From Flavobacteriales bacterium (GTDB lineage: Bacteria > Bacteroidota > Bacteroidia > NS11-12g > UBA955): DNA of 64,000 nt. The notes beneath the pieces are model-generated. The model did not search any database. It saw only the letters and a list, made by a program, of their open reading frames with translations, and was not told the DNA's origin. The stretch is from positions 11,077 through 75,076 of the forward strand of contig CANHRE010000004.1 in assembly GCA_947463095.1 (NCBI GenBank), read 5' to 3'. The translations under genes were made by a program, and so were the position numbers. Below, piece after piece: positions 1 through 64,000 of this stretch. Every line of letters begins with the position of its first letter. Position 1 is the stretch's first letter.

Positions 1-950
1 TGGGAAAAATCCTTGCCATATACCTTTGTAATTTCTTTCTCGGCAGCACCGATGGCCAGCTTGGACAGGTTTACCGAGTCGGTACGCATATAAGTAATGT
101 GCCCATTTTCATAAAGACGCTGGGCCACCTGCATGGTCTGGGCCACACTGAATCCAAGTTTTCGGCTGGCTTCCTGCTGCAGGGTAGAGGTGGTAAAAGG
201 TGGTGCAGGGCTTCTGAAAGCTGGTTTTACTTCTACTCCGGTAACGCGGAATTTGGAAGGTATGCACGACTGAAGAAAGGCTGCCGCATCTTCTTCTGCA
301 GCAAAGCGGGTTTCCAGCGATGCCTTCAGCTTTTTGCCGCCGGCTGTCGTAAACTCGGCGCTGATGCGAAAGTCGCTGCGGCTGGTGAAATCGTTGATTT
401 CACGCTCCCTGTCCACAATCAGGCGCACCGCCACGCTTTGCACACGGCCCGCGCTGAGCGATGGCTTTACCTTTTTCCATAGCACCGGTGAAAGCTCGTA
501 GCCTACCAAACGGTCAAGCACACGTCTGGCCTGCTGGGCATCTACCAGATGCCTGTCAATGGTTCTGGGATGCTGCACGGCATGTTCAATGGCCGGCTTA
601 GTGATTTCATTAAAAACAATGCGCCTGGTGCTGCTATCTTCCAAACCCAATACCTCGAACAAATGCCAGGAAATGGCTTCCCCCTCACGGTCTTCGTCCG
701 TTGCCAGCCAGATGGTGTCTGCTTTTACAGCCAGTTTTTTCAGTTCTGAAACCAACGTTTTCTTATCGGGCGTTATTTCATATAAGGGAGCATAACCGGC
801 TTCTATGTTGATGGCCCCATCGCCTTTTTTCAGGTCGCGGATATGACCCATAGAAGAGCGCACAGTGAAATCCTTTCCAAGGTATTTCTCGATGGTCTTC
901 GCTTTAGCCGGAGACTCTACAATAACAAGATTCTTGATTCTTTCGGCCAT
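1..950 (-). CDS. topA: DNA topoisomerase I, N-terminal part (C-terminus lies beyond the window start)
   Basis: Reverse translation from the ATG at 948-950 gives MAERIKNLVIVESPAKAKTIEKYLGKDF..., then TOPRIM and DxDREGE-type motifs (WLATDEDREGEAISWH). The reading frame stays open to position 1. Confidence 0.9.
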   Translation of the reverse strand, partial: MAERIKNLVIVESPAKAKTIEKYLGKDFTVRSSMGHIRDLKKGDGAINIEAGYAPLYEITPDKKTLVSELKKLAVKADTIWLATDEDREGEAISWHLFEVLGLEDSSTRRIVFNEITKPAIEHAVQHPRTIDRHLVDAQQARRVLDRLVGYELSPVLWKKVKPSLSAGRVQSVAVRLIVDREREINDFTSRSDFRISAEFTTAGGKKLKASLETRFAAEEDAAAFLQSCIPSKFRVTGVEVKPAFRSPAPPFTTSTLQQEASRKLGFSVAQTMQVAQRLYENGHITYMRTDSVNLSKLAIGAAEKEITKVYGKDFS

Positions 951-3046
951 TATGGGTTATAAATAAATGGTTTAACAACGTTGAATCCGGCGCCCTCAAA
1001 TGCAACAAAATACATACCCTGGCTCAGGTTCAGTTGTTGCAGGTTGAGGGGTAAGCGATGCGTTCCTGCATGCAGCATGCCGCTGTTTTGTTCCTGCAAC
1101 ACACGACCTGTTGGGTCCAGCAGGCGCAGTTTGCCCGAACAGGGCGTTCGCAGGCTGATGCTGAAAGATGCGTCTGCCTGTGCTGGGTTGGGAAATACTT
1201 CTGCTGCCAGAATGGGTGAGCCGCTTAGTTCATTGATGGATGTAAAATACTGACTGATGTTGATGTCATCAATATATACGGGGTTACCGGCAGCACTTTC
1301 CACTTCAAATTTCACGGCAAAGGTGCTGGCATTTTCATATGGAGTCAGGCTCAGGCTGATGCGTTTCCACTCTGCCTGAGAAGCCGGAGCAAATCCCGGG
1401 GTCAGGCTGGTTACAGAAGCCAGTCCTGCACCGCTGCGCTCCAGAATCTGACTCCAGGTAGCGCCGCAGTTGTTGCTGATATATACACGCAAGGCCTCAT
1501 TGGTATTGGCGTCTGGCCGGGCGTAGGCCACCATGAATGAAAGCTTGGCAGACTGACCTTTGAGGATGCTGAGGTCAAATTGAGGGGTTTCAAACACGTA
1601 GCGGAGGCCGGCGGTGAAGCTGGCGTTGATGGGCAATATCAGGCTCTGTTGACCGAAATGAGCTACGGACTGCGTGGCGTTCCACCCCTTGCCGTTTACC
1701 GTATAGCTGGTCCAGCCAGGTGCCGGGAAGCTGGTTTCAAAGCCTTCCACCAGTGGACTTTTAAGACTGGCCGAGGCGGGTTTTACTGTAATATAATCGG
1801 TTTTGGAAGCCTGGTTGCTGCCCTTGCTGTTTTGTACCACTAGGGTTACAGAATAGGTTCCGGGTGTCTGATAGATGATTGTTGGTGATTCCAGCGTACT
1901 GGAAGGTGTACTGGCACCTGGGAATGACCAGCTTCTGGCGCTTACCAGACCTTTGCAGGATTCATCAAAAAAGCGCACAGGGTCGCCCGCACAAACCACC
2001 AGCCTGGAAGCGCTGAAGTTGGCTACCGGTGCAACAGAAGTTTGTGGTACAACTCCGGTATTGGTGGTCAGGTTGGTGGTGCTCACATTCTGGGCTCTTC
2101 CCCCGGAACTAATTCCAAGGAAATACCACATCCGGTCGCGTTGCTTGGGTGTAAACATGGCCATGCAGCTGCCATCGGAATAGTCCATATAGTTTTCCCA
2201 CTGGTCAGGAAGGTCAGGAACATCATTGGTGCAGGAGTTCCCGTTGGCAGGGCAGGATGCGTTTGAAAACTGTGCCGCCACCGGAGGGGTATCATCGCAT
2301 TGGTCGTTATTGCCGAAGCATCCATCCTGGAAGGTATGGTACAAACCAAGCCAATGGCCCAATTCGTGGGTGAGCGTGCGGCCACTGTCGGAAGGAACTG
2401 CTGTGCCGATGGTGCCCACCCGGTCGTGTCTGATTACAATGCCGTCGCGGGCTGCCGAGGTGGCGAAGGGGAATACGGCATAACCAAGAATGGTACCCGC
2501 GCCACCGCCATTATCTATATTGGTTACAACCCAGATGTTCAGGTAGCGGCGGTAATCCCATTTCGCTCCACTGAGGAATTTAACATCTTCGGTATTTTGA
2601 TTCACATTCACACCAAGCGGCGAGTACACCCGATTGATGCCATCTGTACAGTTGCCATTGGGGTCTATCCGTGCCAAACGGAATTCAATATCGGCTATGG
2701 CGGCCAGGGTTTTAAACGGACTTCTTATTTTACTTTTATTCGGATTGGTCAGGTTGAAATCCTGGTTTAATACCCTGATTTGATCCAGAATTTGCTCTTT
2801 GCTGATGTTCTCCGGTCCACCTGTATGGATGACGTGAAACACCACTGGTATGATGTACTTCGACCGCACCCCGCTGGATTTATACTGACGCGCTCCCTCA
2901 TCTAAGGCCTTGATGCGTGCAATTTCTTCCGGATGCTCCTTGAGGAAGTTTTGCAACCACATATCACTGCCGCAGGACTGTGCCGCTGCGCTGCCTATAC
3001 CAGACAGCAACAATGCCGCACAGAGGGTTTTTATGAATGACTTCAC
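950..3046 (-). CDS. Secreted M43-family (cytophagalysin/pappalysin-like) zinc metalloprotease with a T9SS C-terminal sorting domain
   Basis: 698 aa with an N-terminal signal peptide (MKSFIKTLCAALLLSGIGSAAAQ). It has the HExxH motif TLTHELGHWLGLYHTF followed by Cys-rich M43-like segments. The C-terminal ~80 aa resemble a Por/T9SS CTD (…GMYFVAFEGAGFNVVKPFIYNP). Its stop codon overlaps the topA start (ATAATG). Confidence 0.75.
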   Translation of the reverse strand: MKSFIKTLCAALLLSGIGSAAAQSCGSDMWLQNFLKEHPEEIARIKALDEGARQYKSSGVRSKYIIPVVFHVIHTGGPENISKEQILDQIRVLNQDFNLTNPNKSKIRSPFKTLAAIADIEFRLARIDPNGNCTDGINRVYSPLGVNVNQNTEDVKFLSGAKWDYRRYLNIWVVTNIDNGGGAGTILGYAVFPFATSAARDGIVIRHDRVGTIGTAVPSDSGRTLTHELGHWLGLYHTFQDGCFGNNDQCDDTPPVAAQFSNASCPANGNSCTNDVPDLPDQWENYMDYSDGSCMAMFTPKQRDRMWYFLGISSGGRAQNVSTTNLTTNTGVVPQTSVAPVANFSASRLVVCAGDPVRFFDESCKGLVSARSWSFPGASTPSSTLESPTIIYQTPGTYSVTLVVQNSKGSNQASKTDYITVKPASASLKSPLVEGFETSFPAPGWTSYTVNGKGWNATQSVAHFGQQSLILPINASFTAGLRYVFETPQFDLSILKGQSAKLSFMVAYARPDANTNEALRVYISNNCGATWSQILERSGAGLASVTSLTPGFAPASQAEWKRISLSLTPYENASTFAVKFEVESAAGNPVYIDDINISQYFTSINELSGSPILAAEVFPNPAQADASFSISLRTPCSGKLRLLDPTGRVLQEQNSGMLHAGTHRLPLNLQQLNLSQGMYFVAFEGAGFNVVKPFIYNP

Positions 3047-3112
3047 TTTTCAGGCTTTGCTGCAAATGTACCCAAATGAAGCACTATTCGCCTGAAGGAT
3101 ATGCAATATTCT

Positions 3113-4477
3113 TTACCACCGGCACTGCTGGATATCCAGGATGCAATACGGCGCAGGGCTTAGGTTGTAGCCTTTTGCATGAAGCGCTGAAACTGGCAGG
3201 GAACGCTCGAAAACTGCTCCCGAGAATAGCGCATCACGGTAGGAGGAATCCGGTTGCTCTTCCCGCATTAGTTTCACGCTGACCATGGTTTTTCCGGCTT
3301 GGAATATCCGGCTGCACATCAATGTTTCATAAGGCAGGGCCCAGGAGGCATGCAGGCGCCTATCCATCTGCCCGGGTGCTCCGGTGATGGCTATTTTCCC
3401 CGATGGACAAGCCTTGTTGGCGAACGCAACCAGACTCCGTAACTGCTTATGGCGGTTTAGGGACCACTGTTGTGCCAGGGTCAACTGGTATGCGCCAAAC
3501 AGCACTATGGCCGCCATCAGCATCCCATATTGCCTTTGATGACCGGCTGTGTTGGCCGCTTCCATCATAGGCAGGCTGAGAAACAGGAACAGGGGAATCA
3601 GGTTCTTTTCCAAAACTTGGTCGCTGTCGCCTTCCCAAAACAGGAGTGCAAGCAGGGTGAACAGGAACAATCCCGCGATACCGTGCCAAAGCATCTTCAT
3701 TGGCTGCTTCCGGTACAGCCAAATGGCACTGCCCGACAGCAGCAGCAGCGCTGCGCCGCTGCCATGAAGCGCGGTGCGCCACAGGTATGAGGGGATGTAG
3801 GCTTCCGGCAGGCGTTCGGGATGCAGCAGGTGCAAAAGAAACCCTTGTTCGTAGGTGTCCTGACTCCATAATTTAAGGATGGCCAGCAATATCAGGCCAC
3901 CGGCCAAGGGCCACCAGCTTTGGAAAGGCTCGCTCAGGGCCTGACGGGTAGCCATGAACAGCAGCGCAGGTAATATTCCGCTGTGGGAACCCGCCGATAG
4001 CACAAAAAGCAAGGCTGCCAGGTAAGGGCTTCCCTGTTTGCTGTAAACTGCATGCCATCCAAGCGCGAAAACGGCAGCCAGGTACATTTCACTAACCGGA
4101 ACAAACCATGCCGAGGCGGTCCATACGCTGCACAGCATAAAACAGGCCAGCGCAGTGCCATGAAGGTTCCTCTTAAAAGCATACAAGGCCAATATAAAAA
4201 CTGGCAGTTGCAGGGAAATACTGTAAACCACCAGTACAGCATGTAAATCCAGGCCGGCATGCACCGACAGCCAGGGTGAAAATTGGGTAAGTACAGCGCT
4301 ATACCTCAGGTGTCCGAAATCCATCTGACCATATTGAAACAGCCGCCAACTCATAAAGGCGCTGTCGGCGTAGAGCATGCGCAAAGGCCACCAGATGAGG
4401 GCCAGTATAAGCAAGGCGCTGTTAAGCCCCAGCAGCAGGGCGCCGGTTCCGGGCCACTTCTTGTAAATAGGATTCAA
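3113..4477 (-). CDS. Polytopic inner-membrane protein (about 11-12 TM helices plus a C-terminal soluble domain); possible glycosyl-/polymer-transferase partner of the adjacent GT4
   Basis: 454 aa, almost entirely hydrophobic helices. It overlaps the 3' end of the GT4 gene by 56 nt, and an alternative start at M34 (about 4378) would remove the overlap. No confident family call is possible from sequence alone. Confidence 0.5.
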   Translation of the reverse strand: MNPIYKKWPGTGALLLGLNSALLILALIWWPLRMLYADSAFMSWRLFQYGQMDFGHLRYSAVLTQFSPWLSVHAGLDLHAVLVVYSISLQLPVFILALYAFKRNLHGTALACFMLCSVWTASAWFVPVSEMYLAAVFALGWHAVYSKQGSPYLAALLFVLSAGSHSGILPALLFMATRQALSEPFQSWWPLAGGLILLAILKLWSQDTYEQGFLLHLLHPERLPEAYIPSYLWRTALHGSGAALLLLSGSAIWLYRKQPMKMLWHGIAGLFLFTLLALLFWEGDSDQVLEKNLIPLFLFLSLPMMEAANTAGHQRQYGMLMAAIVLFGAYQLTLAQQWSLNRHKQLRSLVAFANKACPSGKIAITGAPGQMDRRLHASWALPYETLMCSRIFQAGKTMVSVKLMREEQPDSSYRDALFSGAVFERSLPVSALHAKGYNLSPAPYCILDIQQCRW

Positions 4478-5627
4478 GTTGAAGCGCTATGATATCCCAG
4501 TCGAAGCGTGTTTCCACCAATGCCCTTCCTTGTAGGCCAATCAGTCGTCGCTCTTCGGGATGTTCCAGTAAATGATTTACGGCGGTGCTGAATGCTTCAT
4601 CGCTCTCGCACATCACGGCGCCGTTGCCGCTTTCTATTCCCAGGCCTTTAAACCCTACCGGGGTGCACACCACCGGTACGGCCATGCTGAAGGCCTCCAA
4701 GACCTTATTTTGGGTGCCGGCACCAAAGCGCAATGGCGCTACCACCACGCAGGCGCGGGCATATTCTTCCGCCAGGTCGGGGACAAATCCCGTTACCTCC
4801 ACGCCAGGGCCGCGCAGCGCTGTTACAGCAGCCACAGGCCTTTGTCCGGCGATGACAAATAACACATCTGGGTGTTTTTTTTGGATTTCGGGCAAAATGT
4901 GCTGCGAAAAATGCACTACCGCATCAACATTGGGCGCATAATCCATATTCCCCGTGAACAGCAGCCGCTTCCCTTGATGGCCCGTTGTGGCTGCCGGATG
5001 GAATGCCCTGCTGTCAACGCCGTTGGGAAGCAGCGCGATTCTGGCCTGAGGATGTTGCTGTTGCAGGAACGCCATATCCTCAACACTGCATACCAGGTTA
5101 AGCGGGAAAAGGTTCAGAACCTGTTCATATTGGGCAATGCGCCGTTGTTCTATTTGATCAAACAGCCTTTGCCACCAGGGCCGGGGAACCTGACCCCTTC
5201 TTTTCCAATAAAGAGAAAATGCATCGGGGAGGTCCAATACCACAGGCCATCCGGCAGGTTTTGGAAAATATTGGGCCATGCGCAGATGCTGCACATGTAT
5301 GGCATCAAAATGTTCCTGAGCCAACAAATTGTTTAGGGCTTTGCCAAAACCCCTCGAGCGGAAAAATGCCACCTGGAACGGTATGCGGCTGAAGACAGCC
5401 TTCGCGCATTGCAGCACGGAATGGCGGCGTGGCAGAGGTACCAGGGTGATGTTTGCGAAATGCTTCCGCAGCTCGGGAAGATGTTGCAAGTCATTGGGGT
5501 CCTCCAGAAAGGTTATCAGGTGAAGGCGGTGTTTCCCGCTCAGCCTGCGCGCCAGATTCCAAATCTTGAGTTTGTCACCCCGGAAAGGTGGGTAAGGGAA
5601 TCGGTTGGCAACGAAAAGGATATTCAC
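4422..5627 (-). CDS. Glycosyltransferase family 4 (GT-B fold, retaining)
   Basis: 401 aa beginning MNILFVANRFPYPPFRGDKLKIWNL…, which is typical of a GT4 N-terminus. The C-terminal half has the EX7E-like region of GT4/GT1 enzymes (…VVAPLRFGAGTQNKVLEAFSMAVPVV…). Confidence 0.75.
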   Translation of the reverse strand: MNILFVANRFPYPPFRGDKLKIWNLARRLSGKHRLHLITFLEDPNDLQHLPELRKHFANITLVPLPRRHSVLQCAKAVFSRIPFQVAFFRSRGFGKALNNLLAQEHFDAIHVQHLRMAQYFPKPAGWPVVLDLPDAFSLYWKRRGQVPRPWWQRLFDQIEQRRIAQYEQVLNLFPLNLVCSVEDMAFLQQQHPQARIALLPNGVDSRAFHPAATTGHQGKRLLFTGNMDYAPNVDAVVHFSQHILPEIQKKHPDVLFVIAGQRPVAAVTALRGPGVEVTGFVPDLAEEYARACVVVAPLRFGAGTQNKVLEAFSMAVPVVCTPVGFKGLGIESGNGAVMCESDEAFSTAVNHLLEHPEERRLIGLQGRALVETRFDWDIIALQLESYLQEVARNRRPAAGA

Positions 5628-5700
5628 CGCGCGGCAAATTTAAGCGATGAATACGGGCTGCAGTGCTCGGCAGGGCAGCTATCGTTAAAATGGTTTAAGT

Positions 5701-6903
5701 TTGCCGTGCATGCTACACGCCGCGCAGAGAATTTCAGAAATTAACGAAAGCGAGACACTGGCCATGACCAAGCTGGCCAGAGCGTTGAAAGAGGCCGGAA
5801 AGGATGTTATCAGCCTGAGCATCGGCGAGCCTGATTTTGATACGCCCGAACACATCGGTGCTGCCGCCATTCAGGCCATCCATGAAGGGTTTACCCATTA
5901 TACCCCGGTGCTTGGTTTCCAGGATTTCCGGGAAGCGATTTGCCGTAAACTGCTGCGCGAAAACGGATTGACTTATCAGGCATCGGAAATTATCGTGAGC
6001 ACCGGCGCAAAACACACGCTGGTGAACATCATGCTGGCGGTACTCAATCCGGGTGATGAAGTTGTCATCCCCGCCCCGTACTGGGTGAGTTATCCGGCCA
6101 TGGTGCGCTATGCCGGCGGCGTTCCTGTATTTCTGAATACCACCGTGGAACAGGACTATAAGCCAACAGCAGCGCAACTCAGGGCTGCCATAAGCCCAAA
6201 AACCAAAATGTTCCTGTTCAGCAGCCCCTGCAACCCCAGCGGTACGGTATTCCAGCCTGAAGACCTGGAAACATATGCGGCGGTGTTGCGCGAATTCCCC
6301 GATATCCTGGTGGTAAGCGACGAGATTTACGAACACATTATCTTTGAAGGAAAGCACCTGAGCATTGCCGGTCTGCCCGGATTTAAAGACCGCACGGCCG
6401 TAGTAAATGGTCTTTCCAAAGGCTATGCCATGACCGGATGGCGCATGGGGTATATGGCCGGGCCGCAATGGCTGGTAAAAGCCTGCGAAAAATTACAGGG
6501 GGTGTTTACCAGCGGGGCAAACAGCATAGCACAGAAAGCAGGGATTGCCGCGCTGGATGGAACCATGGAGCCCACACGTCATATGCGCGAGGTATTCAGA
6601 GCACGCCGCAACCTGGTGCTCTCCGAACTTTCGAAAATACAGGGTCTGAAAATCAACGTTCCGGAAGGTGCATTTTATGTGTTTCCCGATATTTCCCATT
6701 TCCTTGGAAAATCCTTCCAGGGGAATACCATGAGCGATTCCAATGAGCTGGCCATCTACTTGCTGAATGAAGCCCTGGTTGCTACTGTTGCTGGTGATGC
6801 TTTTGGCATGCCGTCATGCATCCGCCTTTCCTATGCCACCGATGAAGCCAGCTTGCTCAAGGCCTGCTCCAGGATGAAGGAAGCACTGGAGAAACTCAGC
6901 TGA
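5701..6903 (+). CDS. Class I/II pyridoxal-phosphate aminotransferase (aspartate/aromatic aminotransferase-like)
   Basis: 400 aa. The N-terminus RISEINESETLAMTKLARALKEAGKDVISLSIGEPDFDTP matches the AspAT-family N-terminus, and the PLP-lysine region is NGLSKGYAMTGWRMGY. The true start may be M4 (5710). The gene is divergent from the GT4 gene. Confidence 0.8.
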   Translation: MPCMLHAAQRISEINESETLAMTKLARALKEAGKDVISLSIGEPDFDTPEHIGAAAIQAIHEGFTHYTPVLGFQDFREAICRKLLRENGLTYQASEIIVSTGAKHTLVNIMLAVLNPGDEVVIPAPYWVSYPAMVRYAGGVPVFLNTTVEQDYKPTAAQLRAAISPKTKMFLFSSPCNPSGTVFQPEDLETYAAVLREFPDILVVSDEIYEHIIFEGKHLSIAGLPGFKDRTAVVNGLSKGYAMTGWRMGYMAGPQWLVKACEKLQGVFTSGANSIAQKAGIAALDGTMEPTRHMREVFRARRNLVLSELSKIQGLKINVPEGAFYVFPDISHFLGKSFQGNTMSDSNELAIYLLNEALVATVAGDAFGMPSCIRLSYATDEASLLKACSRMKEALEKLS

Positions 6904-6917
6904 GCTTTGAATTAACT

Positions 6918-7916
6918 TTGCGCATCCCGATGCATACAAATTTTGAATCTTTATTTCGTTCATTCCGCAGCCTGAGGGTGCTGATAGTGGGGGATGTGAT
7001 GGTGGATGCCTATTACTTTGGCAGCGTTGACCGCATTTCTCCTGAAGCACCGGTGCCCGTAGTGTTGGTGGACAAACAGGAAACCCGCCTGGGCGGGGCC
7101 GGTAATGTGGCGTTGAATGTACATGCCCTGGGTGCGCAACCCGTGCTGTGCACCGTTATTGGAACAGATAAAGAAGGCGAAGGTCTCAGGGCTCTGCTTC
7201 GGGCTCAGGGTCTGAGCGAGCGCGGAATCCTGGAAAGCGAAAAGCGCAAAACCACGACCAAAACCCGCGTGATTGGCAACAAACACCAAATTGTGCGCAT
7301 TGACCATGAACTCACCGAGAACCTGGATAAAATGGACAGCTTCCTGCTGCTCGAATCTGTGAAGCGCGAACTCGAACAGGCCGATGTGCTGATCATGGAA
7401 GACTATAACAAGGGTGTACTTCACGAGGGTAACATCAAGGCCATCATCGCCCTGGCGAAGGAAGCCGGTGTTCCCGTAGTGGTAGATCCCAAAAAGAAGA
7501 ACTTCCTGGAATATGCCGGCGTAACCCTGTTCAAGCCCAACCTGAAGGAAATCAAGGAAGGGCTGAACATCACCACCGACCTGAGGCAACCAGAACAGCT
7601 TAGCGCCGCAGTTTCTCAGTTGCAGGAGAAATTGGGCAATACCTATACCATGGTTACCTTGTCGGAACAGGGTGTGTTTATTTCCGGAAAGGGGCAGTCC
7701 CATCATATTCCGGCACACCTCAGGAACATCGCCGATGTTTCCGGCGCCGGCGATACGGTAGTCAGCGTGGCAGCCCTATGCCTGGCGCTGGAAACCGATA
7801 TCCAGTTGCTGGCAGCGCTGAGCAACCTTGCCGGAGGTATTGTTTGTGAACAAACAGGGGTAGTGCCTATTGAAGCAGAACGCCTTAAGGCGGAAGCTGA
7901 ACGACTCCTGGTCTGA
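6918..7916 (+). CDS. PfkB-family sugar kinase resembling the D-glycero-beta-D-manno-heptose-7-phosphate kinase domain (HldE/RfaE domain I), standalone
   Basis: 332 aa. LRVLIVGDVMVDAYYFGSVDRISPEAPVPVV and GGAGNVALN match the HldE kinase N-terminus, and DVSGAGDTVVSVAALCLAL is a PfkB signature. There is no fused adenylyltransferase domain. The likely start is M5 (6930). Confidence 0.65.
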   Translation: MRIPMHTNFESLFRSFRSLRVLIVGDVMVDAYYFGSVDRISPEAPVPVVLVDKQETRLGGAGNVALNVHALGAQPVLCTVIGTDKEGEGLRALLRAQGLSERGILESEKRKTTTKTRVIGNKHQIVRIDHELTENLDKMDSFLLLESVKRELEQADVLIMEDYNKGVLHEGNIKAIIALAKEAGVPVVVDPKKKNFLEYAGVTLFKPNLKEIKEGLNITTDLRQPEQLSAAVSQLQEKLGNTYTMVTLSEQGVFISGKGQSHHIPAHLRNIADVSGAGDTVVSVAALCLALETDIQLLAALSNLAGGIVCEQTGVVPIEAERLKAEAERLLV

Positions 7917-7957
7917 ACTTTGTACAAGTTCTAAACCATTCCACCGTTATCTCATTC

Positions 7958-8842
7958 ATGACAAAGAAGCATTCAAAGACCTTCTTCCTTTGCCTGAGTT
8001 TCCTGTTGTTTCAGGCTGCCCAGGCACAAAAACCCTTCCTGTTTAAAGTGCAGGGTAAGGGACTAAAAGAGGCTTCCTATTTATTTGGTACCTATCATGT
8101 GATGGGAAGCCGCTACCTGGATGGTTTTCCAGTGGTGGATCAGGCCTTTCGTTCCTGCAAGGGACTGGTGAATGAGGTGCGCCTGTCGTCGGTAAATCCG
8201 TATCAGATGGCCGCCTTGTTGATGATGAAGGACAACAGCATCTCAGCCATGCTCGATACCACGGCCTATGCTTTGGTGAGCGATGCCCTGAAACAGTATT
8301 ACGGATTTCGACTGCAGCAGTTTGACCAAATGAAGCCCATGCTGGTGCAAACCATGCTCATTTCTGCTTTTGCCCGCCAATGGGACACCATGTTGAACCG
8401 CTACGAAGGGGTGGCGCTGGATGCCTGGTTTGAACAAATGGCCGACAGCCTGAAGAAAGAGGTTACACCTTTAGAAACCTTCGACGAGCAGTATCAGTCT
8501 TTGTTCGTAGAAAAATCGGAAGAGGAACAGGCTAAGGAACTTAGTGATATGGTGCTGAAGACAGATTCGGTGCGCCGCGATTTTCAGGCGATGACACGCG
8601 CCTTTTATTCAGGAAACCTGGATTCGATGTGGCTGGTGCTGTCTGCCACTGGGAATCCTAACGAAGCCGCTGATATGGAACGACTGCTGAAAAAACGCAA
8701 CCTTAAGTGGTTGGAGCAGCTTCCCGGAACGATGGAACGGAAATCGCAGTTTGTGGCTGTTGGCGCAGCTCATCTGGCCGGCCCGTTCGGCTTGGTGGCC
8801 GGACTGAAGGCCAAAGGCTATCAGGTAATTCAGGTATTATGA
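7958..8842 (+). CDS. TraB/GumN family protein (periplasmic, signal peptide)
   Basis: 294 aa with a signal peptide (MTKKHSKTFFLCLSFLLFQAAQAQ). The LFGTYHV motif and overall layout are typical of the TraB/GumN family. Confidence 0.6.
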   Translation: MTKKHSKTFFLCLSFLLFQAAQAQKPFLFKVQGKGLKEASYLFGTYHVMGSRYLDGFPVVDQAFRSCKGLVNEVRLSSVNPYQMAALLMMKDNSISAMLDTTAYALVSDALKQYYGFRLQQFDQMKPMLVQTMLISAFARQWDTMLNRYEGVALDAWFEQMADSLKKEVTPLETFDEQYQSLFVEKSEEEQAKELSDMVLKTDSVRRDFQAMTRAFYSGNLDSMWLVLSATGNPNEAADMERLLKKRNLKWLEQLPGTMERKSQFVAVGAAHLAGPFGLVAGLKAKGYQVIQVL

Positions 8843-9984
8843 GCAGTCAGGCCGCTGCCTCCTGGTGGGAAAGGCGCTACTGGGAAGACGTAGATGTGGC
8901 CGTGGCAGGCGCCGGTATTGTGGGTTTGCTTACCGCCATTCGCATCCGCGAGCGCAAGCCAAACTACCGCATTGTGGTGCTTGACCGCGACCCACTTGCC
9001 CTGGGAGCCAGCAGCAGAAATGCAGGCTTTGCGTGTTTTGGCAGCATCACTGAACTGCTGGATGATATTGGTGAAGAAGGCTGGGATGCCGCGCTGGAGC
9101 TTGCCGTTCGGCGCTATGAAGGTTTTCAGGCACTGCGCAATATCTGCGGCGATGCGGCCATCGGCCTGAACCTTTGCGGAAGCAGGGAAGTATTTCTTCC
9201 CGGAGAAGAAGGGCGCTACCGCGAAGCCCTGCAGCTGATGCCCGAACTCAACAGCGCCCTGGCATCCATCACCGGCGAAGAAGCTACCTTCTGTGCCGCG
9301 GATGCCAGCCAACTAGCCATGAACGTGCTGTCGGAATCGCTTGTGAACCGCTGCGAAGGAATCCTGGAAACGGATATGCTGCTGCGTCGCCTCAGAAACC
9401 TGGCAACCGCGCAAGGTATCGAGTTGTATGGAGGGTTTGAAATGGGTCTGCACGAACGCAGCGGCCAGGGATTTCGCATCCGTTGCGGCAGACATGAATT
9501 GAATGCACGCCTGCTGGTGTATTGCACCAATGCCTTCACCCCTCAGTTTTTTCCTGATTTACCCATCGTTCCAGCCAGGGGACAAGTACTGGTAACCACA
9601 CCGCTGGCACAAACCCTTCCCAATGAAGCGTTTTTCTATGACCGCGGATATACCTATTTCCGTCCTGTTTTCGGAAATCGTCTGCTGATGGGTGGTTTCA
9701 GGAACAAGGATTTTTCTGCTGAAGAAACCTATTCCCTGGATCCAGGAGGAACAGTTTGGCAGGAATTGATGCGTTTCACCACAGCGGTGGTACTGCCTGG
9801 TCAGACCTGGGAAGTGGCTTATTCCTGGGCAGGTACGATGGCCATGGGCGCTGAACGCAGTCCTGTCATCTGTGCCACAGAACCTGGTGTGGTGGTTTGC
9901 GCCCGCATGTCGGGGATGGGCGTAGCCCTTTCGGCAAAGGTTTCGCAGGAAGCGACTGAATTACTACTGCAACAGGTGTATTGA
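8840..9984 (+). CDS. FAD-dependent oxidoreductase (DAO/glycine-oxidase-like family)
   Basis: Dinucleotide-binding motif VAVAGAGIVGLLTAIRI…VVLDRD…GASSRNAGF close to the N-terminus. The start is taken as the ATG at 8840 (MSSQAAASWW…), not the 8707 start in the ORF track, because that upstream extension overlaps the TraB/GumN gene. Confidence 0.7.
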
Positions 9985-10020
9985 CGGCTTTTAGAGGCTT
10001 GGAGTCTTAACTTCGCGCCG

Positions 10021-11079
10021 ATGCTGTTGGATACCCAAACATGGTTCTTTGTAGGATTTCTACTGTTCGTCATTCTGGTGCTCATCATTGACCTGGGCGT
10101 TCTGTCTGGAAAGACCGATAAACCCGTCGGCTTTAAAGAATCCCTGCGCTGGACAGGTATTTGGGTGAGTTGCGCCATGTTGTTTGCCACCCTGCTGTAC
10201 ACAAAAGGAGAGTGGATACACGGGTTTTCTTCCCTCCAGCATCTGGAATCCTATCAGCAGGAGTTTCAGCAGAAGTTTGAACTCAGTGGTTCGGAAGCGT
10301 CGTCGTTCCAAGCCTTCCGGCAGCTGATTACCATACAATTTCTTACCGGCTACTTTATTGAATATTCCCTGAGCGCCGACAATCTGTTTGTGATCCTGCT
10401 CATCTTTTCCTCGTTCAATGTTCCGGAGAAGTACTACAAGCGCATCCTGCTTTGGGGCGTGCTCGGGGCTATCGTGTTCCGCTTTGTGTTCATCTTTGCC
10501 GGGGCCGCCCTGATCAACAACTTTGCCTGGACGCTGTACTTGTTCGGTGGCTTCCTTGTGTATTCAGGATTGGTGCTGTTCTTCACCAGCGACAAAGAAG
10601 AGAAAATCGACACAAAGGCCCACCCGGTGGTGCGCATCAGCAGCCGCATATTCAATGTGTTCCCCCGTTTTGTTCATTACCACTTCGTGATACGCAAGCA
10701 CGGAAGGTTGTTTGTTACACCCATGTTCCTGGTGTTGCTGGTGGTGGAATTTTCTGACCTCATCTTCGCGGTGGATAGTGTTCCTGCCATCTTCGGCGTT
10801 ACCAAGGATCCTTACATCGTGTTCTTTTCCAATGTATTTGCCATAATGGGCTTACGGTCCTTGTTCTTCCTCCTGTCAGGCATCATGCACATGTTCCACT
10901 ACCTGAAATACGGTTTGGCAATCATCCTGGTGTTTATCGGAGCTAAAATGTTCTTTGAACACTGGCTGCACAGCATAGGCTTCAACCATATATGGAGCCT
11001 GTTCTTTATCGTGTTGGTGCTTGGCGGCAGCATTGCTGCCTCCCGTTTCTTCCCACCCCGGGAAGTGAATGCTCATTAA
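10021..11079 (+). CDS. TerC/Alx-family integral membrane protein
   Basis: 352 aa and polytopic. The conserved TerC segments SLSADNLFVILLIFSSF and VLLVVEFSDLIFAVDSVPAIFGVTKDPYIVFFSNVFAIMGLRSLFF are present. Confidence 0.8.
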   Translation: MLLDTQTWFFVGFLLFVILVLIIDLGVLSGKTDKPVGFKESLRWTGIWVSCAMLFATLLYTKGEWIHGFSSLQHLESYQQEFQQKFELSGSEASSFQAFRQLITIQFLTGYFIEYSLSADNLFVILLIFSSFNVPEKYYKRILLWGVLGAIVFRFVFIFAGAALINNFAWTLYLFGGFLVYSGLVLFFTSDKEEKIDTKAHPVVRISSRIFNVFPRFVHYHFVIRKHGRLFVTPMFLVLLVVEFSDLIFAVDSVPAIFGVTKDPYIVFFSNVFAIMGLRSLFFLLSGIMHMFHYLKYGLAIILVFIGAKMFFEHWLHSIGFNHIWSLFFIVLVLGGSIAASRFFPPREVNAH

Positions 11080-11089
11080 GGCGGAAGCC

Positions 11090-12490
11090 TTACATGTATC
11101 CCAGTGTTTTCAGCATGCTTTTGTAGCTCTGCTCTTTGCTGAACAGGCGCGTCCTGATTTCACCGGTTTCGTGGTCGCGGTCAATAATAACATGCTTGGG
11201 CGCAGGCGTCAGGCAGTGTTGAATGCCTCCGTAGCCGCCAATGCTTTCCTGGTATGCGCCAGTATGGAAGAATCCGATGAACAGCGGGTCATCTTCGCGG
11301 AAACGCGGCAGGTAGATGGCATTTACATGTTGCTCTGAGTTGTAGTAGTCGTCACTGTCGCAGGTGATACCGCCCAGCAGCACACGCTCGTATTCATCGT
11401 CCCAGCGATTGATGGGCAGCATAATGAACTTTTTGTTGATGGCCCAGGCGTCGGGTAAGGTAGTCATGAAACTGCTGTCGATCATGTTCCAGCGCTCCCG
11501 GTCGTTTTGGCGCTTCTGGTACAATACCTGGAAAATGGCTCCGCCGGATTCTCCAACGGTAAAGGACCCGAACTCAGTGAAAATGTCCGGCTCCGGTACT
11601 CCGTTTTCACCGCATACCTGTTTGATTTGGGAAACTATTTCCGTGGCAATGTATTCGTAGTCGTAATCGTAGCTCAGCGAATTTTTAATGGGGAAGCCTC
11701 CGCCAATATTCAGGGTGTTCAACTCCGGACATTCCTTCTTCAATTCGCAGTAAACTTTCAGGCACTTGTGCAGCTCGTTCCAATAATAAGCGGAATCCAC
11801 AATGCCCGTATTGATGAAGAAGTGCAGCATCTTCAGTTGCACATTGCTTTTCCCTTTTATGTGCTGGCGATAGAAGGGAAGGATACCGCGATAACCTATG
11901 CCCAGCCGGCTGGTATAGAATTCGAACTTTGGTTCTTCCTCTGCCGCAATGCGGATACCGCAGGTGAAGGGAACATTGACCTGCGATTCCAACATTTCGA
12001 TTTCTCGGTAATTGTCTATAACCGGAATGCAGTTGATCCATCCGTCGTTGATCAAGCCGGCAATGTTCTCAATGTAATTTTCGCGCTTGAATCCATTACA
12101 TACCACATACTTGTCTTTGCTCAGAAAACCCTGTTCGTATAAGGTTTCTACGATGTTAATATCAAAGGCGCTGCTTGTTTCAATATGGATATCGTTTTTC
12201 AGTGCCTCTTCAAGTACATAGTGAAAGTGATTGCTTTTGGTGCAATAGCAATAGTAGTATTTCCCTTTGTAGTCTGCCTTGGCTATGGCCACATTGAACC
12301 AAGTTCTGGCCTTGTGGATATTCTCGGAAATTTTAGGCAGGTAGGTAAACTTCAACGGTGTCCCGTATTGCTCAACCAGATCCATAAGGGGAATCCCCTG
12401 AAAACGAAGTTCCTTGTCGTCGTCCAAGTCAAATTCTTCCTGAGGAAAGAAAAAGGTTTGGTTGATCAGGTCGAAATATTTGTTTTTCAT
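11090..12490 (-). CDS. PLP-dependent fold-III decarboxylase (Orn/DAP/Arg decarboxylase family 2), SpeA-like arginine decarboxylase
   Basis: 466 aa. YKGKYYYCYCTKSNHFHYVLEEAL…IETSSAFDI parallels the SpeA PLP-lysine region (…Y(F/C)…K(V/S)N…LEAGSKAEL). GGGFPI and the CDSDDYY substrate-loop motif are also present. Confidence 0.6.
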   Translation of the reverse strand: MKNKYFDLINQTFFFPQEEFDLDDDKELRFQGIPLMDLVEQYGTPLKFTYLPKISENIHKARTWFNVAIAKADYKGKYYYCYCTKSNHFHYVLEEALKNDIHIETSSAFDINIVETLYEQGFLSKDKYVVCNGFKRENYIENIAGLINDGWINCIPVIDNYREIEMLESQVNVPFTCGIRIAAEEEPKFEFYTSRLGIGYRGILPFYRQHIKGKSNVQLKMLHFFINTGIVDSAYYWNELHKCLKVYCELKKECPELNTLNIGGGFPIKNSLSYDYDYEYIATEIVSQIKQVCGENGVPEPDIFTEFGSFTVGESGGAIFQVLYQKRQNDRERWNMIDSSFMTTLPDAWAINKKFIMLPINRWDDEYERVLLGGITCDSDDYYNSEQHVNAIYLPRFREDDPLFIGFFHTGAYQESIGGYGGIQHCLTPAPKHVIIDRDHETGEIRTRLFSKEQSYKSMLKTLGYM

Positions 12491-12561
12491 TAATCCGAGT
12501 GTGCTGCTTTTGTTTTGAAATGCAAAAGTAATTCAGTCGGATTGGCTTTTTATGGATTTTT

Positions 12562-12924
12562 TTAGGAAAAAATGTAGGGGAAGAATACGGCAATGGCCAC
12601 GGCAACTCCAAACAAGCTAGCCAGTAAAACTGCGCCTGCAGCAAGGTCTTTAACCCTTCCCGCCACGGGGTGAAATTCCGGATGCGCCAAATTAGTTAGT
12701 TGTTCTATTGCGGTGTTGAGTAACTCAGTTACCCATACCAGGGTAATGGCTATGCTTAACCATAGGTAATCTGACTTGCTTACGTTCAATGAATATGCCG
12801 TTATGAATACCAACAGGGTTGATATCAGGTGAAAGCGCATATTGCGTTCATGGCGCAATGCATAGCTAATTCCCTTGAATGCTACAATAAATGCCTGACC
12901 AAAAGGCTGTCTTGGCTTAGGCAT
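12562..12924 (-). CDS. dgkA: Diacylglycerol kinase (prokaryotic DgkA family)
   Basis: 120 aa with 3 TM helices. The TELLNTAIEQL motif is the DgkA signature. Its start overlaps the stop of the upstream CCA-enzyme gene. Confidence 0.8.
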   Translation of the reverse strand: MPKPRQPFGQAFIVAFKGISYALRHERNMRFHLISTLLVFITAYSLNVSKSDYLWLSIAITLVWVTELLNTAIEQLTNLAHPEFHPVAGRVKDLAAGAVLLASLFGVAVAIAVFFPYIFS

Positions 12925-14332
12925 GTTTCACAGGATTCATGCCCAGTTCCAAACCGCGTTGAATCATAAACTGATAGGCCGCATCAAAATCATTGGACAC
13001 CGTTCCCTCCAGAATGGCTTCCCTGATTTCATGTTTTAGGTTGCCAATATGTTTAACGTCATGAATTTGGAAATACTCCATGATGTGTGTTCCGGTAACG
13101 GGTGGTTGCCAGTTGCGCAGGCGATCCTTTTCTGTAACTTCTTCTATTTTACTGGCTACCAACTCCAGGTTTTTCAGGTAGCGGTTTACCTTTTCTTCGT
13201 TTTTGCTGGTGATATCGGCGCGGCTGAGCAACAATAAATCGGTGATATCCTCGCCGGCGTCCACAATCAGCCTGCGCACCGCCGAATCGGTAACCGTTTC
13301 TTTAGACAATACGATAGGACGCAGGTGCAGCGCCACCAGTTTCTCTACATATTTCATTTTATGATCTAAAGGCAGCCTCAGGTTTCTGAAAATGCCCTTG
13401 ACCATGCGCGCTCCTTTATCCTCGTGGCCATGGAAGGTCCATCCATCAATCGTATCGAAGCGCTTGGTGGCGGGCTTAGCAATGTCGTGTAATACAGCAG
13501 CCCAACGAAGCCAGAGGTTGTCGGTCCATTCGCATAAGTTGTCCAATACCTGAAGGGTATGGTAGAAATTGTCCTTATGGCTTTTACCATTGATGGTTTC
13601 AACGCCAAACAGGGCCACCATTTCAGGAAAGAACTCCCGGAGCAGTCCTGTTTTAAACAACAGGCTGAACCCTTTTGACGGCTTATTTGCCATCATGATT
13701 TTGTTTAATTCATCGCTGATTCGTTCTCTTGAAACGATGCCTATGCGGCTGCCGTTGCGGCAAATACCCAGGTAGGTTTCCTCTTCAATTATGAAGCCCA
13801 GGGTAGTGGCAAAACGCACCGCACGCAACATGCGCAACGGGTCGTCCGAAAAGGTTTTGTCGGGGTCTGCCGGGGTGCGTATCAACTGATCCTGTATGTC
13901 CTGGATGCCGTTGAACGGATCGTGCATGGTGCCGAAATCAACCTGATTGAGCGATATGCTCAGGGCATTGATGGTGAAGTCGCGGCGCTCCTGGTCATCC
14001 AACAGGCTTCCCGGGCTCACCGAAGGATTTCTGCTGTGGTTTTGATAGGATTCCTTGCGGGCGCCTACAAATTCCAACTCATAGCCCTGCCACTTAAGCT
14101 GGGCTGTTCCATAGTTTTTGAACAGGGCCTTGTGTTTTTCGCCGGGAAGCTGCTGCGCTACGGCCTCGGCAAACGCAGGTCCATCGCCCAGTACCACTAT
14201 GTCCAGGTCTTTACATTTTTTTCCCAGCAGCAAGTCGCGCACAAATCCGCCTATCAACCAGGCCTGGGTGTTGGTTTCTGCAGCCGCTCGGGCCAAATAG
14301 TCAAAAACGGGTTCCTGAAGTGCCGGAATCAC
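12917..14332 (-). CDS. cca: CCA-adding tRNA nucleotidyltransferase / poly(A) polymerase with a C-terminal HD domain
   Basis: 471 aa. The N-terminal nucleotidyltransferase motif is LIGGFVRDLLLGKKCKDLDIVV (GGxVRD…DxD). The middle HD domain has WAAVLHDIAKP. Confidence 0.8.
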   Translation of the reverse strand: MIPALQEPVFDYLARAAAETNTQAWLIGGFVRDLLLGKKCKDLDIVVLGDGPAFAEAVAQQLPGEKHKALFKNYGTAQLKWQGYELEFVGARKESYQNHSRNPSVSPGSLLDDQERRDFTINALSISLNQVDFGTMHDPFNGIQDIQDQLIRTPADPDKTFSDDPLRMLRAVRFATTLGFIIEEETYLGICRNGSRIGIVSRERISDELNKIMMANKPSKGFSLLFKTGLLREFFPEMVALFGVETINGKSHKDNFYHTLQVLDNLCEWTDNLWLRWAAVLHDIAKPATKRFDTIDGWTFHGHEDKGARMVKGIFRNLRLPLDHKMKYVEKLVALHLRPIVLSKETVTDSAVRRLIVDAGEDITDLLLLSRADITSKNEEKVNRYLKNLELVASKIEEVTEKDRLRNWQPPVTGTHIMEYFQIHDVKHIGNLKHEIREAILEGTVSNDFDAAYQFMIQRGLELGMNPVKHA

Positions 14333-14389
14333 GCCACAAAGTTATGATGCAGGGACCTGCGATGCGTTCTTTTATCCTATTTTCGGCAC

Positions 14390-15862
14390 ATGGGGACGGC
14401 AGGCAGGCACTGGAAATGGATTGTGGCGGCATTTACGCTGTTGTATCTGTTGTTGCCCAATGCCAATCCCTCTTCAGATGCAGTGGGTTATGCCGCCACA
14501 CAGCGTTGGAATCCGCTGCATTGTTCGCCCCACCATGTGCTGTACCATGTTTGGTGGACCCTGATGCTGAAAATCCTTCCCTTCCTGAAAAAAATGGATG
14601 TTATTGCGGTGTTGCAGGCCGGCAATGCACTGGCTGCAGGAGGGGTGCTGCTGCTCACCGGAGCACTGATGAACAGGCTTCGTTCCGAATACACCCTGGC
14701 AGTGTTGATGGTAGTTGGTTCATCCTTTGGCTTCATGCGCTATGCCACGGAAAATGAAACTTACATCATGCCCCTACTGTTCGGGATTCTGTCCTTGTGG
14801 TTTATGATGGGAAGCTTGCACGGCAGGTGGTGGTGGTCGGCCCTGGCCCTGGCATTCGCCATGCTGTTTCACCAGACTTACATATTCTGGTGGCTGCCTG
14901 CGGTTTGGTACGCCTTCCGCACAGAGGGAATAAAAAAGGCATTCATCCCGGCTTCGGCATTGCTGCTCACGGCCCTGGTGTATCAAGGCGCTGCCGTGGC
15001 TGAGGAAGAACCCCTGTGGCGCTTCGTTTTCCATGATGTATATGCGGGCGGCGTGCAAACTTCCATCAGCCTGAAGAATTTTTATATGACCCCGATTAGC
15101 CTGCTGCGCAGCTTTATACAGGTACACGGTTACATGCTCTGGTCCTGGAAGCACGATGGATACTGGTCCATACTGTTGAGTCTTGCAGGACTGGGTTTGC
15201 TTGTGTTTGCCGGTATAAAACTGTGGCGCAACATGCGTAAACCGGCAGCCAATCCTTTGTGGAGGCATTTCCTGCTACCCGCACTGATGCTGCATCTGTT
15301 GTTTGCCTTTTATTCCGAAGGGAATGCGGAATTTATGGTGATGATGCCGTTCCTCTTGGCTATGGGAGCGGCTTCCTGTGCGGTTATTGCGCCTCGTCCA
15401 ATCATCTTTACCGGACTGGCGTTGCTGTTCTGGAATCTGGTTCACGGATTGCTTCCCTGGCATTTCCGGGATTTTTACGGGCACAGGCAGTTGCTCACCA
15501 AATGGGTCAACAGGCCGCCTGACTGGTTTATGGTCAGCGAAGAGCCGGTGATGATGCGCAACCTGTATTATTATCATTTTGGGGTTCAGGATTACAGCTT
15601 GATTCTCGATTCCCCTGATTGGGCCGCTGCCAAAGGAACTCCACCTGAAATGGCTATTTCTGTTATAGATTCAGTATTGAAATTGCCGCTGCGTCAGGTA
15701 TTGTATGCTGACTATAGCCGCTACTTGTTTAACCGTGCAAAGGCGACGGCGCGCGGTGCACAGGCTTCAAACGGTTTGCAAACTTTTTTTCAACTGGAAA
15801 CTGCAGATTCATTCAAAAATATGGCCGGCAAGCAGCTGATTTATCTGATGAAAGATCGGTAA
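14390..15862 (+). CDS. Polytopic membrane protein, GT-C-like (candidate polyprenyl-phosphate-sugar-dependent glycosyltransferase)
   Basis: 490 aa with about 12 TM helices. An acidic motif (YATENETYIMP) sits in the first predicted periplasmic loop, as in GT-C enzymes. The family assignment is tentative. Confidence 0.4.
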   Translation: MGTAGRHWKWIVAAFTLLYLLLPNANPSSDAVGYAATQRWNPLHCSPHHVLYHVWWTLMLKILPFLKKMDVIAVLQAGNALAAGGVLLLTGALMNRLRSEYTLAVLMVVGSSFGFMRYATENETYIMPLLFGILSLWFMMGSLHGRWWWSALALAFAMLFHQTYIFWWLPAVWYAFRTEGIKKAFIPASALLLTALVYQGAAVAEEEPLWRFVFHDVYAGGVQTSISLKNFYMTPISLLRSFIQVHGYMLWSWKHDGYWSILLSLAGLGLLVFAGIKLWRNMRKPAANPLWRHFLLPALMLHLLFAFYSEGNAEFMVMMPFLLAMGAASCAVIAPRPIIFTGLALLFWNLVHGLLPWHFRDFYGHRQLLTKWVNRPPDWFMVSEEPVMMRNLYYYHFGVQDYSLILDSPDWAAAKGTPPEMAISVIDSVLKLPLRQVLYADYSRYLFNRAKATARGAQASNGLQTFFQLETADSFKNMAGKQLIYLMKDR

Positions 15863-15866
15863 GTTT

Positions 15867-16330
15867 CACTGCTGTCCAAAACGTTTTTTATTGAACAGTT
15901 AGTGTGCTGATTATCAAGGATTAAGCTGTCTTTTTTTGCCATTTTGATTTTTACCCCCCCCACCGAATCAACCATATTCTATTCTTTCCTCTTACTTTTT
16001 CCTTGATGAAAAAGTAAGCAAAAAATCAAGGCTGCTTGGATAGTGGATAGTGGATAGTGGTAAGGGATAAGTGGTAAGTGGTAAGAGCCGGTCCCCGCCT
16101 GCTCCCACCGAGTTGCAAAGCAACTGCTTGCCCCCACTGGATTGCGCAGCAAGACACCGTGGGGGTGGGGGAGCAGCTTGCCCCCCTTGTCCTTCGCTGC
16201 GCTCACTTACGCCTGCCCCGTAAGCGCAGCGACAGGGGGGGCAGGCGCAAGCGCAGCGATGCGGGGTTATATTAATAGCAATAACAGGAAACAAATATTC
16301 AGAGCCCCGGCCCCGCCCGAGTTAAGCGAG
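15867..16330. repeat. Modular structured intergenic repeat, copy A: hairpin module, heptamer array and G/C-rich stem-loop modules
   Basis: 15867-16035 matches the reverse complement of 54727-54894. 15989-16175 matches 47878-48127 in direct orientation. There is a perfect 10-bp-stem hairpin (CTTACTTTTT-ccttgatg-AAAAAGTAAG) at 15991-16018 and seven tandem TGGWWAG heptamers at 16037-16085. C-run/G-run stems (CCCCCAC…GTGGGGG) follow, and more palindromic GC-rich stems extend to about 16330. The repeat lies in a convergent 3'-3' intergenic region. Confidence 0.85.
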
Positions 16331-16474
16331 CGGCGGGGGCATATTAAGTTCTTGAAGAGTTGTCAATATTTTGGAATGGTTCTGCAATTCAAAGGCAGGT
16401 CTCCTTACCCAATATTGGCTAAAATTTATTTTGGACAGATGTGTGTTGGATTTTATGAGTGTTCAGCGGTTCTC

Positions 16475-17140
16475 CTATTCCCAGCCAAGTTTGCCCGTGA
16501 GCGGCACGAAGCGGAAGTCGCCCAGGATTTCGGTGCTGTAGTTTTCGCCCGTTTTGGTAAGACGCACCATTTTTTGATCGTTGCGTTGTTTGCCTACTGG
16601 AATTACCATGATGCCGCCATCTGACAGTTGATCTACCAGTGGTTTCGGGATGGCCGGCGCCCCGGCGGTAACGAGTATTCTGTCGTAGGGTGCAAATTTT
16701 TTCAGGCCCTGGGAACCGTCAGATTGGAACACTTGTGCTTTGCTGTCTAATAATGTGAGCATTTCACGTGCTGTATTGGTGAGTTCAGGGATGATTTCAA
16801 CGCTGAACACCTGCAGCCCCATGCGGTCCAGAACGGAAGCCTGATAGCCGCTTCCCGTGCCAATCTCCAATACCTTCATGCCGGGTTCCGCCTTCAGCGA
16901 CTGGCTTTGGAATGCCACGGTATAAGGCTGTGAAATCGTTTGTCCGTGGCCGATGGGAAAGGCTTCATCACGGTAGGCGAATTGCTCGAACTCTTTCGGG
17001 AAAAACACATGTCTTGGAATCATGCCGATGGCCTCCAGCACACGGGCATCGTGGATGCCTTTGCTTCGCAGCAACTCAACCAGTTGTCGCCTTTGGCCGA
17101 GATGTCGTGGTTGATCTTCCGGGTGGTGGTTTTTAAACAT
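16475..17140 (-). CDS. pcm: Protein-L-isoaspartate(D-aspartate) O-methyltransferase
   Basis: MFKNHHPEDQPRHLGQRRQLVELLRSKGI… followed by the SAM-binding VLEIGTGSGYQASVL and a PCMT-type C-terminus. The ORF track's upstream extension to 17200 is probably not translated. Confidence 0.85.
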   Translation of the reverse strand: MFKNHHPEDQPRHLGQRRQLVELLRSKGIHDARVLEAIGMIPRHVFFPKEFEQFAYRDEAFPIGHGQTISQPYTVAFQSQSLKAEPGMKVLEIGTGSGYQASVLDRMGLQVFSVEIIPELTNTAREMLTLLDSKAQVFQSDGSQGLKKFAPYDRILVTAGAPAIPKPLVDQLSDGGIMVIPVGKQRNDQKMVRLTKTGENYSTEILGDFRFVPLTGKLGWE

Positions 17141-17186
17141 GGGTTGAAAACATATCAGATTTATACGATGAACGCAGTGTCCATAT

Positions 17187-18176
17187 TTGCGGAGGCGCAA
17201 TTTACGTCAGCGCATGATAAAAACAGGAGTCATTGCTTCCCGCCGCCGGATGGACCATTACCAGCAAACGCTGGGGGCTTTTTCCGTGCTCGACCTTGCC
17301 GGTTACCTCGATACCGACGACAAGGCCAATTATGATGCATACGGTAACTTGTTGTATGTAAACGACTTCATGGCGCGCATTGACGCGGTGATTGTGGACC
17401 GTTATACAGGGTATATTCCCGATGCTCTGGTAAAACAATTGCTGCGCAGCGGCAAACATGTTCTGGCCGATGGCTTCCTGCTTTCTGATCCCAACATGTT
17501 GCAGGAACTGCTGGATTTGAATCAGGAAGCCCGTGTGGTGTTTCAGGTTGCCGGCAGTGCCTACGCCAAGCCGGTGTTCCAGGCCGCCTTGCCCTTGCTG
17601 CATGAACCTCAGCTGATTAAGTTGGAGAAATACACACCGTCACTGGCTGTGGGCAATTTTGATCGCTGGCTGCACTTTACCATGAGCAACGAATTGGATA
17701 TGGCCTTGAGGGTTATCCGCAGCGATGTAAAGTCGGTGAAGGCCAAGCCTGTATTCATGTTCAGCAACCACCCAGACTTAATCAACGTTCACCTGGAGTT
17801 TCACAATGGCAGTGTTTTTCAGATGAGCTTTGGTCGCATCCCTTCGGAAGATGCCTGTGTCATGAGGGTTTACAGCCGCGACCGTTTCTACCGCATCGAC
17901 CTGGACCGCAGCAGCATTAAAGAATGCCGGTTAAAAGAAGGGGAGCAGCAACTTGACTTTGCTTTAGATGAATGGGTTCATCCCGCAGTAAAAGGTTTCG
18001 AAGAACTGGAGCGACCCGTTGTCTGGTTTGACCCCTGGAAGGCAGAAATAAGGGCCTTTGTAGAGCACATCTCTTTGGACCGTAAACCCGCAACAGGACT
18101 GGAAGAAATGCACCATGTTGCCGTGCTGGTCCGGGAAGTGAAACACCAGTTATCCAGAAACTATGTGTTTGAGTAA
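17187..18176 (+). CDS. Hypothetical protein, possibly a Gfo/Idh/MocA-like oxidoreductase
   Basis: 329 aa with a Rossmann-like N-terminus (MIKTGVIASRR…) and a length and layout compatible with the Gfo/Idh/MocA family. Similarity is weak, and the true start may be M11 (17217). Confidence 0.35.
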   Translation: MRRRNLRQRMIKTGVIASRRRMDHYQQTLGAFSVLDLAGYLDTDDKANYDAYGNLLYVNDFMARIDAVIVDRYTGYIPDALVKQLLRSGKHVLADGFLLSDPNMLQELLDLNQEARVVFQVAGSAYAKPVFQAALPLLHEPQLIKLEKYTPSLAVGNFDRWLHFTMSNELDMALRVIRSDVKSVKAKPVFMFSNHPDLINVHLEFHNGSVFQMSFGRIPSEDACVMRVYSRDRFYRIDLDRSSIKECRLKEGEQQLDFALDEWVHPAVKGFEELERPVVWFDPWKAEIRAFVEHISLDRKPATGLEEMHHVAVLVREVKHQLSRNYVFE

Positions 18177-18187
18177 CTTCGCAGCGT

Positions 18188-19090
18188 ATGCGTTGTCCCG
18201 CATTTCTGTTGAGTTTGTGTGCCGCCTTTCTGGCGCTGCCGGCTTGTGACCTGATTAATCCAGAGGAGGAAATTCCTTCTTTTGTTCAAATTGATTCCTT
18301 CAGTTTTTCCACCCTTTATGCCACTCAGGGTTTGCCCAGCGCAGATATTCCCGATGTGCACGTTTACGTGGACAATAAGTTCATAGGGATTTATGAGTTG
18401 CCCGCACGGGTACCTGTAATGAAAACGGGTAAGGTAACCGTGTCGCTGCTTCCCGGTATCCGCGAAAATGCACTGGCCATAGCCCATCGCCCGGTGCGGA
18501 TTTATCGCTCTTTTGACACATCTCTGATATTGGAAGCGGGAAAAGCAGTGGTTGTAAAACCGCGCAGCACCTACCGCGATAATGTGCGCTTTGCCTGGAT
18601 GGAAGATTTTGAAGACCGCAGCAACTCGCTGGTATTCACCACCCGCAGCAACCGTGACAGCATGGCCATCATCCCTGCCGGATCCGCGCCATGGGCCTAT
18701 CCTGCCGCCCCGAATTCAGCATGGTCGCTCTACGCAGATATGGGCGCATCCGACAGCTTTAAACTGTTCGAGCTGAAAACGTTCAACAGCTTTAATGACC
18801 TGCCCGTGGGTGGTCGCGACGTATATCTGGAAATGGATTACTATAGCACCCTGCCCCTGCAAACCGGATTGTTCAAACTTTCAGGGATGATTTACGAACA
18901 GGTGCCTTTGGTGCTGTTGCCCGAAACCGGCGGCAAATGGCGAAAGGTGTACCTGAATTTAAATGTAGAACTCGCCGGCTTAACAGCAGGAACACCCATC
19001 GAACTGTATTTCGGAATCATCAAGCAGACCGGCTTTCTGGATCGCACCAGATTTGGGCTGGATAACATGAAATTATCCTACCTGAATTGA
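18188..19090 (+). CDS. Lipoprotein of unknown function
   Basis: 300 aa with a signal peptide and lipobox (…AAFLALPAC|D). Its stop overlaps the start of the downstream sugar-transferase gene (ATGA-type coupling). Confidence 0.55.
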   Translation: MRCPAFLLSLCAAFLALPACDLINPEEEIPSFVQIDSFSFSTLYATQGLPSADIPDVHVYVDNKFIGIYELPARVPVMKTGKVTVSLLPGIRENALAIAHRPVRIYRSFDTSLILEAGKAVVVKPRSTYRDNVRFAWMEDFEDRSNSLVFTTRSNRDSMAIIPAGSAPWAYPAAPNSAWSLYADMGASDSFKLFELKTFNSFNDLPVGGRDVYLEMDYYSTLPLQTGLFKLSGMIYEQVPLVLLPETGGKWRKVYLNLNVELAGLTAGTPIELYFGIIKQTGFLDRTRFGLDNMKLSYLN

Positions 19091-20502
19091 ACCGTAAACT
19101 CCAGATTCTTAAGTACCTGCTGTCCGACTTTGCTTCGGCACTGGCCGCCTGGTGGCTGTTCTTTCTGTTCAGAAAAGATTTTATAGAAGCAGCCAAACAC
19201 GGCTACAGCATTCAGGTGGGCGATGATGCCAACCTGGTCCTCGGACTGCTGTTGCTGCCCTCGTGCTGGTTGCTGTTCTATACCCTCAGCGGATACTACC
19301 AGGACATACTCCGTCGCTCACGCATCAGAGAATTCTGGCGCACGCTGGTGAGCAGTACCATCGGTGCTTTGGCCGTGTTTTTCGTGTTGATTCTTGACGA
19401 TTCAGTGGCCGATTACCGCGACTATTATCGCTCGCTGCTGGTGTTTTGGAGCCTACATTTTTTGTTTACCATCTCCGGTCGCTGGCTTATTGCCAGCGCT
19501 CTGATTCGCAAAATTCAAAGGCGTGAGCTGGGTTTTCCAACCCTTTTGGTAGGTTCCGGACCGGCAGCAGCAAAGCTGTTCAGGGAGTTGGATGAAGCAC
19601 CCAGGTCTGAAGGTTTTTTGTTTGTAGGCTTTGTGCGCGTTGAAGAAGGGCAGAGAGCTGAATTCCACCGGCCCCTGCCCGAACTGGGGAATGCAAATCA
19701 GTTGCCCGAAATCATCAACAGCATGAACATTGAAGAAGTAATCATTGCCGTGGAAGAAGAAGAGCACCAGCAGGTTCCCGGTTTGGTGAATATGTTGCAA
19801 AATGAGTTTGTGCGGCTGAAAATATTACCGGATGCCTTCAGCATGGTGGTTGGTCTGGTGAAAATGAACAACATCCTTGGTGCCATCCTGCTGGAAGTGG
19901 ATTTTGAGGTGATGCCCGCCTGGCAAAAATCGGCAAAACGCATCTTTGATATCCTGTTCTCGCTGATTGCGCTGATGCTCACCCTTCCTTTTATGCTGTT
20001 GGTGGCAGCCGCCATAAAACTCAGCTCGCACGGCCCCGTATTTTATAGGCAGGAACGCATTGGTTATAAGGGTAAACCTTTCAACATCATCAAGTTCCGC
20101 ACTATGAAACAAGATGCAGAACAGGCAGGCCCGAAGCTTTCTTCCAAAACCGATCCGCGTATTACCCCCATTGGTCGTTTACTTCGAAAAACACGGCTGG
20201 ATGAACTGCCGCAGTTTATCAATGTGCTGAAGGGTGAGATGAGCGTGGTGGGCCCTCGCCCGGAACGCCAGCATTTTATCGATCAGATTCTGGTTAAAGC
20301 CCCATATTACCGGCGCCTCCATCGTGTTAAACCCGGTATCACCAGTTGGGGACAGGTAAAGTTCGGCTATGCCGAGAATGTGGACGAAATGGTGGAACGC
20401 CTGCGCTACGACATCCTTTACCTGGAAAATATGTCCATCGGTCTGGATATACGCATCATGCTTTATACCATCCTCATCATGGTACAGGGAAGGGGTAAAT
20501 AG
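19087..20502 (+). CDS. Polyprenyl-phosphate hexose-1-phosphate transferase (WbaP/exopolysaccharide sugar-transferase family)
   Basis: 471 aa. It has N-terminal TM helices, a central cytoplasmic domain and a C-terminal bacterial sugar-transferase domain (KRIFDILFSLIALMLTLPFMLLVAAAIKLSSHGPVFYRQERIGYKGKPFNIIKFRTM…DELPQFINVLKGEMSVVGPRPE). Confidence 0.85.
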   Translation: MNRKLQILKYLLSDFASALAAWWLFFLFRKDFIEAAKHGYSIQVGDDANLVLGLLLLPSCWLLFYTLSGYYQDILRRSRIREFWRTLVSSTIGALAVFFVLILDDSVADYRDYYRSLLVFWSLHFLFTISGRWLIASALIRKIQRRELGFPTLLVGSGPAAAKLFRELDEAPRSEGFLFVGFVRVEEGQRAEFHRPLPELGNANQLPEIINSMNIEEVIIAVEEEEHQQVPGLVNMLQNEFVRLKILPDAFSMVVGLVKMNNILGAILLEVDFEVMPAWQKSAKRIFDILFSLIALMLTLPFMLLVAAAIKLSSHGPVFYRQERIGYKGKPFNIIKFRTMKQDAEQAGPKLSSKTDPRITPIGRLLRKTRLDELPQFINVLKGEMSVVGPRPERQHFIDQILVKAPYYRRLHRVKPGITSWGQVKFGYAENVDEMVERLRYDILYLENMSIGLDIRIMLYTILIMVQGRGK

Positions 20503-20521
20503 GCGTGTTTTTTTGAAAACA

Positions 20522-20556
20522 ATAGTATTACTTTGCTGTTCTGATAGTAATACTAT
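20522..20556. promoter_or_regulatory. Candidate TetR operator: 11-bp inverted repeat ATAGTATTACT-N13-AGTAATACTAT
   Basis: The 11-bp arms are perfect reverse complements and lie between the sugar-transferase stop (20502) and the TetR start (about 20564). The repeat directly precedes the TetR-ABC-HlyD-TolC gene string. Confidence 0.6.
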
Positions 20557-20563
20557 AAAATCG

Positions 20564-21256
20564 GTGGAAACCCTCGACATCCAAACGGGAGCAAACCAGG
20601 ACCTGAATGGGCTGGTTTTTCTCAAGGATCCGGATAGCAGCGAAACGGGCCGTGAGATTGTGTTTCACGGTGCTGAAATGATGGCTCTTTCTGGAGTGGA
20701 ATCGTTTACCTTTCGCAAGCTGGCGGCAAAGGCCGGCATCACAGAAGCAACTGTTTACCGCTATTTCAGCAACAAGCATCAGCTGCTTCTGTATTTGTTA
20801 AACCGATACTGGAACGCCTTGGAGTACAAGGCCATGCAAGAAACCGTGCACATCAATAATCCATTGGAGCGTTTGCACCGTTTGGCAGAATTGCTTACCG
20901 GCCCGGTAATTCAGGCAGGGCAGGGCAACTTTGCCAGACATCTTTACGCCATTGCCATGAGCGAGTCGGTGAAGGTTCACCTTGGAACAGAAACCGGTTT
21001 AGACTGGCAAAAGGGTATGCTGAACGGATACGCCAGAATTACAGGTCTGGTGGCCGAAACCCTAAGAACGGCGTACCCGGAATACCCCTATCCGCAGGCC
21101 TGGGCTGCCACGTTTGTGGACAGCGCCATGCAACAGCAGTTTTTGATGAGGCACCTACCCGAACTTACTGAGGTGGGACAGTCGCCTGTTTCGCTCACTA
21201 AATTTCTCATGTCATTAATACCCAACCAAGCAAGTCTGGAACATGCAAGCCGCTGA
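20564..21256 (+). CDS. TetR/AcrR-family transcriptional regulator
   Basis: The HTH region is GVESFTFRKLAAKAGITEATVYRYFSNKHQLL. A GTG start at 20564 is proposed because there is no in-frame ATG between the upstream gene's stop and the HTH. The 20369 start in the ORF track overlaps the upstream gene. Confidence 0.7.
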   Translation: METLDIQTGANQDLNGLVFLKDPDSSETGREIVFHGAEMMALSGVESFTFRKLAAKAGITEATVYRYFSNKHQLLLYLLNRYWNALEYKAMQETVHINNPLERLHRLAELLTGPVIQAGQGNFARHLYAIAMSESVKVHLGTETGLDWQKGMLNGYARITGLVAETLRTAYPEYPYPQAWAATFVDSAMQQQFLMRHLPELTEVGQSPVSLTKFLMSLIPNQASLEHASR

Positions 21257-22919
21257 AATGCCCACCAGTCCGTTTAACCGCATCCTGCAACTGGTGCGTT
21301 CTGAACGGAGGAATGTAACCTATCTGTATGTGTACGCCATTTTCAGTGGCTTGATAAACTTATCGCTGCCCCTGGGCATTCAGGCCTTGGTAGGGCTGGT
21401 GCTGGGTGGGAATCTGTCATCATCATGGTTTATCTTGGCTTTAATGGTAACTCTGGGTGTATTGCTGGCAGGCATTACTCGTCTGGCGCAACTGTCCATT
21501 CTGGAAGTTATTCAGCGCAGGTTGTTTGTGCATGTGGCCATGCGCTTCAGCCGAAATCTGGCAGCTTCTGTTTATCCTGAAAAAATATACCCTAACCTGC
21601 CCGAATTATCGGATAAGTTCCTCGACATCATCACCATACAGAAAAGCTTCTCGAAGTTGCTGCTTGACTTCACAGCATCCTTACTGCAGCTGGTTTTCGG
21701 GCTGCTTTTGCTTTCATTGTATCATCCGTTGTTCATTGCCATCGGCGCCGGGCTGGTTGTAATTCTGGCGGCGGTAATCAGGGCAACATGGCATCGCGGA
21801 ATCATCACTTCCCGCAAGGAGAGTGACTACAAATTCAAAACAGCGTTTTGGCTTACAGAAATAGCATCCAACCGCAACATATTTCGCTTACAAGCCCGCA
21901 GGCAATACCACATGGAACGCACCAATGCTTATGTTGACGGATATCTGGAAGGTCGAGAGGGCCATTTCAAAGTCCTGATGTCGCAGGTGAGCCTCACTGT
22001 GGTTTTGAAAACCATGCTGATAGGCAGTTTGCTCTTTCTGGGAAGCGTATTGCTGGTGAATGAACAAATCAACCTCGGGCAATTTGTGGCCAGTGAAATT
22101 CTGGTAATCCTGTTGCTGGAATCGGTAGAAAAGTTGGTGCTGAGCGTAGAGCATATTTACGATTCTGCCATCGCGCTGGAAAAGGTATCGCTGGTTACCG
22201 ATCAGGCTGATGAGTTGCCCACCGGCGTTCATTTGGATATGCAGCAGGCACCTGAGCTCAGCATATACGACCGCAATACACGCAAAGACGTGCTGCACGT
22301 TCGGGCCGGTGAAAAAATCTGTATTTGCGGACAACCCGGTTCAGGACGAACGCGTATCCTAAAATGGTTCAGCGGCCTAACCGACAATCAATATGAAATG
22401 CTGGTAGCCGGTGTTCCTCTGGATAACCTGAACCTGGCTGATTACGGCGCGCATGTGGGCCTGTGCCTTCAATCCTCAGGAATTTTCAAAGGCACCCTGG
22501 CTGGAAATATTACCTTGTCTGATGAAGCGCCGGCTGAACGCATCAAGGTGCTGCTGGAGAAATTGCATCTGTCTGAATTTGTGCGGCATGCCGAACGCGG
22601 TTTGATGCACCAGTTTGAAGGAACCCGAACCCTTCCAAACCACATCCAGAAGAAAATAACCCTGGCCAGGGCCATATATCATCAGCCTACGCTTATACTG
22701 GTGGATGACATCTGGACCGCCTTCGACCGCAAAGAGCTGCAGGACATCCTTCAATATTTGAATGAACTACCCGCCACCGTTATCGTGGTGAGCAACCTGG
22801 CTCCGGTAGCTGCCGGATTTGATCGCTGTATCGAAATGAATGAAGCAGGCTTTACCGATTACGGGAAGGTTCAAACCGGTGCAATGCCGGAACGTTTAAC
22901 CAATTTTATGTGGCAGTAA
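21243..22919 (+). CDS. ABC exporter (fused TMD-NBD, type I secretion/peptide-exporter-like) with a degenerate nucleotide-binding domain
   Basis: 558 aa with an N-terminal 6-TM exporter domain. Walker A reads GQPGSGRT (K replaced by R). The signature motif is LPNHIQ, not LSGGQ. Walker B reads LILVDD (catalytic E replaced by D). The H-loop position is N (VIVVSN). Confidence 0.7.
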   Translation: MQAAEMPTSPFNRILQLVRSERRNVTYLYVYAIFSGLINLSLPLGIQALVGLVLGGNLSSSWFILALMVTLGVLLAGITRLAQLSILEVIQRRLFVHVAMRFSRNLAASVYPEKIYPNLPELSDKFLDIITIQKSFSKLLLDFTASLLQLVFGLLLLSLYHPLFIAIGAGLVVILAAVIRATWHRGIITSRKESDYKFKTAFWLTEIASNRNIFRLQARRQYHMERTNAYVDGYLEGREGHFKVLMSQVSLTVVLKTMLIGSLLFLGSVLLVNEQINLGQFVASEILVILLLESVEKLVLSVEHIYDSAIALEKVSLVTDQADELPTGVHLDMQQAPELSIYDRNTRKDVLHVRAGEKICICGQPGSGRTRILKWFSGLTDNQYEMLVAGVPLDNLNLADYGAHVGLCLQSSGIFKGTLAGNITLSDEAPAERIKVLLEKLHLSEFVRHAERGLMHQFEGTRTLPNHIQKKITLARAIYHQPTLILVDDIWTAFDRKELQDILQYLNELPATVIVVSNLAPVAAGFDRCIEMNEAGFTDYGKVQTGAMPERLTNFMWQ

Positions 22920-22920
22920 T

Positions 22921-24270
22921 ATGAACTTCAAACCAGATTCGGTGTTTGTTCACCTGAGCAGTTTCACCAGAATAAAAGAGAGTTTCTGGACGCGGAAGGG
23001 CATGGGACGCATGATGTGGGCCCTGCTGATCATCATCCTGGTGTTTATGTTCCTGCCCTGGACGCAAAACATTAACTCCTACGGAAGGGTAACCACCCTG
23101 CTCCCGGATCAGCGTCCACAGGAAGTACAAACCGTCATCGGCGGAAGATTGGCACAATGGCTGGTGCGCGAAGGCGATACCGTGCGCAAAGGCGATACCA
23201 TTGTGTTGATTACCGAAGTGAAGGATACCTACCTCGACCCAGGTTTGCTGGACCAAACCGAACGCCAGGTGAAAAGCAAAGAGCAGTCCATGGAGGGCTA
23301 CAGCTCGAAGGTGAATGCCATCAGCAGACAAATCAGTAGCCTGGAATCGCTGCAGGAACTTAAATACCGTCAGGCCGCCAACAAGGTAAGCCAGGAAAAG
23401 CTGAAGCTGAATGCGGATTTTGCAGAGCTGCAAGCTGCCCGAACCGATTTATCCATAGCCCGAACCAGGTATTCCAGAGATTCTTTATTGATGGTTCAGG
23501 GGTTGAAATCGCCCCTGGAATTGGAAAGCCGGAAGCTCAAACTTCAGGAAACCATTGCCAAGTTGAATTCGATGGAGAACAAATTGGACATCACCAAGTC
23601 AACCTTGTCCAATGCAGAATACGAGCTGCGCAATGTAATCAACGAATACGGAGAGAAGCTGGCCAAAGCGGAAAGTGAGCGCTTCAGCGCTGTTTCAGGC
23701 CAGATGGAAACAGAAGCTGAAATTGCCAAAATGCGCAATACCCTGAGCAACTATAAAATACGCTCCGGGTTTTATGTGGTTACAGCGCCTCAGGATGGCA
23801 TCATCACCCGCGCACTGACCGCAGGTCTTGGAGAAACAGTCAAGGAAGGTGAAGCCATCTGTTCTATCATGCCCCTGCATTATCGCCTGGCGGTGGAATT
23901 GTTCCTGGACCCTATGGATCTGCCCCTTATTCGCAAAGGCAGTAAGGTGCGCTTCCTGTTTGATGGCTGGCCCGCCCTGGTTTTTTCCGGCTGGCCCGCA
24001 ATGACTTACGGAACCTTTCCAGGTGCCGTAGTAGCCATTGACCCCTTTCCCGGCAAAGACGGAAAATACCGCGTGCTGGTCGCCCCACAGGAAAATGCCA
24101 AGGACTGGCCCGAAATGCTTCGCGTAGGGAGCGGAGCCAGAGGCATAGCCCTGCTCGGAAAAGTTCCTGTATGGTATGAAATATGGCGACAACTCAATGG
24201 GTTCCCTCCTGATTTTTACCACGGAACCGTGAAGCCTGAAACAGCAACACCTGACCAGGTTAAACGATGA
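22921..24270 (+). CDS. HlyD-family periplasmic adaptor (membrane fusion protein)
   Basis: 449 aa. There is a single N-terminal TM helix, a lipoyl/barrel-like N-terminal region, a long coiled-coil and a C-terminal beta-domain, which is the typical HlyD layout. Confidence 0.8.
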   Translation: MNFKPDSVFVHLSSFTRIKESFWTRKGMGRMMWALLIIILVFMFLPWTQNINSYGRVTTLLPDQRPQEVQTVIGGRLAQWLVREGDTVRKGDTIVLITEVKDTYLDPGLLDQTERQVKSKEQSMEGYSSKVNAISRQISSLESLQELKYRQAANKVSQEKLKLNADFAELQAARTDLSIARTRYSRDSLLMVQGLKSPLELESRKLKLQETIAKLNSMENKLDITKSTLSNAEYELRNVINEYGEKLAKAESERFSAVSGQMETEAEIAKMRNTLSNYKIRSGFYVVTAPQDGIITRALTAGLGETVKEGEAICSIMPLHYRLAVELFLDPMDLPLIRKGSKVRFLFDGWPALVFSGWPAMTYGTFPGAVVAIDPFPGKDGKYRVLVAPQENAKDWPEMLRVGSGARGIALLGKVPVWYEIWRQLNGFPPDFYHGTVKPETATPDQVKR

Positions 24271-25688
24271 AAAGTAGGATATCTCTGCTGCTTGCTATGC
24301 TGCTTCCCGGCTTTCTGGCCTTTGGGCAAGCAGATACGGTGCTGTTCCCCGTAAAAGTGGTGCTCGATATGGTGGCGGCAAACCACCCCGCACTGCGCCA
24401 GGCAGCACTGCTCTCCAAATCGGCCGAACTGAACCTCCGCCAGGCCAGAGGTTCCTTCGATCCCAAAATGTTCCTGGATAACAGCAATAAGCAGTTTCAA
24501 GGTAAAAATTATTATGACGTGCTGCATGTGGGCTTGAAAGTGCCCACCTGGTTTGGGCTGGAAGGACAATTTGGGTATGAACAGGCCCAAGGTACCAACC
24601 TGGACCCAGGTCAACTGTTGCCGCCTTCTGGATTATCCTATGCCGGGCTTTCTATGCCGCTGCTGCGCGGTTTGCTCACTGACCAGCGTCGAACAGCCCT
24701 GGCTATGGCGAAGGTGCAGGTTCAAAGTACCGTTTTTGAACGGCAGCAACTGCTCAATGGGTTGTGTGCCGATGTGTTTTCCGCTTATGTGCGCTGGTAT
24801 GGGGCATTTCTTGAATACGAATTGTTTTCATCAGCAACCCGCGCCGCAGAATTGCGCCTGAGACAGGTGAAACAGTCTGTGCTGGCTGGCGAGCGCGCAC
24901 GCATTGATACCCTTGAAAATGATGTACTCAGGCGCAACTTCACCCTATCGCGCGATGCCGCAGGAGCGAAAATGCTCAAAACGTCGCTTGAGCTAAGCGT
25001 GCACCTATGGAGTGAACAAGGTGAACCACTGGAAATGGCTTCCGCACTGAAACCCGGAGTCATAGGACTGGAAGTGCTGGACTCCATGGCCGATACATGG
25101 AACTTCAACCGCATGCGCAGCGATGTGCAGCAGCTGCAACCGCTGCTCAGAGAACAAGGGAACAACCTGAACCTCTATGTGCTGGAACGCAGGTTGAAAC
25201 AGCAGACGCTGCTTCCTGAACTCAACCTGAAATACAACATCCTTACAGAAGGAATATACCGCGCCAATCCACCCGCCGTACCCTATTGGAATAACTACCG
25301 CTGGGGCATCAGCGCACAATCCAGCCTGTTCCTGCGAAAGGAACGCGCCGCTTATGGATTGGCAGACGTGAAACTAGAACAGGCCAGAATTAAATATCGG
25401 ATGAAATCGCTGGAAACCACCCGAAAGTTGCAGGCCTATTGGTCTATGTATGCCACGTATAATGCGCTGGAACTGGATTACAGGAAGGTGGTGGCTGGTT
25501 ATCAGTCGCTGCTGGATGCGGAGCTGGCCAGACTGGAAGCAGGAGAGAGTACCCTGTTCCTGGTCAATACCCGCGAAATACGTTTTCTTGAAAGCCGCCT
25601 GAAGCTGGTTGAATACCAGATGGCGCGCTATCAGTACCTTTTGGATTACTTGAGGGAAGCAGGCCAGTTGTGGCGCTTTTTTCCCTGA
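24267..25688 (+). CDS. TolC-family outer-membrane efflux protein
   Basis: 473 aa with a signal peptide and two internal repeats of coiled-coil/beta segments. It is translationally coupled to the HlyD gene (overlap of 4 nt). Confidence 0.8.
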   Translation: MKSRISLLLAMLLPGFLAFGQADTVLFPVKVVLDMVAANHPALRQAALLSKSAELNLRQARGSFDPKMFLDNSNKQFQGKNYYDVLHVGLKVPTWFGLEGQFGYEQAQGTNLDPGQLLPPSGLSYAGLSMPLLRGLLTDQRRTALAMAKVQVQSTVFERQQLLNGLCADVFSAYVRWYGAFLEYELFSSATRAAELRLRQVKQSVLAGERARIDTLENDVLRRNFTLSRDAAGAKMLKTSLELSVHLWSEQGEPLEMASALKPGVIGLEVLDSMADTWNFNRMRSDVQQLQPLLREQGNNLNLYVLERRLKQQTLLPELNLKYNILTEGIYRANPPAVPYWNNYRWGISAQSSLFLRKERAAYGLADVKLEQARIKYRMKSLETTRKLQAYWSMYATYNALELDYRKVVAGYQSLLDAELARLEAGESTLFLVNTREIRFLESRLKLVEYQMARYQYLLDYLREAGQLWRFFP

Positions 25689-25770
25689 AAAGTCGGCGAA
25701 ACTTGTGGATAATAAAGCCCCCGCTCATGGCCGTTTCACGCGGGTTTAGCGGTATTTTTACCATCTCTAA

Positions 25771-27741
<1,971 letters not shown>

Positions 27742-27760
27742 CCTGAACCAACATTGATAA

Positions 27761-27794
27761 AAAAAGCATCCACCGCAGGTGGATGCTTTTTTTA
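27761..27794. terminator. Rho-independent terminator (bidirectional) between gyrB and the convergent thioredoxin-like gene
   Basis: Hairpin GCATCCACC-gcag-GGTGGATGC at 27766-27786, with an A-run before it and the T-run TTTTTTT after it. Confidence 0.75.
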
Positions 27795-27816
27795 TGCCTC
27801 AGCAAGCCAACACACT

Positions 27817-28425
27817 TTACAGTGCCAGCAAACTGCAAAGCTCCGATTGCAAGTCGGCGCTGTTGTTTTGTGCGTACCACTTGTGTACCCGTTCTGCATA
27901 GACATGATGGTCTTCATCTGCGGTACGGGCTTCATTTACCAAACGCTGCGCCTCGGTAGGACGTGGACCCCAGTTGCCGCAAACATGAAAATTGTCGTCC
28001 AGCTGTATCAGCTTCGGAATACTCTTCCCGCCATTGGTGAGCCATTGATTCATCAATTCGGGATGCTCGTCGCGCAGTAAAATACGAAGTTCAATAGTGT
28101 TTGAACTGTTAACACATACCTGATGCAATGCCGGCAGGTTCTGCGCAGCATCACCACACCAGGCTTCGGCAAGCACCAGCCAGCGAAGCGGAGCCTTTAT
28201 ATCCCCAATGACAGCACCCAAGGCTTCACTCATCACAAAGCGCTTCTCTACGCGATCCATTCGGTGCTCGTTCAGTCTGGAGTATTCCAGCATCTCAGGT
28301 GAGTGGTTCGTACCCGTGGTTTGCTCCTTTGCGTGTAGTGTTTCAATCAACAAGCGGTAGTGCCCATAGTTCATACCCTTGTCCCAGTATTGGCGATAGT
28401 AGCTCGCCATCATTTCTGCACTCAT
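27817..28425 (-). CDS. Thioredoxin-fold family protein (single Cys motif WCGD)
   Basis: 202 aa. LVLAEAWCGDAAQNLPAL matches thioredoxin-like proteins that have only one active-site Cys. The gene is adjacent to the UbiA prenyltransferase gene. Confidence 0.45.
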   Translation of the reverse strand: MSAEMMASYYRQYWDKGMNYGHYRLLIETLHAKEQTTGTNHSPEMLEYSRLNEHRMDRVEKRFVMSEALGAVIGDIKAPLRWLVLAEAWCGDAAQNLPALHQVCVNSSNTIELRILLRDEHPELMNQWLTNGGKSIPKLIQLDDNFHVCGNWGPRPTEAQRLVNEARTADEDHHVYAERVHKWYAQNNSADLQSELCSLLAL

Positions 28426-28456
28426 GGTAAAATTAACAACACACCGCTTTTTTGGT

Positions 28457-29389
28457 TTATTGTGCGGTCATTAGATGCGGCCACCAGATGCCCAGCGTGT
28501 ATAACAGGTATTCCAGGAAGAACAATCCCCAGAAACCCATATAAAAGCGATGCACCGCCTTGTTGCTGCGCACATTCAAACGATATCCAAGAACAAGAAA
28601 GGAAGTCCCAGCGCCGATGTGTGCGGCCGCAACCCAACCTACCTGTGGGGTCAGGAAACCCATGCTGAAGCAATAGCCCAGCCCGAAGTAGGAAAGTGCA
28701 ACAAACCACAATCCCAGTTTCAGCGCTGCCTGACGAGAATATTGCACGGCCACGGTGCGTATCTTGAACGCTGCATCACCGGTCGAATCAGGAATGTCTT
28801 TGAACCAGGCAATGGCCAGGCTGAAGAAGAAAATGAATGCCGTGAGCGGCCATAGAAATGGAGGAATGCTGAAACTGCCGCCCAGTGCATGCCGGAAGTG
28901 CAGGAAAATGCCCAAATTCACCAGTAAACCCCTCACCAGTGAAATTGCGGCGGCGGCGCCCAGGTGGTGCTTTTTGAACTTTATGGGAGGAAGTGAATAT
29001 ACCGCGCCAATCAGGCTGATCAGGGCAATGAGTGAGCAGAAATAAACAGAAAGCCAGAGGGCAATCCCTAATGAAATAAACAGGCAGGCCAAGCACAGAA
29101 CAAGGGCTTGCCGGGCGCTGATTTGTCCGGAGGGTATGGGCAACCAGGGTTTGTTGATTTTATCTAACTCCACGTCGGCCCATTGATTCAGCCCGGTGAT
29201 GAACATATTGCATGCCAGGCAGGCCGCCAGGGTAGCTATGCCAAGCAGGGCGCGGGCAGAATCCCAGCCGGGTATTTCTGATATTGCCAGCAGGAACAGC
29301 GCACTAACGCTGAACAATGAACCAATAATGGTATGAGGCCTTGAAAACCGCCACAGTACCAAAACCGGATGAAACATGCGCGCTAACAT
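28457..29389 (-). CDS. UbiA-family aromatic prenyltransferase
   Basis: 310 aa with about 8-9 TM helices. The first Asp-rich motif is NMFITGLNQWADVELDKINKP (NxxxDxxxD); a second Asp-containing loop is present. Confidence 0.75.
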   Translation of the reverse strand: MLARMFHPVLVLWRFSRPHTIIGSLFSVSALFLLAISEIPGWDSARALLGIATLAACLACNMFITGLNQWADVELDKINKPWLPIPSGQISARQALVLCLACLFISLGIALWLSVYFCSLIALISLIGAVYSLPPIKFKKHHLGAAAAISLVRGLLVNLGIFLHFRHALGGSFSIPPFLWPLTAFIFFFSLAIAWFKDIPDSTGDAAFKIRTVAVQYSRQAALKLGLWFVALSYFGLGYCFSMGFLTPQVGWVAAAHIGAGTSFLVLGYRLNVRSNKAVHRFYMGFWGLFFLEYLLYTLGIWWPHLMTAQ

Positions 29390-29432
29390 GCCGGCAAGGT
29401 ATAAAGGTTTTGTTTAAGCACCGAATGGGTAG

Positions 29433-30185
29433 TCAATGATCCGAAACCGCTGTGCACAGGAATACCTGAACAGGCAGCAGGGCGCTTCCTGCCTGAACCC
29501 AGATGCCGTGCGCACCTATGGCCTCAGCATGGCTCTTAAGCTGTTGGCGCCGCAGGGAACCCGGACTCTTCCACACACTGATTAATCCGTCCCAGGTTAC
29601 CGTGATGAGGTTTACAGGTACAATCCAGGTGAACAACAGGCGACTCCATTGAAAGGGTTTGACAAATGGGGCGAAGAGCACCTGGCCGAGGGTGGTTGCC
29701 AGCATAATACGCAGGGTACACCATAAATCAGGAGTCAGGATTTCTGCAACAAGCAGGCTGTGCCCCCGCGACAGTTGTCGGGTGATGATTCCCTTCTGTT
29801 CTTCAAGGCTGAAGTGGTGAAAGGTATTGAAAAAGGTGATCGTACTTCCCGGTACAGCCTCGCAAACCCTGGCATCTACAGGGTCGTTCAGGTAGTGGCA
29901 GGATTCCGGCAGGCTGATGTTGCTGTGGGGGTATAAATCGGTAAGCACAAAACGACTGTCTTTAAACAGGGGATGCCCGCTCAGCTGCGGAACAGGACCA
30001 CCGCTGCCCGAGCCCATGTCCGTAATGTGCTGCAACGCAGATGACTTAAGATGCTGATTCATCAACAACGGAATGTCGCGATACACCCTAAACAGCTGCA
30101 CCATCCAGCCTATAAAGGATGTTTGCTGACGCCGCAGTACATCGGGAAACCAGTCGTAATCTTCCAGCTCTTTCATGATGCACAA
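29433..30185 (-). CDS. Class I SAM-dependent methyltransferase-like protein
   Basis: 250 aa. Motif I is ITDMGSGSGGP, followed by an acidic beta2 end (VLTDLYP). The gene is arranged divergently/adjacent to the kinase fusion and the UbiA gene. Confidence 0.45.
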   Translation of the reverse strand: MCIMKELEDYDWFPDVLRRQQTSFIGWMVQLFRVYRDIPLLMNQHLKSSALQHITDMGSGSGGPVPQLSGHPLFKDSRFVLTDLYPHSNISLPESCHYLNDPVDARVCEAVPGSTITFFNTFHHFSLEEQKGIITRQLSRGHSLLVAEILTPDLWCTLRIMLATTLGQVLFAPFVKPFQWSRLLFTWIVPVNLITVTWDGLISVWKSPGSLRRQQLKSHAEAIGAHGIWVQAGSALLPVQVFLCTAVSDH

Positions 30186-30202
30186 AGCTATATTGCAACT
30201 TC

Positions 30203-31573
30203 TTGTTGTTACACGATACCATCACCATCGCCCTGCTTGGCATGCTTGTGCTGGCAGCAGTTGGGTTTTCAGCCCGGCTGCTTCAGGCAGGTGGCAATAA
30301 ACTTGTTTCCCGAAAGCTGCTGCATGTGATGGCCATTGGTTGTTGTGCTTTTGCCTTGGGCGGCCTGCATGTTCCGGCACTGATGATATGGATTACAGCC
30401 CTGGTTTATCCGCTGCTGGCCTGGTTGGTGTCGAGGAAGAAATTCCAACATGAAGATACCCGGCCGGCCTGGGGTATTTTATGGTTTCCTCCGGCCATGT
30501 GCAGCATCTGGTACTTTTCCGGCAGCCCAGCCATCACCGCGGCTGCAATGGGTGTTCTGGCCATCTCTGATGCTGCCGCAGCATTGATTGGCGCTTCCTT
30601 GGGACGTATGGAGTTTACCCTCACCGGCGATAAAAAATCCATACCGGGAAGTATAGCCTTTTTCATCACCGCCCTGGCTTTTCTGGCAGCGTGCAGGAGT
30701 GGCGGAATGATCCTGGGTTCTGATGGCATCCTCTTGATGGCGGCCCTGTGCGGTACCCTCCTGGAGGCTATGGGCTCCGGTGGAAGAGATAATTTCTTCG
30801 TTCCTGTTGGTGTGGCCCTGGCATTATCCGCTCCGGATATGCCTGAACTTACCCTCGGCGCCTGGTTGATCCTGCCTCTGTGCTACCTTTTATTCAGGCT
30901 GGGCTGGTTAAGTGCATCAGGGGCGGTTGCCGTTTGGTGCCTCGCCATGGGCATAGTGGCTTGTGCCGGTGCTGCATTCTTACTCCCCCCCCTGGTATTC
31001 TTGGTACTGGGTACCCTGATGGGCAAGCTGCCTGGGAAGAAATCACAGGACTCAAAACAGGGAAAAGCCAGAGATCACCTTCAGGTATGGTGTAATGGCG
31101 GGGTGGCCTTACTGGCGCTATGGCTGGGCGGAACAGTTGGCCCGCTGCTGTTCCTCATTTCCATTGCCATAAGCTGCGCCGATACCTGCAGCAGCGAATG
31201 GGGAACCCGCTTTGGCAAGATTACCGTTCATCCCTTTACCCTGAAACGCATGTCTTCTGGTGAATCGGGGGGCATGAGCCTGGCAGGAACTATGGCGGCT
31301 CTGCCGGCAGCGGCTTGTATTGCGCTGTTTGCCGATGATACCCAGCAATTGCTTTGGGTCAGCGCCGCCGGTTTTGCAGGCATGTGGCTGGATAGCCTGC
31401 TGGGCGCCACCATTCAGGCAAAGTTTAAAACCCCCGAAGGCGCAGTTGCCGAGTCGTTTCTACAGGGATATACCCTCCAGTCTGGCTGGCGCTTTGTAGA
31501 TAACGACCTTGTGAACATCCTGTCAAATGCCCTCACAACCACCATGGCCGCCATCTTGATCTTGGCCGCCTGA
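30203..31573 (+). CDS. Two-domain membrane protein: N-terminal CdsA/dolichol-phytol-kinase-like domain fused to a C-terminal DUF92 (COG1836; VTE6 phytyl-phosphate-kinase-like) domain
   Basis: 456 aa. The N-terminal half carries ISDAAAALIGASLGR…GDKKSIPGSIAFFI, a CTP-dependent polyprenol-kinase-type motif. The C-terminal half carries the DUF92 hallmark ISCADTCSSEWGTRFG (ADTxxSExG). Confidence 0.55.
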   Translation: MLLHDTITIALLGMLVLAAVGFSARLLQAGGNKLVSRKLLHVMAIGCCAFALGGLHVPALMIWITALVYPLLAWLVSRKKFQHEDTRPAWGILWFPPAMCSIWYFSGSPAITAAAMGVLAISDAAAALIGASLGRMEFTLTGDKKSIPGSIAFFITALAFLAACRSGGMILGSDGILLMAALCGTLLEAMGSGGRDNFFVPVGVALALSAPDMPELTLGAWLILPLCYLLFRLGWLSASGAVAVWCLAMGIVACAGAAFLLPPLVFLVLGTLMGKLPGKKSQDSKQGKARDHLQVWCNGGVALLALWLGGTVGPLLFLISIAISCADTCSSEWGTRFGKITVHPFTLKRMSSGESGGMSLAGTMAALPAAACIALFADDTQQLLWVSAAGFAGMWLDSLLGATIQAKFKTPEGAVAESFLQGYTLQSGWRFVDNDLVNILSNALTTTMAAILILAA

Positions 31574-31582
31574 GTGCGGGAT

Positions 31583-32560
31583 TTATAGCTTCACGCAAGT
31601 GCCATTTTTGCACGTATATCCGGCAGGGCAGGTGTTCCCGCAACGGCCACAGTTTTTGCTGTCATTGTTCAGGTCAAACCCTTCATCCGTTTGGTTGTCG
31701 CAATTGTTGTCCTGACCATCGCAAACTTCCGCAGCAATGGGGTTCACCTTCGGATCATTGTCGTTACAGTCATAAGGAAGGTTCACATAGCCCGGTATCA
31801 GTACATCATCCTCAAGCCAGATGTTCGTGTTGCCAAAACCATCGTCGTCCTTGTCCATATACTGACGAACCGCGTCTGCACCATCGCAGTCTTCATCAAT
31901 GTCATTGCCGGTAATTTCCTGGGCGCCTGGATGTACGAGGCTGTTGGTGTCGTTGCAGTCGGTAGAGTCTACGATGAAGCCCCCTGGCGCCCCGTTCCCG
32001 ATGTAGCGCTTTTGCCGGTTGCCGTACCCGTCCTGGTCCTGATCTCTGAACCATTGTCCTGCATCTTTTCCATCGCAGTCTTCGTCAATGCCGTTGTTCG
32101 GTATCTCGGCAGCGCCCGGATAGATGCGCTTGTTTGAGTCATTGCAGTCGCTGCCCCGGGCAATGTAACCGGATGGCGCACTATTGCCGTACTTCCTGAT
32201 GTTCGGATTGCCGTAACCGTCCAAGTCGCTGTCGCGATACCACACCTTCCCGTCAAACCCGTCGCAATCCTGGTCTATTCCGTCGTCGTTGAGCTCCACA
32301 GCCCCTGGATGTATAGATGAGTCTGCATCATTACAATCTGAGGCGTTCAGCACATAACCTGATGGTTGTTCGCAGCGTGAAAGACCATTGGCAGCGTGTC
32401 CATAGCCATCTCCATCATCATCGCGGTAATAGGTTTGTTTGTTTTTACATTCCCGTTCACAGGATGACAATAAGAATGTCCCGGGAATCATCAGCAGAGC
32501 TGCGATGTGGAACAAATGTACCGGCAAGTGTTTAAAGGATAACATAGTGCAAGAATGCAC
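31583..32560 (-). CDS. Lipoprotein built from about five tandem MopE-like putative metal-binding repeats
   Basis: 325 aa with signal and lipobox (…FLLSSC|E). The repeat unit is (W)YRDxDxDGYGN…(G)Y…DCND…(I/V)xPGAxExxxNGIDxDCDG, with about 50 aa per unit and about 150 bp periodicity in the DNA. Confidence 0.7.
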   Translation of the reverse strand: MHSCTMLSFKHLPVHLFHIAALLMIPGTFLLSSCERECKNKQTYYRDDDGDGYGHAANGLSRCEQPSGYVLNASDCNDADSSIHPGAVELNDDGIDQDCDGFDGKVWYRDSDLDGYGNPNIRKYGNSAPSGYIARGSDCNDSNKRIYPGAAEIPNNGIDEDCDGKDAGQWFRDQDQDGYGNRQKRYIGNGAPGGFIVDSTDCNDTNSLVHPGAQEITGNDIDEDCDGADAVRQYMDKDDDGFGNTNIWLEDDVLIPGYVNLPYDCNDNDPKVNPIAAEVCDGQDNNCDNQTDEGFDLNNDSKNCGRCGNTCPAGYTCKNGTCVKL

Positions 32561-32812
32561 ATTGCTTTTTCGTCAGCATACGCTGTTTCAGGAGGGTTTC
32601 ATTTCAGTTCACCAGATACAGCGTTCATTGCTTCAATCGTTGTAAATTACTGCATAAGGTAAATGCAACAGCAATTGTGATGTCAACAGCAGTACCGCCG
32701 GCTTTCCTTAGCCAGTCATGAGGCGGGCGATTGCCGGTATTGGAAATAAAATGGCTTCACGCAATGTGAACCCGGTCCTTGCGTTTTTGGAATTAATTTT
32801 GAAAAGCACTTA

Positions 32813-35530
32813 ATGATGTTGAAGAAAATCCTGAAAATTTCCGGTATTGCCATTGGGCTGTTGCTGCTCACCGTTTTTCTGTTGCCTTTCCTGTTTAAAG
32901 GGAAGCTTGTGAAAGCGGTGAAGAACTATGCAAATTCAGCATTACTGGCCAGGGTTGATTTTAATGAAGATGTACAGCTCAGTCTGTTCAGGAGCTTTCC
33001 CCGTCTAAGCATAGGCTTGTCTGATGTGCGCATTTCCGGAGTAGATTCTTTCTCAAGGGATACGCTCCTGAAGGCCGAAGGCATATATCTTTCTGTGGAT
33101 GTACTGTCTTTGTTCGGTAAAGGTCCGGTGAAGGTGTCTCACATCACTCTGGACCGTCCTGGGATCTGCCTGAAGGTGCTGGAATCAGGAAGGGCCAACT
33201 GGGATATTGTAAAGCCCGATTCCGCCATCAGGCCGGCCGATACCACGGCTTCCAGCTTCAGGCTGGCCCTGCAAAGCCTGAAACTAAACAAGGCCAATAT
33301 TGAATACGACGACCGATCGCTGGGTTTTGGCCTTCAGATGAAAGACCTGCAGCACGAATTAAGTGGTGATTTTACCGCCGACCGCTTCCTGCTGCGCACC
33401 ATAACCCAGTCTCCTGATTTTACGATGAGCTATGGAGGCGTTTCCTGGCTTTCTCATGTGAAAACGGAACTCAAAGCCGATCTCGACATGGACATGAAGG
33501 CCATGCGCTTTACCTTCAGCAAAGGAAATTTGGCACTCAACGGCCTGAACTTGGGTGCCGAAGGGTTTGTTGACCTCAACGACTCGGATATGGATATGGA
33601 CCTCCGTGTTCAGGCCCTGCAACAGGATTTTAAATCATTTTTATCCATCATCCCCGGCATGTACCAGTCTTCATTTAAGCAGTTGCGTGCTTCGGGGAAC
33701 CTGCAATGCGCTGCCTTTGTGAAGGGGAAATACAGCGAACAGCAGCTTCCGGCCTTCCAGGTGAAGCTGAATATACAGGACGGCAGTTTCCGTTATCCAG
33801 ATTTACCCTATGGCGCAGATCAGATTCAGCTGGCTTTGCTGGTGAACAACCCGGATGGTGTTGCCGACCATACGCTGGTGGATTTGAATAAGTTTCATGC
33901 AATGCTGGCCGGCAAGGCGCTAGATGCATCTCTGTTGGTGAAAACGCCGGTTTCAGATCCGGAGCTGAAGGCGTCTCTGCGCGGCGATGTAGATTTGAGC
34001 CGCTTCGCCGGCCTGATTCCCCTGTCAGCGGGCACGCGCCTGAGCGGTTTGGTACACGCCGATGTCCAGGCTGCAGGCCGCTATGCCGCCATAGAAGCAG
34101 GTAGGTATGAGGATTTTATGGCTCAGGGTGCCATTGTGCTGAACCAGATTCAATACAGCAGCGGCAACTCGCAGCCTGCCTTGCTGCTCCAGTCGGCACA
34201 ACTGGACTTCAACCCGAAAGAACTCGCTATGCCACTGTGCAAGGGAACTTATGGGAAATCTGATTTTGACATGAAGGGCAGCCTGCGTCAGTTTATCGCT
34301 TATGCGCTGGGGAAATCAACCCTTGAAGGTTCTTTGGATCTGAACAGCCGCCTGCTGAACGTAAACGAGTTTTTAACCACGGCGGCGCCTGCCGAACCCG
34401 CAGCCTCCGATACACTTCCCCTGGAAGCAGTCATCCTGCCGCGAAACCTGAAGCTCAGCATAGGTATGGCGGTGGACAGACTGATATACGACAACCTTAC
34501 GCTGGATGCGGTGAAGGGAACAGCAAAGCTGGAGGACGGCAGGCTGGACCTTGCCGGGCTGAGTGCCGGGATTCTGGGAGGAACCATCGCGCTGGACGGC
34601 GTCTACGACAGCCGCAACAGCGACAACCCATTGGCCAATCTGAACATCAGTGCTGCTTCCATCAGCATCCCAGAGAGTTTCCGTTATTTCCCGATTATCC
34701 GCAAGTTTGCCCCGGTGGCACGCTATGCGAAGGGGCTTTTTTCTGCCGATATATCCTTCAACAGTGTCTTCAACCACCTATTGAAACCCAATTATAAAAC
34801 CATGGATGTAACAGGCGTGGTGAGGATCAGCCAGGCGGCGCTGGAACAACTGGAGCTGGTGAAGAAGTTGTCGGAGCAAATGAACATACCAGTTATTCAA
34901 AGCCTTGACTTAAAGAACCAACGCTTTGCATTCAGCATCAACAAAGGGGTATTCAGCTTGAAAGATTCTCTGGACCTGAACCTGCCGGGGGGTATACAGA
35001 TGAAGTTGGGCGGCGGCAGCCTGTTGGATGAAACGCTGCAGTATGGCGGCAGGATGATGGTACCGGTGAAAACCATGAAAGCAGGTAACCCCCTGCTGGG
35101 TGCCTGGCAGCAGGAAGCTGCGCGTAAGGGAATACAGGTAACAGCACCTGAACGGCTGCCGCTCGACTTCAGCATCGGAGGAACCATCCTTCAGCCCCAG
35201 GTAAAGGTGGCGCTGCGCTCTGCGGTCAATCAGGCGGCTGCCGACTTAAAAGCCCAGGCGAAAAAGGTGCTGGAACAACAGAAGGCGGCGGCAGAGCAAA
35301 GGGTTAAAGACAGTTTAAACCAGTTGAAATTAAAGAGCCAACAGGAAGCGGAACGCTACAAGGCGGAGGCTGCACAAAAGCTGGAGCAGGAGAAACGTGC
35401 GGCGGAAGCTAAATTGGCGGAAGAGAAGAAAAAGGTTGAGGAAGAAGCAAAGCGTAAGGTAGAGGCGGAGAAGCTGAAGCTGAAACAGCAGTTAAGAGAT
35501 AAGTTGAAACAAGGCGGAGGCCCCCAGTGA
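32813..35530 (+). CDS. AsmA-family protein (large periplasm-spanning envelope-assembly protein)
   Basis: 905 aa. There is an N-terminal TM anchor (ISGIAIGLLLLTVFLLPFLF) and a long repetitive beta-rich body. The C-terminal ~100 aa are K/E/A-rich (…AEAKLAEEKKKVEEEAKRKVEAEKLKLKQQLRDKLKQGGGPQ). Confidence 0.75.
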   Translation: MMLKKILKISGIAIGLLLLTVFLLPFLFKGKLVKAVKNYANSALLARVDFNEDVQLSLFRSFPRLSIGLSDVRISGVDSFSRDTLLKAEGIYLSVDVLSLFGKGPVKVSHITLDRPGICLKVLESGRANWDIVKPDSAIRPADTTASSFRLALQSLKLNKANIEYDDRSLGFGLQMKDLQHELSGDFTADRFLLRTITQSPDFTMSYGGVSWLSHVKTELKADLDMDMKAMRFTFSKGNLALNGLNLGAEGFVDLNDSDMDMDLRVQALQQDFKSFLSIIPGMYQSSFKQLRASGNLQCAAFVKGKYSEQQLPAFQVKLNIQDGSFRYPDLPYGADQIQLALLVNNPDGVADHTLVDLNKFHAMLAGKALDASLLVKTPVSDPELKASLRGDVDLSRFAGLIPLSAGTRLSGLVHADVQAAGRYAAIEAGRYEDFMAQGAIVLNQIQYSSGNSQPALLLQSAQLDFNPKELAMPLCKGTYGKSDFDMKGSLRQFIAYALGKSTLEGSLDLNSRLLNVNEFLTTAAPAEPAASDTLPLEAVILPRNLKLSIGMAVDRLIYDNLTLDAVKGTAKLEDGRLDLAGLSAGILGGTIALDGVYDSRNSDNPLANLNISAASISIPESFRYFPIIRKFAPVARYAKGLFSADISFNSVFNHLLKPNYKTMDVTGVVRISQAALEQLELVKKLSEQMNIPVIQSLDLKNQRFAFSINKGVFSLKDSLDLNLPGGIQMKLGGGSLLDETLQYGGRMMVPVKTMKAGNPLLGAWQQEAARKGIQVTAPERLPLDFSIGGTILQPQVKVALRSAVNQAAADLKAQAKKVLEQQKAAAEQRVKDSLNQLKLKSQQEAERYKAEAAQKLEQEKRAAEAKLAEEKKKVEEEAKRKVEAEKLKLKQQLRDKLKQGGGPQ

Positions 35531-36429
35531 GCATGCTTACCCGCATCAAGGTGGGAGGGTTTGAGCTGATGTTGCTCTCGGCGTTCTTCTTTTCCCTGAT
35601 GAATGTGCTGGCCCGGCTGCTTCCTGCCATCCCTGCGGTAGAGCTCGCCTTCTTCAGAAGCATCATCACCCTGCTGCTCAGCGTTGGTATGCTCCGATGG
35701 CAAGGGCAGTCTGTTTGGGGCAACAATAAAAAACTGCTGCTGATGCGCGGTCTCTTTGGGTCTGCCGGCCTGATTATGTATTTCATGACCTTGCAGCAAA
35801 TGGAATTGGCTTCGGCGGTAGTAATCCAGTATTTGTCGCCGGTATTTGCAGGCTTAATCGCCTGGCTGGTTTTGGGAGAGCGCTCCAGGCGAATACAATG
35901 GTTGTTCCTGGGCCTCTGTGTGCTGGGGGTAGCCCTGGTAAAAGGATTTGGCGGGGTAGAAACAAGGTGGTTTCTGGTAGGCCTGAGCAGCGCTTTTTTT
36001 TCCGGTTGTGCCTACAATGTAATACGAGCCTTGAGTGGGAAGGAGTCCCCAAACGTCATCCTGTTCTATTTCCCCGTGGTAACGCTGCCCATTACACTGT
36101 TTTGGATCTTGCTCTTTCCCGGTCAATGGGTGCAGCCTTCCGGCTCCGATTGGCTCCTGCTGCTGCTGTTCGGATTGTTTACCCAGGCAGGACAATACTT
36201 CATGACCCGCGCTTATCAGGCCGATCAGGTGAGCAAAGTAACTCCTGCAACTTATACCGGCGTTGTTTACAGTTTATGCTTCGGGTGGTTTCTGTTTGGC
36301 GAGCAAAGCGGCTTTTATGAACTTCTGGGCATGCTCCTGGTGGTAGCTGGTGTGGTGCTGAATACCCAGGTTGAACGCATCAACCGCTGGTGGAAAAAAG
36401 AAAACCCGTCGGAATTGACGGGTTTATAA
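35527..36429 (+). CDS. DMT-superfamily (EamA-like) transporter
   Basis: 300 aa with 10 TM helices arranged as two EamA-like halves. Its start overlaps the AsmA stop. Confidence 0.7.
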   Translation: MSMLTRIKVGGFELMLLSAFFFSLMNVLARLLPAIPAVELAFFRSIITLLLSVGMLRWQGQSVWGNNKKLLLMRGLFGSAGLIMYFMTLQQMELASAVVIQYLSPVFAGLIAWLVLGERSRRIQWLFLGLCVLGVALVKGFGGVETRWFLVGLSSAFFSGCAYNVIRALSGKESPNVILFYFPVVTLPITLFWILLFPGQWVQPSGSDWLLLLLFGLFTQAGQYFMTRAYQADQVSKVTPATYTGVVYSLCFGWFLFGEQSGFYELLGMLLVVAGVVLNTQVERINRWWKKENPSELTGL

Positions 36430-36454
36430 GATTCATGGGTGTATGATCGGTACT

Positions 36455-37366
36455 TCAGGGGTTGATGAGCCGCAAGGTCTCACGTCCGGCTGAGGTTTCT
36501 ATCTGCAATAAATACAAACCTGCAGGCAGGTGCGCTATCGAAAATTGTTTTATGTTGCCCTGAAGACAGGTTTTGCCTTCTGTATTCAACAGTTGAATAT
36601 TCCGTATGGGTGCGTCCGTGCGCAATTCGAACAGGCCATTGCCCAGCGCGCAGAGTTTTGAGCTCGATGCCACAGTTGTCTGAACAGCATTTCCGGCGGC
36701 AGGCGCAAACCTGAATATCGAATTCGCAGCAGGTACCGAAGTCAGCGGGCCAGCGCCGGTGACAAATGAACTGTAAGAAACTGGTGAAGCCGGATTACCC
36801 TTAAGGCCGTATGCTGTGGTGCCATTGTAATCAACAAGGTAGGCATAAGGACCTGTTTCTCCGTTCCATGAGAATGGATTCTTCACGCTGGAAGGTCCAT
36901 AGTGGTATTCAATAATGCCACCCTGTTCGTAAAACCATACCTGATAGCTGATGGAATCAAATCCCAGGGTATCATAGGTGAACCCCATGTATCCCCATTC
37001 AATTTTGAAGATGCGGTTGGGGCTGCTTCCGTCGGTAGTTTGTGCAATATAGCTTTTCCCGTCTTTGCGGGGTGAAAGGTCCGCGCCAAATGCCGAGGCT
37101 TCGTCGTCAAACTCAAACTCCGTGATGGCAAAATTGCTGTTGCCCCAAACGATGATGCTGTCGCTGATGGCTTTCCCGAAATACGGTATAGCGAACGATG
37201 TTTTATACATGGTATCAAACAGCGAATTCGTGTCCTTAAAGGTGCGCTTTGAAGCACTAAGGTGTTGATAGGTATTGTTGCGCAGGCTGTGCGTATAGGT
37301 CTGTCCCCAGGCGCAGTTCATAAACGCCAGGATAAGGGTGCAGCAGGTAACGATGGTCCTTAACAT
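36455..37366 (-). CDS. Secreted protein with a T9SS C-terminal sorting domain
   Basis: 303 aa with a signal peptide. The C-terminus is …IQLLNTEGKTCLQGNIKQFSIAHLPAGLYLLQIETSAGRETLRLINP, which is typical of a Por/T9SS CTD. Confidence 0.7.
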   Translation of the reverse strand: MLRTIVTCCTLILAFMNCAWGQTYTHSLRNNTYQHLSASKRTFKDTNSLFDTMYKTSFAIPYFGKAISDSIIVWGNSNFAITEFEFDDEASAFGADLSPRKDGKSYIAQTTDGSSPNRIFKIEWGYMGFTYDTLGFDSISYQVWFYEQGGIIEYHYGPSSVKNPFSWNGETGPYAYLVDYNGTTAYGLKGNPASPVSYSSFVTGAGPLTSVPAANSIFRFAPAAGNAVQTTVASSSKLCALGNGLFELRTDAPIRNIQLLNTEGKTCLQGNIKQFSIAHLPAGLYLLQIETSAGRETLRLINP

Positions 37367-37403
37367 GATGCAAATTTAATCTTTGGGTTAAAGTGACGTT
37401 CAT

Positions 37404-37437
37404 AAAAAAAGCCCCCGGAATTCCGGGGGCTTTTTTT
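37404..37437. terminator. Rho-independent terminator (perfectly palindromic)
   Basis: AAAAAAA-GCCCCCGGAATTCCGGGGGC-TTTTTTT between the stop of the 866-aa T9SS gene and the start of the next T9SS gene. Confidence 0.8.
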
Positions 37438-37454
37438 ATGACGTAGAAGTCTTT

Positions 37455-39989
37455 TTAGTTTTTTGAAACGCGGTGTGTGATGTTCACCAGGCCGTCGGTG
37501 AAATTCACCAGGTACAGGCCATTTGCCATGTTGCTGAAGTCGATGGTTTTTACTTCGGCAGCATTGTAGGTGCCCAGGATTTTACCGGTAAGGTCGCTAA
37601 CGGTTACAACACCTTTTTCGGCATTGACAACGTCAAGCTTCAACATTCCGGAAACAGGGTTGGGGTAAACGTCAAACTGAACCAGCGGATTGCCGTTGCG
37701 GTCTAGCTGGGAAGCTTTGTTGCGCTGGGTAGCAATTTCATTGCCACTCACGCCTTCACCGGCAATCATCATGGGTGCAGTCAGATCTTTATCCATCGAA
37801 CCGGTGGCGAACAGGGTAGCAGTGTTGGCTGAAACGTTGCCGCGGAGGTAAGGGGCGTCGTTGCCGTTCTTGCCACCATCAACCCAACCATTGCTGCCTG
37901 AGTAGTTATAAGCTACGCGCAGTTTGCCGGAAGTCCAGCGAGTAGGGATATTAGCAAGAAATACGTGTGCCTTGAAGGTGCTTGAGCCGCTCACGCGATC
38001 AATCTTCCAGTATTCAGTGGACATCACGGTATCCAGTGGGCTGTTTACAGTGTTTGTGCCGCTGTAGCCTGTAGGGAAATACTCCACTTTAAAGGTATTG
38101 GAGCCGCTGATGCTTTCAACGCGGGCAGGAGCGTAGGTTGAACCTTTGCCTACGGGGAAGAAGCTGTAAAGCCTCCACGCAGAACCTTTGGTAATGTTCA
38201 TACTCAACGGACCGTCAACGTAAGAGTCTGCGCTGCCATTACCGGTGAGCATGAAAAATGCGTTGGTGATGGTGAGGTCAAACGTAGATGGCTTAACAAT
38301 ACCCTTGGTGAAGGCAACACGCTTGATATCCCAGTTGCTGGCAAGGGTTACACTTCCTCCGGTTTTGTTGAACTCAACGTTCTCACCGAATTGGTCGCGT
38401 GCATTGGAACTGAACTTCACAGTTTGGTTTCTGTTGCCCATGAATATCATTTTTCCGGGAAGTGAACCTGCTGAGTTATTCACGGGAGTTTCAGCAGTGA
38501 AGTTGCCATAGATATGCATCTGTGCATTCCCAATGTAGGCGCGTGAAGTAGCAGGGATGGTGAAATCACCAAGGATGGCCCAGCAGTCAGTTCCTGAAGC
38601 GAAGTTCAGACCCACACCATTGGAAGGGTTGGCACTATTCGGCATGTTTACCACCACGTGGTTGAAGTACACGGTATCATTGTTGTGCACGAATCCGGAC
38701 ATGCTGGCAGTATTGTTCAGACATACCACACCGCTTTGAGCATCAAAAGATGTTTCATTGGCGAAGTTCCAGCTGCCGTTATAAAACAGCGTGTCGTCAT
38801 CGGGAGCAATCAGTTTACCGCCGTTGGTAACCACGATTCCGCCGTTGCCACCATTGATCTTGGCATTGGTTGAACCATCAAAAGTCAGAATGCCACGGGT
38901 AACACGGGTAACATAACCGGTCCAGCCGATTTCCTGTTTGTTGAGCACCGTTACGCGATTAGAAGAACTTGATTTATCTACGGTGATGTTGTGCGCACCT
39001 TTCAGAGGTGTGTTTACAATATACACACCGTTTCCTGATCCGGTGAAGCCAATGTGCGGAGCACCGTTTACACCTACAAAGTTGGTTGATACGTTGTTGG
39101 CCATGCTGCTGTGAACCATCACCGTGTCGCGTGATCCAATCATGTCAATCTGGCTGTTGGTGCTCCACTCGTTCAGGCTGGCTTCCATGATGGAAAGACG
39201 CTGAAGGGCAATGATTCTGGAACCTTTACCGGCACCGAGGGTTTTGTTCACACGCAGGTAAGCAGGGGTAGTGATGTCGCCTGCACCGTCTGCCTTCTTG
39301 TCAATTTCAATGATGAAGAGGTTGAATTCAGAATTGTTTGTGTTGATGGTGCCTTCAGTAGATCCGATGAAACGCACCAGACCATTGTTGTGTATAAAGG
39401 TGCCTAATGATTCGCGATACAAGTCACCACGAATTTTAACCACAGCCTTAGGGTTCTTTGAATAACCGTCAGGAGCATTGAAGCGTGAGTAGTTCCTCAG
39501 CGAAAGGTTCCTTATGTCAACTGTGGAATTACTGTATGAATTGAACTGGCTGTTGCCCATCGACAAGGTTCCTGTAATGATGCAATGGTTGGCACTGACG
39601 ATAGATCCAAACCCCATGGTGATGTTCCTCGCCCTGAAGGTGTCGTTGGTAAGTGCGCCAAAGATAGAGCCACCATTCAGTGAAATGTCATTGGCACGAA
39701 GTGAAGAAGTGCCTTTGATGGAAATACGCTTGGTGTAGCTTTGAGGACAGGTGATGTTATTCACGCGCACTGCAGTGAAGATGTCGCAATCGGAGTTGTT
39801 TCCGAAAGTTACATTGTCATCACAATCCGGTGCACCTGCGGGCGACCAATTTCCGCTGGTTTCCCATTTGAAATCGCTGGCACCATTGGTCCAGGTTTTT
39901 GAGGTCGCAATGCCGTCGCCACAAGCTTGTGCGAAGGTCATTTGGGTCCCTGCGCACAGGGCCACAAATGATAAGAGTAGTTTTTTCAT
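37455..39989 (-). CDS. Large secreted protein (about 845 aa mature) with a T9SS C-terminal sorting domain; probable beta-helix/adhesin-like cargo
   Basis: Signal peptide MKKLLLSFVALCAGTQMTFAQA. The body is rich in N/G/S/T repeats. The C-terminal CTD is …VYPNPVSGMLKLDVVNAEKGVVTVSDLTGKILG…GLYLVNFTDGLVNITHRVSKN. The ORF track's start at 40055 adds 22 aa with no signal peptide, which is unlikely to be real. Confidence 0.7.
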   Translation of the reverse strand: MKKLLLSFVALCAGTQMTFAQACGDGIATSKTWTNGASDFKWETSGNWSPAGAPDCDDNVTFGNNSDCDIFTAVRVNNITCPQSYTKRISIKGTSSLRANDISLNGGSIFGALTNDTFRARNITMGFGSIVSANHCIITGTLSMGNSQFNSYSNSTVDIRNLSLRNYSRFNAPDGYSKNPKAVVKIRGDLYRESLGTFIHNNGLVRFIGSTEGTINTNNSEFNLFIIEIDKKADGAGDITTPAYLRVNKTLGAGKGSRIIALQRLSIMEASLNEWSTNSQIDMIGSRDTVMVHSSMANNVSTNFVGVNGAPHIGFTGSGNGVYIVNTPLKGAHNITVDKSSSSNRVTVLNKQEIGWTGYVTRVTRGILTFDGSTNAKINGGNGGIVVTNGGKLIAPDDDTLFYNGSWNFANETSFDAQSGVVCLNNTASMSGFVHNNDTVYFNHVVVNMPNSANPSNGVGLNFASGTDCWAILGDFTIPATSRAYIGNAQMHIYGNFTAETPVNNSAGSLPGKMIFMGNRNQTVKFSSNARDQFGENVEFNKTGGSVTLASNWDIKRVAFTKGIVKPSTFDLTITNAFFMLTGNGSADSYVDGPLSMNITKGSAWRLYSFFPVGKGSTYAPARVESISGSNTFKVEYFPTGYSGTNTVNSPLDTVMSTEYWKIDRVSGSSTFKAHVFLANIPTRWTSGKLRVAYNYSGSNGWVDGGKNGNDAPYLRGNVSANTATLFATGSMDKDLTAPMMIAGEGVSGNEIATQRNKASQLDRNGNPLVQFDVYPNPVSGMLKLDVVNAEKGVVTVSDLTGKILGTYNAAEVKTIDFSNMANGLYLVNFTDGLVNITHRVSKN

Positions 39990-40227
39990 GATAGGTAACT
40001 GGTTGTTGTTGTTGCGGGCAAATATATGCATTGTTGGTAACATGTTGACAACCAAGCCTTAAAAATGAAAAATACCCTTAAATAATGGTTAAAAACGATT
40101 ATTTGCGCTTGCCGATGAAGGTCGTTAAACATGCTTTTAGCGATAAACGTCAATATTTGATGCAGGTGTTTATGTGGTTTGTGCATAAACACCTGTGGAT
40201 ATACACGGAACCTACCATAAGCGTGAG

Positions 40228-41847
40228 CTATTTTCGATACACATGGTAGCCCTGGATGATGGTGTCCAGGTAGAATTTTCCGCTAACAGGGTGCCCATCG
40301 GCATGCAGACTGGGCTCTGTGTTCCTGATAAACAGCCTGTACAGAGAATCATTGCTTACCGGCGCTCCTGGAGTGCTTGGCCTTTTGCATAGTTCCGGAG
40401 GGAAATTCTTGCCAAATACCACAACATCCGATGCATCCCAGATTTGTTCCAGATGGTCTGAATACCATTGAATGATATTGGATTCCCTGTCCTGTTTGGT
40501 TCCGGTATTCTGGTAAGGATATGCCTTTAAATAATAAATGTATGGATACTTGATGCTCCAGTCAATACCCACCTGTTGACCCTGGTATGTACTGTTTAAA
40601 TACGCATACATGGAATCGGCGGAAGCACTGGCCTGCCTTATTTCAGGCAATTCGGAGCGGTGAAGGTACGAGGTTGCTGTGCCTCCAAAGAAGCCATAGG
40701 CAGGCCAAAGACAGCCCAAGAATGCAAAGGGCACCAGACTCCAGCGACGCAGCGTTGCAGTATTCCAATGTTCAGAAGCATAACGCATCAGCGCAAACCA
40801 GCAAAGGATATAACCGGTCCACAGGTAATGAGGCCATAGACGTTTGCTCATCAGCATTATAGACATCAGCAGTATGAATCCGCTCATGCCGGCAATCCAG
40901 CTGATGTCGATGTTGCGTTTTACCAACGCCTGCCTTGTTTTATCGGCCATCACCCACAGCACCAGGGCAAGGAATAGGTATCCGGCCCAGGATGCATACA
41001 GGTATTCCTGACCCAGTCCTTGTTGCAGCCATTCCGTAAAACCCAATTGCTGGTTGTCGTAGAAGCGTTCGGTTCCCAGGAAGGTTTTGCGCAAATAGGT
41101 TTGAAGGTAGATAGGTTTTACCGGACTTAACAGCAAACAGGGAATGCCTGTAAAAAAGCCGCCCATAAAAAACAGCACGGAACGCAAGCCCTGTTTGATC
41201 CAGCTTCGGTCTTTAAGTACTGAAAACCCGAGCAATGGCAATGCGAACAGGAGGGGAAGGGTAGTCAGAATGTTGAATTTGGCAGCAAAAGCCAGTCCCA
41301 GCCAGAAATAGTGCTTGCCAAAACGAGGACTTCCTTCAGCAACCATTCCCCTGAAAAACAAAGCCAGAAATAGCAATTGTATGGGTTCCGGCTTAGGCAT
41401 GGTGGTGAAATACAGGGTGTACAATAAGGCCCCTGCACCCCAATACCAAAGCATCCGGATGCCGCTGCGCTTGATGAAGGTTCTTCCCAAAATGAATAAG
41501 GCCGTTAATATCCAGAGGGCCCTGGCCATACGCACCGCCATCACCAAACCGCTGATGCCCCAGATTTTGTAAGGCAGCCAGGCGAGGAGCGCATCGGAAT
41601 AGAAAACCACCCGGCCATAGTACAGGATATCACCGCCAATAACCGCCAGAAACCAATGCTTCATGGAAGCCGGCTCAAGGATGGAATACACTTCCCGGAT
41701 GGTCAGGTACTCATCGTGGCCTGCAATAAAATGGTTGATGTTTGCCCCGTCCAGGAATTGAACGTTCAGCCTGATGGCGAAAAGCAGGAACATGCTGCCA
41801 AACAGCAGTTCCGGAAGGTTTTTCTTTTGAAAAATGCCTGATCCCAT
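40228..41847 (-). CDS. GT-C-fold membrane glycosyltransferase (ArnT/PMT-like), polyprenyl-phosphate-sugar dependent
   Basis: 539 aa with about 13 TM helices. The first periplasmic loop carries HDEYLTIREVYSILEP, a DE-type GT-C motif. It is the last gene of the 7-gene operon, immediately downstream of a Dpm1-like GT2. Confidence 0.6.
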   Translation of the reverse strand: MGSGIFQKKNLPELLFGSMFLLFAIRLNVQFLDGANINHFIAGHDEYLTIREVYSILEPASMKHWFLAVIGGDILYYGRVVFYSDALLAWLPYKIWGISGLVMAVRMARALWILTALFILGRTFIKRSGIRMLWYWGAGALLYTLYFTTMPKPEPIQLLFLALFFRGMVAEGSPRFGKHYFWLGLAFAAKFNILTTLPLLFALPLLGFSVLKDRSWIKQGLRSVLFFMGGFFTGIPCLLLSPVKPIYLQTYLRKTFLGTERFYDNQQLGFTEWLQQGLGQEYLYASWAGYLFLALVLWVMADKTRQALVKRNIDISWIAGMSGFILLMSIMLMSKRLWPHYLWTGYILCWFALMRYASEHWNTATLRRWSLVPFAFLGCLWPAYGFFGGTATSYLHRSELPEIRQASASADSMYAYLNSTYQGQQVGIDWSIKYPYIYYLKAYPYQNTGTKQDRESNIIQWYSDHLEQIWDASDVVVFGKNFPPELCKRPSTPGAPVSNDSLYRLFIRNTEPSLHADGHPVSGKFYLDTIIQGYHVYRK

Positions 41848-41870
41848 GGTTGATGGAGTTATTGAGGTGT

Positions 41871-42608
41871 TTAAGATTTTACCGAGCGACGCAATTCGAA
41901 GATATACCGCAAGATTCTTTTGATGAGTTTTCTCCTTGTTTTCCAGCTGCTTCCGCTGCCACCCTTGGCTTCACCGGCCACCCTGGGCGCGAAGAACACC
42001 GGGAAATCCATGATGTTCCCGCTTTTTTTGGCGTGGTACAACAGGTATAAATCCAACGAAAAATCATGGGGCGCCGCCGCGTCCACCTGTTGGAAAAACG
42101 AACGGCTGAACAGCTTGGGCTGGGCATTGATTTCAGTAAGCCTGGTACCCAGTGCCAGCGAAGAAAGCAGGCCCATGCCCCAGGAAAAGAAGGCTTCAGA
42201 GGCTTTGCGGTTTTTTCGATAACCTTTTACCAGCAGCGTTTTTTGGTGCTGTGCCGTTGCCTTGCTGTACATATCAAGTGCCTTCAGCACATCCATTGGA
42301 TCCGTTTGCCGGTCGGCATGGGTAACGGCCAATAGAGGCCCGTGTGCTGCCCGCAGTCCCGACAGGATGCCAAATCCGTAGCCCAGGTTCTTTGCCACGT
42401 TTACCACGCGGAATACCCTTCCGTCCCTTCCTGCCAATTCCCGGTCAAATACGGCAGCGGAACCATCGGTTGAACCATTGTTCACCAAGATGATTTCCAA
42501 CCCCTGTTCCTTCAGAGGTAGCGGGTCCAGGCTTTTGAAGAGTTCCGGCAGGTTCTCTACTTCATTATAGCAGGGAATCACAATGGATAACCGGTACTGA
42601 TGTTCCAT
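41871..42608 (-). CDS. GT2-family polyprenyl-phosphate sugar synthase (Dpm1/ArnC/GtrB-like)
   Basis: 245 aa. LSIVIPCYNEVENL…EIILVNNGSTDGS…HADRQTDP carries the DxD-type motifs typical of Dpm1-like GT-A enzymes. Confidence 0.75.
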   Translation of the reverse strand: MEHQYRLSIVIPCYNEVENLPELFKSLDPLPLKEQGLEIILVNNGSTDGSAAVFDRELAGRDGRVFRVVNVAKNLGYGFGILSGLRAAHGPLLAVTHADRQTDPMDVLKALDMYSKATAQHQKTLLVKGYRKNRKASEAFFSWGMGLLSSLALGTRLTEINAQPKLFSRSFFQQVDAAAPHDFSLDLYLLYHAKKSGNIMDFPVFFAPRVAGEAKGGSGSSWKTRRKLIKRILRYIFELRRSVKS

Positions 42609-42620
42609 GAACGGTATGAT

Positions 42621-43418
42621 TTATTGTTGATGGGATGCCCTGTTTTTCAGGATGTGGTAATATTCATCCCAGTATTGAAAGGTTTGGTAATCACTCGGTG
42701 TTCCCCAGCAGATATAGTGGTCCACCTCAAAAACCCTGGCACGTAGGCCCATGGCAATCAGGTCGTTGATGCACTCATCCACGTAGAACTCGTTGTTCAC
42801 GCGACGGTTTTGGGCAATCATGCGCTCTGCCGCCTCAACAAACAGACTGCCTTTTCTGAACCAGAAGGCGCCCACGTAGGCATGGTGGTTCAAGGGGTCG
42901 GGCATGTCGTATTTTACTTTGGCTTCGGTGATGCTCACGCCGTCTTCGGCGGTTAACACCCATCCATAGGCTTTGGGGCTGGGCAACACAGTGGGGTTGT
43001 TGCGGAAACTGAATACAATGGCATCCGTATCGCGGCAGGCTTCGGCAAAAGCTTCTTCATCGTACAACATGCCGTTGTCGCTGGCGCCGATGAACAATTC
43101 GCTGTCGTTGTTGATCCAATCGCGGGCAAGCAGACAGGTACTGGCCTGGCCTTCCGTCAGTGCATCTATGGTGATGATGTGTGCCTCCGGGAAATGTTCC
43201 TTCAGCACTGCGTCTATGCCGTATTCTTCAATGTGAAACTGTCGAACCACGAATATGTATTCACCGCCTTCGTAGGGCAGGCTTTTGGCAGCGCTGACCA
43301 CCATGGGCAATCCGCGAACCGGCAGCAGAGGCTTGGGCGTGGTATAGCCCTTCATGGCAAATCGGCTGCCTGCGCCGGCCATAGGTATAAGTTTTATGAA
43401 ATCAGCGGACATGGTCAT
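42621..43418 (-). CDS. Sugar-/alcohol-phosphate nucleotidyltransferase (NTP-transferase GT-A fold), paralogue 2
   Basis: 265 aa. It has the N-terminal G-loop IPMAGAGSRF…KPLLPV. It overlaps its paralogue upstream by 17 nt. Confidence 0.6.
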   Translation of the reverse strand: MTMSADFIKLIPMAGAGSRFAMKGYTTPKPLLPVRGLPMVVSAAKSLPYEGGEYIFVVRQFHIEEYGIDAVLKEHFPEAHIITIDALTEGQASTCLLARDWINNDSELFIGASDNGMLYDEEAFAEACRDTDAIVFSFRNNPTVLPSPKAYGWVLTAEDGVSITEAKVKYDMPDPLNHHAYVGAFWFRKGSLFVEAAERMIAQNRRVNNEFYVDECINDLIAMGLRARVFEVDHYICWGTPSDYQTFQYWDEYYHILKNRASHQQ

Positions 43419-44178
43419 AGCGTTTAAAGATGTCTTCCCAGCTTAAGAATTCCCTCATGTCTTCCGGGGTTCCCCATTGACAAAAATGCGGCACCTCGGC
43501 ATATACCTTCACCTTCAGGCCATCCCGAACCATGTAATTGTATGGCAGGCTGATGAAATACTCGTCAAATACCGTGTTCTGTGAATCCATCAGCTCGGTG
43601 AAGTACTGCTTGATGTAGCTCCCTTTGGAGAAGTAATAAGTTCCTCCTGAATAAAAGCCCTTTTCACGGTCGGTTTCATAATTGTGCTTTTCGGTAATTT
43701 CCAGCATGTTCATGTCTGCATCTGTCAGGCAGGTGGCATACAGATTTTGCGGGTGAAGCAGATGTGGATGGAAGCCGGTATAGCAGATTACGGCACCGTC
43801 GGCACCGCTTTCTTCCATGCTGCGCACGAAATGGGCATAATCCCAGATCATGCTGAAGTCGCAGTAGTTGCAAATCACCGGCTCATCATCGGCAATGCGG
43901 TCAAATACCTGACTCACCGTATAAACCGGTCCGTATTTGTGTGCGTCAATGCCTGCAATTTCCGCCGTGGGGGCGATGCTGAGCAGGAGCTCCCGCAGGT
44001 CGGTGGCCTCCAGCATGTCGTTGCGACAAATAAACAGGATGTCTGTTTCGCCCGGAAACAGGTTCACCACGTGCTCTATCACCGGTTTTCCATGGATGGT
44101 AATCAGGGCCTTGTAGGTATCCCAGCCTGCCTTTTTAAAGCGGCTGCCCTGTCCGGTCATCGGTATGACAATTTTCAT
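43402..44178 (-). CDS. Sugar-/alcohol-phosphate nucleotidyltransferase (NTP-transferase fold), paralogue 1
   Basis: 258 aa. The G-loop is IPMTGQGSRFKKAGWDTYKALITIHGKPVI. The architecture matches the neighbouring paralogue. Confidence 0.6.
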   Translation of the reverse strand: MKIVIPMTGQGSRFKKAGWDTYKALITIHGKPVIEHVVNLFPGETDILFICRNDMLEATDLRELLLSIAPTAEIAGIDAHKYGPVYTVSQVFDRIADDEPVICNYCDFSMIWDYAHFVRSMEESGADGAVICYTGFHPHLLHPQNLYATCLTDADMNMLEITEKHNYETDREKGFYSGGTYYFSKGSYIKQYFTELMDSQNTVFDEYFISLPYNYMVRDGLKVKVYAEVPHFCQWGTPEDMREFLSWEDIFKRYDHVR

Positions 44179-44894
44179 AGCTCGTTTAGAAATTCAATCG
44201 GAAAGTCAGTGTAATAATGGGTGATGCCCAGCTCCCGGAAGCGTCGGAAGTCGTTCAGGTCATTCACCACACAGGCGCCTGCAGCAATGCCCAGCGATTG
44301 AACTTGGGCTACCAGCTCCGGGCTGATGGCTTCTTTCAGGTACATCAGGGCTGTGAAGCGATAACGGGTAGCAAGCTCAAAGTCGGTTTCATGATCGGTG
44401 CCGGGCAGCCGGTCCCAGAACAAGGGGATATGCGGTGCGCGGCGTCGCGCCTCGATCAGGTATTCGCAGTTGATGTCGTTGAAGGCAATGCGTGTTTCCA
44501 TGCCGCAGGCTGCTGCCAGCTTCAGCGCCGGCGCCACCAGTCCGTTCATCTTGGGTTGTATGCTGATGCGGCAGGAGTAGGGCCGAATGGCTTCAAATAC
44601 TTCGCTGAGCAAAGGCACCGTGCAGGGCGCAGCGCCAGGCAGGTAAGCACCGAAGTTCAGCTTTTTCAGCGCTGCAATACCGGCCTGAGGTACGTTGCAG
44701 GATATTCCCGTAACCCGAAGCGTATCTTCATCATGCGTAACCACCAGATGTCCGTCGGCCGTCATCTGTATGTCCAGCTCCAGCCAGGGCGCCCCGGCTT
44801 CAGCCGCGCTCAGGAAGGCTGGAAGCGTGTTCTCCGGAAAACGCGACATATTCCCCCGATGTGCGAAAATCTGTACCTGTCCTCTGTCCCGCAT
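44175..44894 (-). CDS. Glycerophosphodiester phosphodiesterase (GDPD family)
   Basis: QIFAHRGNMSRFPENTLPAFLSAAEAGAPWLELDIQMTADGHLVVTHDED carries the GDPD HR(G)…E…D…H catalytic signature. The start is set at M26 of the ORF-track frame (44894), which gives an ATGA overlap with the upstream gene. The track's start is 44969. Confidence 0.75.
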   Translation of the reverse strand: MRDRGQVQIFAHRGNMSRFPENTLPAFLSAAEAGAPWLELDIQMTADGHLVVTHDEDTLRVTGISCNVPQAGIAALKKLNFGAYLPGAAPCTVPLLSEVFEAIRPYSCRISIQPKMNGLVAPALKLAAACGMETRIAFNDINCEYLIEARRRAPHIPLFWDRLPGTDHETDFELATRYRFTALMYLKEAISPELVAQVQSLGIAAGACVVNDLNDFRRFRELGITHYYTDFPIEFLNEL

Positions 44895-46990
44895 CAAGCC
44901 TGTTTCATTCTGACAAAAATAAGATAGCTCACCATCAGCTGCAGCAAGCCGGTATAATTGCTCTTCCACACCGGATTGTATATGCCCACTTCCTCCAGCT
45001 CGGGTATCATGCGGTAGGCAATGTTGCTGATGTCTTCCGCATTGGCTGTGCCGTCGAAAATCACCACCTGCTTCTCGTGCTCGTAATGATGTTCCAGCGT
45101 CAGGCCCTTCAGGCAGCTTAAACGCTCCAGCAGGGGCTCCATGTTGTGGTCGTTGGGAAGGCTGAGCCGCAGCAACACCTCGGGCACCGTTTCCTGATCC
45201 AGCGGATCAACAGGCCGGCGTGGGAAAAAACTGGCCAACAGGTCGGCCTGCGCTGCCTGAGTGCGGATGAACTTGTTGGAGTCCTCTTCGCGGTGCTTCA
45301 ACTGTTCCAGCACCTTCTCTGGGGTATAGCCCCGCTTTTGTACGTCGCGGTTCACCTTCCACCAAGTGCGTAAAGGTTCATCCGGCTCCATGAAAATCTT
45401 CAGGTCATACACATCGGCCTGGTTCTTCAGGTAAAAAGAATGTAAACCCTCAAAAACAATCAGTCGGTTGGGCTTCAGGAAACGCGGCAAGGTAAACCTG
45501 CCCGTGTTGTGGTCATAGGAACGGCGCTGTATGCCTTTGCCTGTCTTTAGTTGCCGCGCCTGATCCATCTCCTCGTGGAGCTTGTTGGCCCGCGGATCGA
45601 GGTGCGTTAAACGCTCCCAGTTGGCGTCGCCGCGCTCCCAGCGATGCATGTCGTCGCCCCGGATGATGGTGGTATGTGCCGGCTCAAATACCGATGCCAG
45701 CGCCGACGATAAAGTGGACTTGCCGCTGGCCGAATCCCCTCCCACGCCAATCAGGTATGGCTGCGACAGAAACTTTGTTTGTATATTGGTTTTGATGCCT
45801 TCCCGGTACACCAGAAAGCCGCTCAGCAGCAGACTGGTTTGCAAAAGGGTAAAGGTTACGTTCAGGGCCACATCAGAGGCGAATCCTGCCGGGTGTGGCA
45901 TGGCATTGGGTGCCCACCACAGCGCCGTGAGGTAATCACTGCCCGGAATGAGCCCGAAATACAGGAAATACAGGGCACTGAGCAGGATGAATACCGTCTG
46001 CTCCCGCAGGCTTTGTTTTACAATGAAGAACACCAGCAAGGGCACAATCCAGAAATACCAGCCCTGCATCGGCGGAATCAGCAGCGTCAGCGCCAGAAAG
46101 GTAAAGGTGAGGAACAGCACCAGCTGATCGCGGTTCACAAAACGGAAGCTGGCATACCACACCACCAGGATGAAATACACCGCAGGGATGATGTAAAAAC
46201 GCAGCCCCCCGTAGCTGAAATACATGTTGAATACCTGCCGCTGTACGGGGTTGTCGTATACCATCCTTCTGAATCCCACATCCTGCCAGTACGGGAAGTT
46301 GATGAGCAACAACACCGCGAGAAAGATGGCAGCAGATTGCAGCAGTATGCTCAGCCTGACCTTAGGTGTGCGGATCAGGTAGATGGCATAAAAGGGCAAC
46401 ACCAGCGCCATATTCGTCTTGCAGCCCACCGCCATGGCCAGCAACAGGGCCGACAATGGCCAGCGCTCCCTGAACAGGAAATGCAGCGACAGCATGAGCA
46501 GCGCCATGGGCATCACATCCAGCTGCCCGTGGAAATAGTTGATGTACAACAAAACCGGCGACAGCCAGTACCACAGCAACAGTTTGCGGCTGTAAGGCTT
46601 CAGCCAGCGCATCAATACCACCAGGATGCTGAAGTCGGCGGCCAGCAAGGGAATGCGGTACAAAATGGCATCGGCAACGGAAAAGTGATCGCCGCCCGGT
46701 ATCAGCCACCAGAACAACATCCTGGGCAGGCTGAACAGCCACAGCATCAGGGGCGGATAAGGGAATTCTGTGCCTTGGCCGTTCAGGGAGAAATAGGCGT
46801 ATGGATTGGAAAAGTTGCTGCCAATAAAATAGTTGCCGAATGGTGCAAATTGTTCTTTCAGGTAATCAGAAGCAAACAATGCCGCCAGAAGCAGTTTCGC
46901 GGCCAGGCCAAACCAGAATAAACGCGACTTGAGCAGCGGTAATTTGGATTTCCCGAACTTGTCATAGACGCTGAAGCTTCCGTTTGCCAT
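44894..46990 (-). CDS. Fusion protein: N-terminal polytopic (GT-C/GT87-like?) membrane domain joined to a C-terminal uridine-kinase/phosphoribulokinase-family P-loop kinase domain
   Basis: 698 aa. Residues about 1-400 form about 11 TM helices. Residues about 405-698 carry the P-loop GVGGDSASGKSTLSSAL, then IIRGDDMHR and the wider URK/PRK-family layout. Confidence 0.6.
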   Translation of the reverse strand: MANGSFSVYDKFGKSKLPLLKSRLFWFGLAAKLLLAALFASDYLKEQFAPFGNYFIGSNFSNPYAYFSLNGQGTEFPYPPLMLWLFSLPRMLFWWLIPGGDHFSVADAILYRIPLLAADFSILVVLMRWLKPYSRKLLLWYWLSPVLLYINYFHGQLDVMPMALLMLSLHFLFRERWPLSALLLAMAVGCKTNMALVLPFYAIYLIRTPKVRLSILLQSAAIFLAVLLLINFPYWQDVGFRRMVYDNPVQRQVFNMYFSYGGLRFYIIPAVYFILVVWYASFRFVNRDQLVLFLTFTFLALTLLIPPMQGWYFWIVPLLVFFIVKQSLREQTVFILLSALYFLYFGLIPGSDYLTALWWAPNAMPHPAGFASDVALNVTFTLLQTSLLLSGFLVYREGIKTNIQTKFLSQPYLIGVGGDSASGKSTLSSALASVFEPAHTTIIRGDDMHRWERGDANWERLTHLDPRANKLHEEMDQARQLKTGKGIQRRSYDHNTGRFTLPRFLKPNRLIVFEGLHSFYLKNQADVYDLKIFMEPDEPLRTWWKVNRDVQKRGYTPEKVLEQLKHREEDSNKFIRTQAAQADLLASFFPRRPVDPLDQETVPEVLLRLSLPNDHNMEPLLERLSCLKGLTLEHHYEHEKQVVIFDGTANAEDISNIAYRMIPELEEVGIYNPVWKSNYTGLLQLMVSYLIFVRMKQA

Positions 46991-47004
46991 GCCTGTGTGT
47001 GAAC

Positions 47005-47691
47005 TTAGATGAGGTATGCCCGGATGCCCGATTGCGCCGCGCCAAGGATGTCTTTTTCGTGGTTATCGCCCACCATGATCACCTGTTCGGGCGGCAACTG
47101 CAGTTTATCCAGGGCCAGGCGGAAAATGACCGGATCTGGTTTTTCCAGGCCGGCTTCTTCAGAGGTAACCATAAAGTCGAAATAGCGTTCCAGACCCAGG
47201 CGCGCCCACTTGCGGAATTGTATGTGCGTGGTGAGGTCGGTGACAATACACGTGCGTATGTCCGCTGCGTTCAACCGCTGCAGGAACTGTTCTGCCTCCG
47301 GATTCCATTCCATGGCGTCGAGGTAGGCTTCCCAGAAGCAATCCTCCAGTTCCAAGGCCAGCAAGGGCCTGCTTTTGCCAAAAATCAACTCCAGGGCGCT
47401 GTGCAGGTACAGCAGCCGTGAATGAGAAGCCGCCTGACCTTTCAGCTGTACATGCGTTTTGTTGCGGGCTTCCTTCCAGGCTGCTTCCAGCTCCTCGGCG
47501 CCAACAATCTGACGATCCTGCACCCTGCGAAGTACCGCCTCGTACCCCTTCCTGTTGCAGGGTTCATAGGCATAGAGCGTATCATCTAAATCCAGACATG
47601 CGCCCAATACACCATCCAAATTGATGGCAGCAAAACTGTTTTTGGTCAGGATATGGCTCATGCGCTGAGAAAACCGGCTGCTGCATTGCAC
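47005..47691 (-). CDS. HAD-superfamily hydrolase (phosphatase)
   Basis: 228 aa. Motif I is LDLDDTLY (DxD) and motif IV is MVGDNHEKD. It is the first gene of the minus-strand operon. Confidence 0.75.
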   Translation of the reverse strand: MQCSSRFSQRMSHILTKNSFAAINLDGVLGACLDLDDTLYAYEPCNRKGYEAVLRRVQDRQIVGAEELEAAWKEARNKTHVQLKGQAASHSRLLYLHSALELIFGKSRPLLALELEDCFWEAYLDAMEWNPEAEQFLQRLNAADIRTCIVTDLTTHIQFRKWARLGLERYFDFMVTSEEAGLEKPDPVIFRLALDKLQLPPEQVIMVGDNHEKDILGAAQSGIRAYLI

Positions 47692-47877
47692 CAGTTTAGA
47701 TGGGTATTGAACTTAAGGTGAGACAGCGGCATGAACGTTGCGTCGCAAACTTACGGCAAAGGCTAAACTGAAGCAAATGAGGGATTATGGGGAGTGCACC
47801 GGTCCCTGAGCTCATTTTGAATATATGCTCATGACAGGGGTCTGTGCCAACCTGATGAATCCTTAAGCAAGAATTTT

Positions 47878-48127
47878 CTCTTACTTTTTCCTTGATGAAA
47901 AAGGATGCAAAAAATCAAGGCTGCTTGGATAGTGGTAAGGGATAAGTGGTAAGTGGTAAGTGCGGAGGTTTGTAATCCTGCTGTCATCCTGAGCATGCCT
48001 ACCCCTACCGGGCTGCGCAGCAGATTGGTAGGGGAGCTAGTTTACCCTGCCTGCCCCCACCGAGTTGCAAAGCAACTGCTTGCCCCCACTGGATTGCGCA
48101 GCAAGACACCATGGGGGTGGGGGAGCA
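47878..48127. repeat. Modular structured intergenic repeat, copy B (direct relative to copy A; carries an extra ~90-bp module)
   Basis: Matches copy A from the hairpin module through the heptamer array (five TGGWWAG units here) and the CCCCCAC…GTGGGGGTGGGGG module. It holds an additional internal duplication of the C-run-TGCGCAGCA-G-run submodule. The hairpin stem is partly degraded (AAAAAGGATG versus AAAAAGTAAG). Confidence 0.85.
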
Positions 48128-48456
48128 ACGTCGAAGGGAAGGACCGCCCACGCACCCTGATTCATACAGATATCCATCCCTGTGCCTTAAGGAAACATAA
48201 CAACAGAAAACAGTATTTAACCTTAGGCTTCGAAAGATTAAATAAGGGCTTTTTATGGATTGCAATCCAGCCGTTCCTTATGCAGGTTATCAAGGTGTGT
48301 AGATTTGGTATTGTCGCTGTTCAGAGGGATATTAACAGCTTGAGAATAATCTTTCCCGGCGAAATGGTATGGGTTGCATGAAATGCAGAACAAGTGAAAT
48401 CAAACGATCTGGCCTGATTATTTTGTAAGTTCGAAGAGGATATAAGCCACAAAAAC

Positions 48457-48678
48457 ATGCTCCACACAATGGATATAGATAGAACTAATCTGACTATCAT
48501 GGGAGTTGAGTTTACTGATTTGAACACTTTAGAAAGCACCGCAAACGCTTTGGGCAGCAATATGTTCGAAGGCATTAAACCAACACCCAATGGTGTTGAA
48601 ATCATCAGAGACTATGTGACGGGCAAAATAAAGGGGTCTAAGACACATGCTAATCATAGTTCAGAAAATGTGTGTTAA
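48457..48678 (+). CDS. Small hypothetical ORF (73 aa) at the island edge; possibly a remnant or accessory gene
   Basis: MLHTMDIDRTNLTIMGVEFTDLNTLESTANALGSNMFEGIKPTPNGVEIIRDYVTGKIKG… The region is AT-rich like the island, and no family assignment is possible. Confidence 0.25.
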   Translation: MLHTMDIDRTNLTIMGVEFTDLNTLESTANALGSNMFEGIKPTPNGVEIIRDYVTGKIKGSKTHANHSSENVC

Positions 48679-48726
48679 TTTGAACCCAGATACGTTTAGG
48701 CAATATATAACCATGAAAGAAAAAAT

Positions 48727-50577
48727 ATGAGTAAAAATTTGAACCATAAAATAGATGCTGACGACAGAAGCATCAGCGAAATTCTGAAAGACCAGAAATT
48801 TACTATTGATTATTTTCAACGTGAATACCGCTGGCAGGAAAAGCATATCAAACTTTTAATTGAAGACCTGACCACTACGTTTCTTAAATCATATAGGGAA
48901 GGAGATAAGAGATCGGAAGTAGCCAATTATCAAAGCTATTATTTAGGCCCTGTGGTGTTTAGTGTGAACACAGAAAGCGGTAAGAAATCAATTATCGACG
49001 GACAGCAGCGCATTACTTCCATCACACTCCTGCTCATTTACCTGAATCATCTTCAAAAAGATCTTCCGCAGAAAGTAAACATCAGCGAACTCATTTTTTC
49101 TGAAAAATATGGCGAAAAATCCTTCAACATGAGTGATGAAGCCAGAGAAGAGTGCTTGAAAGCACTTTTTGAAGCAGGGGCATACGAACCAACGGAAAAA
49201 GATGATGAAACAGTGCGTAACATGGTTGAACGTTATGAGGATATTGATGCTGTTTTCCCTGAAGAAATTAACGAACATGCACTTCCATTTTTCATTGATT
49301 GGTTTGTTGAAAATGTAGTTATTGTTGAAATCATCGCTTATTCGGATGAGAATGCCTATACCATTTTTGAAACAATGAACGACAGGGGATTAAACCTGAC
49401 GCCAACAGAAATGCTGAAAGGGTATATTCTTTCCAAAATCACAGACAAAAAGCAGAGAACAGAAATCAATGACCTTTGGAAAGAAGAAATTCAAAATCTT
49501 CATGAATATGGTGAAACTACAGACCAAAGCTTTTTCCAAGCATGGTTCAGAGGTAAATATGCGGTGAGTATCAGACCTGGTAAAGCAGGTTCGGAAAATC
49601 AGGACTTTGAATTGATTGGTTCCCGTTTTCATAATTGGTTTAAAGACAATCATAAGTCTCTTTTTAAACTGACCACATCAGACGAGTTCTATACTTTTTT
49701 CAAAAATCAGTTCCCATTTTTTGTAAAGTGGTATATCGAAAGCTGGAAAAGTCAAACCACATATAACGCTGCAAATCCGCATTTGAATTACATTCGTCAT
49801 TGGGGTGTTGCCGAATCGCTTCAAGAACCTCTATTGCTCTCATCAATAAACTTTGGTGATGATGAAACCATCATCAGGAAAAAGTTAGACTTTGTTGCAC
49901 GATATATTGAAACCTTTACGGTTCGACGCAGCGTGAACTACCGTAAATTTGGTCAGACGGCAATTAAATACACCATGTTTAATGTCATCAAACTTATTAG
50001 AGACAATGACCTGAAAACATTAGGCTCAAACTTGGTAAATGAAGTGTCACAAATTGCAGAAACATGGGATGGGGTTTGGAGTTTTGGTCTTCACGGCATG
50101 AACAGAAAGTTTGTAAAACATCTTCTTTCAAGAATTTCAAGTTACGTGGACAATTTAGTCGGTAAGGACACAACCTATGTATCCTATCACCATCCATACG
50201 GCAAGCAGTTTGAGATTGAGCACATTTGGGCAAACAAGTTTGAAGAACATAAAGATGAGTTTGACCAGAAAAATGATTTTCAGGAATGGAGAAATTCAGT
50301 TGGTGCACTCGTGTTATTACCACAAGGCACCAATCAATCATTCAATGGCGATAAGTATGAAGACAAACTGGAAAATTATCTAAAGGAAAATACTTACGCA
50401 CAGACCTTGCATCCAAAGTATTACACGAAGAATCCTAATTTTTTGAAATCGGAAACAGTTCAACAACTCGGATTTAAAGAGCATTCGCAATTCAAGAAGA
50501 ATGATATAGGCGAAAGGCAAATATTAGTTCAACGAATCTGTGAGAAAATATGGTCTGAAGAATACTTCAATGTATAA
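48727..50577 (+). CDS. GmrSD-type DUF262/DUF1524 nuclease (type IV restriction / BrxU-like anti-phage protein)
   Basis: 616 aa. The N-terminal DUF262 (ParB-like NTPase) has DGQQRITSITLLLIYL. The C-terminal DUF1524 His-Me finger has …FEIEHIWANKF…NSVGALVLLPQGTNQSFNGDKYEDKL. GC content is about 36-38% against about 56% genome-wide. Confidence 0.8.
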   Translation: MSKNLNHKIDADDRSISEILKDQKFTIDYFQREYRWQEKHIKLLIEDLTTTFLKSYREGDKRSEVANYQSYYLGPVVFSVNTESGKKSIIDGQQRITSITLLLIYLNHLQKDLPQKVNISELIFSEKYGEKSFNMSDEAREECLKALFEAGAYEPTEKDDETVRNMVERYEDIDAVFPEEINEHALPFFIDWFVENVVIVEIIAYSDENAYTIFETMNDRGLNLTPTEMLKGYILSKITDKKQRTEINDLWKEEIQNLHEYGETTDQSFFQAWFRGKYAVSIRPGKAGSENQDFELIGSRFHNWFKDNHKSLFKLTTSDEFYTFFKNQFPFFVKWYIESWKSQTTYNAANPHLNYIRHWGVAESLQEPLLLSSINFGDDETIIRKKLDFVARYIETFTVRRSVNYRKFGQTAIKYTMFNVIKLIRDNDLKTLGSNLVNEVSQIAETWDGVWSFGLHGMNRKFVKHLLSRISSYVDNLVGKDTTYVSYHHPYGKQFEIEHIWANKFEEHKDEFDQKNDFQEWRNSVGALVLLPQGTNQSFNGDKYEDKLENYLKENTYAQTLHPKYYTKNPNFLKSETVQQLGFKEHSQFKKNDIGERQILVQRICEKIWSEEYFNV

Positions 50578-50694
50578 CAAAGAATTTTTGTAAAGACAGC
50601 CAACGCACAGGTGTAAGCATATTTGCAAGTGTAAGTCCCACCGAAAATCGGACTGGTCATAAGTTGGCAAAATAGCTAACTTAGAACCACGAAC

Positions 50695-50961
50695 ATGAAG
50701 AAGACCAAATTCACAGAAAGCCAGATCGTGAAAGCGATTAAGGAGGCTGAAAACGGCCGTTCAGTGTCGGACATCAGCCGGGAACTGGGCATCAACCCGC
50801 AGACTTTGTACAATTGGAAAAATAAGTACTCCGGTATGGACGGTGAACACCTGCGGCGACTTAAGGAACTGGAAGAGGAGAATCGTAAGCTGAAACACAT
50901 GTATGCCGAATTGGCCCTTGACAACAAGATGCTCAAGGATGTGCTGTCAAAAAAGTGGTAA
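50695..50961 (+). CDS. IS3-family transposase OrfA (HTH)
   Basis: 88 aa: MKKTKFTESQIVKAIKEAENGRSVSDISRELGINPQTLYNWKNKY…, then a leucine-zipper-like C-terminus. This is the typical IS3 OrfA. Confidence 0.85.
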   Translation: MKKTKFTESQIVKAIKEAENGRSVSDISRELGINPQTLYNWKNKYSGMDGEHLRRLKELEEENRKLKHMYAELALDNKMLKDVLSKKW

Positions 50962-51779
50962 GGCCTGCTGCCCGCAGAGAAATAGTAGCTTACCTGCAAG
51001 TATCCCATCAGGTAAGTGTCAGCAGAGCCTGTAAAGCAACCGGGATAAGGAAATCGGTCTATTATTACCGTTCCAGGAAGGACGACAGTGCTGTCATTGA
51101 CGCATTGAGCAACCTTGCCGAACTGAAACCATCCAGAGGCTTCCCTTATGACTTCAATCGCCTGCGCAATGAGGGCCATACCTGGAACCATAAGCGTGTG
51201 AAACGGGTCTATAACCTGATGAATCTGAACCTGAGAAGAAAGCATAGGCGCCGCTTACCCCAACGCGTAGGGGGCGCGTTGGAGCAAGCGCCGAGACCAA
51301 ACCAAACATGGAGTCTGGATTTCATGCATGATACATTAATGAACGGTCGCAAAGTGCGCATCCTGAATATCATAGACGACTACAACCGACAAGCTCTGGC
51401 TATGGACGTTGATTACTCCCATTCGGGAATGAGCGTTTGCAGGGCTCTTGAAAGACTCTTCGCCGAACAAGGCCTTCCTGCTGAGTTACGGTCTGACAAT
51501 GGCCCGGAATTCTTTTCTGGAACCTATACCGACTTCTGTGAGAAACATCAAATCAAGATCCGGTACATCAAGCCAGGAAAGCCTATGCAAAACGGCTTTG
51601 TAGAACGGTTTAACCGCAGTTACAGGGAAGATATCCTGGACGCATACCTGTTTACGAATATTGAAGAATTACGTGATCTCACCTGGCAGTTTCAACAAGA
51701 CTACAATCAAAACCACCCACATCAAGCGCTGAATAACTTAAGCCCCATTGCCTTTCTCAAACTAAACAACCATCTTTGA
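50955..51779 (+). CDS. IS3-family transposase OrfB (DDE integrase-like catalytic domain), expressed by -1 frameshift from OrfA
   Basis: rve-type domain: …WSLDFMHDTL…LRSDNGPEF…YIKPGKPMQNGFVERFNRSYREDIL (DD(35)E). It overlaps OrfA at the AAAAAAG site (50949-50955). Confidence 0.85.
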   Translation: MVRPAARREIVAYLQVSHQVSVSRACKATGIRKSVYYYRSRKDDSAVIDALSNLAELKPSRGFPYDFNRLRNEGHTWNHKRVKRVYNLMNLNLRRKHRRRLPQRVGGALEQAPRPNQTWSLDFMHDTLMNGRKVRILNIIDDYNRQALAMDVDYSHSGMSVCRALERLFAEQGLPAELRSDNGPEFFSGTYTDFCEKHQIKIRYIKPGKPMQNGFVERFNRSYREDILDAYLFTNIEELRDLTWQFQQDYNQNHPHQALNNLSPIAFLKLNNHL

Positions 51780-51816
51780 CTTCCAACTTATTACCGGTTC
51801 GAAAAACGGGGTACCT

Positions 51817-52245
51817 TCATTAAACTTTTAGTTGGCAAACCAATAGACGAAAGCATTTCAGTTGACGGTGCTTGGAATACATCAAATGGTGTTGTAGAGT
51901 ATCAGGGTGTTCACACAAAAACAAAGGAACTAATTTTTAAAGTCGGGCCATTAGAGGACGGGACAAATAACATAGTAGAGTTTTTAGGAATTGTTCATGC
52001 ACTTGCACATTGCAAAAAACACAATATCACTCTTCCAATTTATTCGGACAGTAGAAATGCAATCGGTTGGGTTCGTGACAAAGAAGCAAGAACAAACCAT
52101 GACCGTAGCGAAAGAAATACAAAACTTTTCGACATGTTGGACAGAGCAGTAAAATGGCTTAAAGAAAACGAATATGAGAACGAAATTCTCAAATGGGAAA
52201 CAAAAGCATGGGGAGAAAATCCTGCTGACTTTGGTCGAAAATAAT
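51817..52245 (+). pseudogene. RNase H-like (RNase HI fold) ORF with no usable start codon, abutting the IS3 right end
   Basis: The 142-codon frame FIKLLVGKPIDESISVDGAWNTSNGVVEYQGV…TNNIVEFLGIVHALAHCKKH…IYSDSRNAIGW…WETKAWGENPADF aligns with the RNase HI catalytic D-E-D-D positions. There is no ATG/GTG/TTG between the IS end and the first catalytic Asp. It is AT-rich, and its stop lies 40 nt upstream of the helicase start. Confidence 0.6.
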
Positions 52246-52285
52246 TTTGATATAACTATCTTGCACAAATAAAAATTAAACTCAA

Positions 52286-54469
52286 TTGACAACACCTAAA
52301 ACTGATTTAAGCGCTCTTAACGACAAACAAAGCGAAGCCGTTGTTAGTGACGAAAAACGCATTTTGGTTTTAGCTGGTGCAGGTTCTGGCAAAACAAAAA
52401 CCCTATTACAAAAAATCATTTACTTGATAGAAGAAAAAGGCGTAAGTCCTTCAAGTATTCTTGCTATTACATTTACCAAGAACGCAACTAACGAAATGAT
52501 TGACCGCTTAATTGTTTCGGCAGATACAACAGGGCAATATGAAACTTTGATGTCTGATAAGCATCTAAGCAAATTAGAGAAAGACAAAGAAAGATACAGC
52601 CAACAAAAAAAATATAAATGGATTGACGGTTTAACCGTCAGGACATTTCACAGCTTTTGTTACAGCATCTTACGGAATTATGGTGTAAACGAGTTTGATA
52701 ACAAGTTTAGAATTATAGGAGACGAAAAAAAGGACGAGGAAGACGAACTTGCAAAGCATGTTGCCCCCGAAACAGTTTTTGAAGTAGTCCACAAACTTTT
52801 AATTGAGCAATGCGAAGACACTTATTTTATGCTACAATTAAAACGCTATATTTTGGATTACGTTATAGACAAAATTCACCTCAAAAAAACAGATGGAAAA
52901 TATTTGCCGAAAGACGGCAAATATTTCACAACTCTTGATGGAACAAAAGTCCGTTCCAAATCGGAGCAGTTTATTGCTGATTGGTTTTACCGCCACAGCA
53001 TAAAGTATGAATATGAACCTTTACTAAATGTTAAGGACTTCCCATTTCATCCCGACTTTTTCATTCCAGAAGCGAACCTTTATATTGAACACTTAAGCGA
53101 TAAAAGCTATTCTACAAAGGACAAAGAAGAACAATTTCAAAAGGGAAATTTACTTTTAGTAAAGACATTTGAAAGCATGACAAAAGACTCTGCTTTGTTC
53201 AACCACACTCTGGACAGCGTTGTAAAGAACCGTTTGCCTGCAAATTATCACAAGACAGTTTCATTGACTTACAAAGAAGAATTTAATGGATATCATGAAA
53301 GTATAAAGGATTTCGTTACTCAAATCATACGAATTACAGACATGATAAAAGTTGAGAACACAGACCTGAAAAAAGTCCTAAATGATGCAAGACAAGACCA
53401 ACACGAAAGAGTGAGACATTTTTATGAATTAGCAATTCCAATAGTTGAAAAATATATTCATTACTGCATAGACAAATCTTATGTTGATTTTAATGATTTG
53501 ATTTCACGGAGCACTTCCCTATTTCAGAACCATGACGACATAGCCAACAAATACAAAAGCAAATATCAATACATTTTAGTAGATGAATTTCAAGACGTAA
53601 ATAACTTGCAAGTTGAGTTAATAAAACTTTTACTAACCGACCAAACTCAAATGTTTTGTGTTGGTGACGATTGGCAAAGTATTTACGGTTTCAGAGGTTC
53701 TAACGTGAGTTATATCGTTGACTTTGAAAATCATTTTCCAAATGCAAAAGTTGTCAAACTCAATTTGAATTATCGTAGCACTCAAAACATTGTTGGAGCA
53801 AGTAACGAAGTAATCAAACACAACAAGTTTAAAGTTGAAAAAGAAATTCACTCTTCAAAAAAATCTGAACATAAAATTGTTGTCTATTCAGGCAGCAGCG
53901 AAGATGAAAACATACAATTCTGTTTTGACAGAGTGAAAGAACTTTTAGATGAAGGACTGACAAACGATGATATTTTATTTCTCTACCGTAGAAGCAGAAT
54001 GTTTACTCCTTACTTCTTTCGTTTCAAAAACGAGGGAATAAAGGTTCATGGAAAAACAATTCATGCAGCTAAAGGACTTGAAGCAAAAGTTGTTTTCATA
54101 CTTGGCTTGTCAGAGGGAAACGGGGGTTTCCCAGACATTTGGTTGGAGGACAGAATTTTTCAAGTAATTAAAAAAGCAAATCACGATTTGCTAATAGAAG
54201 AAGAAAGGCGACTATTTTATGTTGCAATCACCAGAGCCAAAGACAAACTATTTTTAGTAACAGAGAAAGGAAACGAATCAAGTTTTTTAAAAGAGATACC
54301 AGCCATTTTCACAGTTCGGACAACTATACCAATTAAGTCAGTAGTAGAAAAAGTAATTACGTGCAAAAAGTGTTTTAGCCAACTTGAAAAACTTTGGATT
54401 GCTTGCCCATACTGCATGGAGAAAGTAACAGACGACACCAACGGACAAGAAAATGACATCAATATTTAA
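52286..54469 (+). CDS. UvrD/PcrA-like SF1 helicase with a Vsr/DUF559-like (restriction-endonuclease-fold) domain inserted between motifs Ia and II and a C-terminal Cys4 zinc ribbon; probable anti-phage helicase-nuclease
   Basis: 727 aa. Helicase motifs: I AGAGSGKT, Ia ILAITFTKNA, II YILVDEFQDVN, III VGDDWQSIYGFRGS, IV NYRST, VI YVAITRAKDKLFLV. The insert is …RSKSEQFIADWFYRHSIKYEYEPLLNVKDFPFHPDFFIPEANLYIEHLSDK…. The C-terminus reads CKKCFSQLEKLWIACPYC. GC content is about 35%. Confidence 0.7.
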   Translation: MTTPKTDLSALNDKQSEAVVSDEKRILVLAGAGSGKTKTLLQKIIYLIEEKGVSPSSILAITFTKNATNEMIDRLIVSADTTGQYETLMSDKHLSKLEKDKERYSQQKKYKWIDGLTVRTFHSFCYSILRNYGVNEFDNKFRIIGDEKKDEEDELAKHVAPETVFEVVHKLLIEQCEDTYFMLQLKRYILDYVIDKIHLKKTDGKYLPKDGKYFTTLDGTKVRSKSEQFIADWFYRHSIKYEYEPLLNVKDFPFHPDFFIPEANLYIEHLSDKSYSTKDKEEQFQKGNLLLVKTFESMTKDSALFNHTLDSVVKNRLPANYHKTVSLTYKEEFNGYHESIKDFVTQIIRITDMIKVENTDLKKVLNDARQDQHERVRHFYELAIPIVEKYIHYCIDKSYVDFNDLISRSTSLFQNHDDIANKYKSKYQYILVDEFQDVNNLQVELIKLLLTDQTQMFCVGDDWQSIYGFRGSNVSYIVDFENHFPNAKVVKLNLNYRSTQNIVGASNEVIKHNKFKVEKEIHSSKKSEHKIVVYSGSSEDENIQFCFDRVKELLDEGLTNDDILFLYRRSRMFTPYFFRFKNEGIKVHGKTIHAAKGLEAKVVFILGLSEGNGGFPDIWLEDRIFQVIKKANHDLLIEEERRLFYVAITRAKDKLFLVTEKGNESSFLKEIPAIFTVRTTIPIKSVVEKVITCKKCFSQLEKLWIACPYCMEKVTDDTNGQENDINI

Positions 54470-54726
54470 AGCAGCAGACCTTCGGACGGACAATAGCCCA
54501 GCACATAACATCTAGCGGTGTAGAAGCAACCCCGCCCCATAAAAAACCCTTCGACAGGATGATAGCAGAGGTCTTATCCATTTTCCATTCCCCCCAAAGG
54601 ATCGGCCTCAAATGATGGGAGGCGTTAAACGCCGCAAAAAGCCGCTAAATGCCAAGGAAGCTCCGAGCACGCGAGGAGATCGCCGCTGGCATTCGGCTGA
54701 TGGCAAGTGTGCGCCTTTCATCATTT

Positions 54727-54894
54727 GCAGCCTTGATTATTCTCTTACTTTTTCATCAAGGAAAAAGTAAGAGAAAAGAATAGAATATGTTTGATTCGGT
54801 GTGGGGGTAAAAATCGAAATCGTCAAAAACAGACTGCTAACCCCCAAATAATCTGCACACTAACTGTTCAATAAAAACGTTTTGGACAGCAGTG
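54727..54894. repeat. Modular structured intergenic repeat, copy C (inverted relative to copies A and B; hairpin module plus left-arm module only)
   Basis: The reverse complement of 54727-54894 aligns with 15867-16035. This covers CACTGCTGTCCAAAACGTTTTT(T)ATTGAACAGTTAGTGTGC…TTTTTACCCCC…ACCGAATCAA…TATTCTATTCTT…CTCTTACTTTTTCCTTGATGAAAAAGTAAG…AATCAAGGCTGC. The hairpin is perfect. Confidence 0.85.
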
Positions 54895-55127
54895 GTTCAT
54901 AATAATAAAGATATTCACTACAAACGAAGAAAATGAACACTATAACGTACTATAACAGCACTTGCCCAAAAGTGGCGGTTCAGTGCTCCGCAGACACATT
55001 TGTGTTTAATCAATTTTGGTTCTCCGCATCAATCCCTACATATCGGAATGGTGAAAATCGCCGCCTTCGCCAAGCCCGAAACCGTTAGTGGTCAGTTTAG
55101 GACAACACACTAAAAAGACAAGAAATT

Positions 55128-55700
55128 ATGACAAACGACTATTTAGACAGTGTAAAAAAACAATTTGAGTACTACAAAATGCTTGGCGACAAAACGTTTT
55201 CGCAATTACAGGATGACAAATTGTTTTGGCAATACAATGACGACAGCAACAGTATTGCGACAATTGTAAAACACATTTGGGGAAATATGCTTTCACGTTG
55301 GACAGACTTTTTAACTTCAGACGGAGAAAAAGAATTTCGTAACAGGGATGCAGAATTTGAAAACGACATGAAAAATAGAGAAGAACTTGTAGACAAGTGG
55401 AACGAAGGTTGGACTTGTCTTTTCAATGCAATCAACTCTTTGACAATGGACGACCTTGACACAATTATTTATATACGCAATCAGGGACACACTGTATACG
55501 AAGCAATAAATCGACAACTCGCACATTATCCTTATCACATTGGACAAATTGTATTTCTGGGTAAGATGCTTGCAGAAAATGGCTGGACTTCGCTATCAAT
55601 TCCAAAAGGAAATTCACAATCGTATAACAAAGACAAGTTTACAAAACCAAAACAAAGAGGACACTTTACAGACGAGTTTCTAAACGACAAGAAAGAATGA
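55128..55700 (+). CDS. DinB/YfiT-like (DUF1572) four-helix-bundle family protein
   Basis: 190 aa. …IATIVKHIWGNMLSRWTDFL… and …QLAHYPYHIGQIVFLGKML… match the DinB_2/DUF1572 pattern of metal-binding His residues on helices. GC content is low, like the rest of the island. Confidence 0.55.
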   Translation: MTNDYLDSVKKQFEYYKMLGDKTFSQLQDDKLFWQYNDDSNSIATIVKHIWGNMLSRWTDFLTSDGEKEFRNRDAEFENDMKNREELVDKWNEGWTCLFNAINSLTMDDLDTIIYIRNQGHTVYEAINRQLAHYPYHIGQIVFLGKMLAENGWTSLSIPKGNSQSYNKDKFTKPKQRGHFTDEFLNDKKE

Positions 55701-55817
55701 AAACCGAACCGCTAATATTTAGCGGAGTAGAAGCAACCACGCTCAAAAAAAATGAGCTAGAGCGTGTTACACGAATTGGGTCAATTTGAGCAAAAACCAC
55801 TAAACTTGACATAAACG

Positions 55818-56702
55818 ATGACAAAAAAACCATTTGACTGCGGGGCGTTCAAGAAGCCCCTCGCCAGACGATTGCAGGAGGGCAAGCGTTTGCCTGGTAA
55901 AATCGGGGCCCCGACGCCGTTGATGAAGGATTTTCCGGAGGAAGCACCGGTTGGTGAGCTGCTGTCTCCTATGGAGCCCTGTGAAGTGCTGAACCGGAAC
56001 AATGGGCCGCTTCTGTTGGGCAGCCGCGATGCAAAGGACTGGGTAAGCGATTCTTTTGTTAATAAAACAGAGACAATCATTCCAGGAGCATCAAGCAAAC
56101 ACAAGGCGGGTAGGGCTCGATTGTTGCGAGAACCAGATGCATTGCATGAACAAACTGCAAGCAGCATGGTAGGTGATGGAGCAGGTGGAGAAGCTTTTAC
56201 ACACTACATAGGTGAAGAATTTGGCGGTGGTGTGATTTTCCATTTATGGAACGATGCAGCAGGGGTTGAACATGGGTACATAGTAGATAAAGTGTTTTTA
56301 AGTACCAGCAATAGCCGGGCATGGAGCAACATTACGGATGAAGAAATTGGCCCTTCGGCTCAAAATAAATTGGGCGGCCTAAGCAACAGCAAAGCCATTG
56401 TGGCCCAGGATGGACATGTGCACAGCGCTGCCGCACTTTGTTTAAATTCAACCAACGGAGGGCAACGCGACTGGTATTTGCCATCAATCAATGAATTATG
56501 GCTTCTTTGGCCAAACCGTTTCCTTGTCAACGAAACCATTGCAAAAATTGGTGGCGCAGCCGTTCCGCTGATTCCGTCCTACCTCTGGAGCAGTACGGAG
56601 GACGACAACATCTGCGCTTATTACTTCTCCTTCTACCTTGGTTATGCCTCCATCAGCCATAAGCTCTACCCATATTATGTGCGTGCAGTTCGGGCTTTTT
56701 AA
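55818..56702 (+). CDS. DUF1566 (Lcl C-terminal domain) protein with an N-terminal extension of about 130 aa of unknown function
   Basis: 294 aa. The C-terminal domain has GGGVIFHLWNDAAGVEHGYIV and the hallmark RDWYLPSINELWLLW (the WRLPTxxEL motif of DUF1566). No signal peptide is evident at the annotated N-terminus. Confidence 0.55.
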   Translation: MTKKPFDCGAFKKPLARRLQEGKRLPGKIGAPTPLMKDFPEEAPVGELLSPMEPCEVLNRNNGPLLLGSRDAKDWVSDSFVNKTETIIPGASSKHKAGRARLLREPDALHEQTASSMVGDGAGGEAFTHYIGEEFGGGVIFHLWNDAAGVEHGYIVDKVFLSTSNSRAWSNITDEEIGPSAQNKLGGLSNSKAIVAQDGHVHSAAALCLNSTNGGQRDWYLPSINELWLLWPNRFLVNETIAKIGGAAVPLIPSYLWSSTEDDNICAYYFSFYLGYASISHKLYPYYVRAVRAF

Positions 56703-56856
56703 CCATCCAACTACAAAACGGGAGATACTCCGTTTTTCGAACCGGCCATGAGTGGAAACCCTATGGAGGAGCTTCAAGCACAGCAATGCCGTTTTGCGTA
56801 CTTATATCTATGTCCAGAATGCTTGCGTTCGTATTTGTCTGGCTTCATTAGTGGGC

Positions 56857-56889
56857 AAAAAAAAACCATCACATGGTGATGGTTTTTTT
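56857..56889. terminator. Rho-independent terminator shared by tRNA-Val (minus) and the DUF1566 gene (plus)
   Basis: AAAAAAAAA-CCATCACATGGTGATGG-TTTTTTT lies immediately 3' of the tRNA. Confidence 0.7.
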
Positions 56890-56891
56890 GG

Positions 56892-56966
56892 TGGGAGCTG
56901 AGGGGTTCGAACCCCCGACCCTCTGCTTGTAAGGCAGATGCTCTGAACCAGCTGAGCTAAGCTCCC
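56892..56966 (-). tRNA. tRNA-Val (anticodon TAC); the CCA is genome-encoded (56889-56891)
   Basis: Reverse complement: GGGAGCU-UA-GCUC-AGCUGGUUCA-GAGC-A-UCUGC-CUUACAA-GCAGA-GGGUC-GGGGG-UUCGAAC-CCCCU-CAGCUCCC-A-CCA. It folds as a cloverleaf with a 7-bp acceptor stem, a GGUUCGAAC T-loop and anticodon UAC. Confidence 0.9.
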
Positions 56967-57105
56967 ATGTATTTGTTCAGCCATTGTCGTGCTGAACGGG
57001 ACTGCAAAAATAATGAACTTGGTCATTCCTGCAAATCTTTTTTGCTCATTTTTTCGGACAGGCCATTTGAGGAGGGTGGAATGCTGGCATTTTTAGGACG
57101 GTATA

Positions 57106-59628
57106 TTGCAGGTGCTTTTTAAGGTTATGTCAGTGAAGATGAGGAAGGTGCTATATCGGATTTCAATGGGTATGTTCATGACGGGGCTGGTGCTGGTAAC
57201 CATCCTGAACGCAGGTCTATTTTTCTACGGCGACCGCATAGAGGCCATGGCTGTAGATCGGGTAAACCGCTTTCTGAAATCAAAGGTCAGCGTACAGCAT
57301 GTTGATTTGGTGTTTTGGAGTTCCTTCCCAAGGGTTTCCCTGAAGTTGGAACAGGTGGTGGTGGGCGAAAGTGAGTATGTAACCGGTGAGCCATTGCTGC
57401 GCTGTCAATCTCTGATGGTTTCCTTTCACCCCATCGAATTGTTGCAGGGCCATTACCGCATCCTTGCCCTCCACATGGAGCAGGGGTTGCTGAATATTGC
57501 AGGCCGGGGTTCTGCGGTGAACTACGATGTGCTTAAAACAGATTCCGGCGCCACTGCTGGTGGCAGTACCAACCTGGACTTGCAGCAGGTGAGCCTGAAC
57601 CGGGTGCGCGTGAAATACCGCGAACTGTCGGACAAAACGACCATAGACCTCAGCCTGGCGGAGTTCCAGGGGCAGGGCGCCTTCATGTCCAGCGACTTCG
57701 CGGCAGACCTGAAGGCCGAAGGCCGCTGCGAGCTGCTGGAGATTGCCGGACTGCAATACCTTCAGTCTAAGGCGCTGAACCTGGATGCCCGCCTGAATGT
57801 GCAGCAGGGCAACCGCTTTCGCTTCAACAACGCCGCATTGAAGTTCGACCGGGCCGGCTTTCTGGTGAACGGTTCTGTGATTACGGGTAAGGAGCAATCC
57901 ATGCTCGACATACGCGTGAAGGGCAACAAAATGACCATTGCCGATTTGCTGGGAGTGCTTCCTTTGTCGTGGACGGCAGCGGTGCGCGATTTCCAGAGTA
58001 CCGGCGAAATCAGTTTCGATGGCCTGGTCAAGGGTGCTGCCGGTGCCGGCGCCATCCCAAAAATTTCTGCACAGGTGCGGCTCAACAAGGCATCGCTACA
58101 GCCTCCCGGATCTGCGGTGCGCATCAGCGACATCGAGGGACAGGCGCTGGTGGAGAACCGCAGCGACGCGCCCGGCATCTTTGACCTGAGCGTGAAGCCT
58201 TGGGCCTGTAAACCAGGTAAGGGAAGCCTGCAGGGCGATTTGTTGATGCTGAACCTCAGCGACCCCGTTCTGGAAACAAACCTGCGCGGCACCCTGGAAC
58301 TGTCAGACCTGCCCGCCCTGGCCTCGCTGAACGGCGTGGAAGCCGGTGGTGCCCTTCTGGTAAACATGCACATAAAAGGGAAAACCGCAGATTTTGGCAA
58401 AAACATCGGCGCCGTTGATGCCGGTGGCACTGTGGAGCTGCGCCAGGCCATGTGGCAGCAGCCCGCAAAAAATATTGACATCCGCCAGGCCATCGGCACC
58501 TGCGATATAGACCCTGATAACCTGTCGCTGCACCATTGTGAAGCCCTCATCTCAGGTCAAAATGTGCGCTTCAGCGGCAGCATGCCCGGCTTCTGGCCCT
58601 ACGTGTTCCGCGATTCCGGTCACCTGGAAGTGCATGGATTCCTGGAAGCCGACAAGCTCAACCTCGAACCCTTCGTGGTTTCAGGCAGCCCCGCCAAACC
58701 TGCCGCAGCGGCGAATAACACCTATATCCTTCCCGATGATATGGACCTGGATGTTTCCGTGCGCATCGGAAATCTGGTGTATAAGAAGTTTGAAGCCAAA
58801 ACCATCAACGGCATCGCCACCTTCCGCAGAGGCCGGCTGCGCCTCAGCAACCTGAACATGCAAACGCTGGACGGTACCCTGCAAATGAACGGCAGCTTCA
58901 ACAAGGACGATAAAGGGTATATCTGTAAAACAGCCTTTAAAGGAACGGATATCAACATATCAAAACTGTTCTATGCCCTGGACAACTTCGGCCAGAATGA
59001 CCTTACCGACAAGAATTTGGAAGGCACCGCAGACTTCAGCGGCGAAGCCATGATTCCCTTCGATCCTTCCCTGAATGTGATTCAGAAGGAACTGTATACT
59101 TATGCCGACCTGGAAATTAATGGGGGTGTACTGCGGAATTATGAGCCACTGATGTCGCTGTCCTCCTATGTCAAGGTAGAAGAACTCAAGGAAATTAAAT
59201 TCTCCAGCCTGAAGAACAACATTGAAATCGCCGATGGACAAATCAGGATTCCTTCCATGACCATCAACAACAGCGCACTGAATATTGAAATTACCGGTAC
59301 CCACCGCTTCGATAATTACATGGATTACGGGTTTAGGGTGCGCGTGAGCGATGTGATAGCGGCCAAATACAGCTGGCGCAAGAACAATGTGGAAGGGCGT
59401 TACGAAGACAATGGATCGAAGGGCATGAGTATTTTTGTGAAGATGGTGGGTTATCCGGATCAGTTGAACATCAGCTACGACCGTCAGAAGGTGAAGCAGC
59501 AAATTCAGGAATCAGCCAAAAAGGAAAAGACCGAACTGCGCGAAGCTTTGAAGTCAGAATTCTCCGGAAAGAAGGAAGGTGGCAAGCAGCAGAAAAGCGG
59601 GGAAACCTTTGAGTGGATTGAGGATTGA
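57106..59628 (+). CDS. AsmA-family / TamB-like envelope protein (second paralogue in the window)
   Basis: 840 aa. There is an N-terminal TM anchor (…MGMFMTGLVLVTILNAGLFFY), a long beta-rich repetitive body and a K/E-rich C-terminal tail. Its organisation resembles the protein at 32813-35530. The likely start is M12 (57139). Confidence 0.65.
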   Translation: MQVLFKVMSVKMRKVLYRISMGMFMTGLVLVTILNAGLFFYGDRIEAMAVDRVNRFLKSKVSVQHVDLVFWSSFPRVSLKLEQVVVGESEYVTGEPLLRCQSLMVSFHPIELLQGHYRILALHMEQGLLNIAGRGSAVNYDVLKTDSGATAGGSTNLDLQQVSLNRVRVKYRELSDKTTIDLSLAEFQGQGAFMSSDFAADLKAEGRCELLEIAGLQYLQSKALNLDARLNVQQGNRFRFNNAALKFDRAGFLVNGSVITGKEQSMLDIRVKGNKMTIADLLGVLPLSWTAAVRDFQSTGEISFDGLVKGAAGAGAIPKISAQVRLNKASLQPPGSAVRISDIEGQALVENRSDAPGIFDLSVKPWACKPGKGSLQGDLLMLNLSDPVLETNLRGTLELSDLPALASLNGVEAGGALLVNMHIKGKTADFGKNIGAVDAGGTVELRQAMWQQPAKNIDIRQAIGTCDIDPDNLSLHHCEALISGQNVRFSGSMPGFWPYVFRDSGHLEVHGFLEADKLNLEPFVVSGSPAKPAAAANNTYILPDDMDLDVSVRIGNLVYKKFEAKTINGIATFRRGRLRLSNLNMQTLDGTLQMNGSFNKDDKGYICKTAFKGTDINISKLFYALDNFGQNDLTDKNLEGTADFSGEAMIPFDPSLNVIQKELYTYADLEINGGVLRNYEPLMSLSSYVKVEELKEIKFSSLKNNIEIADGQIRIPSMTINNSALNIEITGTHRFDNYMDYGFRVRVSDVIAAKYSWRKNNVEGRYEDNGSKGMSIFVKMVGYPDQLNISYDRQKVKQQIQESAKKEKTELREALKSEFSGKKEGGKQQKSGETFEWIED

Positions 59629-59651
59629 GAAGTAATTTATTGTGATGAACA

Positions 59652-61169
59652 TCACCTCAGCATCGCCCAGGCCTCAGGCAGCGCATCAATCAGGCTCATG
59701 GCGGTCATGCCCTGTTCGGTTTTTGTCTTACGTGCTAAGTCTGCTGCACGTCCGTGCAGAGACAGGCCTATGGCTGCAGCATCGTTGCGCTGATAGCCGG
59801 AAGCCAGCAAGCCGCCGATGATTCCGGTGAGCACATCGCCGCTGCCGCCTTTGGCCAGCCCGGCGTTGCCGCCGGTATGGTAACTCAGGTGCCCTTTGCA
59901 ATTGGAGTAGATGCTGTAAGTGTCTTTCAGGACGATGCTGCAGCATTCCCTCAGGCTGTAGGCGCTTAACAGGTTCAATCGTTCCAGATCATCGCTCCAG
60001 GAGCCGACAAGCCTTTTGAATTCTCCCGGATGGGGGGTGAGCAGGGCGCGGTTGTTCAGCAATTTAAGGTCAATATGCTCCTCAGCCAGCAGGTTCAGGG
60101 CATCGGCATCCAGCAGCAAAGGGATGTCAGGAAATACCTGCATGATTTCACTAATCACGCGGCCTGTTTGAGGGTGTGTGCCCAGGCCCGGACCGGCGGC
60201 GATGGCATCTACCGAGGCAGGAAGGAAGTCAGGTAATTGGGTAATAATATCCAGGCCGCTGTGCAGGCACATGGCCTCCGGCACTTGTGACATTACGGTG
60301 GTTCGGATGCGTTCCGGCAGCAGGGCCGTAACCAAACCAACTCCCGTCCGGAGGGCCGCTTTAATGGTCATGATGGCAGCACCGGGCTTCTCCTGGCTAC
60401 CCGCAACAACCAACAGATGTCCGTAGCTGCCCTTGTGGCTATGCCTCGGTCTGTTGCTGATGCACTCTTTAAGAATGGAATCTTGATACCACACGGGTCT
60501 GTCTTCTGTCAAGGGAGACATAGCCTGATGAAGGCCAATGCCCACCACCTGGAAGTCCACCTTGTGTTGCGGCAGCAAGAGGCCTTCTTTGGGTGCTTCA
60601 AAGGTGTAGGTCCTGGTGGCATGCACAAAATCATGTTCCGTGATGCCATCGGTATAGAGCCCGGAGGGTAAATCGATGGATACCAACAGTCTTCTTCGGT
60701 TGAGCCACGCAATACAGGCCGCATACAATCCCTCCGGCGGGCGGTTCAGTCCGGTGCCCAGCAAGGCATCAATCCACATCACATCATCCTCGATGGGCAA
60801 CAGGTGGCTGTCGTGAACAAGGTGCAGACACTCAGGGCGGAATGCCCGGAGCAATTGCTGGTTGAACAGGTTGTCGGCGCTGTAGGCATCCTGTTGAAGC
60901 AGAAAGCACTGCGTATTGCTGAAACCGCGTTCCAGCAACATCCGCGCAACTGCAAGTCCGTCGCCGCCGTTGTTGCCGCCACCGCAAAGAATGCGAAACC
61001 GTTTTTGCCCGGGGAAATCCTGAAGCAATCGGTTCAGGAACAGCCCTGATGCCCGTTCCATCAGGTTCCAGGAACTGATGGGCTCCTGTTGGATGGTGTA
61101 CCTGTCGGCTTCCCGTATTTGTATGGCGGTGAGGATGTTCATATCAGTACCAGCAATGATTTGGGACAA
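59652..61169 (-). CDS. nnr: Bifunctional NAD(P)H-hydrate repair enzyme (YjeF_N epimerase fused to a YjeF_C ADP-dependent dehydratase)
   Basis: 505 aa. The N-terminal domain has …ILCGGGNNGGDGLAVARML…. The C-terminal carbohydrate-kinase-like domain has …GHLLVVAGSQEKPGAAIMT… and …GGSGDVLTGIIGGLLA…. Confidence 0.8.
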   Translation of the reverse strand: MSQIIAGTDMNILTAIQIREADRYTIQQEPISSWNLMERASGLFLNRLLQDFPGQKRFRILCGGGNNGGDGLAVARMLLERGFSNTQCFLLQQDAYSADNLFNQQLLRAFRPECLHLVHDSHLLPIEDDVMWIDALLGTGLNRPPEGLYAACIAWLNRRRLLVSIDLPSGLYTDGITEHDFVHATRTYTFEAPKEGLLLPQHKVDFQVVGIGLHQAMSPLTEDRPVWYQDSILKECISNRPRHSHKGSYGHLLVVAGSQEKPGAAIMTIKAALRTGVGLVTALLPERIRTTVMSQVPEAMCLHSGLDIITQLPDFLPASVDAIAAGPGLGTHPQTGRVISEIMQVFPDIPLLLDADALNLLAEEHIDLKLLNNRALLTPHPGEFKRLVGSWSDDLERLNLLSAYSLRECCSIVLKDTYSIYSNCKGHLSYHTGGNAGLAKGGSGDVLTGIIGGLLASGYQRNDAAAIGLSLHGRAADLARKTKTEQGMTAMSLIDALPEAWAMLR

Positions 61170-62041
61170 ACTTCTACGGTGAGTGGACCTTTGAAGTATC
61201 CGGCTGGTTCTCCGTCCACATGGATGGCGGTGCGTTTTACACCGGCTATCTGAAAGCGGGTTCCGCTAAGCACCTGCACGCTTGGCGCACGGTGTACTTT
61301 TTTGATGAGCAGCCTGAAGCCGATGGAGGGCACGGTTAATGGGCCGGCCGGCTGGAAAATCAGGGCATTAATGGTTCCGTCGTCAATGCGTGCACCCGGC
61401 ATCAGGGCTACATTATTACCCCACTGCCCTCCGTTGGCAAAGCAAATCATCCAAGCTTCACCCTGCCAGGTAACATTGGTTTCAACAACTTGGAATGGCT
61501 CGGGCTGCAAACGCAGGTTGCGCGCAATGGTTTTTACGTACCCCAAAAGGCCCCGCTTTTTACGGTCCTTGAAGGCATGGCTGATGCGGGCATCATAGCC
61601 CAGTCCCGCAATGTTGGCGAAGAAATGTCCGCCGCAAATCCCGGTGTCTATGGTCTTGGCCTGAAAGCGCAGTACCTGCTCCAAGGCTTTTCCGGGCTGC
61701 ATAGGCAGTCCCAGGTGACGCGCCAGCCCATTGCCCGACCCTAGTGGTATGATGCCCATGGGAATGCCGGTGCCTTTCAGAAATTTGCCCACCAGGTTCA
61801 CCGTTCCATCCCCGCCGCAGGCAATCACGGCAGCAGGGTTTGTGGCCATTGCCGCCTCCAGTTCCTTGCGCGTTGATTCCGGTTTCCCCAGGGCGATAAA
61901 CCGGGCCTCATAGGGTTTGTCCTTCAGCATCCTGGTTGTCAAGGCTTCCATCCGAGACGCTTTCCCACTGCCGGAGCGGTGGTTGAGCACAAAAATCAGG
62001 ATGGGCTTAGCGGTTGAAGGCATATTGCAGGATGTTGGCAC
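61139..62041 (-). CDS. Diacylglycerol-kinase catalytic-domain family lipid kinase (YegS/BmrU-like)
   Basis: 300 aa. ILIFVLNHRSGSGKA… is followed by the DAGK_cat signature VIACGGDGTVNLV and …IIPLGSGNGLARHLG. It overlaps nnr by 31 nt. Confidence 0.75.
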   Translation of the reverse strand: MPTSCNMPSTAKPILIFVLNHRSGSGKASRMEALTTRMLKDKPYEARFIALGKPESTRKELEAAMATNPAAVIACGGDGTVNLVGKFLKGTGIPMGIIPLGSGNGLARHLGLPMQPGKALEQVLRFQAKTIDTGICGGHFFANIAGLGYDARISHAFKDRKKRGLLGYVKTIARNLRLQPEPFQVVETNVTWQGEAWMICFANGGQWGNNVALMPGARIDDGTINALIFQPAGPLTVPSIGFRLLIKKVHRAPSVQVLSGTRFQIAGVKRTAIHVDGEPAGYFKGPLTVEVCPKSLLVLI

Positions 62042-62675
62042 CCATTTTTAAAGCCTGCTGTCGCACGGCTTCCGGATCCTGGTAGGTGCCGGGGTCTTCC
62101 CACCCATTGCCCAGGTCGCATTCGTAATCATAGAAACATACCACACGCCCTTCCCAGATTAAGCCGTAGCCCTTCGGTGCCTTGCCGTCGTGCTCGTGCA
62201 CCTTGGGCAGGCCCGCAGAAAACTGGAATTTCTGGTGGTAGATGGGATGGCTGAACGGCAACTCCACAAAATCCAGTTCGGGAAAAACCTTTTTCATCTG
62301 CGGCCGGATGAACGGATCCATGCCGTAGTTGTCGCATATGTGCAGAAAACCGCCGGCCAGCAGGTAGTTGCGTAGGTTTATCGCCTCTTCCGCAGAGAAC
62401 ACCACGTTGCCATGCCCGGTCATAAATACATAAGGGTATTGCAGTAGGTCTGCGGAACCGGCATCTATGATGTCTTCAGCTTCAGCCAGGGTGGTGCCAA
62501 GGTTGCTGTTGGCAAAGCGCGCCAGGTTGGGCAGCGCAGTGCGCGAGGAATACCAATCGCCGCCGCCGCCGTATTTCAACCGGGCCAGTTTTATGCTCGC
62601 ACCCGTCATTCCGGAAGGTGCAGGCGCTGCTCCGGTAAAAAGCATGAAACAGATCAGATACCAGTACTTTCCCAT
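62007..62675 (-). CDS. DUF4159-domain protein (signal peptide)
   Basis: 222 aa. …LARLKYGGGGDWY…YPYVFMTGHGNVVFSAEE…LRNYLLAGGFL… matches DUF4159. It overlaps the lipid-kinase gene by 35 nt. Confidence 0.5.
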   Translation of the reverse strand: MGKYWYLICFMLFTGAAPAPSGMTGASIKLARLKYGGGGDWYSSRTALPNLARFANSNLGTTLAEAEDIIDAGSADLLQYPYVFMTGHGNVVFSAEEAINLRNYLLAGGFLHICDNYGMDPFIRPQMKKVFPELDFVELPFSHPIYHQKFQFSAGLPKVHEHDGKAPKGYGLIWEGRVVCFYDYECDLGNGWEDPGTYQDPEAVRQQALKMGANILQYAFNR

Positions 62676-62698
62676 GGTTGAAACATCAAAATTACAAC

Positions 62699-63946
62699 CT
62701 ACTTCAGGGATAGTTTCAGGCCTGCATAAAAATTGGCCCCCATCACGGGCCCCCAGGCAAGAGCGGCATCAAAGTAGGGGAGGTAGGGATTGTTCGCCGA
62801 CATCACCGGATTGTGGTCGCCCGCGCTCAACAGGTTCTCACCACCCACATACCATTCCCAACCCTTCCATTCCTTGCGCAGTTGGGCATTCCACACCATA
62901 AACCATGGACTGTAACCGGGTCTGCGGTACTGCTCCGGATAGAATCCCGTTTCGGGAATCCTACGCGGTGAATTGATCTGGAAGGTATTGTTCAGATGCC
63001 ACTTGCGGCGGTTTTCAAAGTCGGCAATAACAATGAAGCGATGCGGTGATTGCAGGGGTTGTATGCGTCGGCCCGATAGCAAGGGCTGAATGTTATGGAC
63101 CAGGCGGTAGGCTGTTTTCAGTTCCAGACGACGCCTTGGCGACCAGATCCACTCAGCCTGCACTGTACGGGCAAAGCCTCCACCCCGCTCGTAAAACCAT
63201 ATTTTGGAGGGCTGGTAATCACGGTCGGCAATAACCTGATTGTCAAAGCGGGTTTCAAAATAATCCAGCAACAGGGTGGAGGGGCGGCCGTTAAACTTGA
63301 AATAACGGGTATAGCTGGCCCCGAAGTTCCAGCCGCGTTCCTGATGAAATCCATAGGGGAGGTTGCGAAAGTTCGGATCCCAGGGCACGTTTTGCCAGTG
63401 CACATAGCGGCTGCTGAGAAACAAAGGCAGGTGTTCAGCCAGCACCCAGGCCGTGCGCCTCCCATAACCGGCCTGCGCACGGAATAGGTTGTCCTTGTTC
63501 AGGTCGTAGCGCAGGTGCATGCGGGGTGTAAATGACCAGCCGTACAGGTTGTTCCAGTCGCTGCGGATGCCCGCCACTGCTGAAAAAGAACCTTCCTTCA
63601 GGGTGTATTCGGCAAAAGGTCCTGCGGCCAGTTCGCGTCGCTGCAGGGGCATCAGCTCAATCAGCGGATTGTTGGGGCCAATCAGCTCGAATACGTCGTC
63701 GTATTGCAGATTGATTCCTGTTCTGAACACATCTTCACCCCGAACATTTTGCTGGTAAAACAGCTGGTAGCCAAAGCTGTTCTGCGCGCCCCGGTATAGG
63801 TTGGAATCGCCAAAGTGCGCCTCCAGCGTTTCGGTATGAAAGGACAGGATGTTTCCCAGGCTGGATTCCTTATCGTCGTTCAGGAACAGGCCAACCTTGA
63901 CAAAGCCATCCGCTTTGCGGTCTTTTTGGGAGAACACATAGGGCAC
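62699..63946 (-). CDS. Outer-membrane beta-barrel protein (TonB-dependent-receptor-like C-terminal region); the N-terminus probably lies beyond the window end
   Basis: At least 415 aa, rich in alternating aromatic/polar beta-strand patterns and Y/W/R residues. The frame remains open from 63946 towards 64000. The family assignment is tentative. Confidence 0.4.
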   Translation of the reverse strand: MPYVFSQKDRKADGFVKVGLFLNDDKESSLGNILSFHTETLEAHFGDSNLYRGAQNSFGYQLFYQQNVRGEDVFRTGINLQYDDVFELIGPNNPLIELMPLQRRELAAGPFAEYTLKEGSFSAVAGIRSDWNNLYGWSFTPRMHLRYDLNKDNLFRAQAGYGRRTAWVLAEHLPLFLSSRYVHWQNVPWDPNFRNLPYGFHQERGWNFGASYTRYFKFNGRPSTLLLDYFETRFDNQVIADRDYQPSKIWFYERGGGFARTVQAEWIWSPRRRLELKTAYRLVHNIQPLLSGRRIQPLQSPHRFIVIADFENRRKWHLNNTFQINSPRRIPETGFYPEQYRRPGYSPWFMVWNAQLRKEWKGWEWYVGGENLLSAGDHNPVMSANNPYLPYFDAALAWGPVMGANFYAGLKLSLK

Positions 63947-64000
63947 GCCGGAATAGTAGTGTCCGCCCGGTACCAGTTGTCCGGCCTGACGGTCGTCGGC

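What the first reader, a model, noticed from the sequence alone, without database searches (positions are those of the whole stretch)
44894..46990. Unusual domain fusion: a polytopic GT-C/GT87-like membrane domain joined to a uridine-kinase/phosphoribulokinase-family P-loop kinase
One ORF encodes about 400 aa of about 11 TM helices, followed with no intervening stop by a soluble URK/PRK-type kinase domain (GVGGDSASGKSTLSS…IIRGDDMHR…). Uridine-kinase-family domains are normally free cytosolic enzymes. Tethering one to a GT-C-like membrane module implies substrate channelling at the membrane, for example phosphorylation of a lipid-linked or transported head group. I do not recognise this architecture as characterised.
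Basis: seen in the sequence. Interest (0 to 1): 0.6.

Follow-up and report, generated by a model that had tools for sequence, protein, structure and literature searches.

The report
Membrane glycosyltransferase fused to phosphoribulokinase-like kinase
One gene joins a membrane sugar-transferase (outer face) to a cytoplasmic kinase closely related to the Calvin-cycle enzyme phosphoribulokinase, and it sits in a widespread, uncharacterised, mobile gene cassette that appears to turn ribulose 5-phosphate into an unusual sugar for decorating the cell surface.

Summary
ORF 44894-46990(-) encodes 698 aa: an N-terminal polytopic GT-C-fold glycosyltransferase domain (residues 1-405) and a C-terminal P-loop kinase (406-698). 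The fusion is real: it is intact in 80/80 fetched loci from many phyla, and the only "split" cases are frameshifted contigs. The catalytic residues of both halves are nearly invariant across 121 divergent clusters.

Two refinements. The kinase is phosphoribulokinase-like, not uridine-kinase-like. GT87 membership is marginal, though the GT-C fold is solid.

The inferred topology puts the two active sites on opposite membrane faces. The same kinase is elsewhere fused to HAD, aldolase-like or GtrA partners.

The gene belongs to a conserved cassette: HAD (closest to RuBP 5-phosphatase), the fusion, a phosphodiesterase (here GDPD), two paralogous nucleotidyltransferases, a DPMS/ArnC/GtrB-like GT2, and usually a class II aldolase-like gene and GtrA. 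The same cassette sits on an E. coli IncR plasmid beside IS26.

Best reading: the fusion joins the first step (Ru5P to RuBP) and the last step (periplasmic transfer) of one surface-glycan decoration pathway. The sugar is probably a pentulose-derived residue, but its identity is inferred, not shown. I found no characterisation in the literature.

The parts
45776..46990 (-). Fusion protein, residues 1-405: GT-C-fold polytopic glycosyltransferase domain (12 predicted TM helices, N-terminus in, C-terminus in)
   Evidence: AF2 pLDDT 90.2, pTM 0.91. Foldseek against PDB: GPI-mannosyltransferase I 9wno (E 1.9e-5, TM 0.63), ALG3, ArnT, ALG6 (TM 0.67), PimE, ALG9/12, EmbB, STT3. Pfam GT87 27.8-29.6 bits. 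D119 and K191 are invariant and D158 is 98% conserved in 121 representatives. Topology.
44894..45775 (-). Fusion protein, residues 406-698 plus stop codon: cytoplasmic phosphoribulokinase-like P-loop kinase with the PRK-type C-terminal beta domain
   Evidence: PF00485 128.5 bits. NCBIfam PRK07429 199.6 bits. PDB 9qko/9qkn 'cyanobacteria specific PRK' E 1.5e-44; bona fide PRK 6hzk/6kev E about 4e-34, with all motifs aligned. Foldseek ranks PRKs first. K424, D446, H449, R453, Y492, H494, K545, R548, D549 and R553 are 100% conserved in 121 representatives.
47005..47691 (-). HAD-family phosphatase, first gene of the operon; closest curated family is ribulose-1,5-bisphosphate 5-phosphatase
   Evidence: Pfam HAD. 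NCBIfam NF053830 E 1.9e-58, 197.9 bits (cut-off 330); the next-best family has E 4.9e-30. A homolog is present in 58/80 loci. The E. coli plasmid homolog gives the same best hit.
44175..44894 (-). Glycerophosphodiester phosphodiesterase (GDPD) family protein. The probable start is Met26 of the listed ORF, which overlaps the fusion's stop codon as TGATG.
   Evidence: PF03009 92.3 bits. TGATG junction read. Homologs are 234-241 aa. GDPD fills the slot held by the aldolase-like gene in most other loci. A small PLC/GDPD-type protein (U190) is a core cassette member elsewhere.
43402..44178 (-). Nucleotidyltransferase 1 (sugar-phosphate nucleotidyltransferase-like)
   Evidence: NTP_transf_3. PDB 4evw NDP-sugar pyrophosphorylase, E 9e-11. 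Present in 65/80 loci. Fused to NT2 in the E. coli and Azospirillum plasmids.
42621..43418 (-). Nucleotidyltransferase 2, a paralog of NT1
   Evidence: 27% identity to NT1, E 1e-26. Weak RmlA/GlmU-type hits. Present in 64/80 loci.
41871..42608 (-). GT2 glycosyltransferase of the polyprenyl-phosphate glycosyltransferase type
   Evidence: PF00535. Best solved relatives are Dol-P-Man synthase 5mlz (aligned over residues 5-244), ArnC and GtrB. Present in 56/80 loci.
40228..41847 (-). Second polytopic membrane protein (539 aa) of unknown family, last gene of the operon; possibly a second, very divergent GT-C-like protein
   Evidence: No Pfam or NCBIfam hit. Homologs in 17/80 loci, all Bacteroidota. 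Weak local similarity to the fusion's GT-C domain (E 8e-4).

Best explanation
The ORF encodes a bifunctional inner-membrane enzyme that carries the first and last activities of one surface-glycan decoration pathway.

The C-terminal cytoplasmic domain is a phosphoribulokinase-type kinase. It most likely converts ribulose 5-phosphate (or a close pentulose 5-phosphate) plus ATP to the 1,5-bisphosphate.

Proposed order of steps:
1. The adjacent HAD phosphatase removes the 5-phosphate to give a pentulose 1-phosphate.
2. In most lineages a class II aldolase/epimerase-like enzyme then tailors the sugar. This window lacks that gene.
3. The two paralogous nucleotidyltransferases, with a PLC/GDPD-type phosphodiesterase (here a canonical GDPD), convert it into a nucleotide-activated donor.
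4. The DPMS/ArnC/GtrB-like GT2 loads the sugar onto a polyprenyl phosphate.
5. A GtrA-type flippase moves it across the membrane. GtrA is encoded in or fused to the cassette in many relatives but is absent from this window.
6. The N-terminal GT-C domain, whose active site faces the periplasm, transfers the sugar to a cell-surface acceptor.

What is shown here: domain identities, folds, residue conservation, gene linkage and the alternative fusions. What is inferred: the order of reactions, the kinase substrate, the identity of the sugar (pentulose-derived) and the acceptor.
For: Kinase identity:
- PRK-like by sequence, profile and structure.
- D446, H449, R453, K545, R548, D549 and R553 are invariant in 121 representatives. 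By motif spacing they correspond to Rhodobacter PRK D42, H45, R49, K165, R168, D169 and R173; that correspondence rests on my own knowledge of PRK mutagenesis.

HAD:
- The best curated match by nearly 30 orders of magnitude is RuBP 5-phosphatase. This holds for the window protein and for the E. coli plasmid homolog.
- The reference enzyme is a strict RuBP 5-phosphatase giving cyclised Ru1P, and it is encoded in an operon with a class II aldolase (PMC9700705).

GT-C:
- Confident model whose top structural hits are all polyprenyl-phosphate-sugar-dependent GT-C enzymes.
- The invariant polar residues map to the outer face.

GT2: its closest solved relatives are DPMS, ArnC and GtrB.

Gene linkage across phyla (80 loci): NT1 65, NT2 64, HAD 58, GT2 56, aldolase-like 69, U190 55, GtrA 32.

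Rosetta-stone fusions:
- PRK+aldolase and HAD+PRK.
- GtrA-GT-C-PRK and GT-C-PRK-aldolase.
- NT1+NT2 fused.

Genomic settings: the same cassette is annotated on an E. coli IncR plasmid next to IS26, and in Azospirillum next to a Wzm/Wzt O-antigen cluster.

Operon structure in the window: overlapping or closely spaced genes, with a TGATG junction between the fusion and GDPD.

The kinase, then HAD phosphatase, then nucleotidyltransferase logic parallels the established ADP/GDP-heptose pathway (HldE/HddA, GmhB, HldE/HddC). This is from my own knowledge.
Against: - There is no biochemical evidence for any step.
- The kinase and HAD score below the curated NCBIfam cut-offs (199.6 vs 236; 197.9 vs 330), so neither is an equivalog of PRK or of RuBP phosphatase.
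- The 1-phosphate of a ketopentose is not anomeric, so how a GT2-compatible donor arises is unexplained (note 5).
- The window lacks GtrA, the aldolase-like gene and U190 anywhere in its 64 kb.
- About 11 of 80 loci have only the fusion plus the aldolase-like gene nearby.
- The position equivalent to the Glu of PRK's EGLH motif varies (E in 63 of 121).
- The stand-alone cyanobacterial relative is not in a glycan cluster.
- The topology is my manual reading of predicted helices plus charge counts, not a computed membrane embedding.
Confidence: 0.6

Rival explanations
1. One reading: the tethered kinase phosphorylates a membrane-bound substrate (a polyprenol, a polyprenyl-phosphate-linked sugar head group, or a transported sugar), so that the kinase and the GT-C domain channel one lipid-linked intermediate between them.
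For: - The covalent tether to a membrane domain is obligate in this subfamily.
- The last helix of the kinase (residues 678-697) is hydrophobic and confidently predicted, so it could lie on the membrane.
- The chemistry gap after pentulose 1-phosphate leaves room for an unexpected substrate.
Against: - The residues that bind the sugar 5-phosphate in PRK are invariant.
- The same kinase occurs fused to soluble HAD or aldolase domains, and as a non-GT-C protein in other glycan clusters.
- The GT-C conserved residues are on the opposite membrane face.
- A HAD most similar to RuBP 5-phosphatase is the conserved neighbour.
- No polyprenol-kinase-like features were found.
Confidence: 0.1
2. Same cassette logic but a different sugar: the kinase phosphorylates the anomeric O1 of an aldopentose 5-phosphate (ribose-5-P or arabinose-5-P). 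After HAD action and nucleotidyl transfer, the cassette would make an NDP-D-pentofuranose (D-Ribf or D-Araf) for GT2, GtrA and GT-C.
For: - It removes the chemistry gap, because an aldose 1-phosphate is anomeric and would directly suit the nucleotidyltransferases and the DPMS/ArnC-like GT2.
- Scores below the PRK and RuBP-phosphatase cut-offs allow a shifted specificity.
- The logic matches the heptose pathway (my own knowledge).
Against: - All PRK substrate-binding positions are kept.
- The HAD's nearest family and the class II aldolase family both act on ketose phosphates.
- It gives no role for two nucleotidyltransferases plus a phosphodiesterase.
Confidence: 0.15
3. The kinase domain is a nucleoside (uridine/cytidine) kinase that supplies nucleotides locally for the neighbouring nucleotidyltransferases. 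This is what the database names 'uridine kinase' imply.
For: JGI and PGAP label homologs 'uridine kinase'. PF00485 covers both enzyme types.
Against: - Uridine kinase models and structures score far lower than PRK: 64-69 vs 199.6 bits and about 74 vs 185-206 bits.
- The protein has the PRK-type C-terminal domain, which uridine kinases lack.
- PRK-specific His and Arg residues are invariant.
- A nucleoside kinase would not explain the conserved HAD and aldolase-like partners.
Confidence: 0.04
4. The kinase domain is catalytically inert and serves as an ATP-sensing regulatory or oligomerisation module for the GT-C enzyme.
For: PRKs are dimers through their C-terminal domain (my own knowledge). 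The EGLH glutamate position is variable.
Against: - The P-loop Lys, the catalytic Asp residues and all substrate ligands are 100% conserved across 121 clusters at no more than 50% identity to each other.
- The domain travels with pathway enzymes in other fusion arrangements.
Confidence: 0.04

Closest known systems
Three-component periplasmic glycosylation systems (GtrA/GtrB/GtrC of Shigella/Salmonella; ArnC/ArnT; M. tuberculosis PpgS-Rv3632-Rv3779)
   Same: A GT2 polyprenyl-phosphate glycosyltransferase (closest to DPMS/ArnC/GtrB), a GtrA-family flippase (32/80 loci; fused in some proteins) and a GT-C transferase with an outward-facing active site. The cassette is mobile and modular, and in Azospirillum it sits beside an O-antigen cluster.
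   Different: - Known systems use a common nucleotide sugar (UDP-Glc, UDP-Ara4FN, UDP-GalNAc). They carry no dedicated kinase, phosphatase, aldolase, phosphodiesterase or nucleotidyltransferase module.
- None has a kinase fused to the GT-C.
- The window itself lacks GtrA.
Phosphoribulokinase (class II/cyanobacterial-plant type; PDB 6HZK, 6KEV) and the 'cyanobacteria specific PRK' (PDB 9QKO/9QKP/9QKN)
   Same: The same fold including the C-terminal beta domain, an alignment that retains every PRK motif over the catalytic core, and invariant catalytic and Ru5P-binding residues.
   Different: - It scores below the PRK07429 cut-off (199.6 vs 236).
- It is fused to a membrane protein.
- It is never next to Rubisco or CBB genes in the loci examined, and always sits in a glycan cassette.
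- The stand-alone cyanobacterial relative is not in such a cassette.
Haloarchaeal non-carboxylating pentose bisphosphate pathway (RuBP 5-phosphatase + Ru1P aldolase; PMC9700705)
   Same: A HAD most similar to RuBP 5-phosphatase is paired with a class II (FucA-type) aldolase-family gene.
   Different: - That pathway is catabolic (nucleoside to DHAP plus ethylene glycol) and makes RuBP through ribose-1,5-bisphosphate isomerase.
- Here RuBP would come from a PRK-type kinase, and the products feed nucleotidyltransferases and glycosyltransferases.
- The aldolase-like protein is only distantly related to Ru1P aldolase (about 20 bits vs a cut-off of 300) and is absent from this window.
ADP-/GDP-heptose biosynthesis (HldE or HddA kinase, GmhB HAD phosphatase, HldE or HddC nucleotidyltransferase)
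   Same: The same logic: phosphorylate position 1 of a sugar that already carries a distal phosphate, remove the distal phosphate with a HAD enzyme, then add a nucleotide.
   Different: The enzyme families for the kinase differ (ribokinase/GHMP vs PRK), the sugar differs, and there is no membrane fusion. The resemblance is by analogy only and rests on my own knowledge.
GT87 / PimE and other GT-C families (GPI-MT-I GT50, ALG3 GT58, ALG6 GT57, ArnT GT83)
   Same: GT-C fold with 12 TM helices, a long first outer loop and conserved Asp and Lys residues at the outer face.
   Different: No single CAZy family is clearly matched. GT87 is marginal, and other members hit ALG6/8 or ALG3. This looks like a separate GT-C subfamily defined by the C-terminal kinase.

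Membership tests
PRK/uridine kinase superfamily (Pfam PF00485) | Score above the Pfam gathering threshold; P-loop GxxxxGK[ST] | tested here: met
   128.5 bits against a cut-off of 22. P-loop GGDSASGKST; K424 is invariant.
Phosphoribulokinase (EC 2.7.1.19), cyanobacterial/plant type | Score at or above the curated NCBIfam PRK07429 cut-off | tested here: not met
   199.6 bits against a cut-off of 236. It is the best-scoring family but falls below the threshold.
Phosphoribulokinase (EC 2.7.1.19), cyanobacterial/plant type | Catalytic Asp residues and Ru5P-phosphate ligands (Rhodobacter D42, H45, R49, K165, R168, D169, R173) | tested here: met
   D446, H449, R453, K545, R548, D549 and R553 have identical spacing and are 100% conserved in 121 representatives. 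The mapping to Rhodobacter numbering rests on my own knowledge.
Phosphoribulokinase (EC 2.7.1.19), cyanobacterial/plant type | Ru5P-dependent ATP consumption yielding RuBP | not testable with these tools
   Needs an enzyme assay.
Phosphoribulokinase (EC 2.7.1.19), cyanobacterial/plant type | Genomic association with Rubisco / CBB-cycle genes | tested here: not met
   No Rubisco or CBB genes appear among the neighbourhood genes examined in the window or the related loci. The neighbours are glycan-synthesis genes.
Uridine kinase (Udk) | Score at or above the curated equivalog cut-offs (NF004018 180; TIGR00235 220.3) | tested here: not met
   68.8 and 64.3 bits. PDB uridine kinases score about 74 bits against 185-206 for PRKs.
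GT-C glycosyltransferase superfamily | GT-C membrane fold | tested here: met
   Model pLDDT 90.2. The best Foldseek hits are GT-C enzymes or GT-C-like proteins such as PIG-U, with TM-scores of 0.46-0.67 among the top hits.
GT-C glycosyltransferase superfamily | Conserved acidic residue(s) at the outer membrane face near the first external loop | tested here: inconclusive
   D119 (100%) and D158 (98%) are conserved and assigned to the outer face by my manual topology. No coordinates were inspected and no superposition on a catalytic Asp was done.
GT-C glycosyltransferase superfamily | Use of a polyprenyl-phosphate-linked donor | not testable with these tools
   Indirect support only: a DPMS/ArnC/GtrB-like GT2 and GtrA are linked or fused to it.
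GT87 (PF09594; PimE-type mannosyltransferases) | Pfam gathering threshold and consistent family assignment among homologs | tested here: inconclusive
   The window protein scores 27.8-29.6 bits against a cut-off of 25. Only 14 of 37 homologs match at E <= 0.01, and others hit ALG6/8 or ALG3. PimE ranks sixth, with TM 0.47-0.49.
Gtr-type three-component glycan modification system | GtrB-like GT2 polyprenyl-phosphate glycosyltransferase in the same operon | tested here: met
   Window 41871-42608; best solved relatives are DPMS, ArnC and GtrB.
Gtr-type three-component glycan modification system | GtrA-family flippase gene | tested here: not met
   No GtrA homolog anywhere in the 64-kb window. It is present in 32/80 related loci and fused N-terminally in several representatives.
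Haloarchaeal RuBP 5-phosphatase (NF053830) - for the neighbouring HAD | Score at or above the curated cut-off | tested here: not met
   197.9 bits against a cut-off of 330. It is the best family, at E 1.9e-58 against 4.9e-30 for the next.

The most novel reading that the evidence does not exclude
The cassette is the so-far unknown route to activated ketopentofuranose donors, which would supply the rare ribulose or xylulose residues of bacterial glycans.

Proposed route:
1. Ru5P is diverted through RuBP and Ru1P by a recruited Calvin-cycle-type kinase and a RuBP 5-phosphatase.
2. In most lineages the sugar is epimerised by the aldolase-like enzyme.
3. The phosphate is moved from C1 to the anomeric C2: a first nucleotidyl transfer, then PLC-type formation and opening of a 1,2-cyclic phosphate, then a second nucleotidyl transfer.
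4. The sugar is loaded on polyprenyl phosphate, flipped, and attached outside the cell by the GT-C half of the fusion.

This would account for every conserved part, including the two nucleotidyltransferase domains and the phosphodiesterase.
Probability: 0.2. Interest if true: 0.8.

Novelty: new variant of a known kind. Interest (0 to 1): 0.62.

Why it matters
GT2, flippase and GT-C relay systems are a well-known way for bacteria to decorate LPS, teichoic acids, arabinogalactan and proteins. They affect phage receptors, serotype and immune recognition.

This variant brings its own precursor-synthesis module, built around a phosphoribulokinase homolog outside any carbon-fixation context, and it physically joins the first and last enzymes. 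It occurs in at least 134 species-level genomes: Bacteroidota, Alphaproteobacteria including Rickettsiales, Melainabacteria, several CPR lineages, a spirochaete symbiont and SAR86. It is also mobile, sitting on an E. coli IncR plasmid next to IS26.

If the sugar is a pentulose, the cassette would explain how ketopentose residues enter bacterial glycans, for which I found no described donor pathway. It also warns that database labels such as "uridine kinase" or "phosphoribulokinase" on these proteins should not be read as nucleotide salvage or CO2 fixation.

Tried and rejected
- Frameshift or assembly artefact: rejected. 80/80 loci are contiguous, and the only splits are frameshifted long-read contigs.
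- Uridine kinase identity: rejected on scores and residues.
- Sequence-profile search of the membrane domain against PDB found nothing. Fold comparison was needed, and the full-length model returned only kinase hits, so the domain was modelled separately.
- Whether the small U190 protein is GDPD-like:
  - BLAST was negative.
  - Profile-profile comparison was weak, with probability 14%.
  - Pfam and NCBIfam gave no hit.
  - Only the motif order and PGAP's name for the E. coli homolog support it.
- Is the cyanobacterial stand-alone PRK-like protein in the same cassette? No.
- Link to xylulose-containing E. coli O95: DNA-level searches of 5,426 E. coli genomes found only two plasmids carrying the cassette and no diverged copies. 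That is uninformative at this divergence.
- The Yersinia O:10 O-antigen cluster paper lists no xylulose-synthesis genes. This is suggestive only.
- Phage collection: no match.
- Literature searches for the architecture, for NDP-pentuloses and for the 9QKO protein found no characterisation.
- The sigma-70 promoter scan was uninformative for a Bacteroidota sequence.
- The second 698-aa ORF at 950-3046 is unrelated.

Full report
**Observation.** The minus-strand ORF at 44894-46990 is present exactly as described: ATG start, 698 aa, no internal stop. It contains the quoted P-loop and DDMH strings. Pfam assigns residues 413-589 to the PRK/uridine-kinase family (128.5 bits) and residues 76-305 to GT87 (27.8 bits, just above the cut-off of 25). 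The window is a Bacteroidota chromosome, with gyrB and T9SS-tailed proteins. The closest relatives of the protein come from Bacteroidota MAGs.

**Is the fusion real?** Yes.
- More than 400 homologous clusters were found, nearly all about 700 aa.
- A scan of one genome per species found 134 encoding a relative. All 80 fetched loci carry both halves contiguously.
- A library-wide search with the membrane domain alone found 817 representatives with E <= 0.001. Of the best 150, 120 are at least 640 aa.
- The two kinase-less hits I examined, L087 and L088, align to the fusion across three reading frames, with overlapping residues at the junction and a second shift inside the kinase. They are frameshifted long-read contigs (L087's name indicates about 2.7x coverage), not natural splits.

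**Kinase half.** It is phosphoribulokinase-like rather than uridine-kinase-like.
- NCBIfam's best model is the PRK07429 phosphoribulokinase subfamily, at 199.6 bits over residues 407-659. Uridine kinase models score 64-69 bits.
- A profile of the family scores 201-206 bits against the 2026 "cyanobacteria specific PRK" structures, 185 bits against bona fide cyanobacterial PRK, and about 74 bits against uridine kinases.
- The alignment to PRK 6HZK/6KEV keeps every PRK motif.
- The AlphaFold model (pLDDT 83.3) matches PRKs over about 300 residues, including the C-terminal beta domain that uridine kinases lack.
- In an alignment of 121 full-length representatives, each from a different 50%-identity cluster, these positions are 100% conserved: K424, D446, H449, R453, Y492, H494, K545, R548, D549 and R553. 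By spacing they correspond to the catalytic aspartates and Ru5P-phosphate ligands defined in Rhodobacter PRK (my own knowledge).
- The protein scores below the curated PRK cut-off (236), so I do not file it as a PRK equivalog.

**Membrane half.** No solved structure matches it by sequence. A separate model of residues 1-405 is very confident (pLDDT 90.2, pTM 0.91). Its best structural matches are all polyprenyl-phosphate-sugar-dependent GT-C enzymes: GPI mannosyltransferase I, ALG3, ArnT, ALG6, PimE, ALG9/12, EmbB and STT3. GT87 is only a marginal label: 14 of 37 homologs match it, and others match ALG6/8 or ALG3. From the predicted helices and charge distribution I infer 12 TM helices, N-terminus in and C-terminus in. 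The K/R-rich loops lie on the cytoplasmic side. The invariant polar residues (R112, D119, H154, Q156, D158, K191, Q250, D352) lie at the outer face. The kinase is therefore cytoplasmic, and the two active sites are on opposite sides of the membrane. This topology is my manual reading and was not computed from coordinates.

**Gene context.** The ORF is the second gene of a tightly packed minus-strand operon:
1. HAD, 47005-47691.
2. The fusion.
3. GDPD, whose true start overlaps the fusion's stop as TGATG.
4. Two paralogous nucleotidyltransferases, 27% identical to each other.
5. GT2.
6. A 539-aa polytopic protein of unknown family.

Across the 80 related loci from many phyla, the neighbours recur: NT1 in 65, NT2 in 64, HAD in 58 and GT2 in 56. 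Most loci also have three further genes:
- a class II aldolase/AraD-like gene directly after the fusion (69 loci);
- a small conserved protein I called U190 (55 loci);
- a GtrA flippase (32 loci).

The aldolase-like protein keeps the full catalytic set of class II aldolases/epimerases: the phosphate loop, the catalytic Glu and three His zinc ligands. U190 shows the motif order HR-NT...ExD...HD...K typical of GDPD/PLC-type phosphodiesterases. PGAP names its E. coli homolog a [quoted passage not shown]. My own profile comparison with GDPD was weak.

In the window's own sub-clade, a canonical GDPD occupies the slot of the aldolase-like gene, and U190 is missing from the window and most of this clade (L020 keeps a 125-aa remnant). 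GtrA and the aldolase-like gene are missing throughout the clade. A phosphodiesterase function thus seems to be kept, while the aldolase-like step is dispensable.

**Identity of the neighbours.**
- The HAD's best curated family, by nearly 30 orders of magnitude in E-value, is ribulose-1,5-bisphosphate 5-phosphatase. This holds in the window and in the E. coli plasmid homolog. It remains below the equivalog cut-off.
- That reference enzyme is a strict RuBP phosphatase producing cyclised ribulose 1-phosphate. It is encoded in an operon with a Zn-dependent class II aldolase (PMC9700705).
- The GT2's closest solved relatives are Dol-P-Man synthase, ArnC and GtrB, which are all polyprenyl-phosphate glycosyltransferases.

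**Rosetta-stone evidence.** The same kinase is found in several other fusion arrangements:
- fused to the aldolase-like domain or to a HAD domain;
- as GtrA-GT-C-PRK triple fusions in at least 12 representative clusters, and as one GT-C-PRK-aldolase protein of 1058 aa;
- alongside NT1 and NT2 fused into a single protein in E. coli and Azospirillum.

The kinase/HAD/aldolase/NT module also occurs without a GT-C in clusters that use ordinary glycosyltransferases. These arrangements tie all the parts to one pathway. They also show that the kinase's tether to the GT-C is one of several interchangeable ways of keeping pathway enzymes together.

**Mobility and setting.**
- The complete cassette lies on a 33-kb E. 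coli IncR plasmid next to IS26. It is present in 2 of 5,426 complete E. coli genomes.
- On an Azospirillum brasilense plasmid it sits directly beside a Wzm/Wzt, gmd and GT1 O-antigen cluster.
- In the window it adjoins a low-GC island carrying GmrSD, an IS3 element and a UvrD-like helicase, bounded by tRNA-Val.

**Mechanism.** The best-supported model has these steps:
1. The cytoplasmic PRK-type domain phosphorylates Ru5P, or a close pentulose 5-phosphate, at O1.
2. The HAD removes the 5-phosphate.
3. An optional aldolase-like enzyme tailors the sugar.
4. The nucleotidyltransferases and the phosphodiesterase produce a nucleotide-activated donor.
5. GT2 loads it onto polyprenyl phosphate.
6. 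GtrA flips it across the membrane.
7. The GT-C half of the fusion attaches it to a surface acceptor.

The kinase, HAD phosphatase, nucleotidyltransferase sequence parallels the ADP/GDP-heptose pathway (my own knowledge). What is shown is domain identity, fold, conservation, linkage and fusions. What is inferred is the substrate, the order of steps, the sugar and the acceptor.

A real gap remains. A ketopentose 1-phosphate is not an anomeric phosphate, yet the GT2 and GT-C need a glycosyl donor. The unassigned parts (two nucleotidyltransferase domains and a PLC/GDPD-type enzyme) could bridge this gap by moving the phosphate to C2 through a 1,2-cyclic phosphate. That is speculation (note 5). An alternative is that the kinase acts on the anomeric hydroxyl of an aldopentose 5-phosphate.

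The architecture and its lack of characterisation are supported. The idea of direct channelling, or of phosphorylating a lipid-linked head group, is not supported. The reasons are the opposite-face active sites, the conserved soluble-sugar-phosphate ligands, the alternative fusion partners and the intervening soluble enzymes.

**Literature.** I found no paper describing this fusion, the cassette or an NDP-pentulose.
- Xylulofuranose is a rare glycan component reported in E. coli O95, Y. enterocolitica O:10, C. jejuni RM1221, Eubacterium saburreum and Devosia submarina (PMC8707391).
- The Yersinia O:10 O-antigen cluster paper lists no xylulose-synthesis genes (PMC11380512).
- A nucleotidyltransferase acting on a non-anomeric ketose phosphate has precedent in CDP-6-D-fructose (PMC10918830).

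I could not test whether xylulose-containing organisms carry the module.

**Verdict.** This is a real, widespread and conserved bifunctional protein that anchors an uncharacterised, mobile variant of the GT2/flippase/GT-C glycan-decoration systems, with its own PRK-based precursor module. I rate it a new variant of a known kind, with interest 0.62.

Noticed in passing
window 47700-56970: Low-GC island (34-43% GC against about 52% elsewhere) directly upstream of the operon. It holds a GmrSD type IV restriction enzyme (48727-50577), an IS3-type transposase in two frames (50695-51779), a UvrD-like helicase (52286-54469) and an Lcl_C-domain protein (55818-56702). It ends at tRNA-Val (56889-56966, minus strand). 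It looks like an integrated defence or mobile element.
   Followed up: partly
window 40228-41847 (-); L007 17808-19385; L066 15479-17095; L085 13224-14984; L086 3637-5280; L071 15894-18077: A large polytopic membrane protein with no Pfam or NCBIfam match flanks the cassette in each of these lineages. The Bacteroidota versions are related to one another, and the window protein shows weak local similarity to the fusion's GT-C domain. The others are lineage-specific. They could be acceptor-specific partners or very divergent second GT-C proteins.
   Followed up: partly
L085 (E. coli plasmid NZ_CP145712.1) 6022-14984: The complete cassette sits on a 33-kb IncR plasmid next to an IS26 transposase. 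It was found in only 2 of 5,426 complete E. coli genomes, one from human stool and one from a bullfrog. This host would make the pathway experimentally tractable.
   Followed up: partly
P0320, P0329, P0354, P0415 (785-844 aa); P0290 (1058 aa): Higher-order fusions exist: GtrA-GT-C-PRK, and GT-C-PRK-class II aldolase.
   Followed up: yes
L007 15396-17800: Some Bacteroidota versions of the cassette also carry an MBOAT/DltB-like membrane O-acyltransferase and an adjacent 317-aa protein of unknown family. This suggests further acylation of the product or acceptor.
   Followed up: no
L026 9971-16273 (also L027, L028, L031, L033, L037, L046): A Bacteroidota sub-clade has only the fusion plus the aldolase-like gene together. 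In L026 these are followed by an integrase and an IS91-type transposase. The other cassette genes are not within 10 kb.
   Followed up: partly
fusion residue E514 (window about 45449-45451): The Glu of the PRK EGLH motif is variable across the family (E in 63 of 121; otherwise S, V and others), although all other catalytic positions are invariant.
   Followed up: no
L002 4049-4843; L019 6590-7390: The GDPD genes of two close relatives gave in-frame stop codons at the coordinates I derived. They are either pseudogenes or my ORF boundaries are off.
   Followed up: no
window 950-3046 (-) and 37455-40055 (-): Two T9SS-tailed secreted proteins. One is an M43 metallopeptidase with a PKD domain, which by coincidence is also 698 aa. 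The other is an 866-aa protein immediately downstream of the operon.
   Followed up: partly
L084 (Stanieria cyanosphaera PCC 7437) 8001-8933: The stand-alone 'cyanobacteria specific PRK' (the family of PDB 9QKO) is the closest solved relative of the kinase domain. It lies next to chemotaxis-type signalling genes, not glycan genes, and I found no paper on it.
   Followed up: partly
window 45779-46921 (+): A 380-aa ORF lies antisense to the fusion gene. It is rich in Q, H, R and E and is most likely a spurious reading frame.
   Followed up: no

Follow-up and report, generated by a model that had tools for sequence, protein, structure and literature searches.

An IS3-damaged copy of a conserved, horizontally spreading RNase H and helicase-nuclease operon of Bacteroidota

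The analysed stretch of 64 kb (the window) contained a GmrSD gene, an IS3 element, an RNase H remnant and a helicase gene, in that order and all on the + strand, which bore out the single orientation described in the initial annotation. Of the block of 36–38% GC that it had set against about 56% elsewhere, the low GC content held for the GmrSD gene (37.0%) and the RNase H–helicase pair (34.6%), but not for the insertion sequence (47.5%), and the remainder of the window averaged 51.7% (range 46–56%). The first gene (48727..50577, + strand) encodes a GmrSD-family type IV restriction enzyme of 616 aa, identified by Pfam (GmrSD_N, 2.7e-34; GmrSD_C, 3.7e-07) and with HEC-06/Orf5/SspE-like matches in PADLOC.

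The IS3-family element (1190 bp; 50630..51819, + strand) was delimited by imperfect inverted repeats with TG...CA termini (TGTAAGTCCC... and ...GGGGTACCTTCA) and occurred once in the window. It contained orfA (50695–50961, + strand; HTH_Tnp_1), orfB (50955–51779, + strand; rve; NCBIfam transpos_IS3, 210 bits) and an A6G frameshift motif. As previously noted, no target-site duplication surrounded the element; the left flank ...GCAAG and the right flank TTAAA... differ. Homology to intact RNase H genes began at the base right after the IS end (starts 51820–51831), and no other place in the window yielded the 5' sequence that this gene has lost. Because of these observations, the insertion followed by an adjacent deletion that had been proposed is the simplest reading, in which the RNase H gene lost its promoter and codons 1–69 and the helicase-nuclease was spared.

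Translation, Pfam, NCBIfam, nhmmer and PDB alignment identified the region 51820..52244 (+ strand) as the 3' remnant, codons 70–210, of a Bacillus halodurans-type RNase H1 gene. The frame is open from 51780 to the stop codon at 52242–52244 and has no in-frame ATG, GTG or TTG before 52134, in agreement with the reported lack of a start codon; however, the loss is larger than that, amounting to 69 codons (208 nt) that include the whole hybrid-binding domain and linker. With this domain, linker, start codon and promoter deleted, the remnant is a pseudogene. All four catalytic residues (DEDD) were kept, as claimed earlier, in SVDGA, VEFLG, YSDS and PADFGRK when the remnant was aligned to B. halodurans RNase H (PDB 1ZBI/6DMN). 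It scored 29.2 bits with Pfam RNase_H, covered positions 79–211 of 211 in the NCBIfam profile NF046109 and 215–671 of 676 in nhmmer, and was 89–91% identical to 210-aa proteins with PF01693 and PF00075; it makes up the final 141 residues of such an RNase H and does not derive from the C-terminal part of some larger, unrelated gene.

The intact module RNase H shares with B. halodurans RNase H (PDB 1ZBI, 6DMN; NF046109) an N-terminal hybrid-binding domain, a type-1 catalytic domain with ~50% identity and the conserved DEDD residues. It matched NF046109 over its full length (profile positions 1–211) at 256 bits, below the equivalog cut-off of 320. Unlike the enzyme of Bacillus (Halalkalibacterium) halodurans, the module clade is almost confined to helicase-adjacent loci, and the window copy lacks residues 1–69 and a standard start codon. 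The RNase H tree split cleanly into this helicase-associated clade and a solo clade of the same architecture, in which none of ~35 genes adjoined a helicase.

The helicase gene (52286..54469, + strand), whose TTG start is common to most homologues and follows the RNase H stop after a gap of 41 nt, encodes an intact SF1A (UvrD/helicase IV-like) protein of 727 aa according to Pfam, NCBIfam and PDB searches. Like E. coli helicase IV (HelD) and PcrA/UvrD/Rep, it has all SF1A motifs and matches Pfam UvrD-helicase (2.3e-66) and UvrD_C; the PDB search matched PcrA (1.6e-56), and helicase IV was closest for the 2A/2B and C-terminal region (NCBIfam PRK11054, 257 bits). Unlike these proteins, it fell below every equivalog cut-off of the NCBIfam PcrA/UvrD/Rep/helicase IV models, carries a C-terminal zinc ribbon, and has ~300 residues in place of PcrA residues 77–162 (86 aa); the HelD N-terminal domain is absent. 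The replacing segment includes a predicted nuclease-fold domain of ~145 aa inserted in domain 1B (aa 180–325; 52823..53260, + strand), recognised by fold match and invariant acidic residues. It has the PD-(D/E)xK fold of T7 endonuclease I, Vsr and DUF559-type proteins, and its invariant E (SKSE), D (PDF) and E (IEH) align with E20, D55 and E65 of T7 endonuclease I; the fold match was almost as good for Vsr, Bax1 and restriction enzymes. Pfam misses the domain except in 2 of the 90 relatives, where Phage_endo_I matched weakly. A Lys corresponding to K67 of T7 endonuclease I is not conserved, another near-invariant Lys lying ~12 residues downstream, and the nuclease activity is not certain because the canonical Lys of ExK is missing. 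The zinc ribbon (CxxC-x10-CxxC, aa 693–710; 54362..54415, + strand) was read from the sequence; Pfam zinc-ribbon matches were weak in the window helicase, and in the relative P0247 they came to ~25 bits, with Zn_Ribbon_1 at 24.5 and thus below its cut-off of 25.

The region 51700–52300 contained one match only to TAnnTTTG, the -7 promoter motif of Bacteroidota. This box (TAATTTTG; 52242..52249, + strand) shares bases with the stop codon of the RNase H gene, lies 37 nt ahead of the start of the helicase and recurs unchanged in L032 and L010, the closest relatives; it may serve the helicase as an internal promoter. Comparison with relatives further revealed a non-coding element, X (54951..55087, + strand), that in relatives precedes the RNase H gene by 60–80 nt, closely follows the helicase, or both; in the window it lies 3' of the helicase with a ~440-nt insert between. 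It had no Rfam match and no consensus fold. The module is flanked on both sides by direct repeats at L032 (53 nt long, 89% identical) and at L093 (~250–350 nt, 76–87% identical).

Helicases of the module in many Bacteroidota were 74–95% identical to that of the window, and one set of homologues 83–95%. The supposition that the RNase H and helicase genes were originally a two-gene module, with intact homologues free of the IS in related genomes, was confirmed by many Bacteroidota loci in which an intact 210-aa RNase H lies 17–49 nt upstream of the helicase (L001–L006, L008–L012, L015–L018, L020, L021, L025, L027, L050, L053, L067, L084–L098 and L150–L155), with flanks unrelated between loci. 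RNase H was the sole recurrent neighbour of the helicase among 65 loci, and the distances of the two proteins were correlated (Mantel r 0.62; reached in 0 of 2000 permutations). The adjacency survives rearrangement: in L102, L147 and L148, from a helicase clade only ~50% identical to that of the window, the pair is convergent with a gap of 5–10 nt. At L028, L034, L059 and L145 a tandem-RNase H protein replaces the hybrid-binding-domain form, which suggests that hybrid recognition and cleavage are the conserved requirement. The link is asymmetric: around half of the loci with a helicase contain no RNase H; 5'-truncated or IS-split remnants were present at at least six helicase loci, including the window, and 3' remnants upstream of several helicase-only genes indicate that the loss is secondary. 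Within the associated RNase H clade, the genes at L099 and L100 had no helicase in the 420–500 nt available downstream. The window thus holds an IS3-damaged copy of a conserved, horizontally spreading two-gene operon of Bacteroidota. Its first gene encodes a dedicated type-1 RNase H lineage in which an RNA:DNA hybrid-binding domain precedes a catalytic domain of B. halodurans type, and its second, from a conserved TTG ~40 nt further on, a helicase IV/UvrD-like SF1A helicase with the 1B nuclease domain and C-terminal zinc ribbon. The suggestion that the deletion had inactivated the module is doubtful, given that the helicase gene is undamaged and that about half of the related helicases have no RNase H.

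No synteny was detected among the 65 loci, the helicase tree does not track taxonomy, and the GC content of the pair (34.6%) departs from that of the host (~52%). DNA homology between loci ends at the gene ends. dS was saturated between most copies, but only ~0.5 from the window copy to Mariniflexile and UKL13-3, and dN/dS was 0.03–0.08. The loci were chromosomal, without mobile-element backbone genes or an associated recombinase or transposase, and phages, plasmids and IMG/VR contigs yielded no close relatives. Distant full-length helicase relatives (26–28% identical) occur on plasmids, without RNase H and beside AbiE toxin-antitoxin genes. Conflict-type neighbours comprised AbiE, HipBA, PemK, Type ISP, DUF262/GmrSD, DUF4238, SLFN-like, Mrr and Avs4, whereas ordinary metabolic genes surround many loci (L003, L150). 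None of the 65 genome loci had an orthologue of the window GmrSD adjoining the module; DUF262-type genes near the module in L032, L037 and L047 were merely 20–26% identical to it, and GmrSD_N/DUF262 genes defined by Pfam or motif were located at L149 and L100. The view of the four elements as one composite cassette was not supported: unrelated genes of this type recur in a minority of loci, and GmrSD is a co-resident neighbour within the same low-GC block, not a module partner.

As the initial annotation had supposed, the pairing was absent from PADLOC and from the literature searched as a described defence system; the RNase H had no counterpart among the PADLOC models, and the helicase matched generic GajB/RT-helicase models only. 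Gabija (GajA OLD-family nuclease and GajB UvrD-like helicase) likewise ties a UvrD-family helicase to a nuclease in variable islands, and its GajB models matched at 1e-63; unlike in Gabija, the GajA/OLD (ATPase-TOPRIM) partner is absent from all module loci, the nuclease has a different fold and sits inside the helicase, and the partner gene is RNase H. The nuclease is C-terminal in AddA/RecB and on the separate subunit Bax1 in archaeal XPB-Bax1, in contrast to domain 1B here. Staphylococcal Nhi is an SF1B/Upf1-like protein, and no Nhi model was among the top PADLOC matches. None of these helicase-nucleases has an RNase H partner. Among antiphage toxins, RnlA/LsoA (RNase LS), which carry a viroplasmin/RNase H-like module at the N-terminus, offer a precedent for antiviral recruitment of hybrid-binding/RNase H domains, but their effector is a HEPN RNase in a toxin-antitoxin pair without helicase, and the proteins are unrelated.

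The best explanation as a whole, to which we give about an even chance, is an IS-beheaded operon acting on hybrid-containing structures, most likely against invading replicons. [quoted passage not shown] Its RNase H would bind and nick the hybrid, and the helicase would run along the exposed DNA strand while its embedded structure-specific nuclease cuts DNA. The helicase-nuclease would be the autonomous core and RNase H a dispensable accessory, lost repeatedly; the window helicase probably still works alone, via the -7-like box at 52242 or IS read-through. The weakest step is the role, for which surveillance against phage or plasmid replicons appears likeliest because of the patchy, non-syntenic distribution and the frequent toxin-antitoxin and restriction neighbours. 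PMC3710099 provides a precedent for hybrid-binding-domain/RNase H modules in an antiphage context, and PMC8318588 and PMC8074105 one for PcrA/UvrD working with RNase H on R-loops. A defence role, as first proposed, is plausible from the AbiE, HipBA, Type ISP and DUF262/GmrSD neighbours at a subset of loci, whereas the very low dN/dS, at a housekeeping level unlike that of most immune genes, argues against a classic arms-race gene.

Such extremely strong purifying selection speaks for the main rival, genome maintenance, which we consider possible but less probable: an additional RNase H1, together with a motor of PcrA/UvrD/helicase IV type that bears a junction-cutting nuclease, would clear R-loops and resolve transcription–replication conflicts or damaged forks in the host chromosome, perhaps under induction by stress or damage. 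The ordinary metabolic contexts, the repair and replication helicases as nearest NCBIfam models, and the known cooperation of PcrA/UvrD with RNase H on R-loops (PMC8318588, PMC8074105) agree with such a role, and element X, which precedes the module in L032, L091 and L094 and, in the window, a DinB-superfamily gene, hints at shared regulation. The patchy, non-syntenic distribution, evident horizontal transfer, the foreign GC content in the window, frequent decay of both genes and recurrent toxin-antitoxin and restriction neighbours fit it poorly, and the solo RNase H clade presumably does the housekeeping job.

Patchy spread without synteny and many decayed copies also resemble the gain–fixation–decay cycle of a selfish homing- or cassette-like gene, spread by its nuclease with RNase H as cargo or helper and the repeats of L032 and L093 as recombination sites. 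We regard this as unlikely: those repeats are confined to few loci of one subclade, a common insertion site and an associated recombinase or transposase are lacking, homology stops at the gene ends, spread is slow since dS is saturated between most copies, and Vsr, Bax1 and restriction enzymes match the nuclease fold almost equally. Slightly more improbable is a counter-defence or plasmid-type function on mobile elements, stripping hybrids made by host immunity, for instance CRISPR R-loops, RNA-guided Argonautes or reverse-transcriptase systems; RNase H and helicase could in principle dismantle R-loops, and distant relatives are plasmid-borne, but these lack RNase H and sit beside AbiE genes, and close relatives are chromosomal and absent from the phage, plasmid and viral-contig collections. 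A chance or local adjacency, which the helicase loci without RNase H might suggest, is hardly credible and is contradicted by the pair's occurrence in dozens of unrelated contexts and two orientations, the dedicated RNase H clade, the correlated distances and the remnants that mark secondary loss. Overall, an undescribed yet widely conserved pair of Bacteroidota joins a dedicated RNA:DNA-hybrid ribonuclease to a following helicase with a built-in nuclease.

The initial annotation had predicted that, if the RNase H-like ORF and the helicase gene once formed a two-gene module, intact pairs should exist in related genomes. This central prediction was borne out, since intact RNase H–helicase pairs recur in other genomes with differing flanks. 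Sources of an intact pair include Mariniflexile maritimum M5A1M (L010, NZ_WRPN01000009.1) and Flavobacterium sp. RSB2_4_14 (L050). Exact-sequence look-ups from RNase H homologs revealed a UvrD-family gene of 721–726 aa located 36–49 nt downstream, in flanks that differ among the genomes. An RNase H-seeded metagenome scan returned 20 loci with an RNase H at least 60% identical to P0001, the intact partner protein used as reference, and the helicase lay downstream in 18 of them; in the two exceptions (loci L099 and L100), only 420–500 nt of downstream sequence was present and contained no helicase. RNase H genes at 51–58% identity (n~35) had an adjacent helicase in no case, and a neighbour-joining RNase H tree separated "helicase-associated" and "solo" clades without mixing. 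One possible exception to the pairing was noted: L100 carries an associated-clade RNase H (2061–2693) that immediately follows a DUF262-HNH (GmrSD-like) gene (815–1897), with no helicase in the following 499 nt.

In the window, the plus-strand RNase H frame that ends at 52244 was identified by translation (...KLLVGKPIDESISVDGAW...VEFLG...YSDS...PADFGRK*), Pfam and NCBIfam. As first described, it has no start codon: past the stop codon of the transposase, no ATG, GTG or TTG occurs in frame until 52134. The claim that all four RNase HI catalytic positions are kept also held, as SVDGA, VEFLG, YSDS and PADFGRK in the remnant align to 6DMN/1ZBI, and the catalytic carboxylates correspond to D71, E109, D132 and D192 of the B. 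halodurans enzyme. The remnant represents codon 70 onward, scores above the Pfam RNase_H gathering score and covers positions 79–211 of the 211-position NCBIfam model of B. halodurans-type RNase H; PF01693, the hybrid-binding domain, has no match in the window copy. The NF046109 equivalog cut-off of 320 bits is reached neither by the remnant (177 bits) nor by intact P0001 (256 bits). Database searches yielded 3294 RNase H homologs with a best identity of 91%, and among the best matches listed nearly all are ~210 aa long and contain PF01693 and PF00075. Residues 78–210 of the intact RNase H align with the catalytic domain of the solved B. halodurans structure (E 5e-37), and residues 5–45 with the hybrid-binding domains of human and yeast RNase H1. 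The window RNase H is a pseudogene.

The truncation coincides with one end of an IS3 element, which consists of orfA with an HTH (50695–50961, plus strand) and orfB with a DDE rve domain (50955–51779, plus strand), an A6G (−1) frameshift motif and terminal TG...CA repeats. Two imperfect inverted repeats, TGTAAGTCCCACCGAAAATCGGACTGGTCATAAGTTGG and TGAAGGTACCCCGTTTTTCGAACCGGTAATAAGTTGG (the second given as its reverse complement), place its ends at 50630 and 51819, and a search of the window for a second copy found none. DNA homology to intact RNase H genes starts at 51820–51831, from the base after the IS end; 208 nt (69 codons) are missing together with the native promoter region found upstream of intact RNase H genes, and the missing 5′ part was detected nowhere else in the window. 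A 3–5 bp target-site duplication is absent, and the unlike flanks (GCAAG vs TTAAA) are consistent with a secondary adjacent deletion or recombination. Given the absent duplication and homology that starts at the IS end, the simplest history is the one originally proposed, in which the IS inserted and an adjacent deletion came later. In four homologous loci (L032, L094, L091 and L010), this promoter region includes TAACTTTG or TAAATTTG ~35 nt before the RNase H ATG. The one TAnnTTTG match left in the window copy, a possible promoter for the helicase, is at 52242–52249 and also present in L032 and L010; it overlaps the RNase H stop codon and precedes by 37 nt the TTG of the helicase, a start codon common to most homologs. 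Transcription of the window helicase by read-through from the IS is also possible.

A helicase-seeded scan restricted to one genome per species gave 77 loci, 48 of which could be classified, their helicase being full-length and the sequence upstream of it long enough. An intact RNase H was located upstream of the helicase in 19 of the 48 (16 of the 210–216 aa type and three of a 318-aa type), a disrupted remnant in four (L026, L036, L045 and L032), and no RNase H in the remaining 25; L007 contains an additional likely remnant. A DNA profile of the RNase H revealed 3′-terminal remnants immediately before the helicase gene, both in the window and in L007, L026, L036, L045 and L076. The module closest to that of the window (91% DNA identity), in Bacteroidetes bacterium UKL13-3 (L032, CP012155.1), carries a different IS3-family element (5790–7959; orfA 5937–6275, orfB 6320–7177) that splits the RNase H at ~codon 35, and this insertion is independent of the one in the window. 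In the helicase tree, RNase H-bearing loci are dispersed from the deepest branches to the tips and interspersed with RNase H-less loci. The remnants, the separate split in UKL13-3 and the interspersed tree thus indicate that the RNase H has been lost, and the helicase kept, many times; the reverse case, an associated-clade RNase H without the helicase, occurs rarely if at all. As the self-sufficient core of the module, the helicase need not be inactivated in the window, which makes the earlier suggestion that the IS and deletion inactivated the module doubtful. The window helicase-nuclease is probably still functional, and the window copy is a partly decayed example of the module.

Clustering of all flanking ORFs identified the RNase H as the sole recurrent neighbour of the helicase. 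Pairwise distances of the two proteins were correlated (Mantel r 0.62, with 0 of 2000 permutations as high), and clearly discordant RNase H and helicase distances at L009 and L011 point to partner swapping inside the associated clade. Recruitment of these two divergent RNases H from the "solo" clade was rejected, since both group inside the helicase-associated clade. In a second helicase clade, ~50% identical to the window helicase, a 210-aa RNase H adjoins in convergent orientation with a 5–10 nt gap (L102, L147 and L148). At several loci a ~318-aa partner takes the place of the RNase H with the hybrid-binding domain (L028 6176–7132, L034 6960–7928, L059 6528–7481 and L145 3441–4397), and the helicase of Flavihumibacter fluvii is preceded, at a distance of 1.6 kb, by a 318-aa RNase H. 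This form contains two RNase_H Pfam stretches, and the first domain of the L028 protein has Tyr for the first catalytic Asp ("IYVYGSC"); the first domain looks like a hybrid-binding stand-in for the hybrid-binding domain.

Pfam, NCBIfam and PADLOC identified the 727-aa product of 52286–54469 (plus strand) as a UvrD-family helicase, with UvrD-helicase (224.7 bits) and UvrD_C (94.6 bits) above the Pfam gathering scores. It aligns to PcrA and contains all SF1A motifs, including Walker A GAGSGKT and motif II DEFQD, as well as a C-terminal CxxC-x10-CxxC zinc ribbon. The best named NCBIfam matches are all far under their equivalog cut-offs: PcrA (300 vs 911 bits), UvrD (272 vs 965), Rep (246 vs 951) and helicase IV (257 vs 543). 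Within the conserved 3′ part of the ORF (54170–54267), a sub-threshold match to Rfam RF03531, 'C. difficile sRNA included into helicase gene' (37.5 vs 65.2 bits, E 0.003), most likely reflects coding-sequence likeness between helicase genes.

In place of PcrA residues 77–162 (domain 1B), the helicase contains ~300 residues. For the core of this insert (aa 180–325), 1.8 billion representative proteins yielded 797 relatives, many of them stand-alone and 110–300 aa long. Searched as a single sequence or with a shallow profile, the insert had no match in Pfam or PDB, and Pfam on the insert relatives returned a weak Phage_endo_I match in 2 of 90. T7 endonuclease I was reached only with a diverse profile (E 6.5e-4). 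AF2 prediction of aa 100–380 with ten homologs (82–88% identical) gave a pLDDT of 38, which a diverse alignment remedied, and the insert was assigned to the restriction-endonuclease-like (PD-(D/E)xK / Vsr-like) fold. An alignment of 40 sequences revealed invariant V43, S45, E48, Y64, E65, D78 and E89 and a near-invariant K101 (≥90%). E48, D78 and E89, in SKSE, PDF and IEH, align with E20, D55 and E65 of T7 endonuclease I; the position of the T7 ExK lysine (K67) is occupied by L or W. The name "helicase-nuclease" is thus justified on predicted structure, with catalysis putative.

Close helicase homologs, 74–95% identical, were found in Chitinophagales, Sphingobacteriales, Flavobacteriales, Cytophagales, Saprospiraceae and Bacteroidales, and a few in MAGs of phyla other than Bacteroidota. 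The latter include short contigs assigned to Ureibacillus (L017), Chlamydiae (L048), Bacteriovoracaceae (L078) and Ignavibacteriaceae (L051) with helicases 81–88% identical to that of the window, accompanied by the RNase H partner in the Ureibacillus MAG; they represent either binning contamination or cross-phylum transfer. The helicase tree is discordant with taxonomy, the flanks are non-syntenic, and the GC content of the pair fits its surroundings in low-GC hosts but is foreign in the ~52% GC window. dN/dS was 0.03–0.08, and dS was 0.47–0.53 to the nearest relatives (Mariniflexile and UKL13-3) but reached saturation against most others. On these dS values, the high identity was judged not to stem from a recent sweep; low dN/dS with high dS argues instead for extreme constraint and occasional transfer. 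No close relatives were found in GenBank phages, PLSDB plasmids or IMG/VR. Distant full-length relatives of the helicase (26–28% identical) occur on plasmids, and AbiE genes adjoin two of three examined.

Upstream of the IS, ORF listing and Pfam identified a 616-aa GmrSD-family enzyme (48727–50577, plus strand) with GmrSD_N (DUF262; 119.5 bits) and GmrSD_C (DUF1524; 30.6 bits) in a single protein, both above cut-offs. The GC content is 37.0% in this gene, 47.5% in the IS and 34.6% in the RNase H–helicase stretch, against a mean of 51.7% in the remaining window. The low-GC region is bounded on the right by a tRNA-Val(TAC) gene (56889–56966, minus strand); no tRNA-derived direct repeat was found at its opposite edge, and no integrase in the window. 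The module has DUF262/GmrSD-type genes nearby in the window, L032, L037, L047, L149 and L100, and those compared with the window GmrSD were only 20–26% identical to it, so their presence is island co-residence rather than a conserved cassette. To call the four elements a composite cassette, as the initial annotation did, overreaches the evidence. Directly upstream of GmrSD, a 73-aa ORF (48457–48678) has a weak, sub-cut-off match to VbhA antitoxin (E 2.9e-4) and no adjoining Fic toxin gene; it may be the leftover of a Fic/VbhA toxin–antitoxin pair.

A conserved non-coding element of ~130–150 nt (element X) accompanies the module at 54951–55087 of the window, immediately before a DUF1572/DinB gene, and at L032 (5579–5722 and 10205–10330), L091 (3809–3923), L094 (1567–1689), L093 (3468–3581) and L103 (~2640–2800). 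Its position varies by locus, either 60–80 nt upstream of the RNase H or just downstream of the helicase, and L032 has direct copies on both sides of the module. A palindrome in the L093 and L094 copies (e.g. CAGTCCGATAGCTATCGGACTG) is degenerate in the window copy; as a structured RNA, the element had no Rfam match, and RNAalifold gave only a 4-bp helix (−0.6 kcal/mol). The possibility that the 52 nt separating GmrSD from the IS are the start of an element X, so that little would have been deleted, was rejected, as alignment scores did not exceed those of shuffles. Other repeats were observed around the module. On the metagenome contig L093, direct repeats of ~250–350 nt (140–485 and 3546–3908; 76–87% identical, spacing 3447 nt) flank the module, with no ORFs downstream, and may be a cassette boundary or recombination site. 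In the window, but not in L032, an insert of ~440 nt with host-like GC (54511–54950) separates the 3′ tail of the helicase from element X, with ATAAC on both sides. Within it lies a palindromic repeat (54727–54894) with an inverted copy at 15867–16035 (88%) and a partial copy at 47874–47924, where the low-GC block begins on the left; this repeat resembles host repeats of the MITE or REP kind. A 40-nt direct repeat (TAACATCTAGCGGTGTAGAAGCAACC..., 83% identical) follows the helicase (54506–54545) and the DUF1572/DinB gene (55713–55752).

Analysis of the genomic context revealed ordinary surroundings, such as metabolic genes at L003, L150 and many of the 264 nearest ORFs, and conflict-type neighbours in a clear subset of loci only, these being raw occurrences alongside many metabolic neighbours. 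HipA/HTH_3 genes are near the module in ~5–6 loci, and Mrr_cat, Fic and Avs4 genes are also among the neighbours. Individual loci adjoin PDC-M36A and TerD (L001), AbiEi/AbiEii (L147), Type ISP restriction, GmrSD_N and DUF4238 (L149), a SLFN-like helicase and a MazG-like gene (L145), PemK (L154), or HipBA and SLFN_AlbA_2 (L156). With conflict-type genes in a subset of loci and metabolic genes at many others, the label "defence" in the initial annotation goes further than the evidence. In PADLOC-DB v2.0.0 the RNase H matched no family, the helicase matched only the generic GajB and RT-helicase models, and no system-specific model covered both genes. In Gabija, GajA (an OLD-family ATPase-TOPRIM nuclease) adjoins the GajB helicase, whereas the module helicase lacks such a neighbour, GajA being absent from the window and from the recurrent neighbours. 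Literature searches for an RNase H + UvrD system found no description. The pair is thus undescribed in PADLOC or the literature searched, its nuclease insert is without a Pfam model, and among helicase-nuclease systems the module counts as an undescribed variant.

There is good support for the anatomy of the module, for conservation of the pair and for its truncation through the IS. In the favoured mechanism, the helicase-nuclease would be structure-directed and work on branched molecules containing RNA:DNA hybrids, with the dedicated RNase H as its accessory; of the roles considered, conflict with invading replicons is taken to be the most likely. The main rival is a portable genome-maintenance module for R-loop and junction processing, which is a good fit with the housekeeping-level constraint. 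Hybrid-binding/RNase H modules are present in RnlA-type antiphage toxins (PMC3710099), and PcrA/UvrD cooperates with RNase H at R-loops (PMC8318588 and PMC8074105); these two precedents support linking hybrid processing to either role. We regard it as conceivable, though rather doubtful, that the pair is an undescribed, phylum-wide Bacteroidota immune or conflict system that senses the RNA:DNA hybrids or R-loops of invading replicons, not a sequence or protein, with the dedicated RNase H lineage and its hybrid-binding domain as sensor or processor and the helicase, through its embedded junction-type nuclease, as effector.

Experimental discovery of defence systems has covered the Bacteroidota poorly, and this family offers material for tests, with thousands of homologs, natural RNase H-plus and -minus variants and natural IS knock-outs (the window and UKL13-3). 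If the pair acts in immunity, the target sensed would be a replication or transcription intermediate instead of a sequence. Such structure-sensing would account for housekeeping-level constraint (dN/dS ~0.04) despite accessory, horizontally transferred behaviour, and repeated RNase H loss would mark a switch between two operating modes. If the pair acts in genome maintenance, it would be a portable R-loop- and junction-processing kit exchanged among bacteria.

Follow-up and report, generated by a model that had tools for sequence, protein, structure and literature searches.

A mobile UvrD-type helicase gene carrying a predicted PD-(D/E)xK nuclease module nested in its 1B region

Within the window (the whole 64,000-nucleotide stretch of Flavobacteriales DNA analyzed here, from contig CANHRE010000004.1), a GmrSD-like gene, an IS3-family insertion sequence, the remnant of an RNase H gene, and a gene for a UvrD-type helicase follow one another on the forward strand (Table 1). 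A low-GC island (32-46% versus ~52%) surrounds the helicase gene, the start of which matches the gene-caller start on identical metagenome contigs. The RNase H remnant, not spotted in the earlier sequence-only reading of this DNA, has no in-frame start codon and has lost its hybrid-binding domain, as read from the sequence. It is the product of truncation of the helicase's usual partner by the IS3 element, which is delimited by terminal inverted repeats. Other contigs encoding an identical helicase carried the same IS-disrupted locus, and no preinsertion allele was found among them. The GmrSD-like gene, which PADLOC models also recognize (HEC-06, 8.8e-36; also Orf5 and SspE), was not found beside the helicase at other loci and is a neighbor rather than a conserved partner. 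Thus, the AT-rich island and the GmrSD-like neighbor that the sequence-only reading had cited are both real, but the adjacency is secondary, created by the intervening IS3 element. A 51-nt inverted repeat bracketing the GmrSD-IS3-helicase block was considered as a pair of mobile-element ends and rejected, since the repeat core occurs again at 15989 and similarity stops by ~55 nt.

Table 1. Features of the helicase locus, in coordinates of the window.
Feature	Position	Strand	Description and evidence
GmrSD-like (DUF262/DUF1524) type IV restriction-type gene	48727..50577	+	GmrSD_N (PF03235) 2.7e-34, GmrSD_C 3.7e-7
IS3-family insertion sequence	50648..51802	+	between GmrSD-like gene and RNase H remnant; terminal inverted repeats 50648-50667 / 51783-51802
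IS3 orfA; orfB	50695..50961; 50955..51779	+	NCBIfam transpos_IS3 5.9e-62, Pfam rve
5'-truncated RNase H pseudogene	51828..52244	+	residues 73-210 of a 210-aa HBD-RNase H; tblastn 89% identity, E 1e-84
Helicase-nuclease gene	52286..54469	+	727 aa, TTG start; UvrD-type motor with predicted nested PD-(D/E)xK module
Walker A / motif I, AGAGSGKT	52373..52396	+	residues 30-37, K36; translation
Expanded 1B region	52682..53473	+	residues ~133-396; PcrA alignment gap, AF2 secondary structure and pLDDT
Nested T7-endonuclease-I-like PD-(D/E)xK module (predicted)	52910..53233	+	residues ~209-316; profiles, model, conservation
Putative active site	E227 52964-52966; E244; D257 53054-53056; E268 53087-53089; K280 53123-53125	+	conservation
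Motif II, DEFQD	53582..53596	+	residues 433-437; translation
CxxC-x10-CxxC zinc-ribbon-like tail	54362..54415	+	C693, C696, C707, C710

The encoded protein is a complete SF1A motor. Pfam assigns UvrD-helicase (2.3e-66) and UvrD_C (1e-26), and motifs I, Ia, Ib, II, III, IV, V, and VI accompany a tandem RecA-like 1A/2A fold, as in the UvrD-like superfamily; every motif quoted in the sequence-only reading is present. The Walker A and DEFQD motifs are invariant in 41 close relatives and equally so in distant relatives. Helicases of the UvrD/Rep/PcrA type are 3'->5' ssDNA translocases. Alignment with PcrA places residues 570 to 583 of the query against PcrA 361 to 555, revealing the absence of the 2B domain, where the AlphaFold2 (AF2) model has a single helix; the sequence-only reading had not mentioned this absence. 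The helicase gene is accessory and is not a Rep, PcrA, or UvrD orthologue: its NCBIfam scores lie far below cut-off for pcrA (300 vs 911 bits), uvrD (262 vs 1144), and rep (246 vs 951). The same applies to DNA helicase IV/HelD (PRK11054, 257 vs 543 bits), and an N-terminal HelD-specific domain is absent, as the Walker A lysine already falls at K36. These scores, together with the variable neighborhoods described below, contradict the possibility that the homologues are chromosomal Rep/PcrA orthologues in syntenic contexts.

The C terminus carries two CxxC pairs whose four Cys are invariant in the 41 close relatives, a pattern resembling the zinc ribbon proposed from the sequence. The tail is missing in some distant relatives, is modeled at low confidence as two short strands, and resembles Pfam zinc-ribbon and RING families weakly and below cut-off (Prok-RING_4 1.5e-3, DZR 5.9e-3; best 18.8 vs 27 bits).

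The distinguishing feature of the protein lies between motifs Ib and II, where residues 75 to 374 correspond to PcrA 76 to 163, indicating ~210 extra residues, of which a nuclease-like module comprises roughly 100. An insert between motifs Ia and II had been noticed earlier, although its size had been put at ~90 aa. It had also been taken to stand in place of the 1B subdomain. The AF2 model argues otherwise: 1B helices 164-193 and 337-396 are retained on either side of the module, with a disordered linker at 196-207, and because the module core is nested between these kept helices, 1B is not replaced. This full-length model, for which diverged full-length relatives and stand-alone domain proteins were combined in one alignment, is of good quality (mean pLDDT 83.7), whereas a first model based on the 41 close relatives (83-93% identity) reached a mean pLDDT of 44.6 and was discarded. 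An intein or homing-endonuclease insertion was rejected as the origin of the insert, as the module is ~100 aa, its borders lack visible splicing motifs on reading the sequence, and it is kept in frame, together with the flanking 1B helices, across deep subfamilies.

Taken alone, the insert from the window had no Pfam match at E<=10, PF05367 included, and no phmmer match in the PDB. A homology assignment for the module therefore rests on profiles. Two fold searches run on the model of the complete protein yielded helicases and nothing else. Two independent profiles, one mixed and one built only from helicase-embedded copies, were compared with the PDB, and both matched T7 endonuclease I (2pfj/1m0d) at 3.5e-6 to 7e-6 (2pfj at 6.9e-6 and 3.5e-6), followed by archaeal Bax1 at E ~1e-3. 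In the profile alignment, E227, D257, and E268 stand opposite E20, D55, and E65 of T7 endonuclease I. The PHROG 9019 family, annotated "Holliday junction resolvase", also matches the module (2.5e-5), and PHROG families with a homing-endonuclease annotation show weak similarity to it. The stretch FIADWFYRHSIKYEYEPLL...FHPDFFIPEANLYIEH quoted in the sequence-only reading is indeed present in the insert and is far from a chance resemblance, given the residues that are invariant among 118 aligned sequences (S224, E227, F258, P261, and E268) and a profile match to a solved nuclease at E~5e-6.

The AF2 model is consistent with these profile matches. The core elements follow the order alpha-beta-beta-beta-alpha-beta at pLDDT 76-88, with helix 225-236 (E227), strands 247-249/252-254/258-260 (D257) and 265-270 (E268), helix 278-286, and strand 291-295. 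As is characteristic of the PD-(D/E)xK core, the first helix, the beginning of beta2 (the PD motif), and beta3 each bear acidic residues. A PD-(D/E)xK, or restriction-endonuclease-fold, module inside an otherwise complete UvrD-type helicase is thus supported. The restriction-endonuclease fold had been anticipated from the sequence, but the family had been given as Vsr/DUF559. Neither Vsr (PF03852) nor DUF559 (PF04480) matched the insert at E<=10 in Pfam, and no such chain appeared among the PDB matches at E<=10 with either profile. PF05367 itself is touched by only 2 of 85 relatives (at 5.5e-4), and we read the module as a family related to, but distinct from, the T7 endonuclease I family. Given the failure of the single sequence to match Pfam or the PDB, the insert might instead be an enlarged, divergent 1B subdomain devoid of a nuclease fold. 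This possibility, which the sequence-only reading had itself raised, is scarcely credible: the T7 endonuclease I matches align catalytic residues, the module also exists on its own and within proteins other than helicases, and the modeled core is mixed alpha/beta, whereas 1B is helical.

Conservation of the putative active site was assessed in 127 domain copies, stand-alone and embedded, that have diverged to 25-40% identity. E227 is retained in 127/127, E244 in 124/127, D257 in 125/127, E268 in 126/127, and K280 in 115/127. The near-invariance of four acids and a lysine is the pattern that would be expected of an active site. The canonical (D/E)xK lysine is nevertheless absent; position 270 is Leu in the window and Trp, Phe, Leu, Val, or Ile in every one of the 127 copies. 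Lysines relocated to the following helix are known from other PD-(D/E)xK families, and K280, on the following helix, is a candidate relocated catalytic lysine. With the canonical lysine gone, nuclease catalysis by the module is likely yet unproven. Alternatively, the module could be catalytically dead and serve only to recognize branched DNA or DNA ends, with killing left to ATP-driven translocation or to other proteins. We regard this as unlikely. The universal loss of the ExK lysine, the lack of any Pfam nuclease match to the insert, and the many fused PD-(D/E)xK domains that act as inactive binders all speak for it; conversely, the persistence of four acids and K280 at such divergence is hard to explain without chemistry, lysine relocation has precedent, and stand-alone copies of 100-150 aa possess no other domain able to act.

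The nested architecture is old and shared, not peculiar to the gene in the window. Several helicase subfamilies from bacteria, archaea, and plasmids possess it despite deep divergence, and no published description of it was found in a literature search. The earlier suggestion of an undescribed arrangement therefore stands as far as published accounts go, but the arrangement is not unique to this protein. PADLOC searches, as the sequence-only reading had proposed, matched the window's insert to PDC-S69 (2.1e-13), PDC-S68 (4.5e-11), and HEAT_CxxC_PDDEXK (6.3e-7), and stand-alone relatives match PADLOC candidates with the module at up to 1.8e-52. PADLOC has no model for the full-length protein; its GajB and DRT-helicase models match the helicase core alone. 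The literature search found no published description of PDC-S68 or PDC-S69 and no published validation of these or of HEAT_CxxC_PD-DEXK.

The gene is accessory and horizontally mobile, and travels in a cassette of one or two genes. The close subfamily is present in at least 228 species genomes, and members also occur in Ignavibacteria and Spirochaetia MAGs. The family shows a patchy distribution that does not follow phylogeny, and unrelated Bacteroidota carry members with 91-95% identity to each other. When 83 loci are compared, DNA similarity does not continue past the coding sequence on either side, and the gene has a lower GC content than its flanks in 60 of 72 loci (32-36% versus ~52% in the window). 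Across the 83 loci the helicase protein is 69-95% identical, which is unusually conserved for a defense gene and counts against such a role.

The second gene of the cassette encodes an RNase H. Whether truncated or not, it lies just upstream of the helicase in 28 of 77 loci, and intact copies, which have all their catalytic motifs and a hybrid-binding domain (HBD-RNase H), end 23-66 nt (mostly 38-46 nt) before the helicase start. Repeated loss, including the IS3 truncation in the window, suggests that the partner is dispensable. No other recurrent neighbor and no core-genome synteny were detected among the 83 loci, nor were conserved ends, integrase, or replication genes around the cassette. 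Alternatively, the gene might serve a mobile element (an integrative element or plasmid) in its replication, maintenance, or homing, and not benefit the host. Relatives on plasmids and beside a Prim-Pol/D5 primase, a serine recombinase and IS near the gene in some loci, and the weak similarity to PHROG families with homing-endonuclease annotations fit such a role, as does one locus (L077) in which the 3' tail of the gene is duplicated onto the next gene. We consider it very improbable, however, as the conserved unit is one or two genes without shared ends, integrase, or replication genes, only one of 50,697 phage records contains a match, and the module, at whose borders no splicing motifs were visible on reading the sequence, falls short of the size of an intein.

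The genes around the cassette vary widely. Among them are Avs4, type I and IIG restriction-modification (R-M) systems, mad2/mad3, AriA, SoFic, and several PDC candidates; Bpu10I R-M, SymE, and the Ter operon also occur as neighbors, as does GmrSD in the window. Distant relatives are found next to an HsdM-like methylase with a large helicase or next to Fic/ParD, and plasmid-borne ones next to PLD/AAA/HNH genes. Housekeeping neighbors are also numerous (carboxyl transferase, D-Ala-D-Ala ligase, exonuclease VII, and topoisomerase IV) and count against a defense role. From this genomic context, an anti-phage or defense role is plausible for the candidate. The occurrence of its module in the PADLOC candidates PDC-S68, PDC-S69, and HEAT_CxxC_PD-DEXK likewise hints at defense.

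At roughly even confidence, we propose a single-chain helicase-nuclease, drawn from an accessory mobile gene pool, that cuts at the junction and restricts invading phage or plasmid DNA. The motor would load on single-stranded or branched DNA and then translocate. In PcrA/UvrD helicases, 1B faces the duplex/fork junction, and a nuclease embedded there would be carried at that junction. Cutting at the junction would employ E227, E244, D257, and E268 as metal ligands and K280 as the relocated catalytic lysine, such that unwinding and cutting would be coupled in one polypeptide. The RNase H partner may recognize or process RNA:DNA hybrids, such as R-loops or replication primers, thereby creating or marking entry sites. 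The outcome would be restriction of invading DNA by a one- or two-gene defense cassette.

The same partner invites a different interpretation, in which the protein is an accessory helicase-nuclease for genome maintenance that, with RNase H, removes R-loops from host DNA or resolves collisions of replication with transcription and forks that have stalled or branched. The sole conserved partner is an HBD-RNase H with intact catalytic motifs, helicases of the UvrD/Rep/PcrA type are established resolvers of such conflicts, the solved proteins nearest to the module, T7 endonuclease I and Bax1, are junction- or bubble-cutting nucleases of repair and recombination, the sequence is highly conserved, and several loci lie among housekeeping genes. 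We nonetheless judge host maintenance unlikely, considering the patchy, horizontally transferred distribution without synteny, the island-like GC content, scores far under the UvrD, Rep, PcrA, and HelD cut-offs, the loss of RNase H in most loci, and the frequent proximity of defense and mobile-element genes. A further, rather improbable idea is that HBD-RNase H and helicase, as an intact two-gene cassette, form a new defense type for which the signal of non-self would be RNA:DNA hybrids of the invader, arising as R-loops, as replication primers, or from transcription-replication collisions. RNase H would recognize or nick the hybrid, the 2B-less motor would load on the exposed strand, and the 1B nuclease would shred DNA at the moving fork; the helicase-only form in the window would then derive from this system and act constitutively or in response to another trigger.

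Helicase-nucleases are central both to repair (RecBCD, AddAB, Dna2, and XPB-Bax1) and to many anti-phage systems (Gabija, Nhi, Hna, Cas3, and type I R-M). Those compared here possess a terminal nuclease or a separate nuclease subunit, and a junction-type module in the fork-facing 1B subdomain would afford very direct coupling. The module has no Pfam model, and a literature search found no experimental study of the family. If the nuclease is active and phages or plasmids are restricted, a compact one- or two-gene system would be added to the defense catalogue, and a domain family common to the PADLOC candidates PDC-S68 and PDC-S69 would be named as well. The RNase H association makes RNA:DNA hybrids, as substrate or trigger, a testable idea.

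Compared with UvrD, Rep, and PcrA, the protein described here lacks 2B, carries a ~100-aa module in 1B, ends in a zinc-ribbon-like tail, and is accessory and mobile rather than core. Gabija was considered and rejected: GajB models match the helicase core (2e-63), but GajA, an ATPase with a TOPRIM OLD-family nuclease, is not alongside, with no PADLOC match among the window's neighbors and none recurrent among 148 neighbors elsewhere. "Type II Gabija" (Liu-DS1) GajB has its extra domain at the N terminus (Walker A at K252) and therefore a different architecture. PDC-S68, PDC-S69, and HEAT_CxxC_PD-DEXK contain the same module and are themselves only candidate defense proteins; unlike the present protein, they are not UvrD helicases, and the module is C-terminal (model positions ~1100-1180 of ~1200, or ~180-286 of ~289).

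Among proteins of solved structure, T7 endonuclease I (gp3; 1M0D, 2PFJ) is the insert's best match. It shares the PD-(D/E)xK core order, and the helix Glu, the "YE" motif, the Asp of "PDF", and the strand Glu all align in register. Its K67, however, corresponds to a hydrophobic residue in every copy, such that catalysis would hinge on the putative relocated K280, and PF05367 is blind to the insert. T7 endonuclease I is a Holliday-junction resolvase that acts alone as a domain-swapped homodimer, while here one copy of the module sits inside a motor protein. In AddAB/RecBCD/AdnAB, Dna2, Nhi, and Hna, the nuclease domain is terminal, whereas here it interrupts 1B between motifs Ib and II and is not accompanied by conserved partner subunits. 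XPB-Bax1 (6P66), in which a structure-specific nuclease is held on a translocating helicase, resembles the working model proposed here, although Bax1 is a separate polypeptide on an SF2 helicase, the nuclease module in this case resides inside an SF1 helicase, and the similarity is weak. Thus, while AddAB/RecBCD and XPB-Bax1 couple unwinding and cutting through terminal or separate nuclease domains, the protein described here would do so within a single nested chain.

The helicase is a complete SF1A motor that lacks a 2B domain; it has a zinc-ribbon-like tail and, nested within it, a T7-endonuclease-I-like module whose acidic cluster is conserved. Its gene lies exactly where a sequence-only reading had placed it, and the TTG start is also chosen by gene callers on identical metagenome contigs. 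All of the UvrD/SF1 motifs claimed there were found, with support from Pfam (UvrD-helicase, 2.3e-66; UvrD_C, 1e-26), whose N-terminal domain model of 271 positions is stretched over residues 11-485. When aligned with PcrA, residues 8-75 correspond to PcrA 9-76 and residues 374-570 to PcrA 163-361. The insertion proposed between motif Ia and motif II is thus present, although it comprises ~210 extra residues between motif Ia/Ib and motif II rather than ~90. A feature that the reading did not mention is the missing 2B domain, deduced from residues 570-583 jumping across PcrA 361-555. The C-terminal CKKC...CPYC was recognized correctly, as all four cysteines are invariant among 41 close relatives. 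Assignment as a UvrD, Rep or PcrA orthologue or as helicase IV was rejected, with every score under the cut-off.

An AF2 model with mean pLDDT 83.7 and pTM 0.72 was obtained from a composite alignment of 118 rows, combining diverged full-length relatives with stand-alone domain proteins anchored on the insert; a model from close relatives only (pLDDT 44.6) was set aside. In the composite model, 1B-type helices (164-175, 179-193) and a disordered linker (196-207) precede the module (pLDDT 76-88). The module is built from helix 225-236 (E227), strands 247-249, 252-254, and 258-260 (D257), strand 265-270 (E268), helix 278-286 (K280), strand 291-295, and helix 302-316, after which helices 337-356, 361-369, and 374-396 go back into 1A. 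The predicted module displays the alpha-beta-beta-beta-alpha-beta order of PD-(D/E)xK nucleases. Contrary to the suggestion that the insert stands in place of 1B, the modeled 1B is retained, with the module nested within it. A fold search with the full-length model returned helicases only.

Searched alone, the insert had no match in Pfam at E ≤ 10 or, by phmmer, in the PDB. With residues 151-360 as query, an exhaustive search of 1.84 billion representative proteins retrieved 698 at E ≤ 1e-3. What they share, a core of residues ~205-300, is found at the same position in many other UvrD-type helicases, in stand-alone proteins of 100-300 aa, and in other architectures. The domain family is without a Pfam model; among 85 relatives, just 2 are touched by PF05367 (phage endonuclease I). 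A profile built from 40 diverse module copies reached T7 endonuclease I (2pfj, 6.9e-6; 1m0d, 7.4e-6) and Bax1, the archaeal XPB-associated nuclease (6p66, 1.1e-3), and a profile from helicase-embedded copies only gave the same PDB matches (3.5e-6, 4.7e-6, and 9.5e-4). The Vsr/DUF559 label first attached to the insert does not hold, since no such chain appeared among the PDB matches of the module profiles, even at E ≤ 10. In the profile alignments, S-K-S-E227, Y-E244, P-D257-F, and I-E268 stand in register with SGLE, YEE, PDF, and VE of T7 endonuclease I, aligned positions that hold its catalytic E20, D55, and E65. The insert also matches a PHROG annotated as Holliday junction resolvase (2.5e-5) and PADLOC models of candidate defense proteins (PDC-S69, 2.1e-13; PDC-S68, 4.5e-11; HEAT_CxxC_PD-DEXK, 6.3e-7); no validation of PDC-S68 or PDC-S69 was found in the literature. 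The stand-alone modules (proteins P0326-P0443 and A2 members) form a large family. Fusions with double zinc ribbons are frequent (DZR_2 in 9 of 85), and occasional fusions involve DCD, HEAT, or topoisomerase-type zinc fingers.

Of the 127 domain copies compared for conservation, 36 belong to proteins of 450 aa or more and 91 to smaller ones. E227 is kept in all 127, E268 in 126, D257 and S224 in 125 each, E244 in 124, and K280 in 115. The position of the canonical ExK lysine (L270 in the query) is hydrophobic in every copy, and the module might be catalytically dead and serve in binding. Activity through a relocated lysine is nonetheless argued for, because four acidic residues and one lysine are near-invariant at 25-40% overall identity and because stand-alone copies, with nothing else to do, conserve the same residues.

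The nested arrangement is old, common, and unnamed. The module lies 120-170 residues past Walker A and ahead of motif II in every long relative examined, including subfamilies that share only 30-45% identity with the query and 900-1160-aa proteins with additional C-terminal domains. Plasmids of Acinetobacter, Rhizobium/Agrobacterium, Vibrio, and haloarchaea carry such genes under the sole annotation "UvrD-helicase domain-containing protein". Members of the close subfamily (69-95% identity) were confirmed at no fewer than 228 places in species-representative genomes, mostly from many families of Bacteroidota, with Ignavibacteria, Spirochaetia, and one Chlamydiae MAG; in metagenomes the subfamily makes up over 120 clusters at 90% identity.

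One 48.8 kb contig (JBDSAP010000260.1; L016 and L017) bears two helicase copies in inverted orientation with identical flanking genes, including one for a ParE-like toxin, which reflects a large inverted duplication or else an artifact of assembly. At L075:5686-7824 the helicase is split, with DNA similarity covering 5717-6563 and, separately, 6976-7713, and an intact ORF was not found; this copy is probably a pseudogene. At L077, the helicase (5995-8151) is followed by a gene for an otherwise unrelated 276-aa protein (8247-9077) ending with a near-identical copy of the zinc-ribbon tail (…CAKCFSQLDNKLYVFCPYCGEKIGLK…), suggesting that a cassette was inserted or exchanged at the 3' end of the helicase gene and that the tail was duplicated in the process.

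The sole recurrent neighbor is an upstream RNase H gene, found at 28 of the 77 loci with room for it and ending 23-66 nt (mostly 38-46) before the helicase. The partner either joins a hybrid-binding domain (Cauli_VI) to RNase H (~210 aa) or is a tandem RNase H-RNase H protein of about 320 aa (318-329; L022, L030, L033, L057), in which a canonical RNase HI-type domain stands where the hybrid-binding domain would. The C-terminal domain keeps its D/E/D/D motifs. At several loci only remnants of the partner survive, and the window's pseudogene, which has no in-frame start codon, is what is left of this usual partner.

Features of the helicase locus in the window
Feature	Position	Strand	Details
GmrSD-like DUF262/DUF1524 gene	48727-50577	+	PADLOC HEC-06 8.8e-36, Orf5, SspE
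IS3-family element (orfA/orfB)	50648-51802		20-nt terminal inverted repeats 50648-50667 / 51783-51802
RNase H pseudogene, 5'-truncated	51828-52244	+	residues 73-210 of 210-aa hybrid-binding-domain partner, 89% identity
Helicase ORF	52286-54469	+	727 aa, TTG start
DUF1572/DinB_2 gene	55128-55700	+	4.2e-75
Lcl_C-domain gene	55818-56702	+	
tRNA-Val(TAC)	56889-56966	-	right edge of low-GC island
Short palindromic repeat (core CTCTTACTTTTTCCTTGATGAAAAAG)	47874-47924, 54727-54777, 15989-16014		first two inverted, third outside block

The AT-rich island and GmrSD neighbor reported from the sequence are both real: helicase and GmrSD-type gene share a low-GC island (~48-56.5 kb; 32-46% GC against ~52% elsewhere in the window), whose right part, with the DUF1572/DinB_2 and Lcl_C-domain genes, is still low in GC (41-48%). 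The adjacency of helicase and GmrSD-type gene is an IS-associated junction rather than a conserved linkage, because the RNase H remnant directly adjoins the IS3 element that separates it from the GmrSD gene. As only an A-run borders this element, simple insertion and IS-mediated deletion are indistinguishable. Three metagenome contigs contain the same disrupted locus. The GmrSD-like gene is likely a type IV restriction-type defense gene in its own right. Palindromic repeats, expected by chance not at all in 64 kb, enclose the GmrSD-IS3-helicase block; given the third copy, they look like dispersed REP/MITE-like sequences instead of element termini. tRNA genes at island edges are typical landmarks of insertion; within this island, no integrase was seen.

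Restriction of foreign DNA is the most likely biological role. An accessory factor for R-loop or fork repair is a rival reading, favored by the RNase H partner and by the housekeeping genes common beside the helicase. The family does not behave as uniformly chromosomal repair helicases in syntenic core contexts, given scores under orthologue cut-offs, DNA similarity ending at the helicase coding ends (83 loci), and plasmid relatives. The same boundaries count against a mobile-element function, a further rival. At 60 of 72 loci, GC in the helicase gene is under that of the flanks. No Pfam family occurs more than three times in the 148 genes flanking the helicase; their PADLOC matches include Avs4, restriction-modification of types I and IIG, mad2/mad3, AriA, SoFic, and several PDC candidates, and single loci have Bpu10I R-M with SymE or a Ter operon. 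For restriction, the association with defense islands is suggestive only.

The motor would translocate 3'->5' on ssDNA, as its relatives do. In PcrA/UvrD complexes, 1B faces the fork junction; because 1B carries the nuclease, cutting would occur at or near the junction while the motor advances. The RNase H partner, if present, may recognize or process RNA:DNA hybrids. The main value lies in a large, experimentally tractable family of predicted function with a specific RNase H link.

The arrangement had not been recognized as described, and a literature search likewise found no description of a nested nuclease. Gabija was ruled out, GajA being absent, and GajB of "type II Gabija" has its extra domain at the N-terminus, in contrast to the internal module here. 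Like AddAB/RecBCD, Dna2, XPB-Bax1, Nhi, and Hna, the helicase combines a motor with a PD-(D/E)xK-type nuclease module; unlike these systems, in which the nuclease is terminal or supplied in trans, the module is nested in 1B.
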